A stretch of 64,000 nt of DNA from Antedon mediterranea (Eukaryota; Animalia; Echinodermata): positions 4,836,001 to 4,900,000 of the forward strand of contig NC_092673.1 of NCBI RefSeq assembly GCF_964355755.1, given 5' to 3'. The position numbers and the translations under genes were made by a program. The stretch's first letter is position 1; each line of letters begins with the position of its first letter. The notes below the pieces were generated by a model that made no database searches, was not told the DNA's origin, and saw only the letters and a program-made list of their open reading frames with translations. This document shows, one piece after another, positions 1 to 64,000 of this stretch.

Positions 1-295
1 GCGGCGTACAACTCCATAGGTCTGAACCAGGATCGGCAATTCATTTTGCAACTCTTGGAAATTTACAGACACGTATCGCTCGACGTACGCTCATACAGCG
101 AAGAATGTATCGAGTTATTCAAGAACGAGTTTACAAATTTTTCAATTTACGAATAACATTTTGTACTGTGTGGAGCACGTATTTGGAGGATTTTCAGAGA
201 TGAGGGTGAGGGGATGGGGGTTCGCAGTCGGTTAAGGGGGTTCGCTGTAAAGGGGGGTTTGCCCGAACCATAAACCCCCCCTGGCTACGGGCCTG
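1..295. mobile_element. Terminal part of a non-autonomous DNA transposon/MITE, truncated by the window start
   Basis: CpG/GC-richer segment ending in ...CCCCCCCTGGCTACGGGCCTG (~275-295), a terminus style common in invertebrate MITEs, then an abrupt return to AT-rich intron. The other end is not visible. Confidence 0.4.
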
Positions 296-408
296 CTAAT
301 TTCTCTGTATGTACCACATAACTAGTTCTTACTGTATATTGCAAATATAAATCTATAATTTCTAGTATGAAAGCCAAGCCCTAATTATTCAACCTCAACA
401 TTTCTTAC

Positions 409-3400
409 TGTTCTTTATTCTTGTCTTTTTCTTATATCCATGGCCATTGGTTGCCCGCTCTTCACTTTCCTGTAACCATTTCTCTTCAAGATCACAAGAG
501 AATACCACTTTCTTGGGCATCTTGTGTTCCTCAATATTTGGTACAAAAACATCATCTTCATATGGAAATATCTATATAAAATATAATGAGTATTTTTGAA
601 AGTGGATGGTTAAAATGGATATATATATTAGACTGCACAAAAGTGAATGCAACTTTTTTCTTCTTTTTTAGTAGCAAGCTTTTTTTTCAGAACAGAAGGC
701 AGAAATTTACTAAATCTGCATATTAACTGTTCTGTTAATATTGGGATTGTATTTTTGTATTTGGTTTAACTTCCAAAAATGAAAGCTGGTTAATAATAAC
801 ATAGGTATTTCAACATTGTAATTTGTATTCAAATTGACTGTTTGTCTTTACAAAGATGATGTAGAATTTAAAAGTAAAAAAAGATAAATTAACAGTACCT
901 GTTGATCATAGTCTGAATTGACAGTTGGATCATATTCACCTCCACTGCTAAACCCATAATTTGTATCAGGATCGATATCTCCACCACCAGTCTGAAACCA
1001 CATTGCATGCCTCGGGCATGGCTGGCCAATGTCAACAACGTTAGCATTACCACCAACATTGGTTCCTTTACCACACAGACAAGGTAAATCTGTCTGGTCA
1101 TCTTTATGAAGATCGAACACTTCACTCATGTACTCTGCACCTGTCAAGTATGGAGGAGTTCTTGTTTGAAAGTTTGTTGGAAATGATGCAGAGATGATAT
1201 CTGGTTCTCTTGTTTGTTCTGTATAGTAAGAACTGCCTTTAGGATAAATAGTTCTTGGTTGATTACCGTCAGATAGGTATCCTGCTTCTGAAATATCCCA
1301 CTTGCCTATCTTTTCTAGATATCTTTTGGTGCAGTCCATCGATAGTTGATGTTTAGTTGTGTTGGACATAACAGGTTTCGATGTAGAGTACTCTATTCCA
1401 TCAAACGATGGTAACAGTGCATTGCCTTTGTCGCTGTTGAAATTCTCATCTCTGGCCACGGGCGAGTCTTCGGAAGAAAAACTCTCTCTGATTGGTCTGA
1501 AATGTGTTTTCGGTGAGATTAGCAGATCTTCAAACTCTCTGCGACTTTTTTCGTGAGGGCTCATAGCGTTTCTGTGTCTTTCAAAACTACTGCCAAAACC
1601 AATTGGCTGACTCTTTAAGTTTCTGATAGGTTCAGGCTTTGTAATAGCTGGTTTGATGGTTGTTAGACTGCCACATAAGCTTTCAGAATCACTGGCACTT
1701 TCAGTTGTTTTTGGTGTTGTTGAAGGACACCATGGGATGAAATCATACTCAGCCTCTGATGCCTCTTTCATCTCTTGCTCAAACGATACCGGTTCATTAA
1801 CCTTTGACTTGATATTACAAGCCGTTTTCAAACTTTGAGTAAGTTCCAAAATATTCTCAGTCTCTTTCATAACCTCATCAAATAGTTCTTGATGAGTGTC
1901 CCCAGGATGCAATTCAGAGTTATCATCCTCTTCAACATGTCCTCCAGATCGTGCAAAGTCAAACCGTGACGAGTTCCTCCTCGAAGTAACGAACACTGGG
2001 CTGTCAATACCAGCATCTTCACTGCAGAAGGCTCCTCCGGTATCACTGTTATAATCAAGAGCAGAGTTCCTTCGTGATGACGAAATAGAACTAACACTGC
2101 TTGATTTTCTTTGCACTTGAGATATATGCTGTCGTCGTGTGATAACAGCATGATGCAGAAGTTTAGAATCTAACTGTGCTTCTTCGTTAAAAGGAGTATC
2201 CCAAAGATCACGCAAACTGTCATCGTATGGACTCTCTGTCCTGCTACTACAAACACTATTCAATTGACTATTATTATGGCTAGAATAAGGGCTACCATAC
2301 ACACCACCTTCAATAAACTTAGTTTTTCTCATTAGTTTACTCAGTCCAACCCCATGGTGACCACAATCCCAGGTCACAATTTTCGGTGGTTGAACACAAG
2401 ACTCCTGCATATCATAAGTAGACCACATGGCATTGTTCACATCTCGACCCGATTGCTGAACGGGCTGATATCCACAGTTTAATCCGGCTGTTGGTTGGTA
2501 GGCATCCTGTGTTGGATGGGTAACAAATGCCACTCCATTTTCATCTTCAGATGAGTAGTGCATGAAGTTAGTAGTGTAGTCAGCTCGCGACCAATGCTGC
2601 TGTTGATGTGTAGTGTTGCATCCTACTAGTGCCATTGACATTTTCACATGTTCGTGATCATGCTTATGATCACAGATTTGAAGTAGGCTATCTGATAACG
2701 AATCCGACGCAAAAGACCTGTTTGACCTTGCGTCATCTTCGATATTTTCATTAGCTCCAGTAAAAATGGTCAGAGATGTCACAGTTTTTTCATCTCCTAC
2801 TGTTGCCATCTCACTGCAGCTTTCCGTATTCCATGGATTAGTGGTAACCTTTGGTTCGTCCGACTTCCATATGTCTGCTAAATGAGACCTGGAACCAAGC
2901 AGCTCTTTCATCTGTGAGCTGTCTTCATCTCCATCATTCTCACCCTCATTTTCAATATTTCTGTCAGGCAATTTAAATCCCAAACTATCACCCATCACAA
3001 AACTCAATGGCCTCGGAGTATCACCGAAACCTTTCGATCCAATTCTTGGTAATGTATTGCACTTAAAATTTCTTGCACTGCTATTTCTTAAACCATCTCC
3101 AAAACCTTCCAAACCAGTAAAATCTTCTCGCTTCCTATCTATAGGGAGGTCTTCTAAGACAGCCATCTCATCAATAATTTCCTTACATAGACTTTCTGTA
3201 ATAGAGCTGACAGCATCCTCTAATGTACTGTCATCCGTGGTCTCACCCATGACTGGACTGGTTCCCTCGGAGCGATAGACTGTTTCAAATTTACTTTTCT
3301 CAGATGTTGTACTAAAGACATCCATAACAGGGTCCACATACCAGCTAACATCTTCAGCATCGGATTCATAAGGAGTTTCTCCTTCCTGTTTCAACAATTC

Positions 3401-6400
3401 CACTTTCGTTTTATCTTTCCTTTCTTTTACAGGTAAATTTTTTTTGTTTGCTTTTAATTCTTTTCCATTATTTCGTGGCTTCTTCCTATGTTTGACGGTG
3501 TTTTTCTGTAAATCATGTTTATAATTACAATTGTCGCTATCTTGGATAGAGACGTTTGGCAAGCTCTTCGGCCGTCGCTGAAGATTAGACTCAACCGGCG
3601 AATTGCTGTGACGTGATACTGAAGCTGATTTACTTTTCGTTTCCTCTTTTTTCGATAGCTTTTCAGCAAATGTTGGTGATTTTTTCTTGTTATTTTTCTT
3701 GTAAAAACTTTCATTCCAATCTGTGTCTGTGTGTAGAGAAGGGAATGCTTCGAAGTACCTGTAAAGAACGTGCCAAAAAGATGAAAATTAGCAGTTATTT
3801 GATTTGATTTATTTTGATACTATGCCATATATGTTGATCTTGTGATAAAAAAAATCTTGAATAAGAACAATAAACTCAGACTGTAACCTTACTTTTTTGA
3901 AAAGGTGTAGGATGTAGCTTTTGAGTTGGCCCTTCCCACAATTTTAACAAAATGAGAAAGACTAAAAGTCAATTAGGTCTACCATCAAATATTCCATCTA
4001 CATTTTTAGAAGGATTTAGATTGATATGTCATAGGTATGAGTATTCTAGACGTTGATTTCAGTTCTGATGATGAGAATAGTATTCGTCACAGTATTTTAA
4101 TTAAGTTTTCCTGTTCATTAAATGCATTACAATTTTGATTTTAACTGTTTATTGATGGTATCATACATGATAGATGATAATGTAGATATAATAAACCAGG
4201 TACTGTATGTATAATATGAACTTAATATCTTTCAAACTACTATAGCACTTACTTCATTGCTTTATTTTCATCCTTTGAATTGCTTTTTTTGTTTTCTTTT
4301 TTGACTTGTTTTTTTTTCCCGTTTCCATTTTCTCGCTTGCTTTGTTCATCTTGAAGTTTCTGTAGTTTCTGACACAACTCCTCTACCAAACCCTCAATAC
4401 CACATTCCTAAAAAAAGAAAATTATAATATATTTATTTCAAATAACATACTGTACTGTAGAGTAATAAAAGCCTAAAAACATGATACACAAATGCAAATT
4501 GTTAGTTTCACATTTAAAGGACACTCCTCTATCACCAAAATACAATCTACATTGACTTTTGGTTCCTCATTTTATTAAATATGAAATACGAATAAAATGT
4601 TTTGCTATCAGAATGCACACAATGTTATTTAAAATTCAACTTTCATAAGATCCGTAGCCTACTATTTACATAATACACAATACAATATAATCATTATGTG
4701 GCTCTTTGAAATTGGTTTGAAGGGAAATACCCTAAAATCTTTTGAGTTGGAAAGTTGGAAATCAAACATATTCTGGTATTTGAACAGTATCCGTGTACAG
4801 TAGTTTATTCTTGCATATAATTATAAGTTGAGTGACAAATGCAACAGAATATCCCCTAAAAATGTTTTAAAATATATCTTCTGTTTTATTTTACAATCAG
4901 TGCTTTATTTTTGTCCATCCGATAAAAAAAATGTATTTACCGTATACAGCAGAACTAAATTCATATATACCTATAGTACAGTACAATTTATAACCCATAT
5001 GAGCAAAACTGACAAAAATAATTATATAGTGTTTTGTCAATTTTACAACAAATTAATTCATTTATAGTAAACGAAGGCCAGCTTTAAACTACTATTAAGT
5101 ACTAGTCACAATAAGAAGGCCAAGTTCGCTAGTAGTAGGAAGGGATTATGTTAAAAACCCAAGAGGGACAAAAGGGTTTTTACAAAGGAAATATGATTAA
5201 TGGGTTGAAATGGGATAAAATTATTTCCCTTGTTCAGTAGTTTTACAAATGTCTGGGTTTTAGTGTACAAACAAATTGTACTATTTTTATTTATGAAAGT
5301 AAACAATGAACTATTTTCAATTACTGTAAATTCTTACTGTATAAAATCATATTGAAAAAAAAAATCATTCCTATTATATTACTAGAGTAAAAATAAGACT
5401 GTTTGGCTGTCTACAGTACCTGTGTAATAGTTGTGACAATTTAAAATTTGTAATCCCAGACCTATTGTGATTTTTCTCAAGGTAAGCACAAAATATTCTA
5501 TTATTACTCAATTGTACACGTGACTACGTAAATGTATATACAGGAGGGCTAAAAAAAGTGGTCCTAAGTACAAAAATCATTCAATTCAAGTACATTTTCT
5601 ACTGCATGCACAGAGTTCATTTCAGTACCAACAAAGCCGTTAAAGTACAAAAATCATTCAATTCAAGTACATTTTCTACTGCATGCACAGAGTTCATTTC
5701 AGTACCAACAAAGCCGTTAACCAACACTTACCGCAGTTTATTTATTACTTCAGTAGTACATACATAGGCAACAATAACATTGCCAACAAACATCACAACA
5801 TACACACAAATTAAACATGTGGCACCTCCTGTTATTTGAAAGCATACTTTGCAATATACAGTCCATAAAATAAGTCTCAACAGCTGTCTACTCTGTATAA
5901 TGTGTTTTCACATTCAGTAATCAAATATATCAAACACACAGTATACATCATTTAATACATGTATTATTTATTAAGCATACCACATCATGATTTTAAAATC
6001 TGTTCCTAATCGGACAAGTTAATTAACAGTCACTTTCTATTAGGGTAAATAATCAGCTACAAAACAATCTTGGTTGCAACACAGCTAGACAATGTACAAT
6101 ACTGAAAATTCCTGCTCTAAAAAATATTTGACATCTTACAGAATCAAAGATTACGATTATATTATTGTGTAATCACAAAGCCGCAATTAAATTCAATGAC
6201 CTTGGTTTAAAACGCATACTGTAGTATTCATTGAATACAAAAAGCATAACATGGTGCATAACAATGTGTAAATTCTGTAATTCTCAACAACAATAAGTAC
6301 TCAGAAAGCAAGACTATTGTGACATACTGTAGAGAAGTCACATTTGAATCGGGAAATAAAACGATTCTAAAAATGCAGTCGGCTATCAAATACATCCTCT

Positions 6401-9400
6401 GAATACTAGGAAATAAAATAAATGAACCAGTAAATTAAAAACAAACAAAATACAACTCAACAGAACTGTTTATCAATTATACAGTACAATAATTGTGATC
6501 TTGAGGGACATACTGTACTGTACAGTACATATACAGGGAATAATTTCGCCAGCAAAAAGCTATACAGTACAACTAAACAGTACCTTACTGCAGTGCTACC
6601 GAGTCACTCACAAAATTGTGTAGCAATTTTAACATTAAACATAACATTTATGTTCTAGACCCAGTTTCATTAGACCTTAATAAACACAATTTATTTATTT
6701 ATTATTGAAATAAGCAGTATGGCACACATTCTATTAATGTTTTATGATTTAAGTTTACTACAGGCATTTACTGTAGTACTGTATTGCATAATAATGTTCA
6801 AAGGCTAAGTACAGAATATTGGTGATTACATAAACTTACTACTTTAATGGAATTTGCCATAATGTTCTCTATGATGATGCTCACTGTTTGTTATGATACT
6901 CATAGCACATTCGTAATTCAACTTCAAAAGTTGACAGCAAAAAATCAAAATATGAACGAATTAATATATATATTTTTTGTACAGTAATTAAATAATAATT
7001 CACCAAAATATGTTTTAGATTAGAGTGTTTGTACTGTGTTTAAAAATGTATGTTATGATTATCTGCCAGTGTGTGGCATTTACAACAAAATGTTTTATTA
7101 ATAATACAATAGATAGGTTATCATAATAATTGTGTAGTAAGTGTGAATTATCCTACTCACTACTGTACACTTGACATCAATTAATCAGGAAAATTATACT
7201 ATAAAACCTAAAATCAATAAGTAACGTGTTGTTATGGTGAAGAATTACATTTCTAATTGATTTCACGTCAAGTTAATATCATACTTTCATTTCGTTTTGC
7301 ATACAATGATAAACAAGAATTTACAAGAGCCAAGCCAGCACCTCTTAGCAGCGTACACCAGCTCAAACTGACATTTTTAAACTTCGCACCTGCAGGTGAA
7401 ATGTTTTAGTTGGTAACTAACCATGATACAGTAACCTTGGAGATGAGATGACCTCTAACACAAAATTATCCTCTATTATCCGAGTATCAAGACGAATAAA
7501 CTCCAATAATAAGTTCCAGTGAATGAGGGCATGACAAACCCCCATAAAGGTGCCTAACAATAGCGTCTAGGCATTGTAAAAAGTAGCATCATAGAAATTC
7601 AATCAAACACGCAGACTGAACAAAAACATTAGGATGAGGAGATCCTGTTAAAACCTCCTGTTCGGAGGCACATGTGTTTTGCTACTGCCCTGACAATGGC
7701 ATGCGTGGTATGTTGATACTGTTCGAGGGGCCTCACTATATATGGCCTAATTAATGGAGGCCGGGCCTATGGCCAGCACTGTAAAGCCAGCCTGCCAGTC
7801 AAGCAGACAGTTCATAGTTCATAAGAGTGGAGATAAACAATGTTGTATGCTTATTATTTTTGGCTGAAGTTCATAACAATAAACTAAACTACATAACTAT
7901 ATTTAATAAAATAGTTTAAATCCACTATTTTAAAATTAAGTTGAGAAAATTACTTTGAATAAAAAAGAAATTATTTATTATTTCATCTAAAAGTGTTATT
8001 ATATTCATGTATACTGTGGTAGGAAACAAAACGCATATTAATTTGCACTTCCTGTTTTCCTACTCTCTCTTTAATTAAAATAATCTAATTAATTACTGGA
8101 AGTATTGTTTATTAATTAATATATTTAACTTGAGTATATTCAATTGCATGATTTAATTAATATCAACTAACATACATACTGAACTCACAATTAAATTAGT
8201 AAACTTAATAACATGAACATGTATTTAATATTTAACTGGAAGGAGGTATAAAGTTCGTTTATTTTAATTGGTTTATACTATGTTTATATACAATGTCAAT
8301 TGTACATTAATGATACCAAGTGTAAATATTTATTTCTCACTCATGGATACACTGTACTTGTAGAGGCCAAAGTGCACAATATCTAACAGTCTCAATGTAC
8401 AGTACTGTTACTATAAATATACTTTGAAAATGCTCCTAAACAGGTGCAGATAAATAGGGGGGATGGGGGTGTGTGTAGCCGGCCCGGACACCCTCTAAAT
8501 TTTACAACTTGTAATGCAAAATATACAGTAGGACATCAAATTAAGTCCATTTCACTACTTTTATTCTCTGGAACCAACCTCCCCCCGCCCTCACCCATCT
8601 ATTTCAAAATCCTGGATCTGCCACTGCTAAACACTAGTATTACTATTACATAACTACTTGCCCAGCATACAGTGATCAAATTTTACTAGAATGTTAAACT
8701 GGGAAGAAATAATATTAATGACATAATTCAACATTGAATGACAAGCAAATATTATGTTGGATAAATGACCTAATGTTGTCTACAGTCGGCTATGACAGCA
8801 GGAATATACACACAAAAACCAATACTCATATAGAAACAGGATACAATACAGAAAAACAGGACTTCAATTAATACTATGGGTGTACAGGCAGTTGATTGCT
8901 TCCTAGTGGGATGTTACAACCACGGTTTCATGGAATGATTTTATTTTAGTGGTTAAAACAAATCTATTTTGAGGAAAGAATAAACAAAACATAACAATAA
9001 AAGAATGTTGTACAGTACTATTTAAATAAATGTTATTTTAATTGATTAATTCAATTAAAATTGTGTTTAGTTGGGCGTGGTTGTTTTAGGTAACAGTAGT
9101 GAGTAGGATAATTCACACTACTTACTACACAATTATTATAATGATCTTGTGTATTAGATCTCTCATAGTTTTTATTTTGTAAACCTATAGAGGTACTGGA
9201 GGACAATACTGTCCCACTGTCATAATGTAATGGGGTGTACTGCAACCTGTTATAAACACTGTCTTACTGTCCACACTGTACAATTACTGTACTGTTTGCC
9301 AATTTTGGCAATGATTGTTTGAACGTCAACGTGATGGTGAGGGGGGATGATTATGTGACAGGAAGTTGTCTCATAACTAAAATGAAAGTTACATTGATAG

Positions 9401-12046
9401 AAAACATCCTTTGTAACTTGAAACACTAGAAATTTTAAACCACACATGAATCATCATAAATTAACAAATTTATAAAGTAAAACAAAAAGCTTTAAAAAAA
9501 AATTGAATATATAGATAGAAAGCTATACTTAAAACAAATATAGCAATTAATTAATGTGTATTTAAATTGCATCTCTAACATTTATTTTATTCAGTTCACA
9601 ACAAAAAGCGATGAAACCGCCACTAATATGCCCTTCTCAATCACACCTACAGTACATTTTAAAAGTTGGCTACAATGTTTTTAATTTTATAGGCACAAAT
9701 TTCAGATGTTCCAACTGCCAAGTTAACAAGGTGCAAGGAGGTTAACAATACATATTGTTAACGAATTTAACGTAATAACACGTTTTAACAGATTTGACGC
9801 ATTTTAAATTCATCACAAAATACCTGGTCTAAAATGTAACTTGATTATTTCACCCTACAGTAATTGTGCAATACAAAATATTTACTAAGCACAGAGTAGG
9901 GACATAACAACCAACAGAATATAATATACTGTACTACACGCAAGGACACAGTAAAGTTCAGACAAAGAGACTAAATGAATTTTATAAAACAAGTCCGTAT
10001 CCATCTACAGTAGTCATAAGTAATTCAGAAAAGGATAACTGATTTCTACTAACTAGTTTAAAAGACATTGAAACAAATAAAAGAAAGTGAATTATAAAAA
10101 AATTAATTACTACTGTACTAGTAGCTTAATTAACCTAAACACGTGATCAAATTGCTACAATAACAAAAGAACTGATGTGATGAAACATCCCCCTGCAATC
10201 AAACTTCAAACGGAAACACTCAGTGTTTAACGACAACTAGCTTTCAATGGTTACCATCAAATCATTGCTACAGTTTTCAGATTCCTAATCAAATAAAAAC
10301 TTGCAATAAAGTTACTTACTTCTTTGCTTGCCATGACACTTGACTAAAGGCGATTGTAAAACGCGTCAAACTCTTAAGAAAAGGTAGATGGCCGACGAGA
10401 ACACATACAGGAAATTGACAGGAAAACAACCAATCTTATTTCCGTGGTTCCACGTGTGACTCATCGCATAATTTAACATATCACTTTAGGTACAATCAGC
10501 AGAATCTTGATTTACCACAATTATTGTGACATATCCGTGACAAAATATTGAAATAGCCAATCAAAATCACCATCTGATCGTACGCTGCAAGTTTCAAAGT
10601 TTGTCAAACTTTATCAGGCGAAGCACGTTGTTAATACATGTTCGCTTCGTTTTTTAACAAATTACTTTTACGAACGTCCTAATTTAGGCAGAGAACCCTG
10701 GGGTATTATACTGGTAAGCAAACTCACAAAAAGTGATTTTCATAGGGTGAACTGTCTTCTAGAGTGGATCATTTTGGTCACTGGAATATGCCTCACAAAC
10801 TTGATTAAATATGATTGATAGTGAAATATTCAAACTACTGTATCTACTGTATAAAATGTGCTAATTTATCTTAACATTAAACAATTTCATAATTTAAATT
10901 TTTAATGTCAGAAAAATTTTGTTTAGTTTTCACTTTTATATTACATAATTACAGTACAGTATATCATACAGTATCTCATACAGTATCTCAAACGATAATA
11001 ATAAATTTGTTGAATTGTATTTACTTGCAAAGTAACGTACTTGATTTCTAATTTAAATTATGTTTTTAAAGATCTTTAATTAATATCAAATTCCTAAATT
11101 TAAAAAAAATATTTATCTACTGTATGGTTGGTACCCATCACACTGTGTACTGTACAGTATTTATAAAGTTGGCATAAAATATGCTAATAACCAAACTAGA
11201 AATCAGCGTGTACAATAGTATTAATGTCTTATCAAATTAACCAGAGTTTTAATGTCTTATTAAATTATCCATAGTTGTGCTTCATGCCATGTAATAGGTA
11301 GTTGTAAGTTGCCAACACAGCACAGCATCTGACTGCCCTGGATACTATGTTACTAGAGTCTATTGACCCTTAAACTATGTCCACTAAAACAAAGTACAGC
11401 TTGGATGGATACAATGATAACTAACTTGACCTACATCTCTATAGCATCTACACTGTTCACTGAACACGGTTGTCAACATGTGTAGAAGATAAGGATGATT
11501 TTTTTTTAATTTAAAAAACAATATTTCTATAACTAACAGTGAACACTCCAAACCTAATAATTAATATACTTTTTCAGAACATTGATCTACAAGATATTTT
11601 TTTTAATTGATTTTTTTTAAACATTGATTATATTGCTGTACAAGAATTAATTTAATTATTATTTTATTGAATTGACTTTGTTTTGTAGCTTCAGGTTTAA
11701 TATACGCTCTACCTTCAAATCACATTCTGACTCCTATTTTAAATTTGTTTACAATGTTATTGTTATATAAACTTACCTGTTCTGTAACAGACTGAAGGCA
11801 CTGCAGAACTGCAGTCTTCTTTAGATCCTCTGATGACCATGAATAGCGCCCTCGTTTGTTTCCTCGACATTTGCCTCTTGCATCTTTTCTATACATCGAA
11901 TTGTAATCAAACTCGGGCTCCATTTCATAGTTATCTTGCTGCAGTATACTAAGAATATAGTGAGAGTAGATCATTGCATCTATCCCTCGTACCTCCAACT
12001 CCTGACCAAGCCACACCTTCACTGAAGGCAGTGATGGAACAGACAT
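409..12046 (-). CDS. KIAA0232: KIAA0232-like uncharacterized protein (spliced; 3' end probably beyond the window)
   Basis: Exons 12046-11777 (ACCACCATG start), 4407-4253, 3758-899, 571-409; GT-AG introns with phases 0/2/0 consistent, about 1149 codons. N-terminus VKVWLGQELEVRGIDAMIYSHYILSILQQD...KKTAVLQCLQS...ECGIEGLVEELCQKLQKLQ and YFEAFPSL match my recollection of KIAA0232 (WLGQELEKCGIDAMIYTRYVLSLL, GIETLVEELCSRLKDLQ, YYEAFPPL). The 904-aa ORF 848-3562 is the body of the 2.86-kb exon. The last exon either splices at the GTAAGA donor (408) or reads on to a TGA four codons later. Confidence 0.88.
5566..5719. repeat. Perfect tandem duplication, 2 x 77 bp
   Basis: AAGTACAAAAATCATTCAATTCAAG...CAAAGCCGTTA at 5566-5642 and again at 5643-5719. 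Confidence 0.92.
8441..8626. mobile_element. Degenerate short MITE
   Basis: Imperfect inverted ends CAGGTGCAGAT.../...GGATCTGCCACTG with a G-run and C-run subterminally; GC-rich island in AT-rich intron; no clear TSD. Confidence 0.4.
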
Positions 12047-13178
12047 GGTGGTCTTAATTTCGTAATTATTCAATTACTTAAACTACGACAAACTATTTCA
12101 TTGGAACTTTTTTTAATAGTCCAACGAAAATGCGTTTGTTTGAAGTTAATCGATAGACATCTTAAGCCCTCAGTTCGTCAACTGAGGGCATGATAAGATG
12201 CGTGCTGAGGGAGAATGGATGGGTGACATCATCGGCAACTATCGTGGCAAGAATGTGAAACAGCACCAAGCTGGTTGCAAAAGTCATGTTGTTCTAATTA
12301 CAGTTCATGTTGCCAAGTTCGATGTTGATTCTCAACCTAGTTTTTGTTTAAAAAGCAAAGAGTTTATATTTTTAAAATATTTCTAAACTTAAGTTTTTCC
12401 TTCAAAAAGATTTAAAATTGTCTGCTATTTTGTATATTACAGTTAGGCCCATGATTTTTACCTGTTTTAAATACAAAATGTATAACATTCAGCAGTTATT
12501 TATTGCGTAATAACACACAGTTTGAAGCTGTTTTATTTCAGCACAAAATGTTGACATGAACAATAATTAAATATTTCCTGGTGACACATTGCTTTGTCAA
12601 AACTATAAATTAGCCAAAAATATGATATTCAAATGCAGGTGTTATTATGCGCAATTTGAACGATTTGGTAAATTGAAATTGCGCAAGAAAATCTGCCTGC
12701 AATAGGCCTAATTTATATATCACACACAATGTTAAATGAATTAGTAAATAAAAGTGTACAGATTACAGAACAGTATTACATAATATCATTTACATTAATT
12801 GCATCATTCAATTAAAAAAATGTTTACTTTTAAATAATAAGTAGTATGTCAATATATAAAGGGCGTAACTGGGCCTTGGCTAACATGGATCGGCGTAGCT
12901 AGGTCCAGCCTAGGCTATATCTATATTTTTATTTTAGGCAGGGCCAGCCCTTTTCTCTCTCTCCTAGCCTAGCAGAATAGCTAGCATAGAGAAGGGGAGA
13001 AGGCTAGGCTACTAGGCCTAGACCTAACGCTAGCCTGATTTTGGATATATAAAATCAAGTTTTGCACAATTGAATAAGAACATAACAATTTGTGCATAAT
13101 TAAAATATAATTCAACTTTTAAAAAACATATAAACCAATAGAAATTCAATAGTTTCAATTAAAATTTTGCCTACGTAC

Positions 13179-13570
13179 CATCGAATAAAAATGATGAAAC
13201 ACAACGATCGAGAGTTCCTCCAACGTTGACTTTTGACCTGTTGTGTGTGTGATGATCTGTCTGCGCATTAATATCATCACTTAAGATATTAATATTTCTC
13301 CCATCCATTTCTCTCTCTGAGCCCAGATAAAATAGATTTTAATATTGTAAAAAGTGAATATTATTTTTATGCTACCTAATAATACGTACAGTTTATTAAA
13401 AATTATTCTCAATAAGCAATATATAAAATCATCGAACTATTTTATCAAATGCGGATCTCTTGTATATCTTCACCATGACAAAAGAGGCGCGCGCATTATG
13501 GATACTTGATTGGTTCAGAGTACACTAATTGATATTCAATCATGATTGGGACGACGCGGAACTTATAATT
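13179..13570 (-). promoter_or_regulatory. Putative KIAA0232 non-coding first exon and promoter
   Basis: Minus-strand donor-like ATG|GTACGT at 13178; CpG-containing stretch with two ATTGG (CCAAT on minus strand) at ~13509 and ~13545 and a CGGAA motif at ~13557. Inference from position and motifs only. Confidence 0.35.
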
Positions 13571-15199
13571 AAAAAACGGGATCATGAAACACTAAAAAGC
13601 TTTTTACGGAAATAATAACAGATTAAATGTTTCCTTTGCATGTACTAACCAGCGTCATTATCAATTTAATTCTGTCGCTACAAAAATTAACATTTAATCT
13701 ACCATTCTTTTTTTTCAAAACCAATGTAAATGTTTGTGGAAAACAATAACGAAATAATAAAATGTGATTTTCCCGTTGGATTTTCTACCAAGTTAATAAA
13801 TTAAATTTTCTCAAAATATTGCAATGGTTACAGGCCAAAATAAAAAGAGTGGTGTAATTTATATATACTCGTATTTTGATCCTTTAACTTGGTGTATTTT
13901 AATTCTTAAAATTTTAAAATAAATGTACCTTTTGTTTATTATCTTTTGGTAACTACCATAAGGCATATCCCAGCAGAATTGCAACATAGGGAGTTGTGCT
14001 GAATGGGTTTGAATCCTATCCTTGTTGTACAGTACTACATTTTTTCAAAGTTAAAATTATAATTAACAGTTCAGACAGACGATAATAATAACAGACAAGG
14101 TATGTTTAAATTTCAGATATAATGACAATAAAACATTTATTAATAAATAAAAATACCTACACAGTTTAGTAGACAAAATCGCACATTAACAAAATACAAC
14201 ATTCACTCAAACAGTTTACAAATTACAATTATACTTTTCCAGTTGGTTCAACTTTTTTTTGGTCACATATTCTTCAAATAATCAATTAAAATCTCCTACA
14301 TAAACATATAATATATTTGTCTTTCCCAAACATATGGTTATTCTTTACTCCATTGGTTAATACGTAACCAGTTCAGAATTTAATGTTAAAATATATAAGT
14401 TTACACATATAGTAAATATCATTTTACCTGTAAAAGTTCATTATTTAAATAGGTTGAAATTGTCACTATGGTAGGTTTAAAATACTATAATATTCTTAAA
14501 GAGGGATACCCCAACCCTACTCGGGATACTAAAAAGGTAGGTCACTATAAAACAACATATACAGTATTACCATTTATTTATTTTTTAAAACAACTACATT
14601 ATAATAATACAGTAATATACTATCTGAATTAAACTTCTATTTTTGTATAATTAAAATGTATAAAAATCAGTAGATATTCTTAATCTACTTAAAAAGTTAA
14701 AATGACTATTATTGCACATTCACAGTTAAAATATATTTTACCAACACAGAACTAAATATTTAATTTAGTTATTACTGAATATGTTGCTCTCTGCATTAAT
14801 CACTACAATTCACTAAGTACTTCAAAGGTGGATACATATTTTTCAATAAATTGTAGGAAAATAGTATGTTTTTAGCATTTTACGATCCATTGCTTTCTAA
14901 TTCTGAATCTGTCCCTGTACATTTTAGTTAAAAGCACCATCAACGTTTAGAATACCTACACCTCAGGTGGTTACTTATGTCAGATTTTGTAGAATTCGTT
15001 ACACGCCCACAGGAAAATCATCCCACTCCATTAAAAAATGAATCTTCCTTCAGATTCAATGAGACATTGCACAATTTTAAAATAAATGTTACATCTTGGC
15101 ATTGAACTATTACTGATAAAATACAGGTATTTTTGTATACATTTTAAAGCTACATATAAAAAAAGGGGTTGGATTTAATACTAGTTTACTAGTTAGCTA

Positions 15200-15465
15200 C
15201 AGTAACTGTATTTTACTAGGTTCGTTAACTGTATTTTACTAGGTTAGTTACTTGTATTTCACTAGGTTAGTTAACTGTATTTTACTAGGTTAGATACCTG
15301 TATTTCACTAGGTTAGTTAACTGTATTTCACTAGGTTAGTTAGTTAACTGTATTTTACTAGGTTAGTTAGTTAACTGTATTTTACCAGGTTAGTTACCTG
15401 TATTTCACTAGGTTAGTTAGTTAACTGTAGTTTACTAGGTTAGTTACCTGTATTTTACTAGGTTT
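15200..15465. repeat. Minisatellite, ~23-28-bp unit (GTTAACTGTATTTTACTAGGTTA), in the probable BIN3 3' UTR
   Basis: About 10 tandem copies of CTGTATTT(T/C)ACTAGGTTAG with variable GTTA spacers, ~160 bp downstream of the BIN3 stop codon. Confidence 0.9.
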
Positions 15466-15625
15466 AGGTAACACACAAGTACAAGTGATGCAACTGGTGG
15501 TATTCTCTTATTTAAAGGTTACAAAGTAACAGGTTGGCTAGTCTAGGTTAATTATTACTAAACATTGCAAACTGGACTAGGACCAAAATACTGCCTTTGG
15601 TCACCGATTCAACATCAAATGGAGT

Positions 15626-18600
15626 TTAGTCATCTATAACAATTGACAGAGCACGGATATCAGATAACTTTTGCTGGAGTATAACTTCATATTTTTCATC
15701 GTCGATAACAGAGAACTCTTCTCCTTTCAGGTGGGCTGCTAGTTCAGCGTATATGTGGAAACATTCTGTGTAATAGTTGATCTGTGATTTGATAAGGGCT
15801 TCAAAGCATGGCTGAAAATATTCTATTCTACCATTAAAGAACTGAGGTAGCTCCTCCATTAGTTTATTGTGTTCTGATTCATAGTCTTCTCTTGCTGCAT
15901 TTAAAGCCTTCTTAGCCTGAGAAGTTAAACAAATTATATTACTGTATTCACTAGTGCTTATAATTGAGATTTGTTGAAATGAGTTGCTTTCTTTCTCCGG
16001 TCCGGCAAATAAAATATCATGTTTCGTTTTTCTCTATGCTCCACACAGCTATGCGCCAATCTCTTTACCAAATATGCGTAAAATACGCCAAACAAAAGGT
16101 TGATAATACTATAAGCATAATCTGGCGTAAACTTGACCAGAGCAGGTGTGAAAGGCCCTTTTAGATGTATTGCCCCCCAAAAATAAAAAAAAAAGACTTT
16201 GAATAGGCCATTTTGCAGTTTTAATCAAGTTAATCACTTCTGTAGAAAAATAAATAATGTTTCTACTATAAAAAAGACAAAATAAACGGTTAAATTCAAC
16301 CAAAAACGCATGGACTTCCAGTCAATTTGAATACTTTTTTGCTTTAAATTACAGTTTTTTAATAATAATTTTTTTTTCAATACAATTTTTGGTCAAAGTA
16401 ATAACTATTATGTGACATTAAAATGACATAATCAACAAGAAAAATATTTTTTCAGGGGGACAATATATCTTAAAATAGGTAAAATGAGGGCAGATTGGTT
16501 ATTTATATTCCTAAACTGATTGTGTTCCTGTAATATGACAGTTAAAGATTAATTAATAATAATTAAGGGGGAAGCATTAGTACCTGTTCAAATTTGACAA
16601 TGTTTGGACCTGTTCTTTCTTTTTCCTGATATTTCTCCATTTTTGCATGTGCTTTTCTATATTCTTGCAACAATTGTTCTCGTTTTCTTATGGCTGTATA
16701 CACACTAGGAAAAATACCACTAAACTTCTTCATGGGATCTATCATACAGTGCTGTGCATTTTCATTCTGAAACGAACAGGTACACAATAAAAAAAAGTAA
16801 TTTATTAGCACAGATATAGAATAGTATGAAATGATTGTATGTAAAGCACTTAGTGGTTCAAACTTGTTTGTCAAATTGTTCAAATCTGTTCCTTAAACAT
16901 TTAGCAACTTCTGATTCTCCGGTTCAAATGAATTACAAAGCATCCAGTACAATACACTATACAGGATTTAAATTTAACAATTGAAAATAACCAAATGGTG
17001 TTAGTTAAACCTGTCTTTATGAACACCACAATTGATTTAATCAAAGAATTTCAATAAAGGTATTATATCTAAGAAAAGTGGTCTAGGTACTTAGATAACC
17101 ACAAACAAAACGTGTTTACATTTTAAGAGCCTGTTCAGACTTTACAATTTACCCATGTAATGGTTGTGTGTGGTGTAAATTTTGAGATAAACTAATTAAA
17201 AAATGCAACTCATGAGGTGGATTTTTCAATTACACCTTAAACCGAAAGCTGATTTACCAGGAGCAACTTGACCTTAATAATAGTGTAAAAAGATGCATAA
17301 AATATAACCTTGCTGAGTAAATTTTTGTTGTGTAAATAGTTTGTCTGGTCAGTTCCAAGAGTAATTTAGGTTACACATGTAATTGAGTTTAAAGTCTGAA
17401 CACAGCCTAAGACTTACAAATTGTACCATGAATTCATCAACCCTTGATATACTAGAATACATCTCTTCAAATTCTTTAAAGTCATCCTCTGTGTTCAAGA
17501 GAGGGCTTGCAGCCAGGTTTTGTCCTATACGACACTGCAACTTAGACAACTGGGCCATACTGTCTATGCATTTCTTCATATCTTTATATAGTTTCTTGGT
17601 AGCTTCATCGAGCCTATGGTAAAAGAATACAGTTAAATACTTAGGGTGGTTTCGTACAGTAGCATTAAACTAGATGGCAACTGGGTAGTATAGGAATTGC
17701 TGTTTGAAAATTCTGTTAATCACTACACAGTAGAGAGGGGTAGGGTAGAATGACTGAAATGATAATTGTGGACAACATAATGACAAAACAACCGTTCTTA
17801 TGGTTATCTGCAGATGTTTACAAACCAACTTGTTGTGGACAGAGAAACAGGCACCACTTGGTGACAGCACTTAACACGAAGGGCATATAGGGGAGAAGAA
17901 AGTTGTGGTATATGTCGTCCACACTTGTGCACAGCCCAGTAGGCTGCAAGTCACAGGTTATTCTCCAATTTACATTAGTTTTTGAAAACAATAACTAGTC
18001 CAGTTATTATATGAAATAGATAGAAAGAAAAGAAATACAACATTATATTTTTACTCACACTTCAATTTTCTGTACTTCATCTTCAAATGCTTTTTCATCC
18101 TGAAAAAAAATCAGTGAATATTAAGAGAATACAATACGCTAAATTATATAGAAGATGAACATTTAATCATAATATAAAACACTTACTGTTTTGCTAATGA
18201 CAGCCTTCTTTGGAGTTGATAAGCGACTAAATGAAGAAAACCTTTAAAATTGAGAAGAAAACGATTTATTTAGATAATATAGCCTGTTTATTATTAAATA
18301 TTTAATTTTAAATTATAAAATAAGTCATTTGGACACCTGCTTAGAAACGTTTGATTGTTCTGTAATAAAAAAGAAAAAAACACACGGCCAATAGCCTATA
18401 GGGTATATAGATATCTATTACTACTACACAGTTGGACCATCATAAGCCTTGGCCTACTACTATACCCCACCCATCATCGGACCCATCCCAGCCCGGTTCA
18501 GGCAACTGGCACCGCAGGATTGATATGGTGAAGAGGCCTGGAGTTTGTTGTATTACTTGATAGCCTTATATCGTATATATAATTGTTTCTAATAGCTCCG

Positions 18601-18659
18601 TATTATGAATACTTGGAATGAAATGGGTATTTGTGAAACAAAAATACTCACCAGCTCAT
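15626..18659 (-). CDS. BIN3: Bridging integrator 3 (N-BAR domain protein), 6 exons, 257 aa
   Basis: Exons 18659-18652, 18241-18187, 18099-18059, 17613-17418, 16766-16584, 15916-15626 (774 nt, in frame, GT-AG). Protein MSWFSSF...PKKAVISKT...IDPMKKFSGIFPSVYTAIRKREQLLQEY...KYQEKERTGP...EELPQFFNGRIEYFQPCFEALIKSQ...KLSDIRALSIVIDD matches recalled BIN3 (MSW start, EKTGP, YFQPSFESLIRAQ, LRALSIVADD end). Confidence 0.95.
16163..16470. mobile_element. Non-autonomous TIR element, AGATGTATTGTCCC family (Kolobok-like), internally deleted copy
   Basis: Ends AGATGTATTGCCCCC.../...GGGGGACAATATATCT; internal sequence shared with 63820-64000 and 20205-20820. Confidence 0.6.
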
Positions 18660-19596
18660 TTTATATTAAGAAATATGTTGACATTTAATGACGGAAACTC
18701 CCTGTTTTTATCTAATAATACGCTTGATTGATCATCAATTTTGCTGCAGCGCCCTCATTAAACCAAATCCAAAGGAAGCAAACAGAGGGCGTTTTTATAA
18801 AAACCATGGCCACACTGTAAACAACAACAATTGTAAGAAATGTTTTTTGGCATTTAAAACAGTAAATTAATTTATTAGTAATTTAAGACAAAGATTTATA
18901 TATATGATCGTTCCTATTAATTAAATTTAAAATAAATAGCAGTAGGGCGGATATAATTAGCTAATAACTAGAAAGCTAGCCTCTCCCACTAGGCTAGCTA
19001 GCTAGGCTAGTTTGGTTGGTGGTCGGGCGGCCTCATTCATTCATCCTGTCACTCACTCTGTAGAGCTGAGTAGGCTACCTAACTAGAGAACGACCCTGGT
19101 CCTACCGCTGGTTATTAATTGGTGTGCACCACAGGTCACTGCCATACTGTATACTAGGACCAGGTCTGGAGTAGTACTAGTAGGCTAGTACAGTAATTGT
19201 ATATTTATAAAAGTAGGTAGTCCTACGTAGTGCTAGTTAGTGGGTTTACTAAAAGCCTAAATTACCCCCAAAAATGGTAAATTTCTAATATTTTTTTATA
19301 TAAATGAATTCCGCAATGAAATCCTTGTGCAGAATTTCAAATCATTAATCCGAATCCCACATAACATATGAATTACCCTATACTTTTGATAGTGATACCT
19401 TAATCGTAAAACATTTGAGGCTACTGGCACTGCACGTCTATGTGTTTCTTCAATTATTGTTTCAATGAATATGGTGTAGGAAGTAATAGGCCTAAATTCA
19501 ATCTAAAAAAGTATTTGAAAATATTTCAGTGCCTACTATTGTGTGATATCTTGAAATCCTCACAATTTGTTTTTATTTTAGAAATGAATTAAATCA
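18660..19596. promoter_or_regulatory. Putative bidirectional promoter region between BIN3 and TRPM
   Basis: The start codons of the divergent genes are separated by only 937 bp; GC-box-like GGGCGG at ~18945 and ~19025; possible TRPM 5' UTR donor at ~19277 and acceptor at 19581. Confidence 0.5.
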
Positions 19597-22500
19597 ATGA
19601 ATATGGACTTCTTGCATAAAAACAATGTGGTTCACCCATCAAGTGATGGTGTGTTAGTAAAACGGAATGTTAAGAAAAGTCTGCGAAAAGCGAATCATAG
19701 TACACGGGGTATTAGACGCAGAAGTCAAAGCAGTATTAACGTTCCTGAAGACAGCGAAACAGAATCTACTCACAGCGTTGTAGATATCCCAGAATTGGTA
19801 AGCACAGTGTTTTATGTGCATAGTAATGCACTTGTCAATTGTATGACCCACTATACGACCCCCGGGAGAGGTGCGTCATTTGTCCGATGTGCGTCATACC
19901 TTTGAATACCATGACGCACCGGTGCGTAAAAAATGTGACTTACCTTTAGGTGACCATGACGCACCCATTTTGACGCACTGTGACCATGTTGTTTATGATA
20001 TGGTGGGTGGTAAAGTGACGGACATTGACACACCTTGTTCATTGATGTGACGTACCATCTAGGTTTTTTGACGCACCCCTTATTTGTAAATGACGCACCC
20101 ATGACGCACCTCTCCCGGGGGTTGTATAGTGGGTCATACAATTGACAAGTGCATAATATTTATGCTTTATCAATTATAAATAGACAAAAGAAATTTTATT
20201 TTAAAGATGTATTGTCCCTTTGACTAATCCCAAAAAAATGTTTAAAAAAATATTTCGAAAAAAAGTGAATCATTTTGAAGTATCATAATAGTTATTAACT
20301 TTCACCAAAAATTAGTATAAAAAAATTATTTAACTCAAATACAGACGATTTTTTGTTCAAAAAATAACTTTAACTTCCAGTCAAAGTTTTCGATTAAAAC
20401 ATATGTCATTACGTAACACCCTTGTTTGGCTACTCTGTATGCATAATCATAAAATTTCCTCGAGATCTGTTTGAAAACACCTTCTCAACCATGACGAGTT
20501 GTAAACAATCCTAATTAGCATCATGCATAATGCATACTCGTGGTTTGAAATCTTTGTTTACTTTCGCTCGCGACAATTTTCCAGACGAAATGTAATTAAA
20601 TTAATTTACCTGTTAATTACGTAAACTTGTTGTTTTTGGCTCGAATTTTCGACTTAAAGTGAATAACTTTAATATTACTTTGTCTGGCAGACAATTTAAG
20701 TATTTTTTTTTTTTACATTACCGGTACATTTTTTTCAGGTAAATAATAATCCAATTTTTGGTCAAAATGAATAACTAATGTGACTTTAAACAAATATGTT
20801 TTCAGGAGGACAATATATTGTTAAGTAAAAAATAGTATTTTTATTTCAATTTTCTGTAGGAGAAAAATATTAAAAAGAGAAGTTGGATTGCCACGACATT
20901 TTTTAAGAAGGAGTGTGCAAGATATGTTCCACAAGCAGGGAACAAGGATAGAAAGTAAATGCAGATTTTTAATTTTTTAAATGAAGCATGGTATTTTTTC
21001 TGAGATAGATATAGATTTAAAGTACAGGTACTTCTCTAGCTTCTTTTAAAAACAGGGTTTTATTTACCAGTTTTAATATTAATGATAAGAATTTCATTTT
21101 GGGGAAAACCCTGTATTTTCACTGAAAAGTTACAATTCTTCCATTTGTTTTGGCCTTCATGATCGATTGAAAGTGTGAGAATCACAGAAGAAAAAGGAAA
21201 ATACCAATCCGCGCGCAATGCATGTTGGGTTTATAACGGGCCACTTAAATTATTAGAATCGTGACATTTTTAACTGTTTTCAAGACAAAATCAGTTATTG
21301 CAATAGGACCATATAGTATTTATTTTTACATTGTGACCTTAAATTAGATCTAAAAAAATGTAGGAAATGGGGCTTTAATAATTAAATTAATTGTAGAAAA
21401 CTAATTATTCATCCTTGTACTCACTTCTTTCAGATGCTGCTGTGGTAGGCTGAGGAATGAGCATATAGGAGAAGCAATACGCCCTCAAATGTGCACCAGC
21501 TCAACGCAGACAACAAGTGATCATAAAATTGCACTGCAACCTCAAGGAGACAACCTCAGCATACAGAGTGAATTTGATGTGAATGCTTGGGATGTACAGA
21601 GAGATGTCAAAAAGTTTCCAACAGATGCATTTGGGAAGATTGAGTTTTTAACTGGATTGGAATCATCATCTAGAGTTGCAAATGTGTGTAGTTTGTTGGC
21701 TTTGTTTGTATACTTGCCTGCCAAGTTCTTATATTCAAATTCTGATTCTAAAGCCTTGTCTACACTATCAAACTTTATGTGACAAAAAAATGTGATGTGC
21801 TCATATATGGACATGATGATGTCATATCACTACCATATCTGGGCACATCACTACCATATTTGAGTACATCACACTAAATTGATAGTGTAGGCAGAGCTTA
21901 ACATCAGTATAAATTGAAACATTTTTATTTGTTTCTTTGTTTAGTATGTTCGCATCTCTAACGATACCCACCCAAAACATGTACTGAATCTATTGTCAAA
22001 GCACTGGAAGATGCCTATTCCACATCTTGCTATTTCCGTAGCAGGTGGCACCAAGAACTTCATATTGAGCAAACAGGATCAAGATACATTTAACAGAGGA
22101 TTAGTCAAGGTAATTATGGTAGTCTTATAAGAACCTGGTTCCAAGGAGCACTCTTTTTACAGTGATTTCCATTTGTGATTATTCAGATCTCCAAAATGAC
22201 ATTCTCTATGGACAGGCACCACAAATTTCTCTGAACAGTTCCAAACTCACAGTTTGTTAATGTTTGCTAGTGTAGTCTAGGCTTAACAGGTCAATGTTTG
22301 TATATGTAAAACAACAGTATTGTAGTATTCTTACTTCTTACTTACTGTTGAAGTAAACCAAAATTTGATACCTGATATGGAATGCAGTTAAAATTAACTG
22401 ATTTGATTAACTGATTAACTTTTAGGCTGCACAAACTGTAGGTGCGTGGATAATTAGCACTGGAGTAAATTGCGGAGTTCACAAGGCAGTTGGCGAAGCA

Positions 22501-25500
22501 GTTAAAGAGGGTCAAGCGATGAGATGGATTTCAAACAGAGGTCAATCAAGAGCACCGATTCTCTGCCTTGGTGTTGCACCCTGGAGTTATGTAGAGAACT
22601 GGCAGTCACTTGTTGGTAAACAGGGAGAGGTACAGTACTGACTACATATCATATACCAAGCCCACACATTTTACACGGGTGTGAAAAACGCGTGACTCGC
22701 GTGTAATTAGGTACTAACAATACTGTCCATATTCACTCATGCATTACTGCATTGAGTAATTCAACTGCAGCGAACTGCATTTATAACTTGTTGATGTTTT
22801 GTTCATATATTATTATCATCAAACAGACAATAACTGGAATTACAGTACAGGATAACAGCATTTTATATAACAAAATATAGGCCTATTTGAAATAAAAAAT
22901 CGATTTATTTATCATAGTGCAATCATGGAGGTAAAAATTAACCTCCATGATGCAATTATGTCTGTGAATGTGATATAAAATACTATTAGTATTACTACCC
23001 TAGGCTAGTTAGTAGGCCTACTACACTACAGTACTACTATTCTAGGCCTAGTTTGCTTTCAGAGTTTGTTTATATATATTTTTAAGTTATATTTATTAAG
23101 TATTTGAGAAAACTCATTAAAAAAAACAAGGTAGAAAAGACCCATTAACAATATCTTTCAAAACACGATCGTCGCTGGTGGCCGAATGACGTACTTTCTG
23201 TACGCACCACGTTGTAGAGTTCATCCATTGAGTACACACAGTTGCTAGGCCAAATAATAACATAAAGGTTTTACCATTCCCCGTCGGGGAGGAAATAATT
23301 TATATAGTATTACAACGCCAGTATTGACATGCATGTATTTAGCGCGGTAACTAATGTACACCCCTGTTACGGACTGGACCATTAATCGCTCCACGAAACC
23401 ACGTTGGAGCGATCCTCCGAACACAGCCAGAGCGAGAGAGAAGCGAGGTCGAATAAATACAAGTTTTTACCATTTCCCGTCCAGGGAAAATCAGTTCTCT
23501 TATAATTACAGCCCTGATACCGTGCGCATATGTTTACGTTGATATTATTTAATTGCACACCTCATTTTGGACTGTGCCATTTTCGGAACCCTGTTTTGTT
23601 TTCATTATAAACATGGGCTGATGTCAGACAAATATCTGCTTTAAACGTCAATTTAGCAACTTATTAAGTCGTTTCATAAGCAGAGAATTTATAAAGCAAG
23701 TATACAATGCAGACATGTTAGATAGAAATATACTAAAAGACATTTAATAAACGTGTTGGAAGAACGTAATAATTTGACTTTCTACACCGAGCGGCGGAAA
23801 AACCCATTCACAGTTATGTACGGGAATCCTTATGTACTTGGCCTAAAACACTAGCTCTGTATTTTAATTTAAATATTTGGCTTACGGTTATGAAAATACA
23901 AGGAAACATCATTTTATAATATTACTATTATTAGGCTATTTATTGACCTAGGCACCTATTAAAGATCGCTAAATATGTTTTTTTGTGGAGGGGCTTAGGT
24001 ACAGTAGCTCTCTATTCTAGCCTAGCCTCCCTGCTGTTGTACACTTCTCGCTGTACGCCTCACATTATACTGTATAAAATAATACGACGTGAACTCTAAA
24101 CAAAACCCCGATGAAAAACAATTTACATGAATTCTATAAACTTTCTTATTTATTGTTTGCCTAACAATAGAGAAAAAAGAAACTTTGTTACATACAGTAA
24201 CGGGCAGGTTCAGATTACATAAATATGATGGTAGGCCTAAACAATAGAAACAGAACTGATATCCACGTGTGTGTTGTCGCGGGCGTCGTACCGGGAGTTC
24301 CATATTTTACCAGTAAAAAGCTACAAAGTGATGACGTCATGGTCCACACGGCAAATACAGGCACGCGGCAATTACACATATTTTACACGCGCGACAAACG
24401 CAGGTTATGGTACATGATTTGTAGTCAGTACTGTAAGATGCCAAGCCTCACATGAATCAAGGCAATCTAACAACAGGACATTGAGCTTGCCTTGACAAGA
24501 TATGAACTTGTAACAGTTCTTTGATCTTATGTCTGGCTGCGACAAATACCAACAGTACTGTACTATGTACATATTCTCAGTATCTGGTAAGGAGCATGTT
24601 GCAGCCACAGATAAACCCTTTGATCTCTGGAGCTCAACATCCTGTTGTTAAATTGCCTTGCATGAATACAGTTGAACCCCTCTTTTGGGAAACACTTTTC
24701 AGGGAACACCCTATTAAGAAACGAGGGAAAAATTATGTTTAATTTGCTGATAATATTTCATGTTAGTGTATTAACCTTAGAATTTATCTCTACATAATTT
24801 ATTAGAGATTTATATGATTTAAGTACAATGAGATATGATTTAAGTACGTATGTGATGGCTTGATTTAACAGGGTCTTTATCCAGCTCAATACAAAGTTAA
24901 CCCCATCATACAACGTGGGAAGCCAGTCTCGTTAGATCCACACCACACACACTTTCTTCTAATTGATGATGGTACCAGGATGTATGGATGCGACGTTGCC
25001 TTCAGAGCTAGGCTGGAAGAGACGATGAGAGCGCCAAAGTTTACTCAAAATGAAATGGGTAATTTAATTTTTTTGTAGTTTGTGTATAAGTTTATTGTAA
25101 AGCTCTGTCTACACTAAGAGAATGTGATGTGCCAATAGAATGTGATAAAATCTATCATTTGAACATTTTCACAGAGTCTGGTCTAGGTATTCCTGTGGTA
25201 AAGGTTTGCCTTGAGGGAGGTATGGACACAATCTTAGCTACAAGAGAAGCTGTTTTACTGAAAACTCCTGTTGTGTTTTGTGAAGGTACAGGCCGAGCAG
25301 CCGACTTGCTTGCATTTGCTAACAAGAATTGTGTCTCTATTGAGTAAGTTTTGACTTTCTCTAATAAAAACATATGTTCTGAATTACTGCTTGTTTAATA
25401 ATTCAATGTAAATTATCATTTTTAATTATTTTCATAGTGGTGTACGAAAACTAAAGCCTTCGTTGGAAAGTATAGTACATGATAGGATACACACTGTGTG

Positions 25501-28500
25501 TCGCATTAGTAAAGATCATCACATGATACCAAAACTAAAAGAAGCTATTGATGTTATTATGGAACACGAATCAATGGTAAGAAACATATTAATTATTCAA
25601 AATATTAATATTTATAACTTAATAGTATTCAAACACTTTATATTCTATATATTGAAACATTATCTCTTTTGTGAAACTCTGCTTCGATGCAACAAACATC
25701 TGCCAACCCTCAAAATCAACATGGAACAGTCTAAGTAGTTGACATACTGTACATAATCATTGGCAATCACACAAAAAAATGCCCTCAATATTCCGATATA
25801 TAAATAACGAAGACTTTAAATTCCAACCTCTCTATTAAAGCCCCTCTTTTTTGGATGAAATAAAATTCTTTGATTTATTATTCTTTTAAAGATTACCATT
25901 TTTAGTATGGATGCGGGGGAACAAGCCGATCTTGATTTAGCTGTACTCAAAGCTCTACTCAAAGGTAAATTAAATGTAATAGTTTTGATAATAATATTGT
26001 ACTAAAACACAGAAAACAGACCACTTGCATCTTCCATGTTAACAATCACAGTTCCTAATGAAAAAGAGCATTTTGTAACAATTACTGTATTCATTGCCAC
26101 TCACCATGGTAAATGTTATGTCACCTCACACAAGCTTTTACCAATTTCCACCCTCATCTTAAGGCCATCTCAGACAGCATCATACAACGAGGCCAGACGA
26201 GTCGTCTCGTCTGAAGAAAATTAAACATGTTTAAAGTTCTCCTGACGACCTAATAACTATTCATGACGCTATCTCAAGACGACCTGTCTTGTCAGGATTC
26301 AAATCAGACAGCATCGTACAACGAGGCCAGACGAGTCGTCTCGTCGGAAGAAAATTAAACATGTTTAAAGTTCTCTTGACAACCTAATAACTATGCTCGA
26401 CGCTATGTCAAGCGTTGGGCATAGTCGGGATTCAACTTAGACAACACTGACGAGTCAAAAAGTTTTGTCAGGCCTCGTTATACGACGCTGTCTGAGTTGG
26501 CCTTTTACAAAGAAGATCGCCCATCGAATTTCAATCCAGAGAACTCTCTATTTGTTAAAATGTGAGTGCCTACAGTACCCTTTAATGGATTTTATTCTGA
26601 TTTACAGTAAGTCCATGAATACTGTAGTATAAATCTTACCATCGGATAATTATTTTAGAAAACTAAACTACTCCATGTCTACTGATTATTATTCTGTTTT
26701 TTGATGTGTTCAATAAATTTTGTAGATCAATTTTCCGACAGGAAACTTTTGTCTTATGCATGTTTGTTCACTGTTTTCACTCATATCACTGTCATGCTCA
26801 TTTCCATGCTGTGAATTTTCCCTCCCGTCATGTTTCTAGGCCAGACTGCTTCCCCCACATCCCAGCTGAAGTTAGCTCTATCATGGGGCCGAGTAGATGT
26901 TGCTGAGAGCATGATTTTCAGTGGTATTAATGATTGGCCAGTAAGTACTAAAAACACTTTGCATGCATATTTACTATATTGTTTAATTATTAAAGGTAAA
27001 ACATGAAATCACACCATATTTTACTGGTTTTAACCATTACAACTATATTCAGTACAGTTCATATCTTGTTGTAAGCCTTGCATCATCAATCTTGTTTTAA
27101 CCTCAAACATTTAAAATTGATAAATCATATACTGTAGTACTATGTTTAAGAATATTTTACAGTATCCATGTGTCTCTACTGTCTACTGGAATTACCACAA
27201 GTTCTATGACTTCTATAAATCGATGTTAGAGAGTTTTTGATTTTAATTAATTCAACGTGTGTATGTGTTGATATGTGCTTCTTCACTAGATTCCTTGACA
27301 CAGGTCTTGTGGGTTCTACATGTAGGTCAAGACGAGAATCAACGACTCTTATGCATTTTGCAAATCGAAATATCCATAATTTTATTAAAAATCTTTTCTT
27401 AGGATATAGTTAACTGCTATCTTAAGCTCTGTCTACACTATTAAACTTAATGTGACAAACAAATGTGATGTGTTCATATATGGACATGATGATGTCATAT
27501 CACTACCATATTTAGGCATATCACTACCATATTTGGGCATATCACTACCATATTTGGGCACATCACTTTTTTTGTCAAACTAGTTTGATAGTGTAGACAG
27601 AGCTTTAAATTATATACTTTTTCATATTTGAATGCTGTAACTTTGATATTTCTGTAATTTTAGCCTGGTAGTCTTGACACCTTTGTGACTCAGGCTTTGA
27701 TGGAGAACAGAGTTGACTTCTTAGAACTGTTTCTAGAAAAGGGTGCAATCATGAAGGAATATCTGACAGTTTCCAGACTACGTGACCTTTATAACAAAGC
27801 CGAAACAAACAATTTTTTTCGCACGTTTATAGTGGACATAACTCGTGGTGAGGTAAGAATATAAATTATAAAAATCAAAAGGTCCACTAATTAATTACTT
27901 TTGACCCTGTATGGAGGTACTGTAGATCAATAACAAGTTCCTACTGGAGTGTTCTGTTCTCTATAAACAATTTGTGGTAGAACCAATCTTGTTAGTGTCA
28001 ATACAGTATGTAGGCCTCTTCAGATTCTTGTTTAATAAAAGAATGTGATTTTACTCTCTAAAAAAAATGTTTAATCTCTATAATTTCAGAGATTTTATGA
28101 TTATTACATCATCAATCAATTGTATGTTTGACATAGGAGCATCTGGGTGATGTCTCAACCAGAGGATGTTTAATGCATTGTTAATATTTCTTTTTTCAGT
28201 TAGCTGATCCGTTTTACCTGCATCATGTTCGAAAATTAATCCGTTCATTAATGGGAGCACATGAAGCACCTTTGTACAATCACGATCGCAACATTAGTGC
28301 AATTGGACCGGAGTGTAAAGCACTTGTAGCAATGTCAACATGCTTATCAGGTAATCAACAAAAATTGCCATCATTGTCCATGTTCATCATCATCATTTAT
28401 CATCAACTGTATTATCAATATCATTATCATATCATCTTTGTAATTTGTATTTCTTCATCAGCATTACAATGAACACTGATAATTTCTCTCTGTCCTTTTT

Positions 28501-31500
28501 TAAAACATTTGGTAATTATGTATATCACGGAAGAACATTTATTTTGTAGGTTTGATGCTTCCTTACGTCGCTCAGGTAGAGTTTCTAAACGTAACGTCAA
28601 ACAACGAACAGTTATCTATAGGTGAGAATTTCTCGGTAGCTGAGCTTGTTAACCCTGGCATGCACTTTCCACGACCTTTCAGAGAGCTTTTCTTGTGGGC
28701 AGTTTTAGTTGGCAGGTATGTTTAAAAATCTATTTTGGTAGTGTTGAAATATTTTAATACAAATAGTGATTTTCATTTATTTAGTTTATATTCGTATTAA
28801 AAACCATATCATGAAGCTCGAGCCAAATGGTAAAAGGATTTCAGGTTTAGAATCCTGGTTATGCTTGTTTTTTTCTCACTATTCACTCTTCCTAACTAAT
28901 TGAATTCCAGAGTATCACTAGGTGGTTTAGAGTTTATGCCTGTGAATTTGTATTATATTGCTAATTGGTGTTTACATATTTTTATCAAATATATAATATA
29001 CAGTATATAAGCCACTTGACTCAGCAGAATCTACTGTAGCAGGATTGTATTTGCATTTTAATTTTATGTAGTAGTTTTGATGATTGAATAAAGTACCGTC
29101 ATTTGTATGTGGTTTACTTCCAAATAGGATGGACTTAGCAGAATTCTTCTGGGAGAGAGGAGAAGACCCAGTTTGTTTAGCCATCGTAGCATCAAGAATG
29201 TTACGTTCAATGTCAAAAAGAGCACAAGATCCAGATGACAAACTTAAGCTTCTTGAAAACTCAAGGTAATAATGCACAATGCATAATGGGAAGGGTTAAG
29301 TTGTTGTTTGTACGTATGCGTTGTGGCGTTTGGTCTCAAACCCTTACCACCATGTGCGATAAACCTTATGAAGCATTGAAAAAAAAGTTTTCTTTTTTTC
29401 TTTTAAATACTGAACAATTATTCACAATTATAATTGTCAAATGATTATCTTGTCTGTTACATTTACAGTACGTTTTACTATTTTAATTTCTGTAATTCAC
29501 ATTAAATATGTACATATATATCCTTTTGTTTCAGGCAATTTGAGAAACTTGCAATCTGTGTAGTTGATGAGTGCTATGAGACTGATGAAGATCTAGCCCA
29601 GATGATGATAGAGATTCCACATCAGCAGTGGGGAGGTATGAACACCTTGACCATTGCTGCCGAGTCAGAAGCAGAAGAATTTATTTCCCGTCCATGTGCT
29701 CAGGCTGTCATCCAGAACATTTGGATGGATGGAATGCGGTGTTCGTCAAGGAAAGCGTTCTTTGTTTTGCTTGTACCGCTACTGTTGACGGTGATTCCGT
29801 ACAGGAAGGATTTTGGTTCAAAAACAATGCGGGAGAAAGTGTGGATGTTCTACAATGCCCCGGTAACCAAGTTCTTTGCGGGATTGGTAGGATTATTTCT
29901 AATTTTACTAAATTTGCAATAATCATACACTAAATTCAGGTGGCACGATCTTCAAAAAATCTAAAAAATATACAAAAAAGCCTAAAATGAAAAAGGAATT
30001 CGAGTTGAGAAGAAATGTCTTTAGTATAAGAATAAGTAATCACTGCTATACAATTTAGTAAACATCTGTCCAAGTGTTTGAAGTTAGATTGGATATGATT
30101 GGTCAAAGTAGGACTTGAATACCATTCTGGTCTATGTGGCATAACTTGCCTGTGGGTCTCAAGAGGTGAACATAGCCTATCTAAAGCTCTGTCTACACTA
30201 TCAAACTAGTTTGACAAAAAATGTGTGATGTGCCCAAATATAGTAGTGATATACCCAAATATGGTAGTGATATGACATCATTATATCCATATACAGTATG
30301 GGCACATTTGTTGTCACATAAAGTTTGATAGTGTAGACAGAGCTGTATACTCACACCAAAGTACTGTACATGTATATTTCGTTATTCAATATTTGTTCAT
30401 TGTCTGGCTTTAGAACATCTATCTTAAAGATGGAAAAACATGTAGGATGAACATTGTTTGCATTTACTGTTGTCTGTTTTCATTTATAAAACTTATATTG
30501 AATGAGTCTGTACACACCTACTCTAGCTCATGTCCACTTTAAAGTTACTAGTGCATCTTTCAAGACGAGTAGGGGTTACCCAGGTGTACTAGTATACAAA
30601 CATCCACTGATCATAACTGGGCCCTCTGGGAGACCAGACTGAAGAGGTCACCCAGTATAAATAAAATATTTCATTTCAATTCTCACTCACATTATAAATT
30701 ATGAATATAAACATATGCTATATCTTTTCTTTTTTAGATTACATATTTGATGTTACTTTTACTGTTCAGCTACGTGTTAATCTTCGATTTTCAACAAGAG
30801 CCGTCACGTTATGAAGTCGCTTTATTTATATGGATTTGTAGCCTTATTATTGAAGAATTTCGACAGGTAAATAATAAACGACAATATTTATTTAATTTAT
30901 TATTTATATATAGGATTTTACTGAGCAAATTTATTGATCGTTTACTCCTAATGTTTGCCATAAGAAAAGTTGTCTTAAATTCCACACTTTAATAGTAACC
31001 CCCCTTCTAATAATAACCCACTACTCTTATAGTAACCCATGGGGGTTACTATTAGAGTCACAAAAACTTATGATGCAGCCGTATTTTAATAAGGAGATAA
31101 TGCATGTTGATCTCGGGAGTGGGGGAGGAGTGTTTTTGAGTTTATAAAATAAAGTTAGAGTTCAACCAAATTTGTTTATTCGTATTGTTTTATTATTTTA
31201 CTATGAGTTGCTGACCGGAAAAGTTGATGGTGGGTACTATTTTCAGTGCCTAATTTAAGATTAGTAATAATAGTAACCCACTACTCTAATAGTAACCCCT
31301 CTTCTAATAGTAACCCACCCTAAAAAACAATCAAAGAATAATAACCCAGGGTTACAATTAGATTACGGAATTCAGTCTTTTACAGTTTAATAATTGTTTA
31401 TGTTTATAATTGTTCTTTGTTCTTCTCTACCTTAGTTGGCAATACCAAATGAGTTTGAGACGTGGTATCAGAAAGTTCGTCAGTGGAAACGTAGTGTGTG

Positions 31501-34500
31501 GAATTGGATAGATGCAGCAATGCTGAGCCTAGCCTGTCTTGGCTTTGGTCTACATTGGACCAACGTAGAGTGGATTCATGTTGCCAAGGGGTGTTACTCT
31601 GCCAGCTGTTTCTTATTCTATGTCAGGCTACTTAGGATGTATGCTGTCAGTACTAATCTTGGTCCTAAGATGGTTATGATAAGAAAAATGGTATGGAATA
31701 TTAATTGTTTATAAATATTGAACATAACTTAATGTCTATTTTTTGTTTGGAAAAGTAAGTTTTAGAATGCTAGTAAATTGTGAAGAATATATGGTGGTAT
31801 ACTGTAAGCTTTCTCTAACTATTTACATTCATTCTTACAGTTTTAAACCATTCTAATTTACATTGAAAAAACCCTATTCTCCACATTATGGCATATCAAT
31901 CATGTCAAGTCTTATAGGCTTGCTTGCAGTACAGTATGCATCACCTGTGGGACCCATACTAGTTTCAAGTTGATATATTTGTCACATATGTGATGCTGTA
32001 TCGCAGTATTTGCCTATGATACTGTGCAATAGATACAGTACTGTATTACCATTGCTAATAGTTGAGATAACATTTACTTTTGCAGATTCGTGAGCTGATA
32101 TTTTTTCTCTGTATCTTGCTTGTATTTATGGTTGGCTATGGTGTAGCTAGTCAATCTCTTCTATTTCCCAATCAAACAAACGTTTCTGAGGCCATTGTTG
32201 GTATCTTTTACATGCCTTACTTCCAGATTCTTGGTGAATTATTTCTGGAGGTTGCAGTTGATGGTAAGTTTTTTACTTAAAATAAATATTACTGAATTGT
32301 GTACTTATAAGCATGTTGAAGATGTATTGTCCGCCTGAAAAATTACATTTTGTTGTTGTTGAATAATATAATAGTTATCCACTCCACAAATTGATTTACC
32401 TGAAAAAAAACTGTAATTTAAAGCAAAATGATTTTTTTTTTAATTAATCATTTATTATGTTATTTTGTAAGTGAAAACATTTTGTTTTTGGGTTTTTTTT
32501 CTACAGAAGTGATTACTTTATTAAAACTACAAGATAATTCAAAGTCTGATTTAATTTATCTTCATTCGTTTTTGGGGGACAATACATGTTTAAGCAACAT
32601 TTTTTGTTTAATACATTTATTATAGATACCTATTCAGGGGACAGCTGTAGTGTTAAACATACATTGTCCCTTGTTCGTTGCACATGAAAGTGTCCCGTAA
32701 TAGGGGGTCTTCTTAGAGGTGTCTCCTGAATAGGGTTGCCCAAAAGGAGTGGTTTTTCTGTTTTTATTTAGTTCACAATTTCATTTCATTTCATTTATTT
32801 ATTCGACCAACAAAACATATACAATGTACAAAGATGAAATTGGTCAGGGACTGCTAAAGTAATATGATTACTGTAACTACAAGAGTCAGCAGTCCCAATG
32901 ATTGTTTAACACAGTTAACAGGTTTAATACAGTAGCTAATAATCTATAATGTAATCTTTGATTTACAAAGACAAAAAATATGTTTAAAGAATATACAGTA
33001 CAGTACATAGATACACAGCAGACATCACATAAAGATTTCTGATTTTGTCTGTCTTTTTGTAGGCAAGCTTGAAGATTGTAGTGACGACCCTGCTGATAAA
33101 CTTCACCCATGTCCTGAGAAACACGTTTTAGTTTCTGTATTTCTAGTCATCTATTTATTGATAGGAAATGTGCTGCTGTTGAACCTACTGATTGCAATAT
33201 TCAGGTGAGAATTGGTGCTTTACTGGGCTAGAGGACCAACAAATAGGGTATAGAACTACATCACTGCATTTATCACCACCATATGTAATATAGGACTAGT
33301 CAAAAGTACAGCTGAGTGTTCCAATTACCAGACTTTTTGAAAACCTAAAACTCTCCCAAAACCAGACTTTTCTTGAGGTACAGAACATCAAAAATTCTTT
33401 TTTTACCATTAAAAACACATTCGGAATACATGAATTTCTGGAAAACCAGACATATTAGGCCACTGGCCAAGAGAGTTCTGGTTTTAAAGTTGACTGTAAA
33501 TCAGGTACAGTACATTTGTATTATTGTGAACAGATATTCAGTATATTCCAGAAGACCATTACTGTCATTATTATTTTGGTTCTTTAACAGCGTCCAAAAA
33601 AGTGTGGTCAAAATATATTAGTGATATGCCCAAATATTGTAGTGATATGACATCATCATGTCTATATATAGGCACATCACATTTTGTTGTCACAAGTTTG
33701 ATAGTGTAGACAGAGCCTAAGTTATACCATTTTGCATTTGATTTTCACCTCAGTTTTGTATTTGATGAAGTCCAAAGCAAGGCACTTCAGATATGGCGGT
33801 ATGAACTGTATGCATTGGTGATGGAGTATGCTGACAGACCAGCTATTCCAGCGCCCTTTATAATATTTCAACATTTTTTTATGATTCTCTCATGGATGTA
33901 TAGAATGATTAATATATCATGCAGTGAATTCGTTCAAAAAGGTATTTATCTTTCTTTAATGTTTTCCTTTATATTGGAAACAAAGTTAGTCTTTCTCAGT
34001 ATTAATATCGACTTATATTGCTTTTTAAAGGTCCATTATACAATCCAAAGAAGAAAATTGAGTTAAGAGTGTTTGAAAAAGAATGTGCTGCAAGTTACCG
34101 TCGCAAGAAAGCAAATTTTGAAAGCTCACAAGTGACGGAAAAAGTTGATAGAATTGAGAAAAAGTAAGGAAAATACTTTAGAATACAAAATTATAGGTTG
34201 TGATTACTTGGACTATTTAATATCACAAAGATATGTTTTGAGTTTTATTTAAATTAATTTGTTAATTGCATTTTACAAAAAAGCACTAAAATTAATTCTT
34301 TTTAATTTACAGGCTTGAAGAATCAATCAAACAGTCGGAAAATGCTAAAGATGATTTTCATCAACATTTTGTGAATTTGAACAAAAGTATGAAAAGGAAG
34401 ACATCGCAGATTGAGCTGCCACTGAGAGAAGGATTTTCAAGTTACTCTCACAAACTTCCTGAGAACGATGTACCCTACACACCAAAGGTCAAACTTGAAG

Positions 34501-35081
34501 AAATACCAAGTAATGAACAGCCAGTTAGAGACTCAGGAATGGTAATTGAAGGTATAAACCGGAATAATGCACAGTTGCAGAAATTACGTATCGAAGACGA
34601 GACACAAGACGATGCAAAGAAACTTGAAGAGAAAGAATTACCAACCAGAGATAATGAAATCCACAATCAGGTTGGTCTTCTTTACCCCCATGAGAAATCC
34701 TCATCATCGTTGATCGATGAATTTGATGGCGCTCTTAAGCATACAAAGAAAAAAAGACGCAAGTTTAAGCGATCAAAGAAACTAAATGATTCTGATTGTT
34801 TTCCTATTCCCGAACACATCAAAAGTGAAGAATCATTCTTAGACGGTAGCGACGTGGAACAAGCTAGCCTCACCTTTGATGAAAACGTGGTGCAAAGTAG
34901 TTTGTCAAATCTGCAGGTGATTGCTAGACAGCAGGCTACAGCATTTGTAGATCTGAAGAGAGGAATTGATCTTCAGATGCAACTGGTGCAGGCTAGACTG
35001 CTAAAGCTGGAGGAGGATTCGAAAGGAAACAAGCAAATGTTGGAAAGAATTGAACATCTTCTAGAAAAAAAAAGTCTTTGA
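19597..35081 (+). CDS. TRPM: TRPM-family (melastatin) cation channel, 22 exons, about 1457 aa, no recognisable NUDT9H or kinase domain
   Basis: Exons 19597-19797, 20860-20954, 21434-21683, 21945-22109, 22426-22629, 24872-25058, 25175-25343, 25438-25576, 25892-25964, 26840-26940, 27664-27852, 28200-28350, 28550-28715, 29128-29265, 29535-29886, 30738-30866, 31436-31690, 32086-32263, 33063-33204, 33754-33941, 34031-34163, 34313-35081 (4374 nt, phases consistent). Motifs: SWIATTFFKKEC/CCCGR, PTDAFGKIEF, ISVAGGTKNF, GAWIISTG, LDPHHTHFLLIDDG, EGTGRAADLLA, QLKLALSWGRVDVA, PFRELFLWAVL, FYNAPVTKF, S2 EEFRQ, S3 WNWID, LGPKMVMI, pore PYFQILGELFLE, S6 NVLLLNLLIAIF, post-TRP RPAIPAPF. Subtype not assignable by eye. 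Confidence 0.93.
19827..20153. mobile_element. MITE with ~53-bp TIRs and TAA TSD (PIF/Harbinger-type)
   Basis: TGCACTTGTCAATTGTATGACCCACTATACGACCCCCGGGAGAGGTGCGTCAT ... ATGACGCACCTCTCCCGGGGGTTGTATAGTGGGTCATACAATTGACAAGTGCA (1 mismatch); TAA on both flanks; internal TGACGCAC repeats. Confidence 0.88.
20205..20820. mobile_element. Non-autonomous TIR element flanked by TTAA (Kolobok-like)
   Basis: TTAA|AGATGTATTGTCCCT ... GGAGGACAATATATTG|TTAA; related copies at 16163-16470, 32320-32589 and 63820-64000. Kolobok label inferred from the TTAA target and purine termini. Confidence 0.6.
21752..21898. mobile_element. MITE family A (TIR AGCTCTGTCTACACTATCAAACT), TAA TSD
   Basis: TAA|AGCCTTGTCTACACTATCAAAC ... 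TTGATAGTGTAGGCAGAGCT|TAA, with internal CATATCACTACCATATTTGGG subrepeats. Confidence 0.85.
22633..24433. mobile_element. 1.8-kb non-autonomous Tc1/mariner-type element, TA TSD, inserted in a TRPM splice donor
   Basis: TA|CAGTACTGACTACATATCATATACCA ... TGGTACATGATTTGTAGTCAGTACTG|TA (26-bp TIR, 2 mismatches); subterminal TTTTACACG motifs; CpG-richer than flanks; no transposase ORF. Confidence 0.85.
26162..26503. mobile_element. MITE with ~35-bp TIRs and an internal ~135-bp direct duplication
   Basis: AGGCCATCTCAGACAGCATCATACAACGAGGCCAGAC ... GTCAGGCCTCGTTATACGACGCTGTCTGAGTTGGCCT; TCAGACAGCATC...AATAACTAT repeated at ~26170 and ~26304; flanks TTA/TTT. Confidence 0.8.
27425..27604. mobile_element. 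MITE family A, TTA TSD
   Basis: TTA|AGCTCTGTCTACACTATTAAACT ... AGTTTGATAGTGTAGACAGAGCT|TTA. Confidence 0.9.
30185..30344. mobile_element. MITE family A (reverse orientation)
   Basis: Both TIRs present; internal CCCAAATAT(G/A)GTAGTGATAT repeats. Confidence 0.85.
30553..30665 (+). mobile_element. 5'-truncated SINE fragment, same family as 58434-58720
   Basis: CATCTTTCAAGACGAGTAGGGGTTACCCAGGTGTACTAGT...CTGGGCCCTCTGGGAGA...GACTGAAGAGGTCACCCAGTATAAA aligns with ~58580-58693. Confidence 0.8.
30979..31372. mobile_element. Degenerate MITE with AATAGTAACCC subterminal repeats
   Basis: AATTCC...TAATAGTAACCCC at left versus GGGTTACAATTAGATTACGGAATT at right; about 7 direct and 2 inverted copies of ATA(G/A)TAACCC. 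Confidence 0.6.
32320..32589. mobile_element. AGATGTATTGTCCC-family (Kolobok-like) element, reverse orientation
   Basis: AGATGTATTGTCCGCCTGAAA ... TTTTGGGGGACAATACATGT|TTAA. Confidence 0.55.
33595..33717. mobile_element. MITE family A, one end lost
   Basis: Internal GTGATATGCCCAAATAT repeats and right TIR AGTTTGATAGTGTAGACAGAGCC. Confidence 0.75.
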
Positions 35082-35317
35082 AAATATAGAAGTACCATAT
35101 GAGAAAATGTAGGTCATCACTCGATTCTATTTACGTCTTTTATCTGAATAACATAAGTCATACAATAATTAGTATACTATGTGCTTTGTGTACAGAACAA
35201 CTCAATAAACAAACTCTACTATGTGACCGCACCTTCTGAAACCAATTGTCTTAATTTGCCTTCTATGTTTAAGGAACCAGCTGTATTATGAACCATATTA
35301 TCAAGAATCCTTGCTTA

Positions 35318-35496
35318 AGCGTGGTTCCCACTAGCGACGCAACGCAAGGACGTAACGCAACGCAAGTGAATTGACCAATCACAAGGGATGGCTTATTCGC
35401 TTGTGATTGCTAACTGTCTATAACTTCGCTTGTCATTGGTTAAAACGCTTGCGTTGCGTTTACGTCCTTGCGTTACGTTCTAGTGGGAACCAAGCT
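35318..35496. mobile_element. Palindromic MITE, TTA TSD (Harbinger-type), downstream of the TRPM stop codon
   Basis: TTA|AGCGTGGTTCCCACTAGCGACGCAACGCAAGGACGTAACGCAACGCAAG ... CTTGCGTTGCGTTTACGTCCTTGCGTTACGTTCTAGTGGGAACCAAGCT|TTA. Confidence 0.88.
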
Positions 35497-35930
35497 TTAT
35501 GTATGTCGACAAATCTTACTTTCAAAAACAATAACAATTTCTGTCTGATTTTACTCCTTATTTTTTATCACAGTGTGCCAATAATATAGTATAATTAAGT
35601 TTTTTTATGTGAAAAATCTCAGGGAAAGTTCTTGTGTTGTTTTTTAAAGAAATCAATAGATATGTGTCAGTAAAATCATATTGTAATTATGTCGTTTTTT
35701 TATTTGCAGTAAATTTTATAGTTTTTGTCTTTCTACTTTCATAACATTGATATGTGTGTGAGCAAACATGCTTGTGATTTGTAATAGTTTATTTATACGA
35801 TATGCATTTTTATCATAGCTTTAATTTTACATTTTATAACTTGTGAAGTTTGTAAATGTGTCAGGACTGCCATAAATAGTAGGGGAAAGATATCCAATAA
35901 TCATTACTGCCTGTAGCAAGCACAATGTTA

Positions 35931-36049
35931 AGCCCTGTCTACACTATCAAACTTTATGTGAAATGTGATTTGCTTATATATGGACACGATGACATCATAT
36001 CACGAACATATTTGGGCTCATCACTCAGTTTGATATTGTAGACAGAGCT
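35931..36049. mobile_element. MITE family A, internally deleted
   Basis: AGCCCTGTCTACACTATCAAACT ... AGTTTGATATTGTAGACAGAGCT. Confidence 0.85.
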
Positions 36050-36796
36050 TAAGTCTTTTTATTATTTGACAAATTACTATGGCAGTTAGAGAAGAGCACA
36101 TGGTTATAGTAGAATTTTAATACTGTAATGCTATTATTTAGAACAAAATACATTTCTACAACTGTTTAGCATCTGTATTTAATATGCAGAAGGCTACATA
36201 TCTGCTTAGTATATACTGAAATATTTACCTTTTTATTGAATGAACTATTTAACTTCATTGTCTTTCATGTGAGTCTGCAATATGTTATGTCTTTTAATAT
36301 CGCTGTATGAATATAGTAATTTATGTGACAATATGTACTCATTTTGTACTAGTTGAGATTATTTAAAATGTACATTTATGTTTAATGTTAAACATTTAGG
36401 TTTTCACCTTGATTTAAACCACATTCATTAAGTAAATTAACATTACATATATTTTAAAAACAATTATAAATTTTACTGTAAAAGTTACCTATAACAATAT
36501 TAACACTACTCTGTCCACAAATCAATTGAAAATATTTACATTTAAAATTGTTATACATTTAAGTCGGTTGGACCAATAACGCAATGTGATAATGAATAGT
36601 AATTACTAACAAATTTAGTTTAGACGCAATATAGGCAATTCTTATCATCACGCAACGAAACCACAGTTCTGCTGTCATCATCAACCTGTTGAATTTCTAG
36701 TGTCAGAACAATTATAACTCCTTGAATTTCTACTCCGTGTCCAGAACTCAATTAATTACATTTTTTTACATTTAAAATGGTTATATATAGGCTATA

Positions 36797-38123
36797 TAGC
36801 CTGGGTGCAGTACAAATTTTGCGGGAAAAAAGTATAGGAAAATTTTTTTTATATTTTTCTGATAGAGTATACCATATAGAATGTCAGAAAAAAAATCCCC
36901 ATCCCAGGGTCTTGGGGAAATTTTTTTACGGCCTTTTTAAATTTTGGCCTATATAACACACACAAATGCCTATTAACACACACAAATACCTATATAGGGG
37001 ATAGGGAAAACCAATTCATGTTTTTTTTTACTTGGAGTTGTGTTATGATGATTAAAATTTGCTGAGGCTTACTTTAATAACTACTTCTAATATTGGTTAA
37101 TAAATCAAGTCGATAACAATGACATCATCATGCCAGAATCCAATATGGCGTCAAATTTGGCGGAAAAAACAGGGTATTGCTAAACCCCCGCAAACCCTTG
37201 CAAACCTCCAAAAAAAACATAGCAAACCCCACCGAACCAACATAAAAGTGATTGAATCATGTAGTGTACGACCCACTGGGTATATCCATGTTTAAAAAAA
37301 AATTAATTTCTACTGTTAACTACTTATTTTTTGGGTAAAACATCATTTTTTGGTAAAAAATGATTGCTAAACCCTGCAAACCTAAAAAAAAACATAGCAA
37401 ATCCCACTGAACCAACATAATAAAAGTGATTGAATCATGTAGTGTACGACTCACTGGGTATATCCATGTTTAAAAAAAAATAAAATTTCTACTGTTAACG
37501 ACTTATTTTTGGGGTAAAATATCATTTTTGGTAAAAAATGATTGCTAATTTTTAACAAAAAAATTATGTTTTAACCCAAAAATAAGTAGTTAACAGTGGA
37601 AATTTTAAATTTTTTTTAACATGAACATATCCAGTGGGCCGTACACTCCATGATTCAATCACTTTTATGTTGGTTCGGTGGGGTTTTCTATGTTTTTTTA
37701 GAGGTTTCCAGGGGTTTGCGGGGGTTTAGCAATACCCTGTTTTTCCCACTAAATTGGACGCCATATTGGATTCTGGCATGATGATGTCATCGTATCGACT
37801 TGATTCATCAACTACTATGAGAAGTAGTTATTAAAGTAAGCCTCTACTAATTTTAATCATAAAAACACAACTGCAAGTAACAAAAACTGTTAATTGATTT
37901 TCCCTATCCCATATATATAGGTTTTTGTGTGTGTTAATAGGAATTTGTGTGTGTTATATAGGCCAAAATTTAAAAGTGCCATAAAAAATTTTCCCCAAGA
38001 CCCTGAGATGGGGATTTTTTTTCTGACATTCTATATGGTATACTCTATTAGAAAAACCAAAAAAAAATTTTCCTATACTTTTTCCCCGCAAATGTGTATA
38101 ATAATTGTTCTGCACCCAGGCTA
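36797..38123. mobile_element. 1.33-kb foldback element with ~570-bp inverted arms (TAGCCTGGGTGCAG termini), ATA flanks
   Basis: 36797-~37370 is the reverse complement of ~37545-38123 with scattered mismatches; the centre (~37363-37548) is a direct duplicate of the inner left arm; ATA on both flanks. Confidence 0.88.
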
Positions 38124-38333
38124 ATAGGTTTGATTAATAAAACAAATAATAATAATACTAATACAGTACATTTAGTTTAGAAGTAATTTATGTTAATAAT
38201 TATTATTCTATTAAAAGCATGCTAGTTATTTCATGAGTTTGAACCGATACGAAAATAGTATACATTCCACGCGTTCTTTTAAACAGTACAAAATGCAAAT
38301 AATTTTACGTCCGATCAAAGTATTATAATATTC

Positions 38334-38735
38334 TATTGAATATGCCTGTACAACTTACAATAAGAAAGTATAGGTATACTTACATTGCAGTTTATCGTTC
38401 ATTTTACAAATATGTTTATAATCATGTTGGAAATATTCTATTATAACATGTTTTTTATTACAAATACCTATGTAGTTTCAAACACTTAGAAAATAAAGAT
38501 ATAACATGCAAAAAAATTTCCGTTCGATCATTGTTTAAAAATAAGTAGTATTATTGAATATGCCTGTAAAACTTATATGCATTCTAGTTTATCGTTCATT
38601 TAACATTATACAAATAATGTTTCCGTCCAATTTTAAATGTAGTTTATTATCATGTTGGAATTATTCTATTATAACGTTTTTTATTACAAATAGGCCCTAT
38701 GTACTTTCAGACACTGCGAAAATAAAGATACATTC
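38334..38735. repeat. Degenerate ~220-bp direct duplication
   Basis: TATTGAATATGCCTGTA...AGTTTATCGTTCATTTTA...ATCATGTTGGAA.TATTCTATTATAAC.GTTTTTTATTACAAATA...GAAAATAAAGATA at ~38334 and ~38552. Confidence 0.7.
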
Positions 38736-40995
38736 CATCATCGTTCTTTTTAATAGGGCAAGCACGTGTCCGTCTGGTTATGTTTTCTGTTACGCTGCTA
38801 AAACTAATAAAACCAAGATGGATATATATGTTCAAATGCAGTACACGAATTAGTGTGGCTATATTAGATTGGTACATTTCGTGTTATTTTATACTAGATA
38901 TTTATATTGTAGGACTATATATTTATTCAATGTATGTGATATATTGTGAGATAGACGATTTTGTACACATTTATTTTACTTTTTAAACCCTAAAATGGTC
39001 AGTTAGGCCTTCATAATAATACAATAATAACCAGTAAAATAGTTTTGATCCAACCATTGAGGGATTATTTTAACATTAACTAATTCCTCTATGCTTCAAT
39101 TATGGATGTATAAAATTTATTAAACTCATTATAGTTTCATCACGGTCCTTTTGTTCTGATGCCGCTACACGTCATCCCCACAATCATTTCCTATATAAAA
39201 TTATCCTTTTATAAACACGACTTGATCGTTGCTGTACTACCGTGTCGAATGTCGTTAAATGTCAACCTTCACTTTATTTATTTCGATACACAATCACAGT
39301 CTTCTAAGTTACGAATCTGTTTCTCAACTTCTTTGTACTAAAATTAAAAAAAGATTACCATTATTCGTTACTATGTAGTTTATGTAGATGTTAATTTTCT
39401 CTATAAACTATAAGAGACAAGGATAACTTAGATTAAAATGTTTGTCTCGCTCGTGACCGGTCTCACGACTCTGCCTCAAACGTTTATTTCGTTTAATTCA
39501 TGCTTTGTCTTGTTTCTCTTTATATTAGTAATACAGTATTTGTTTTAATGTAAGACCTACTCTATCTTTCAATTTGTATTTATTTGATGTTATCATCGAA
39601 CAAGTTTGTTAAACAAATCACCACTCTCCTCATCTGGGATATTCTCTATTGATTTACTCATACTCATACTCGATATAGAGGGGGCCAAATTTTGCATATA
39701 ATTTGCATGTAATTAACAAGGTGTGCAGTATGACAGGTGATACAACGGCGTCGCGTGTGTAAACGTTACCGCTAAACTCACGGGGTGTAATTAATTTAAT
39801 TTATTGTATTAAATAGTTTAAAGTTGAATAAAGTAATTGAAATTTGTTTATGATGATGTTCCTTTCGCGTATTATTCATTCCTGCGCACGACGTCTTGGC
39901 CAAGCCTTGAACTATGACATTACGTACTTAGGTATGTTACTTCAATTATTGTTTCCAAGCTAGCCAGGTGGACAGTCGGGACACTTTCAAACAAATATGC
40001 AAATAAACTTACTCTTTTACTAAGGCTGTGTGCTGTTCGTTTTAAATCCAATATTTTTTCTTCTAATTCGTTATGATCTCGACATCTAATGCAGTAATTG
40101 TCTAAAATGACCGTAAAATAATAATATAAAGTTACTTCCCTCCACCTTATGTTTATGTACGCTTAGAGGAAAATTATTACATGTTGTCTGATTATATGCG
40201 ATATATGAACCAGTCATAGCCCACGATCTCTAAGTATATTATTTAAACTCAATATTATTATGTAGGCCTACTATGCGTATACGACGCGTAATATATTAAA
40301 ACTTACCAGCCACGGGAACCTTTTCCTTACACTGTGCTTGGAATACGAGCAAACAAGCCACCAAAACTATAAATAAAATGTTTTTCATGTTTATATTTGT
40401 CACTTCGTCTCTCCTTGTCACTTTCACTGCTCGCAGTACGATAGAATAACGTGATAACCGGATGCCCTGGCTTCAAAAGTACGATCTATATGACAATTAT
40501 ACAGGGCTATTTACCCTTGAAAAAATATAAACGGGATGTAACGCTTCCTTAGATTCCATTTTGCGGTATAATTAAAAACCTTAACGTTGATAAAACGCAT
40601 TTATTAATTATTTATGAAGAAACTGTACATTGTAACATTGGAATCATAAAATATATTAAAAAAAGGATAGATGTTGTTTAAAATAAGATTATGTGCGTTA
40701 TTCAATGTTATCCGTATCGACTGCCTGTATAGTTGAAACAATTTATCGAATTTTTAAAGTGATCGTAATTCTTTTTTCTTGTAATGAATGTTTGTTGTAG
40801 CCTATTCAGTGTTAGTTTTAAAGTTTGTCACAAAAAACAGATGGATTCCTCTTATTAACATACATGACCTTTGACATCATTATTGTATAAAGTTCCGCTG
40901 TAAATACCGACGCGTCGTCCCCTCGACAACCCCACGTAATGTGTTGTATTGAATTCACATTAAAAACTAATATTTAATTAGTATTTTTATTCAAA

Positions 40996-43900
40996 ATGAA
41001 TATATCGGGAAATATTCTATCATCAGTGGTGCAGACGCGGTCAATTGAAAGAGTTTTAGCACCTATCGCGGCTCAAGTAAGTATTTTTTGGCTAGGCCAA
41101 GCAGTCAAACAGAGAGAGGCTGGTTGTTTACACTCACACAGCGCAATACAGCCACAGCGGCCGCACCACCATTTAGCATGATGAGTAGGCCTAGGCTTGA
41201 TATTTTAAAAACTAGATGGTATTTTATATACCGGCGTGAAGTTGGTTACTTATTCCTTATTCGATATTCAATTTTTTTTGTGAAGTTGGATCCTTATTCG
41301 GCATTCACATTCACATGTATGGGGCGCAATATGTGTAATATTTTAATTAAATGATTTTATACTTACGGCTTAGATTAACTAGGGCTATGATTTATATTTA
41401 TATTTATATTTAAAACCTTACTACAATTTAACGTTTTTATAAAAAATGCAATATAACCGGATGATATATAAGGCTATAATTACGTTATAAACGGCATAGA
41501 CCGGGATGACGATACATGGGTTGGAGTGAGTAGGATCCAGTCATTTCAGAAAATTTTCTCTTGCCCCGGTCCATGCCGTCTAGCTGTCATTTTACGCCAT
41601 TTTAAAACGTTACTACAATTTAACGTTTTTTAAATAAAAAATGCAATATAACAGGATGATATATAGGGCTATAATTACGTTATAAACGGCATGGACCGGG
41701 ATGACGATACATGGGTTGGGGCAAGTAGGGTCCAGTCAATTCAGAAAAATACCACTTGCCCCGGTCCATGCCGTCTAGCTATCATTTTACGCCATTTTAA
41801 AACGTTACTACAATTTAAGGTTTTTTTAAATAAAAAATGCAATATAACAGGATGATATATAGGGCTATAATTACGTTATAAACGGCATGGACCGGGATGA
41901 CGATACATGGGTTGGGGCGAGTAGGGTCCAGTCATTTCAGAAAAATACCACTTGCCCCGGTCCATGCCGTCTAGCTGTCATTTTACGCCATTTTAAAACG
42001 TTACCGGTACTACAATTTAATTTTTTTAAATAAAAAATGCAATATAACCGAATGATTTATAGGGCTATAATTACGTTATAAACGGCATGGACCGGGATGA
42101 CGATACATGGGTTGGGGCAAGTAGGGTCCAGTAGTTTCAGAAAAATACCACTTGACCCGGTCCATGCCATCTAGTTGCCATTTCACGCCATTTTAAAACC
42201 TTACTACAATTTAACGTTTGTAAAAAAATGCAATATAACCGGATGAAATATAGGGTTATAATTACGTTATAAACGGCATGGACCGGGATGACGATACATG
42301 GGTTGGGGCGAGAAGGGTCCAGTGATTTAAGAAAAATACATCTTATCCCGGTCCATGCCGTCTAGCTGTCATTTTACGCCATTTTAAAACGTTACTACAA
42401 TTTAAGGTTTTCATAAAAAATGCAATGTAAACGTATGATTTATAGGGCTATAATTACGTTATAAACGGCATGGACCGGGATGACGATACATGGGTTGGGG
42501 CAAGTAGGGTCCAGTCAATTCAGAAAAATACCACTTGCCCTGGTCCATGCCGTCTAGCTATCATTTTACGCCATTTTAAAACGTTACTACAATTTAACGG
42601 GTTTTTTTTTATAAAAAATGCAATATAACCGAATGATTTATAGGGCTATAATTACGTTATAAACGGCATGGACCGGGATGACGATACATGGGTTGGGGCT
42701 AGTAGGGTCCAGTCTTTTCAGAAAAATACCACTTGCCCCGGTCCATGCCGTCTAGCTGCCATTTCACGTCATTTTAAAACCTTACTACAATTTAACGTTT
42801 TTATAAAAAATGCAATATAACCGGATGATATATAAGGCTATAATTACGTTATAAACGGCATGAACCGGGATGACGATACATGGGTTGGAGTGAGTAGGAT
42901 CCAGTCATTTCAGAAAATTTTCTCTTGCCCCGGTCCATGCCGTCTAGCTGTAATTTTACGCCATTTTAAAACGTTACTACAATTTAACGTTTTTTAAATA
43001 AAAAATGCAATATAACATGATGATATATAGGGCTATAATTACGATATAAACGGCATGGACCGGGATGACGATACATGGGTTGGGGCAAGTAGGGTCCAGT
43101 CAATTCAGAAAAATACCACTTGCCCCGGTCCATGCCGTCTAGCTATCATTTTACGCCATTTTAAAACGTTACTACAATTTAAGGTTTTTTTAAATAAAAA
43201 ATGCAATATAACAGGATGATATATAGGGCTATAATTACGTTATAAACGGCATGGACCGGGATGACGATACATGGGTTGGGGCGAGTAGGGTCCAGTCATT
43301 TCAGAAAAATACCACTTGCCCCGGTCCATGCCGTCTAGCTGTCATTTTACGCCATTTTAAAACGTTACCGGTACTACAATTTAATTTTTTTAAATAAAAA
43401 ATGCAATATAACCGAATGATTTATAGGGCTATAATTACGTTATAAACGGCATGGACCGGGATGACGATACATGGGTTGGGGCTAGTAGGGTCCAGTAGTT
43501 TCAGAAAAATACCACTTGACCCGGTCCATGCCATCTAGTTGCCATTTCACGCCATTTTAAAACCTTACTACAATTTAACGTTTGTAAAAAAATGCAATAT
43601 AACCGGATGAAATATAGGGTTATAATTACGTTATAAACGGCATGGACCGGGATGACGATACATGGGTTGGGGCGAGAAGGGTCCAGTGATTTAAGAAAAA
43701 TACATCTTACCCCGGTCCATGCCGTCTAGCTGTCATTTTACGCCATTTTAAAACGTTACTACAATTTAAGGTTTTCATAAAAAATGCAATGTAAACGTAT
43801 GATTTATAGGGCTATAATTACGTTATAAACGGCATGGACCGGGATGACGATACATGGGTTGGGGCAAGTAGGGTCCAGTCAATTCAGAAAAATACCACTT

Positions 43901-46900
43901 GCCCTGGTCCATGCCGTCTAGCTATCATTTTACGCCATTTTAAAACGTTACTACAATTTAACGGGTTTTTTTTTATAAAAAATGCAATATAACCGAATGA
44001 TTTATAGGGCTATAATTACGTTATAAACGGCATGGACCGGGATGACGATACATGGGTTGGGGCTAGTAGGGTCCAGTCTTTTCAGAAAAATACCACTTGC
44101 CCCGGTCCATGCCGTCTAGCTGCCATTTCACGTCATTTTAAAACCTTACTACAATTTAACGTTTTTATAAAAAATGCAATATAACCGGATGATATATAAG
44201 GCTATAATTACGTTATAAACGGCATAGACCGGGATGACGATACATGGGTTGGAGTGAGTAGGATCCAGTCATTTCAGAAAATTTTCTCTTGCCCCGGTCC
44301 ATGCCGTCTAGCTGTCATTTTACGCCATTTTAAAACGTTACTACAATTTAACGTTTTTTAAATAAAAAATGCAATATAACAGGATGATATATAGGGCTAT
44401 AATTACGTTATAAACGGAATGAACCGGGATGACGATACATGGGTTGGGGCGAGTAGGGTCCAGTCATTTCAGAAAAATACCTCTTACCCCGGTCCATGCC
44501 GTCTAGCTGTCATTTTACGCCATTTTAAAACGTTACTACAATTTAAGGTTTTCATAAAAAATGCAATGTAAACGTATGATTTATAGGGCTATAATTACGT
44601 TATAAACGGCATGGACCGGGATGACGATACATGGGTTGGGGCAAGTAGAGTCCAGTCAATTCAGAAAATTACCACTTGCCCCTGTCCATGCCGTCTAGCT
44701 ATCATTTTACGCCATTTTAAAACGTTACTACAATTTAACGTTTTTTTATAAAAAATGCAATATAACCGAATGATTTATAGGGCTATAATTACGTTATAAA
44801 CGGCATGGACCGGGATGACGATACATGGGTTGGGGCTAGTAGGGTCCAGTCGTTTCAGAAAAATACCACTTGACCCGGTCCATGCCGTTTATAACGTAAT
44901 TATAGCCCTATATATCATCCTGTTATATTGCATTTTTTTTTAAAAAAAAACGTTAAATTGTAGTAACGTTTTGAAATGGCGTAAAATGATAGCTAGACGG
45001 CATGGACCGGGGCAAGTGGTATTTTTCTGAATTGACTGGACCCTACTTGCCCCAACCGATATATCGTCATCCCGGTCCATGCCGTTTATAACGTAATTAT
45101 AGCCCTATAAATCATTCGGTTATATTGCATTTTTTATAAATAAAAACGTTAAATTGTAGTAACGTTTTAAAATGGCGTAAAATGATAGCTAGACGGCATG
45201 GACCGGGGCAAGTGGTATTTTTCTGAATTGACTGGACCCTACTTGCCCCAACCCATGTATCGTCATCCCGGTCCATGCCGTTTATAACGTAATTATAGCC
45301 CTATACATCATACGTTTACATTGCATTTTTTATGAAAACCTTAAATTGTAGTAACGTTTTAAAATGGCGTAAAATGGTAGCTAGACGGCATGGACCGGGG
45401 TAAGAGGTATTTTTCTGAAATGACTGGACCCTGCTCGCCCCAACCCATGTATCGTCATCCCGGTCCATGCCGTTTATAACGTAATTATAGCCCTATAAAT
45501 CATTCGGTTATATTGCATTTTTTATAAAAAAAAACGATAAATTGTAGTAACGTTTTAAAATGGCGTAAAATGATAGCTAGACGGCATGGACCGGGGCAAG
45601 TGGTATTTTTCTGAATTGACTGGACCCTACTAGCCCCAACCCATGTATCGTCATCCCGGTCCATGCCGTTTATAACGTATTTATAGCCCTATAAATCATT
45701 CGGTTATATTGCATTTTTTATTTTTAAAAATTAAATTGTAGGACCGGTAACGTTTTAAAATGGAGTAAAATGATAGCTAGAAGACATGGACCGGGGCAAG
45801 TGGTATTTTTCTGAATTGACTGGACCCTACTTGCCCCAACCCATGTATCGTCATCCCGGTCCATGCCGTTTATAACGTAATTATAGCCCTATAAATCATT
45901 CGGTTATATTGCATTTTTTTATAAAAAAACACGTTAAATTGTAGTAACGTTTTAAAATGGCGTAAAATGATAGCTAGACGGTATGGACCGGGACAAGTGG
46001 TATTTTTCTGAATTGATTGGACCCTACTTGCCCCAACCCATGTATCGTCATCCCGGTCCATGCCGTTTATAACGTAATTATAGCCCTATACATCATACGT
46101 TTACATTGCATTTTTTATGAAAACCTTAAATTGTAGTAACGTTTTAAAATGGCGTAAAATGACAGCTAGACGGCATGGACCGGGGTAAGAGGTATTTTTC
46201 TGAAATGACTGGACCCTACTCGCCCCAACCCATGTATCGTCATCCCGGTCCATGCCGTTTATAACGTAATTACAGCCCTATATATCATCCGGTTATATTG
46301 CATTTTTTATAAAAACGTTAAATTGTAGTAAGGTTTTAAAATGGCGTGAAATGGCAGCTAGACGGCATGGACCGGGTCAAGTGGTATTTTTCTGAAACTA
46401 CTGGACCCTACTAGCCCCAACCCATGTATCGTCATCCCGGTCCATGCCGTTTATAACGTAATTATAGCCCTATAAATCATTCGGTTATATTGCATTTTTT
46501 ATTTAAAAAAAACGTTAAATTGTAGTAACAGTAACGTTTTAAAATGGTTTAAAATGACAGCTAGACGGCATGGACCGGGGCAAGTGGTATTTTTCTGAAA
46601 TGAATGGACCCTACTCGCCCCAACCCATGTATCGTTATCCCGGTCCATGCCGTTTATAACGTAATTATAGCCCTATATATCATCCTGTTATATTGCATTT
46701 TTTATTTTAAAAAACGTTAAATTGTAGTAACGTTTTGAAATGGCATAAAATGATAGCTAGACGGCATGGACCAGGGCAAGTGGTATTTTTCTGAATTGAC
46801 TGGACCCTACTTGCCCCAACCGATGTATCGTCATCCCGGTCCATGCCGTTTATAACGTAATTATAGCCCTATAAATCATTCGGTTATATTGCATTTTTTT

Positions 46901-49900
46901 ATAAAAAAACACGTTAAATTGTAGTAACGTTTTAAAATGGCGTAAAATGATAGCTAGACGGCATGGACCGGGGTAAGAGGTATTTTTCTGAAATGACTGG
47001 ACCCTGCTCGCCCCAACCCATGTATCGTCATCCCGGTCCATGCCGTTTATAACGTAATTACAGCCCTATATATCATCCGGTTATATTGCATTTTTTATAA
47101 AAACGTTAAATTGTAGTAAGGTTTTAAAATGGCGTGAAATGGCAGCTAGACGGCATGGACCGGGTCAAGTGGTATTTTTCTGAAACTACTGGACCCTACT
47201 AGCCCCAACCCATGTATCGTCATCCCGGTCCATGCCGTTTATAACGTAATTATAGCCCTATAAATCATTCGGTTATATTGCATTTTTTATTTAAAAAAAA
47301 CGTTAAATTGTAGTAACAGTAACGTTTTAAAATGGTTTAAAATGACAGCTAGACGGCATGGACCGGGTCAAGTGGTATTTTTCTGAAACTACTGGACCCT
47401 ACTAGCCCCAACCCATGTATCGTCATCCCGGTCCATGCCGTTTATAACGTAATTATAGCCCTATAAATCATTCGGTTATATTGCATTTTTTATTTTAAAA
47501 AACCGTTAAATTGTAGTAGCGTTTTAAAATGGCGTAAAATGATAGCTAGACGGCATGGACCGGGGCAAGTGGTATTTTTCTGAATTGACTGGACCCTACT
47601 TGCCCCAACCCATGTATCGTCATCCCGGTCCATGCCGTTTATAACGTAATTATAGCCCTATAAATCATTCGGTTATATTGCATTTTTTTTATAAAAAAAC
47701 ACGTTAAATTGTAGTAACGTTTTAAAATGGCGTAAAATGATAGCTAGACGGCATGGACCGGGGCAAGTGGTATTTTTCTGAATTGACTGGACCCTACTTG
47801 CCCCAACTCATGTATCGTCATCCCGGTCCATGCCGTTTATAACGTAATTATAGCCCTATAAATCATTCGGTTATATTGCATTTTTTTATAAAAAAACACG
47901 TTAAATTGTAGTAACGTTTTAAAATGGCGTAAAATGATAGCTAGACGGCATGGACCGGGACAAGTGGTATTTTTCTGAATTGACTGGACCCTACTTGCCC
48001 AACCCATGTATCGTCATCCCGGTCCATGCCGTTTATAACGTAATTATAGCCCTATACATCATACGTTTACATTGCATTTTTTATGAAAACCTTAAATTGT
48101 AGTAACGTTTTAAAATGGCGTAAAATGACAGCTAGACGGCATGGACCGGGGTAAGAGGTATTTTTCTGAAATGACTGGACCCTACTCGCCCCAACCCATG
48201 TATCGTCATCCCGGTCCATGCCGTTTATAACGTAATTACAGCCCTATATATCATCCGGTTATATTGCATTTTTTATAAAAACGTTAAATTGTAGTAAGGT
48301 TTTAAAATGGCGTGAAATGGCAGCTAGACGGCATGGACCGGGTCAAGTGGTGTTTTTCTGAAACTACTGGACCCTACTAGCCCCAACCCATGTATCGTCA
48401 TCCCGGTCCATGCCGTTTATAACGTAATTATAGCCCTATAAATCATTCGGTTATATTGCATTTTTTATAAAAAAAAACCCGTTAAATTGTAGTAACGTTT
48501 TAAAATGGCGTAAAATGATAGCTAAATGGCATGGACCGGGGCAAGTGGTATTTTTCTGAATTGACTGGACCCTACTTGCCCCAACCCATGTATCGTCATC
48601 CCGGTCCATGCCGTTTATAACGTAATTATAGCCCTATACATCATACGTTTACATTGCATTTTTTATGAAAACCTTAAATTGTAGTAACGTTTTAAAATGG
48701 CGTAAAATGACAGCTAGACGGCATGGACCGGGGTAAGAGGTATTTTTCTGAAATGACTGGACCCTACTCGCCCCAACCCATGTATCGTCATCCCGTTCCA
48801 TGCCGTTTATAACGTAATTACAGCCCTATATATCATCCGGTTATATTGCATTTTTTATAAAAACGTTAAATTGTAGTAAGGTTTTAAAATGGCGTGAAAT
48901 GGCAGCTAGACGGCATGGACCGGGTCAAGTGGTTTTTTCTGAAACTACTGGACCCTACTAGCCCCAACCCATGTATCGTCATCCCGGTCCATGCCGTTTA
49001 TAACGTAATTATAGCCCTATAAATCATTCGGTTATATTGCATTTTTTATTTAAAAAAAACGTTAAATTGTAGTAACAGTAACGTTTTAAAATGGTTTAAA
49101 ATGACAGCTAGACGGCATGGACCGGGGCAAGTGGTATTTTTCTGAAATGAATGGACCCTACTCGCCCCAACCCATGTATCGTTATCCCGGTCCATGCCGT
49201 TTATAACGTAATTATAGCCCTATAAATCATTCGGTTATATTGCATTTTTTTATAAAAAAACACGTTAAATTGTAGTAACGTTTTAAAATGGCGTAAAATG
49301 ATAGCTAGACGGCATGGACCGGGGTAAGAGGTATTTTTCTGAAATGACTGGACCCTGCTCGCCCCAACCCATGTATCGTCATCCCGGTCCATGCCGTTTA
49401 TAACGTAATTACAGCCCTATATATCATCCGGTTATATTGCATTTTTTATAAAAACGTTAAATTGTAGTAAGGTTTTAAAATGGCGTGAAATGGCAGCTAG
49501 ACGGCATGGACCGGGTCAAGTGGTATTTTTCTGAAACTACTGGACCCTACTAGCCCCAACCCATGTATCGTCATCCCGGTCCATGCCGTTTATAACGTAA
49601 TTATAGCCCTATAAATCATTCGGTTATATTGCATTTTTTATTTTAAAAAACCGTTAAATTGTAGTAGCGTTTTAAAATGGCGTAAAATGATAGCTAGACG
49701 GCATGGACCGGGGCAAGTGGTATTTTTCTGAATTGACTGGACCCTACTTGCCCCAACCCATGTATCGTCATCCCGGTCCATGCCGTTTATAACGTAATTA
49801 TAGCCCTATAAATCATTCGGTTATATAGCATTTTTTTATAAAAAAACACGTTAAATTGTAGTAACGTTTTAAAATGGCGTAAAATGATAGCTAGACGGCA

Positions 49901-52900
49901 TGGACCGGGGCAAGTGGTATTTTTCTGAATTGACTGGACCCTACTTGCCCCAACCGATGTATCGTCATCCCGGTCCATGCCGTTTATAACGTAATTATAG
50001 CCCTATAAATAATTCAGTTATATTGCATTTTTTTATAAAAAAACACGTTAAATTGTAGTAACGTTTTAAAATGGCGTAAAATGATAGCTAGACGGCATGG
50101 ACCGGGACAAGTGGTATTTTTCTGAATTGACTGGACCCTACTTGCCCCAACCCATGTATCGTCATCCCGGTCCATGCCGTTTATAACGTAATTATAGCCC
50201 TATACATCATACGTTTACATTGCATTTTTTATGAAAACCTTATATTGTAGTAACGTTTTAAAATGGCGTAAAATGACAGCTAGACGGCATGGACCGGGGT
50301 AAGAGGTATTTTTCTGAAATGACTGGACCCTACTCGCCCCAACCCATGTATCGTCATCCCGGTCCATGCCGTTTATAACGTAATTACAGCCCTATGTATC
50401 ATCCGGTTATATAGCATTTTTTATAAAAACGTTAAATTGTAGTAAGGTTTTAAAATGGCGTGAAATGGCAGCTAGACGGCATGGACCGGGTAAAGTGGTA
50501 TTTTTCTGAAACTACTGGACCCTACTAGCCCCAACCCATGTATCGTCATCCCGGTCCATGCCGTTTATAACGTAATTATAGCCCTATAAATCATTCGGTT
50601 ATATTGCATTTTTTATAAAAAAAAAACCGTTAAATTGTAGTAACGTTTTAAAATGGCGTAAAATGATAGCTAAATGGCATGGACCGGGGCAAGTGGTATT
50701 TTTCTGAATTGACTGGACCCTACTTGCCCCAACCCATGTATCGTCATCCCGGTCCATGCCGTTTATAACGTAATTATAGCCCTATACATCATACGTTTAC
50801 ATTGCATTTTTTATGAAAACCTTAAATTGTAGTAACGTTTTAAAATGGCGTAAAATGACAGCTAGACGGCATGGACCGGGGTAAGAGGTATTTTTCTGAA
50901 ATTACTGGACCCTACTCGCCCCAACCCATGTATCGTCATCCCGGTCCATGCCGTTTATAACGTAATTACAGCCCTATATATCATCCGGTTATATTGCATT
51001 TTTTATAACAACGTTAAATTGTAGTAAGGTTTTAAAATGGCGTGAAATGGCAGCTAGACGGCATGGACCGGGTCAAGTGGTATTTTTCTGAAACTACTGG
51101 ACCCTACTAGCCCCAACCCATGTATCGTCATCCCGGTCCATGCCGTTTATAACGTAATTATAGCCCTATAAATCATTCGGTTATATTGCATTTTGTATTT
51201 AAAAAAACCGTTAAATTGTAGTAACAGTCACGTTTTAAAATGGCTTAAAATGACAGCTAGACGGCATGGACCGGGGCAAGTGGTATTTTTCTGAAATGAA
51301 TGGACCCTACTCGCCCCAACCCATGTATCGTTATCCCGGTCCATGCCGTTTATAACGTAATTATAGCCCTATATATCATCCTGTTATATTGCATTTTTTA
51401 TTTTAAAAAACGTTAAATTGTAGTAACGTTTTGAAATGGCGTAAAATGATAGCTAGACGGCATGGACCGGGGCAAGTGGTATTTTTCTGAATTGACTGGA
51501 CCCTACTTGCCCCAACCGATGTATCGTCATCCCGGTCCATGCCGTTTATAACGTAATTATAGCCCTATAAATCATTCGGTTATATTGCATTTTTTTATAA
51601 AAAAACACGTTAAATTGTAGTAACGTTTTAAAATGGCGTAAAATGATAGCTAGACGGCATGGACCGGGGCAAGTGGTATTTTTCTGAATTGACTGGACCC
51701 TACTTGCCCCAACCGATGTATCGTCATCCCGGTCCATGCCGTTTATAACGTAATTATAGCCCTATAAATCATTCGGTTATATTGCATTTTTTTATAAAAA
51801 AACACGTTAAATTGTAGTAACGTTTTAAAATGGCGTAAAATGATAGCTAGACGGCATGGACCGGGACAAGTGGTATTTTTCTGAATTGACTGGACCCTAC
51901 TTGCCCCAACCCATGTATCGTCATCCCGGTCCATGCCGTTTATAACGTAATTATAGCCCTATACATCATACGTTTACATTGCATTTTTTATGAAAACCTT
52001 AAATTGTAGTAACGTTTTAAAATGGCGTAAAATGACAGCTAGACGGCATGGACCGGGGTAAGAGGTATTTTTCTGAAATGACTGGACCCTACTCGCCCCA
52101 ACCCATGTATCGTCATCCCGGTCCATGCCGTTTATAACGTAATTACAGCCCTATATATCATCCGGTTATATTGCATTTTTTATAAAAACGTTAAATTGTA
52201 GTAAGGTTTTAAAATGGCGTGAAATGGCAGCTAGACGGCATGGACCGGGTAAAGTGGTATTTTTCTGAAACTACTGGACCCTACTAGCCCCAACCCATGT
52301 ATCGTCATCCCGGTCCATGCCGTTTATAACGTAATTATAGCCCTATAAATCATTCGGTTATATTGCATTTTTTATAAAAAAAAAACCCGTTAAATTGTAG
52401 TAACGTTTTAAAATGGCGTAAAATGATAGCTAAATGGCATGGACCGGGGCAAGTGGTATTTTTCTGAATTGACTGGACCCTACTTGCCCCAACCCATGTA
52501 TCGTCATCCCGGTCCATGCCGTTTATAACGTAATTATAGCCCTATACATCATACGTTTACATTGCATTTTTTATGAAAACCTTAAATTGTAGTAACGTTT
52601 TAAAATGGAGTAAAATGACAGCTAGACGGCATGGACCGGGGTAAGAGGTATTTTTCTGAAATAACTGGACCCTACTCGCCCCAACCCATGTATCGTCATC
52701 TCGGTCCATGCCGTTTATAACGTAATTATAGCCCTATATTTCATCCGGTTATATTGCAATTTTTATAAAAACGTGAAATTGTAGTAAGGTTTTAAAATGG
52801 CGTGAAATGGCAGCTAGACGGCATGGACCGGGTCAAGTGGTATTTTTTTTAAACTACTGGACCCTACTAGCCCCAACCCATGTATCGTCATCCCGGTCCA

Positions 52901-55900
52901 TGCCGTTTATAACGTATTTATAGCCCTATATATCATCCTGTTATATTGAATTTTTATTTAAAAAAACGTTAAATTGTAGTAACGTTTTAAAATGGCGTAA
53001 AATGACAGCTAGACGGCATGGACCGAGGCAAGTGGTATTTTTCTGAAACGACATGACCCTACTAGCCCCAACCCATGTATCGTCATCCCGGTCCATGCCG
53101 TTTATAACGTAATTATAGCCCTATAAATCATACGGTTATATTGCATTTTTTTATAAAAAAAACTTAAATTGTGGTAACGTTTTAAAATGGTGTAAAATGG
53201 CAGCTAGACGGCATGGACCGGGGCAAGTGGTATTTTTCTGAAATGACTAGATCCTACTCGCCCCAATCCATGTATCGTCATCCCGGTCCATGCCGTTTAT
53301 CACGTCATTATAGCCCTATAAATCATCCGGTTATATTGCATTTTTTATTTTAAAAAACGTTAAATTGTAGTAAGGTTTTAAAATGGCGTAAAATGACAGG
53401 TAGACGGCATGGACCGGGGCAAGTGGTTTTTTTCTGAAACGACTGGACCCTACTAGCCCGAACCCATGTATCGTCATCCCGGTCCATGCCGTTTATAACG
53501 AAGTTATAGCCCTATAAATCATAGCCCTAGTTAATCTAAGCCGTAAGTATAAAATCATTTAATTAAAATATTACACATATTGCGCCCCATACATGTGAAT
53601 GTGAATGTCGAATAAGGATCCAACTTCACAAAAAAAATTGAATATCGAATAAGGAATAAGTAACCAACTTCACGCCGGTATTTTATATATGCACTGTACA
53701 TCCATGTTACACCTAACCTTAATTAAAGATAATTAAATCTCAGGTACTGTACAGATGTAGGATCGATCCCAAAAGTATTTTCACCTGGCAATTAATTTAA
53801 AATGTTGAATTTTCTGAAACCTTTCTATTGAAAATGAAAAATTATATCTTCATAGCTAGGCCTAGTAGTTTTTTATAATTATATTTTTTATGAAATTTAT
53901 TTTTGTGCTTTACATGTATTGTATTGTCAAGGGCCCCAATTATCAGCTTAGCTGGATGGGCTACCCTAATAAAACATGGTTCAATAAGATAAAAATTAAT
54001 AATAATTAATTGTTTTGCTTGTTTACAGGTGTCACAGCTAATCATTTTAAACGAAAGTGCAAAAGACACCCCAGGAAGTCTACCAAATCTAAGTTCTCAT
54101 GCTCAGTCCGTCCGCAAAGCCACAGAGGAGTTGGTGCTTGTGGGTCAAAGACTTGCTAAAGACTCAAAAGATGAAGTAAGTAGGCCTACCTGTACCAGTA
54201 TGCTTTTGTCATTTTACTTTCTTGAAAAATCCATTAGACACACGGTGACTGGTTGATAGCAGTGGGAAATAATTAAATCATATGATAACCTATATACCAA
54301 ATATTGATAATCCTCGCCAACCATCCTAACAATGATATATTCAAGATTTAACATAATTCCATTTCTTCTTTCAGGAGCTAAGAAAATCGATGCCAAAAGC
54401 TTGTGAGATGATAGATACTGCAGGAAATAGCATGATGCTGGCATCACAGATCCTGCAGACACAGCCTGAGAATAGTGGGGCAAGAGAGAACTTGGTGAAG
54501 GCTGCAAGAGATGTCCTGGAAGGTACAATGAAGGTGTGTATCATAAGAATAATCGCAGGCAAATTAAATAAAATGCAAAAGATTCAGATTCAGCACATTT
54601 TTAGGCCCATATTCTTAAGCTCTGTCTACACTATCAAACTAGTTTATGTGCCCAAATATGGCAGTGATATACATTAAAATAATATGATAGTGATATATAA
54701 AAATAAATAAATAAATAAATAATATGATAGTGATTTGACATTATCATGTCTATATAGGGGCACATCACATTTTTTTGTCACATAAAGTTTGATAGTGTAG
54801 ACAGAGCTTTAGTCAACTCTCAGAAAACCAAATACACCTTTGGCCGATCCAAACTGATATCTGCAGATTACATTGTGCATTTCAGAAGATTTGTGTGTTC
54901 TAGTGTTTTTGTTTTCGATGGAATTGATATTATTTCAATAATATATTGATTAATTTTACAATATCAGACTTTTAGTACAAGGTAATAATTTTGTTCAAAA
55001 ACTTTTTTTTAATTTATATTTTTTAGGTCATGCTGATTACAGATGATACAGAAGTGCGCAAAATAGTTCGTGCAGCACACTGGACAATTGATAGACTGAC
55101 CCTTCTCAAGTCTGTTGAGACTATGAAGACTTTAGTAGAAAGCTTTAAGGTAAAGACAAGTCGCTTGGATTATTCAAAACAAAAGAACCCCTCTCCCACC
55201 TTTTTTAAAATTTATTCATTCAAAAATATCGTAATCACAGCACAAGGCTGAACACTAACAATATTAACAATAATTTAAAAATACAGATATAAAATATCAA
55301 AAATATAATACACAATTAAAAAATGGTAAATGACAAAAAAAAATCATATGCTGAGTCAAAGAACTTTGTTTGGCTTTTAGGGTTTTACAGAAGCAATAAT
55401 GCTATTATCAAGTCTTTGTGATAAACGTCAACAAGATCTCACACAGCAGCAGCCTAAACAACGATTGCTGGTTGCTATGTCAACGCTCAAGAAGGCGACA
55501 CCCATGCTCAGCAGTATCATGCAGTCATTTGTGAAGTATCCAAAGAGTTCACAAGCCAAGGTTAGTGGTGTTTAAGTGTTGTATTGAGTTTTAGTAGTTG
55601 ACATTGTTTAATCAAGAAGAGTATAAATACAAGTTACTGTACCTAACTTTACACTACCTTTTGTTTTACCAATTGATTGTAAAATCATATTATGATACTT
55701 GGTATGATCAACTAGTATTCATGTTCCCAATGAATCATCCATTCATAAAAGTACTGATGAATAAGTCAATCAGTGGCGATTACAGAATGGACCAGAGACC
55801 TGACTTTCGTCGACTTTCAAATGATAGAAAATTTTGAATTTTTTGTTAGGATAGAAATATACAATGACTGTATGGAGAAATGTATGGTGCAAAGTATAGT

Positions 55901-58900
55901 CAGGATACCATACAATTATAATATATATTTATAAATGTTTTTCATGTACAGTACATAATTAAAATATAGTAACTTGATTTAGAGCAGTATTAACGTTTCC
56001 TAGCCTATAGTAACTGCATTTATGGAAAAGGTATTCAATCTGTATTTATAAAATTGTGTTTTAATAGGCTAGCCGTGATTATATTTTAAAACACATCATG
56101 GTTGCAGTGACAGAAATTATTAATGTTGTGGAGAAAGCAGGAAGTATGAAACCAGAGAGAAACGAAGAACCAGGTCATTTTGCCATTAAAATTGATAAGG
56201 TTAGTTTAATTATTATTATACGGCAACGGTTATAAGCTTGTTTTTGTTATTAGTGAGACTGCAATAATCTTTTAGTACAGCTGTAGCTCAATATAGCTTT
56301 TTTTTCACTCCATTTTGAACTTTTTAAAACTTTTAAAAAACATTTGTATATCTTTAGATATATTACAGTAGACTGTTTATTTATCTCTTTTATTTGACCT
56401 GACTTGAACCCAGGAACCTTAGTTAAAAGGCACCAAACAAAATCACCAAACAGTGCCACTTTTTCTTTCAATGGTTTTATTACTAAAATAATGTACTAAA
56501 TCTTTCTTTTCACTGTAGGCCATGAAGGAGTTGTCACCAGAGCATCGATATAACCTGAGTGTAGATTTTGATTGCCTGCTTGAATCTATAGTTAGACACA
56601 GTATGGCAGTAGCCTCAGCAGTGCCACAAGAACATCTTAGAGAGGGCATAGTTAAATCTTGCAAAGAGGTAAAAAGCATACACCAAATTTGCATTATGAG
56701 GCGTTGGGTATATTAATTGATATAGTTAGACCATGTGAAATAGCATTTACAACATAAGTTGGCCATGAGATGATATGATACAATAAGTGTTTGCGCTTTA
56801 AAATCTGGGGTTGGAAGATGACCAGTTTTGAGAGCAAAATAATTAATTCCCCTAGCCTTATGAAAAAAATTATTTTTATTTTTGATATACCGCATGGTAT
56901 TTATTGTTCCATCACCTTTAATAAAGATTCTCCATAAACTCAATACTTTAATGGACAAATCTATCAAATATAAAATATCATCATCATCTTAAACGCTAAT
57001 CGTCGTTAGACATTGCGTGTCTCACTTGTGTTCGCCACTCTGTACGTTTTGAGCATGTGTATAGGTCCGCATGTGAAAAGTTCTGTTTCCTTTTTGATGT
57101 TTGCCATTCATGTTGTTTTCGGTCTTCCTTTTAATCTTTCGCTGAGCCTCTTTAAACATAAAATGTAACCATGACATTTTTTGTATTTTCAGATTCTGAG
57201 GCAGCGTACTATAATCCAGGAAGAATGTATCAACGTACAAGACAACCCAGGCTTCAAGCAGTTAAAGGCGGACTATGACCAAAATTGTGAAGCATTTGCC
57301 AGAGACTTCTTGATCCTTGAGAAACACATTAAGAGCGCTTTGATTTGTCAAGTTGTAGATACCTTCATTGAAACTGTTGAACCTTTGGAGAGACTTATTA
57401 AAGCAGCAACGGTTCCACTAAAGGTGTGATATTGCAATTGTAAATTCATTCATCAAATAAAATACTTGTTTCTTAGCCATATTTTACTTTAATATATTAT
57501 TCCCATCACTATCAGATTCCTAAACTTCATTCCTAGCCTGGATTGCAATGAAGGTCTATATTGGTATTATGACTAATGGTCTAAACCAGACAATAAGATA
57601 ACTATATTACATTACTTAATGTAATAAAAATGCATTAGTTCTGTGGTATATTAAATAAAAGATACATTTGATTTTCTTTCAGGAAAAAGGACAGTTAGAT
57701 GAGAAAATTTGTCTTGAGATCTTGGAGCCATTGGAAACTGCATTCCTTGGACACCTGGACAGAGTATGTCAGACTGGGTCATTTATGGCTGCCAGTTGCA
57801 TTGACCATAAAAGTAAGTTATCAATATTATCACTAATACAGAAGTAAAAGGAATGGTTTGAGTTGTTTTGAAATATCTTTAAAAAAAATCTTTTTTTAAT
57901 AGGAGTTGAGCTAATTCAGGCAGCAGTGAACACCATGGAACAGATTGACCCAGAAATACTCCCAGCATGCATTGCTGTAAGACAAGACGTGTTGGATAAA
58001 AGAGCTATTCAGCATATTAAGTTGATACATCGTGAGTGGAAGAATGAAGTGTCCCAGTTGGTTGATTGTATTGATGAACTTATTGACCGAAACAGATTTC
58101 TAGAAGTTACCGGTAAGTGAAAGCAGTCTAATACACCTTTAATGTTGGAAGACATAGTTGGTTAACCTCTGTGGGCCAAAATATCTCTGAAGCAGAATCC
58201 AGGAACTATGCCAAGGCCTGAAATAAAAAAAGGTCTCTAGAATTGACGATTTTTTAAATATGTTAATTTTTATTTATTCAATTTTCTGCTATATACAATA
58301 CAAAGAAGACAAAACAAATATAAAAGGCAAGGAAAAACCAAACAGGTGCTAAACACCTATGCTAGTTGGTCAACCCAGAACACAGCACAGAAACAAAACA
58401 AAAATTACAATCTACAGTGAGACAGTGGAACCGTAATCACGTAGGCATAACATCGGCAGGGGTTCGAGGCTCACTCACTCCATGGTTCTGGTGGTAGAAC
58501 GAGTCTTCTCGGATAAGGACTATAAACCGTAGGTCCAGTGTACACAACTTGCTCGTGTGTAATTTTTAAGAACCTAGTACATCTTTCGAGACGAGTAGGG
58601 GGTTACCTCGGTGTACTAGTACACACAGCCACTGATCACCAACTGGGCCCTCTGGGAGATCAGTCTTTGACTGAAGAGGTCACCCAGTATAAAGATAAAA
58701 CAAACAAACAAAAACAAACAGGAAAGCGACCAACTGCACACATTTTCAACATAAAAATTATTTTTTAAATAAGTATTCAGAGAATTTAATAAAATAGTAT
58801 TACTACTACCTATTAAGCATTTATATTACTGTTTTTATTTACATATTTAGAAGCATATGTCAAAGGGGATATAACTCAATGCCGTGAAGCATCAACCATA

Positions 58901-61900
58901 GCAGACCTTGAACTTCTTTCTGAAGCTGCCAACTGCATGCTGGGAAGGGCCAAACGTGTGATACAAGTTGCAATGAAGGAAGTGGACAGCAGTAAAGACC
59001 CAGTCTACAGAAATGGTGTTTTAGTTTTTGTAAACCAGCTGCAGAAAGGTATTGTTTAGCTGTTCAATTTCTTTGACTTAATCTTCCATCATTCATTCAT
59101 GACTACTTAGAATATTAGCCTCTTGGAGACCTTTAAAAAAACAAGCTAGGCCAAGTTGGGCTAACTGCACATAGGTGGCCAATAATCAACTTTACTAATA
59201 AAACAACACTTGATGTGTCTATTGTCTTTATCCTCGGATTAGACATGATCGCCATAAGCCGATGAATATTTTTTCTAAAGAGAGCCAAAGAGCTGGTTGA
59301 AGAACTGTATTGTTTTTATGACAATGTTTTTGTATATTGTTTGAAGGTTTGCATGGCGAAATCAAATATTGATATAAAGTTTGCAGTACACCACGTGTAT
59401 TAGTTCTGAAAAGAACTGTTGAGTTTCTCGACGTTTCGATCAATATACTTTGATCGTAGTATAATATTTTTAAAATTATATTTATGCTTTGAATATATTT
59501 TCTAGTAATTCCAGTTGTGAAGGATGCAGCTAACAATGCACTAGAACACATAAACCAGGAGTCGGCGCATACAAAGCTAGCAGAGAAGGCCAATGAACTG
59601 TTAGAGTGCATTGAAGATGTACATGAAGGCTTAGACCCTAGGTCACATCCAAACATACTGAGCCCTCTCAGGAGTAATGTGAGGGACGATAGACATTCAA
59701 GACTGGAGGGTATGTTACACCACATTATGTGTTTCTGAAGATCTATCTATATTATCAAACTTTATGTGAAAAAAAATGTAATGTGCCCATATATGGACAT
59801 GATGATGTCATCACTACTATATTTGGACATCACTACCATATTTGGGCACATCACACTTTTTTTGTCAAACTAGTTTGATATTGTAGACAGAACTTTAGTT
59901 GGTCAAACCAAATTATGTTTTGATTTTACGATCAACCAGAACATTGCAATCACACAAAGGTTCTGAAATATGATATCTTCTATTTGATTTTGTAATATAC
60001 ATGATTTAATTTAGGTTCACTTGTTGTACCAGCATCACGAAGACCAATCCAACACAATGAGAGTTACCTGAGCAATCCTCTTCCAAAATGTTCTGGAATC
60101 GTTGATGTCCAACCTTCTACAATTGATTTTGATTCTTCTGCTGTAGCAAACAGCATCTCTGGTATTATGCAAGACATGAGCTTGATGAACCGTACCGCTA
60201 AGACAAAGGCAGAGGCATCATATGCATGTAAGTCTACCCTGAAGGACTTGCCACAGAACCATGTTTTGTTGTAAAATAAATAAACTATATCAATTTCTTT
60301 CAAGATTTTAACTAATGTGGGACCAACATTTTATTTATTAGTAATGCCCAAAAACCTTCGCCATCCGATGGTTCGTCTTATGAAGGCAGTGTATAAGATG
60401 GACAGTGTTGAAGTGGATGCATGTAACAACATTGTGTTAGAACAAACCAGGTTAATAACAGACTTAGCATTGAGACTTGCTGACTCACTTAATGATACAG
60501 AAATCAAAAGGTAAGCAATATATAGTGTGAAGGAAGGTATAACGCAAGTTTGTATTTAAGTATATGTTCCTTATGATGCAATTGTGATTGTATAGTGGAT
60601 AAACAGACTCAAAATCATTGGAGTAGAAGACGTATAAACTTACCAAAAAATCTAGTATTTATTTGAGACTTTTTTTTAAGCTCTGTCTACACTATCAAAT
60701 TTATGTGAAAAAAAATGTGATGTGCCCATATACTGTATTCACATGATGATTTCATATCACTACCATATTTGGGTAAATCCAACCATATTTGGGCACATTA
60801 CATTTTTTGGTCAAACTAGATGGAGCATTAACGACCATCTTATCAATCCCCTCTCCAACACACGAACATGCTTTCTCTAGTATCAACACCCTCTATAGGA
60901 GAGTGACTATTGAAAAGGTTACAGTACAATATGGTATATAAACTGCAGTATATGGGGTGCTGAAAGTTCCACCATCTGCAGTCAGTGTCATGATTGAATG
61001 TATTTGAGGGCCCTTTCTGCATTAACATGTTGCAAACATGACTGATGTTATAGATCATGCCTTCATAGTTTTCTTTCTGTTATGTAAATGGGGGAAGAGG
61101 TGTGGACGACACATAACACAACTTTCTACTCCTCTAAGGGTCCCTTTTGTCGAGTGCTTCCACCAAAATGGCGCCCGTTCATCTGCAACAGGGTTTCCGT
61201 GTATGGTTGGTTGGTAGTAACAGATTTTTAATAGTGCAAACCTGTTAATTGTTTATTCATTTTTCTTCAGACATATGAAGGCACAAGCTGAGAATTTGTT
61301 AGACTTTGTACCACAAGTAATGGGAACTGCTAAAGCATCTCTTTTAAAAGAGGACAGATTCAAAGCAGAGGCTCATTTGATGGTTGAAGATTGGACAGAT
61401 AAGATGAATAGTCTCATAAAATGCATCAGTGATGCCACTAATGTGTGGTTTAGTGTTGTTAACAAGTCGTTGAAGTTTGCCAAGGCCGGTGATAACAAGA
61501 ATTTGAACCATCAGGTGAGTAAAATCATATAATATATAAAATCTCTACAGATCACACAGTGTAAAAATAATACCTGTATTTGTATAAAAAAAGTATTGCT
61601 TAATTTGGACTTATAATTCTGAATCTAATGCAGTTTACATATACAGTACAAGAAATTTTAATAAATTCAGATAGATATCACCATTAGTATCTTGATGTTT
61701 TTTCATTTTTGTAAGACAATGTCTTGGCAAGAGTCCATATTATCATATATATATTATTACATCGTTTAAATTATTTTATGTAAATAATTTCAAGCATACA
61801 GTTACTAATGCTAATGCTGTATTTGTTTATATTCATAGTTGGAACAACTAGACATCCACATGCAGATTCTCCGTCAAACGGTGACATCAACTATAGAATC

Positions 61901-63654
61901 ATGTCGTGTCCTAGACCAGACACGCACTAGTCGATCAACATACAGCACACAGATACAAATAATCCAGACACTAGCAACACAGTTGACTAGGCTTGCCAAA
62001 TCGCTTTCTACTGCTGCAAATGAAGTAGCAATAGCTGAAGGTAATTAATGTTGCTTCTTTAAAGCCCTGTCTACACAATAAAACTTTATGTGACAAAAAA
62101 ATGTGATGTTCCTATATATATATATAGACATGATATGTCATATCACTACCATATTTGGGCGCATCACACTTTTTTTGTGAACTAGTTTGATAGTGTAGAC
62201 AGGACTTTATTCGTGACGCTTATTGTATCCATAGAGATACTATTAAACTACTGGATAGTCAGGTGACAGTGAATGTGAAAAATTCAGGGACTGCTCAACA
62301 TTGCAGTGGTATCTGTTGAAATAAATAAGAAATAAATAATAAAATAACCACATATGTTGGAACATATATATTTACAGTACAGTTTTAATCAAATTATTTC
62401 TATAAATTCTGTTAATGACCAAAAAATCTATAATTTCTTGAGTCTTGAATTTTTGCATTCCAGAATTGTATAAGAATATATTTGCCTGTTAATATACTTT
62501 TTAAACATTGTGTACGAAAAAAAAACGTTTGCGCGCCACCTGTTGTCCTGCCTGTGTTTTTAAACACTACTGCGAGATATGCAACAGCAGCAGATTTTTG
62601 TGTACGATTTGGAGATATATATATGTACTAATTTCATTCAAAAAGGCATTTATTAATGCCAAATTAGCTTTAGATCGTTTTTAGGATTTTGATTAATTAA
62701 TGGGGACATCCCTACAAGACGTGGAATCGTTGGAAAAACAATAATTAGCCTAGATAAGTTCCAATTGTCTGTCGAAGTTTTGCCTTTCAGCCAAGCTAGT
62801 AGTACTACTACTAGGTCTAGCCCAGCTAGGCATGTTATTATTAGGCTAGGCGTAGCCTTGCTAGGCCTAAGATTGTTTGGGAGTTTGTTGACATAATTAA
62901 CACTAAAGTAGGAGTGTTTATAAAATCCATATAAATATAACATTTAATATAATATTAAAAACCAAATGTTACTGTTTTAATCAATGTCAATGAAATGTAC
63001 AGTAGGCCTCTTGTTGACTAGGGCTACCTTTTGTTTGATTCAAATGACAGGAATCTATTTAGATGTTATATAAAACAAATAATGAATGTTTTATATTCGT
63101 GTAATGGTACAAATAATGGCATTTGGTGAATGACGAAAGGTTATATCAACTCGGCGTTGCCTCGTTGATATAACCTTTCATCATTCACCTCATGCCAATA
63201 TCTGTACCATTACACTCATAAACATTCATTATTTATATATTAAAGCTCTGTCACTATGAAACTTTATATGACAAACAAATGTGTTGTGCCCATATATGGA
63301 CATATCACTACTATATTTGGGTATATCACTACTATATTTGGGCACATCACACTTATTTTGTCAAACTAGTTTGATAGTGTAGACAGTGTAACAGTGTAAC
63401 AGTATGTGTACATTCATTGTTAAAGGAGATGTGAGCCTAGAGAGCAAGTTAGAACTTTTAGTTCTTGAGTGGGCAGTAAAACATCATCAGCTTTTTCAAG
63501 TGATCTCTTCCATTGATAAGAAGTCAATGTTAATGACAGATAATTTGGAAGATGCCTTACAGACAGGCTCTCAGGAATTGATTGAGAAAGAGGCTGGGAA
63601 CATAAAAAAGGCATGTGGTAGATTGGTGGAGACAGCAACGACTGCTATCCTTGG
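40996..63654 (+). CDS. Vinculin/alpha-catenin family protein, long divergent paralog (3' end beyond the window)
   Basis: Exons 40996-41076, 54029-54175, 54375-54533, 55027-55149, 55381-55560, 56068-56199, 56519-56668, 57193-57423, 57683-57812, 57903-58112, 58851-59048, 59506-59709, 60015-60227, 60342-60510, 61271-61514, 61839-62040, 63426-63654 (3002 nt, about 1000 codons, phases consistent). QTRSIERVLAPIAAQVSQLII, LVKAARDVLEGTMKVMLITDDTEVRKIVR, DKRQQDLT, QVVDTFIETVEPLERLIKAA and EWKNEVSQLVDCIDE are vinculin/alpha-catenin/alpha-catulin head and M-domain motifs. Confidence 0.88.
41410..44888 (+). repeat. Satellite array, left arm: about 18 units of ~195 bp with a 7-unit (1364-bp) higher-order repeat
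   Basis: Unit ...TTATAAACGGCATGGACCGGGATGACGATACATGGGTTGGGG...CCCGGTCCATGCCGTCTAGC...; variant TTGGAGTGAGTAGGATCC recurs at 41521, 42885 and 44249; TTACCGGTAC at 42001 and 43365. Confidence 0.95.
44874..53520 (-). repeat. Satellite array, right arm: about 44 units of ~195 bp in the opposite orientation
   Basis: Reverse complement of the same unit; the near-identical 63-aa ORFs at 51546 and 51743 give a 197-bp spacing there. Confidence 0.95.
54618..54808. mobile_element. MITE family A, TTA TSD
   Basis: TTA|AGCTCTGTCTACACTATCAAACT ... AGTTTGATAGTGTAGACAGAGCT|TTA; internal (AAAT)n. Confidence 0.9.
58434..58720 (+). mobile_element. tRNA-derived SINE with a Deu/Nin-like conserved core
   Basis: B-box-like GGTTCGAGGC (~58461); core GGATAAGGACTATAAACCGTAGGTCC...TAAGAACCTAGTACATCTTTCGAGACGAGTAGGGGGTTACCTCGGTGT resembles the recalled Deu/Nin SINE domain; (AAAC)n tail; second copy at 30553-30665. 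Confidence 0.7.
59739..59894. mobile_element. MITE family A, diverged
   Basis: AGATCTATCTATATTATCAAACT ... AGTTTGATATTGTAGACAGAACT. Confidence 0.8.
60679..60820. mobile_element. MITE family A, right TIR lost
   Basis: TTA|AGCTCTGTCTACACTATCAAA followed by family-internal sequence to GTCAAACTAG. Confidence 0.8.
62063..62206. mobile_element. MITE family A
   Basis: AGCCCTGTCTACACAATAAAACT ... AGTTTGATAGTGTAGACAGGACT. Confidence 0.82.
63077..63234. mobile_element. ~158-bp hairpin (palindromic MITE)
   Basis: AAATAATGAATGTTT...GTGTAATGGTACA...GGTGAATGACGAAAGGTTATATCAAC / GTTGATATAACCTTTCATCATTCACC...TGTACCATTACAC...AAACATTCATTATTT, centre ~63156. Confidence 0.82.
63244..63386. mobile_element. MITE family A
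   Basis: AGCTCTGTCACTATGAAACT ... AGTTTGATAGTGTAGACAG. Confidence 0.8.
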
Positions 63655-63819
63655 GTAAAGAGAACTAGATTTTAATATTCAATCGGCAACGTTCTTGCCT
63701 TATCCTATCTTAGTTGAATAACAAGTACCTATGTATTTAGGAATATAGGTTATATTACCTAAGATTAAAAGAACAAACCTGAAAAATGAAGATTGATTAA
63801 ATCAGACTTTGGATAGGTT

Positions 63820-64000
63820 ATTTTGTAGTTTTAATAAAGTTAATCACTTTCATAGAAAAAACGAAAAAAAAAAAAATGTTTTTATTTATAAAATGACAAA
63901 ATAAATGGTTAAATTCAACCAAAAACCATTGGATTGCAGCCACTTTGACTATTTTTTGCTTTAAATTACTGATTTTTACGGTAAATTTTTGTTCAAATAG
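63820..64000. mobile_element. Internal part of an AGATGTATTGTCCC-family element, running off the window
   Basis: AAGTTAATCACTT...AAATAAATGGTTAAATTCAACCAAAAAC...TTTTGCTTTAAATTAC matches ~16205-16400. Confidence 0.65.

Follow-up and report, generated by a model that had tools for sequence, protein, structure and literature searches.

A 12.45-kb foldback element of opposed satellite arrays in a vinculin-family intron of Antedon mediterranea

Results

An inverted satellite array in intron 1 of a vinculin-family gene

We analyzed a window of 64,000 nucleotides from Antedon mediterranea (assembly GCF_964355755.1, contig NC_092673.1, positions 4,836,001 to 4,900,000, forward strand), and all coordinates refer to this window. 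It contains a gene of the vinculin/alpha-catenin family, with exons matching a protein of Antedon mediterranea (P0002), and intron 1 of this gene holds a 12.45-kb element, a large imperfect palindrome composed of two terminal inverted repeats (TIRs) and opposed arrays of a ~195-bp unit, and nothing else (Table 1). The element was first noticed by a model working without database searches (the sequence-only reading), which placed it in intron 1 of a vinculin-family gene, and the exons on either side do match P0002. That reading also estimated an intron of about 0.5 kb without the element, like the gene's other introns; subtracting the element and one copy of the target-site duplication (TSD) from the 12,952-bp intron leaves 493 bp, and the next six introns measure ~0.2–0.5 kb each from exon matches. 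We can see no apparent function of the element for the host gene. A second foldback, at 36.8–38.1 kb of the window, has no similarity to the 12.45-kb element (best E value 0.11).

Table 1 Features of the element and its host gene in the window
Feature	Position	Strand	Basis
Host-gene coding exon 1	40996..41076	+	First 27 aa of P0002
Intron 1, donor GT at 41077	41077..54028	+	Exon matches to P0002
Left TSD copy ATTTTATAT, 9 bp	41221..41229		Exact match; length set by contig breaks at 41230
Left TIR, 167 bp, starts ACCGGCGTG	41230..41396	+	TIR comparison, contig fits
20-bp subterminal motif GTGAAGTTGG(TTA/ATC)CTTATTC, two copies	41236-41255, 41280-41299	+	
(TTTATA)3, then 5'-truncated first unit	41391..41470	+	
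Left arm, 17 full units	41471..44779	+	
Centre, perfect 39-bp stem around one unit loop	44776..44912		
Right arm, 44 full units	44909..53512	-	
Right TIR, 167 bp	53513..53679	-	TIR comparison
Right TSD copy ATTTTATAT, 9 bp	53680..53688		Exact match to left copy
Host-gene exon 2	54029..54175	+	100% identical to P0002 residues 27-76; Pfam Vinculin

Termini and target-site duplication

The two TIRs differ by one substitution over 167 bp, in agreement with the ~165 bp and single mismatch read initially, and the left one carries a private G at 41301 where other TIR-containing contigs have A. They had been called unique, which is correct in that the TIR has no further copy in the window but not for its inner ~15 bp, which are unit-end sequence. 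The flanking duplication had been described as exact and 7, 9 or 11 bp long; it is exact, and its length is 9 bp because the element end in read-derived contigs always starts at the same base, 41230. Two contigs (X2 record 11 and X5 record 20) start exactly there, and X1 record 3 and X2 record 10 likewise fit the element from that base onward, ruling out 7 and 11 bp. By chance, two positions drawn at random from the rest of the window share an exact 9-mer at a frequency of 3.4e-5 (2 million draws). The 20-bp subterminal motifs, which also occur in the loose ends of related read-derived contigs, are candidate transposase-binding sites.

Repeat arms and centre

Only tandem arrays had been reported between the TIRs, about 62 units with ~18 forward and ~44 reverse, and we likewise found nothing but units, which make up 97% of the element: TRF gave 17.9 forward and 44.2 reverse copies, and 61 units (17 forward, 44 reverse) are complete from anchor to anchor, each 191–203 bp long. 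The sequence also agrees with the earlier description of the two borders, since the right TIR passes straight into a unit and the first unit on the left is partly replaced by (TTTATA)n, lacking its first ~130 bp with two extra TTTATA in their place. A single unit folds better than 200 of 200 shuffles (z −3.8). Rfam returned 19 weak matches, all far under gathering scores and to generic hairpins, which were rejected.

The two arms have 39 variants in common, therefore sharing ancestry, and 16 further variants are private to the left arm and 20 to the right. A substitution-free twin exists in the same arm for 26 of the 61 units and in the opposite arm for none; the nearest neighbor is closer in the unit's own arm for 56 of 61, and the closest units across arms are at least 3 substitutions apart. 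Units in mirror positions differ by 14.1 substitutions, compared to 13.9 for any left–right pair, and comparing the arms in register from their TIR ends revealed no diagonal of matching units (best mean, 10.9 substitutions; overall, 13.9). The arms are not mirror images, and each probably lengthened independently. On the left, a 7-unit block is present twice, with unit pairs differing by 4, 1, 0, 1, 1, 0, 0 and 4 substitutions; the right arm has irregular higher-order blocks of 3–4 units, and its most diverged units are the three adjoining the TIR.

At the centre, the loop comprises 59 bp of unit sequence (44815–44873) and orientation switches within the unit's own 15-bp inverted repeat (44874–44888), a placement that is not random. 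When the unit is compared with its own reverse complement, no exact direct match is longer than this repeat (runner-up, 9 bp). Because the arms join just where opposed arms match directly over the greatest length, a middle was likely deleted at this repeat. One contig from a second organism (organism B) changes strand elsewhere in the unit (41529/41595), and the 15-bp junction is therefore not the sole switch point in the family.

Other copies and a probable empty allele

Read-derived contigs were compared at the left end for four of nine listed runs (X1, X2, X5 and X6); X1 and X2 come from one sample, which may be the source of the assembled window, no listed run is recorded as RNA (X5 being a guess), and X7–X9 had small shares, lay outside the contig comparison and count for nothing. 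Contig fits skipped 41379–41420 as repeats, and flank stretches uncovered in X5 and X6 carry no information. As expected if the same TIRs exist at other loci, which the sequence-only reading had made a check of mobility, contigs join the TIR to unlike flanks in four of four runs: foreign sequence precedes 41230 in X1 record 3 (278 unlike letters), X2 record 10 (269) and X6 record 29 (220), and two X5 contigs also carry the TIR with other flanks. Relative to the adjacent flank, summed contig depth was ~35× (X1), 24× (X2) and 18× (X6) over the TIR and >1,100× over the unit, these ratios being rough measures of abundance in that contig depth does not equal copy number. By depth, all four runs have ~36–190 units per TIR pair, compared to 62 at this locus. 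The TIR and unit were also present in two other studies, one of a related organism; exact-pattern scans found the TIR end in neither metagenome nor viral contigs and the unit motif in no metagenome contigs.

With an empty allele, contigs should fit the window up to and including 41230 and stop fitting beyond it. Looking for the empty site had been proposed earlier, and X1 record 2, which carries variants of the other haplotype, fits to 41230 followed by 37 unlike letters, while X2 record 9 ends at 41230. Because contigs of one sample stop fitting where the empty allele would, the insertion in this intron is probably heterozygous. No listed contig runs from the left flank of this locus into the TIR, and none spans the array; the 12-kb layout therefore rests on the assembly. 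The centre was found in no contig of the four runs.

Coding capacity and superfamily

The longest stop-to-stop frame in the element is 74 aa. The autonomous transposase that the sequence-only reading suggested looking for did not turn up, and a scan of 12 other long frames from the 70 listed in the window gave no transposase domain. With multi-copy ends and no coding frame, its description of a young, non-autonomous, satellite-carrying foldback is upheld.

We infer a transposase of Mutator/Rehavkus type; an autonomous partner would then encode a MULE-type DDE transposase or, for Rehavkus, a transposase with a PHD finger. The element combines a TIR >100 bp with a TSD in the 8–11-bp range of MULEs (PMC6446971, PMC5225508), and it has the 9-bp TSD and 26–400-bp TIR of Rehavkus (PMC6446971) together with subterminal tandem repeats, although reports of Rehavkus are confined to arthropods and annelids, a range that excludes Antedon. 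The first three bases of most MULE ends are G/C (PMC13359780); the ends here begin A-C-C (ACCGG), with A first. Set beside foldbacks of the Tetris type, the element has modular inverted arms with an outer unique domain and tandem repeats, shares its ends with dispersed copies and, at this locus, has a TSD within 8–10 bp, but it lacks an inner and middle domain, the 59-bp unit loop being the only spacer.

Discussion

On balance, we regard this as a non-coding foldback of a multi-copy family. Its insertion here was likely recent and catalyzed by a transposase encoded elsewhere, likely of Mutator/Rehavkus type. A parent would have had the order TIR, units, middle, units, TIR. Its arms would have lengthened separately in blocks of 3–7 units, through unequal exchange or slippage, and homology-directed deletion or annealing at the 15-bp inverted repeat, which is a direct repeat between opposed arms, would have removed the middle and left one unit loop. 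A transposase binding the subterminal motifs would then have cut and pasted the element, duplicating 9 bp, in an insertion that is probably still heterozygous. The element would act as both vehicle and growth site for the satellite. A parent copy with a middle domain was not seen among the contigs compared.

A broader and doubtful proposal is that the satellite family (>1,000 units) consists mainly of one to two dozen palindromic packets of 7–35 kb that still transpose intact by cut and paste, including one that segregates inside a gene, with the 15-bp repeat repeatedly stripping the middle, such that the array is the transposon. A rival reading, less likely than not, is that a short element of few units landed and most of the 62 were added in place, genomic units lying mostly in a few large arrays elsewhere. 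The left-arm 7-unit duplication is indeed very young, of the same order as the one change between TIRs, and the repeats of Tetris and of Tribolium TCsat12 expanded from short in-element arrays. However, the arm-private variants and the distance between arms imply a longer history than the TIRs or the probably heterozygous insertion suggest, and the element therefore arrived with at least several types of unit in each arm; the units per TIR pair in the four runs also bracket the number here.

The same anatomy could, with lower probability, have been mobilized by AcademH, Merlin or another non-MULE transposase. Ancestry cannot be read from foldback shape, Galileo being P-type (PMC3169594), and the A-first terminus is atypical of MULEs. 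The TSD fits the 9–10 bp of AcademH (PMC10045372), whose autonomous copies would encode an Academ transposase plus a helicase, and the 8–9 bp of Merlin. However, Merlin ends begin with GG rather than AC, Galileo has a 7-bp TSD at odds with a terminus at 41230, and descriptions of MULEs and Rehavkus fit a long TIR with a subterminal motif in repeated copies and ~200-bp repeats next to it.

An improbable alternative is that the unit hairpin primed fold-back synthesis or prompted a template switch, such that one arm was copied in reverse together with its TIR and an element with one end acquired two, with no middle ever present. The strong folding of the unit and a centre built exactly as the outward extension of a short inverted repeat, its loop serving as spacer, are consistent with this, and template switching makes palindromic junctions in other systems (PMC10766186). 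However, mirror arms are predicted, while the perfect stem spans only 39 bp and mirror pairs are like random pairs; recent copying is ruled out and only an old event with full reshuffling would fit. Although no spanning read was seen among the contigs compared and the unit count could be off by a block, an assembly artefact (a fold-back chimera or mis-joined repeat) is highly implausible given unique flanks on both sides, intact exon order, an exact TSD, non-mirror arms with private variants and occurrence of the TIR and unit in two other studies.

No description of this family was found in the literature, a search that excluded Dfam and Repbase. The novelty implied earlier for linking foldbacks to satellite dispersal is not supported, this being already the thesis of the Tetris study (PMC4079207), and Tribolium Rehavkus-like elements with satellite termini >11 kb are described (PMC12581902); the architecture itself is published for Drosophila Tetris and Tribolium Rehavkus-like elements. 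What is new is the absence of a middle domain, the junction logic and the echinoderm host, although figures S14 and S16 of PMC12581902 may show middle-less copies and thereby lower the novelty. That literature leaves open whether satellite arrays are transposed at full size or are only seeded by transposition. A young, euchromatic, assembled copy with a clean TSD, a probable empty allele and distinguishable units makes this testable in one genome, by comparing block order across family loci. The junction further provides a simple rule for the point at which foldbacks lose their middle, and this rule may be relevant to opposed satellite subarrays in other systems.

Comparison with known systems

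Drosophila FB and sea-urchin TU have the foldback shape and repetitive arms, TU being an echinoderm precedent, but their outer domains contain short repeats of 10–31 bp and a middle is usual. The Mutator/foldback elements Muta1 (Aedes) and Tm1 (Meloidogyne) are alike in their ~150-bp TIRs, repeated subterminal motifs, TSDs of 8–9 bp and many non-autonomous derivatives, and differ in having few repeats, of 12–15 bp, and known autonomous copies (PMC5225508, PMC3169594). TfSat01 macro-dyads of Tribolium freemani (PMC12581902, section 5) are also ~12-kb arrays of two opposed unequal subarrays, and their conserved switch points are free of foreign sequence; they are centromeric, are not reported in that section to have a TIR or TSD, and switch between truncated monomers rather than on the monomer's own inverted repeat.

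Rehavkus-like elements of Tribolium, which carry TfSat06, TfSat23, TfSat25/TCsat12 and TCsat23 (PMC12581902, PMC10218199), share a TIR plus a variable number of 140–170-bp tandem repeats as inverted termini. These termini reach 50 repeats or >11 kb, spread of satellites by transposition is proposed and the legend of Fig. S16 (PMC12581902) gives the elements a central part similar to Repbase elements, whereas the Antedon element has none; the Rehavkus TSD is likewise 9 bp (PMC6446971). This likeness between beetle and crinoid is one of described architecture. Tetris of Drosophila virilis is also a non-autonomous foldback, with an outer unique domain followed by ~220-bp repeats in each TIR, a TSD of 8–10 bp, repeat numbers unequal between arms and alleles, and a role as satellite seed, but it has an inner and middle domain, and its TIRs, of up to 1,735 bp, contain a few repeats (PMC4079207). 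In the Antedon element, repeats dominate the full 12.45 kb, the arms abut and there is no inner or middle domain; it therefore works like Tetris but is built differently.

Structure of the element and its host intron

The element spans 41230-53679 (12,450 bp) and is bounded by two inverted TIRs of 167 bp, which differ by one substitution and have no third copy within the window. On either side it is flanked by ATTTTATAT (41221-41229 and 53680-53688), and the chance of such 9-mer sharing, based on random position pairs in the rest of the window, is 3.4e-5. Between the ends, TRF reports 17.9 forward and 44.2 reverse copies of a ~195-bp unit. The 61 full units (17 + 44; 191-203 bp), a set that omits the truncated first unit and a central partial unit, average 8.7 substitutions from their consensus, and no coding frame in the element exceeds 74 aa. 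The sequence-only reading had described the element accurately. The element is real, young and well resolved. The observed/expected ratio of CpG is 1.29 in 41230-53679 versus 0.57 in the remaining window.

The host gene was scanned as seven exon-sized pieces, six of which match Pfam Vinculin; the 27-aa first exon has no Pfam Vinculin match. One exon is 100% identical (91% query coverage) to an Antedon mediterranea protein annotated as catenin alpha-2-like and 87% identical to an Anneissia japonica protein, and the Antedon mediterranea protein P0002 maps along the window exon by exon, with mismatches close to exon edges. These matches place the window in a feather star, either A. mediterranea itself or an organism very near to it. 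Intron 1 (41077-54028) measures 493 bp once the element is removed. A contig from sequencing run X5, which may be RNA, matches exon 1 through 41078 and then diverges, as a spliced product would, and is uninformative on the filled allele.

Family copies, terminus and zygosity

Contigs from four of the nine listed runs (X1, X2, X5 and X6) were placed on 40200-41600: X1 and X2 represent one sample, possibly the source of the window; X5, from another study of that organism, and X6, from a third study and a related organism (organism B), are independent. The TIR is joined to other flanks in contigs of all four. Summed TIR depth relative to the flank is ~35x in X1, ~24x in X2 and ~18x in X6, and summed depth over the unit is >1,100x the flank; as depth is not a copy number and the flank figure may be haploid or diploid, these values are read only as tens of ends and >1,000 units.

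The contigs also define the terminus. For two read-derived contigs, X1 record 3 and X2 record 10, the match to the window starts at 41230; X2 record 11 and X5 record 20 themselves start there, and the X6 record 29 match starts two bases further. Records break at forks, as where X1 records 1 and 2 end and begin on the two sides of a variant at 40552. Contigs agree on base 41230 and differ at the base before it. ACCGG is therefore the terminus and the duplication measures 9 bp, which settles an earlier choice of 7, 9 or 11 bp. Depth rises further (4x in X1) over the outermost ~40 bp of the TIR (41230-41269), and contigs have loose ends at 41269; one such end repeats a 20-bp subterminal motif found twice per TIR. 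The TIR tip is thus common to a wider, more abundant family whose members continue with further copies of this motif, and that family is the best lead to an autonomous, transposase-bearing partner.

An empty allele is predicted to agree with the window through 41230 and to break at 41231. X1 record 2, which carries variants absent from the window, matches to 41230 and continues with 37 unlike letters; X2 record 9 stops at 41230, and X6 record 28 departs at 41223 with 40 unlike letters. Judged from the break positions of these left-flank contigs, not from their letters, the insertion is probably heterozygous. The G at 41301 is private to the left TIR; A stands there in the right TIR, in the bulk of the X1 TIR depth and throughout that of X2, X5 and X6.

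Growth of the arms and the central junction

Both arms contain the same unit types in different order, with 39 unit variants common to both, 16 left-only and 20 right-only. A 7-unit block occurs twice in the left arm (lag-7 distance 3.1; 12-17 for the remaining lags through 13), and the right arm has irregular blocks of 3-4 units. Substitution-free twins were found within the same arm for 26 of 61 units and in the other arm for none, the nearest neighbour lies in the opposite arm for only four of the 61, and mirror pairs are no more alike than random pairs. Separate order, own-arm twins and non-mirror pairs therefore indicate that each arm lengthened independently, presumably by unequal exchange or slippage, as likewise proposed for Galileo and, in the available sections of PMC4079207, for Tetris.

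Each unit contains an inverted repeat of 15 bp whose two copies enclose a 59-bp loop; the repeat is perfect in 43 of the 61 units and varies less (0.8-1.4%) than the loop (5.5%) or tail (8.7%). The arms join on this repeat: a forward unit runs through its second copy and then into the reverse complement of a unit start, so that the centre forms a perfect stem of 39 bp. Between the opposed arms the 15-bp repeat is a direct repeat, and the longest one (next, 9 bp); inter-arm deletion or annealing at this match would remove the intervening DNA and yield the observed junction with no requirement for mirror arms. Fold-back synthesis would produce the same junction but predicts mirror arms, which are not seen. 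One X6 contig switches strand elsewhere in the unit (41529 and 41595), which counts against the generality of the 15-bp junction, and two more X6 contigs skip 64 and 155 bases. The centre of the 12.45-kb element was in none of the contigs of the four runs placed on 40200-41600.

The whole array may have transposed at its present size: the ~36-190 units per pair of ends across the four runs bracket 62, and the arms differ from one another more than the TIRs do. However, the most recent block duplications are of the same age as the TIR difference, and the ratio of units to pairs of ends would be identical were most units confined to a few large arrays. We consider it rather doubtful that the satellite exists and moves mainly as such TIR-capped packets.

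Other elements and genes in the window

A second, older foldback, unrelated to the 12.45-kb element, lies ~3 kb upstream (36797-38123; 1,327 bp). Its outer arms are identical at 370 of 421 columns, its ends read TAGCC...GGCTA, and its 178-bp units number about two in forward and one in reverse orientation, with no evident middle. ATA stands on each side, a 3-bp duplication that points to another superfamily; AcademX duplications measure 3-4 bp in the available part of PMC10045372. Because this smaller unrelated element shares the plan only 3 kb away, the middle-less plan seems not to be rare in the genome. A family of MITEs (119-191 bp), with ~23-bp TIRs, TA-rich flanks and a 21-bp repeat that occurs internally in varying number, is the third tandem-repeat-carrying transposon family in the window; seven paired copies were found among the motif matches (nine left-end, nine right-end).

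Further features of the window
Feature	Position	Strand	Remark
MITE copy	21752-21898		
MITE copy	27425-27604		
MITE copy	30185-30344		
MITE copy	35931-36049		
MITE copy	54618-54808		
MITE copy	59739-59894		
MITE copy	62063-62206		
TRPM2-like channel gene, multi-exon	~24900-35100	+	Pfam TRPM2 and Ion_trans matches
BAR-domain exons	15626-16892	-	
DUF4603 N-terminal exon	11720-12073	-	
979-aa open frame	848-3787	-	without Pfam match; likely large exon of the DUF4603 gene
Two short inverted-repeat elements	19826-20154, 63094-63220		61-bp and 62-bp arms
23-bp minisatellite	15203-15472		

Comparison with known systems

FB and TU are further foldback elements for comparison. The element fails the Merlin and Galileo signatures and may be affiliated with AcademH; assigning it to MULE or Rehavkus would require a transposase. 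Other class definitions were drawn from the available portions of PMC6446971, PMC5225508, PMC10218199, PMC10045372, PMC3169594, PMC8101967, PMC13359780, PMC3573991 and PMC10766186. Neither this family nor any satellite foldback that is capped by TIRs and lacks a middle was found described in a literature thin on subscription papers and outside Dfam and Repbase.

As described in the accessible text of PMC4079207, the non-autonomous foldback Tetris has TIRs containing ~220-bp repeats, makes 8-10-bp duplications, includes a middle domain and gave rise to a satellite. In the excerpts available from PMC12581902, the central part of Tribolium Rehavkus-like elements is surrounded by up to 50 repeats or by termini >11 kb, and TfSat01 arrays consist of ~12-kb opposed subarrays with nothing in between. 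On these partial accounts, the element operates as Tetris does and as the Rehavkus-like carriers of satellites do, and is a new version of an already known architecture.
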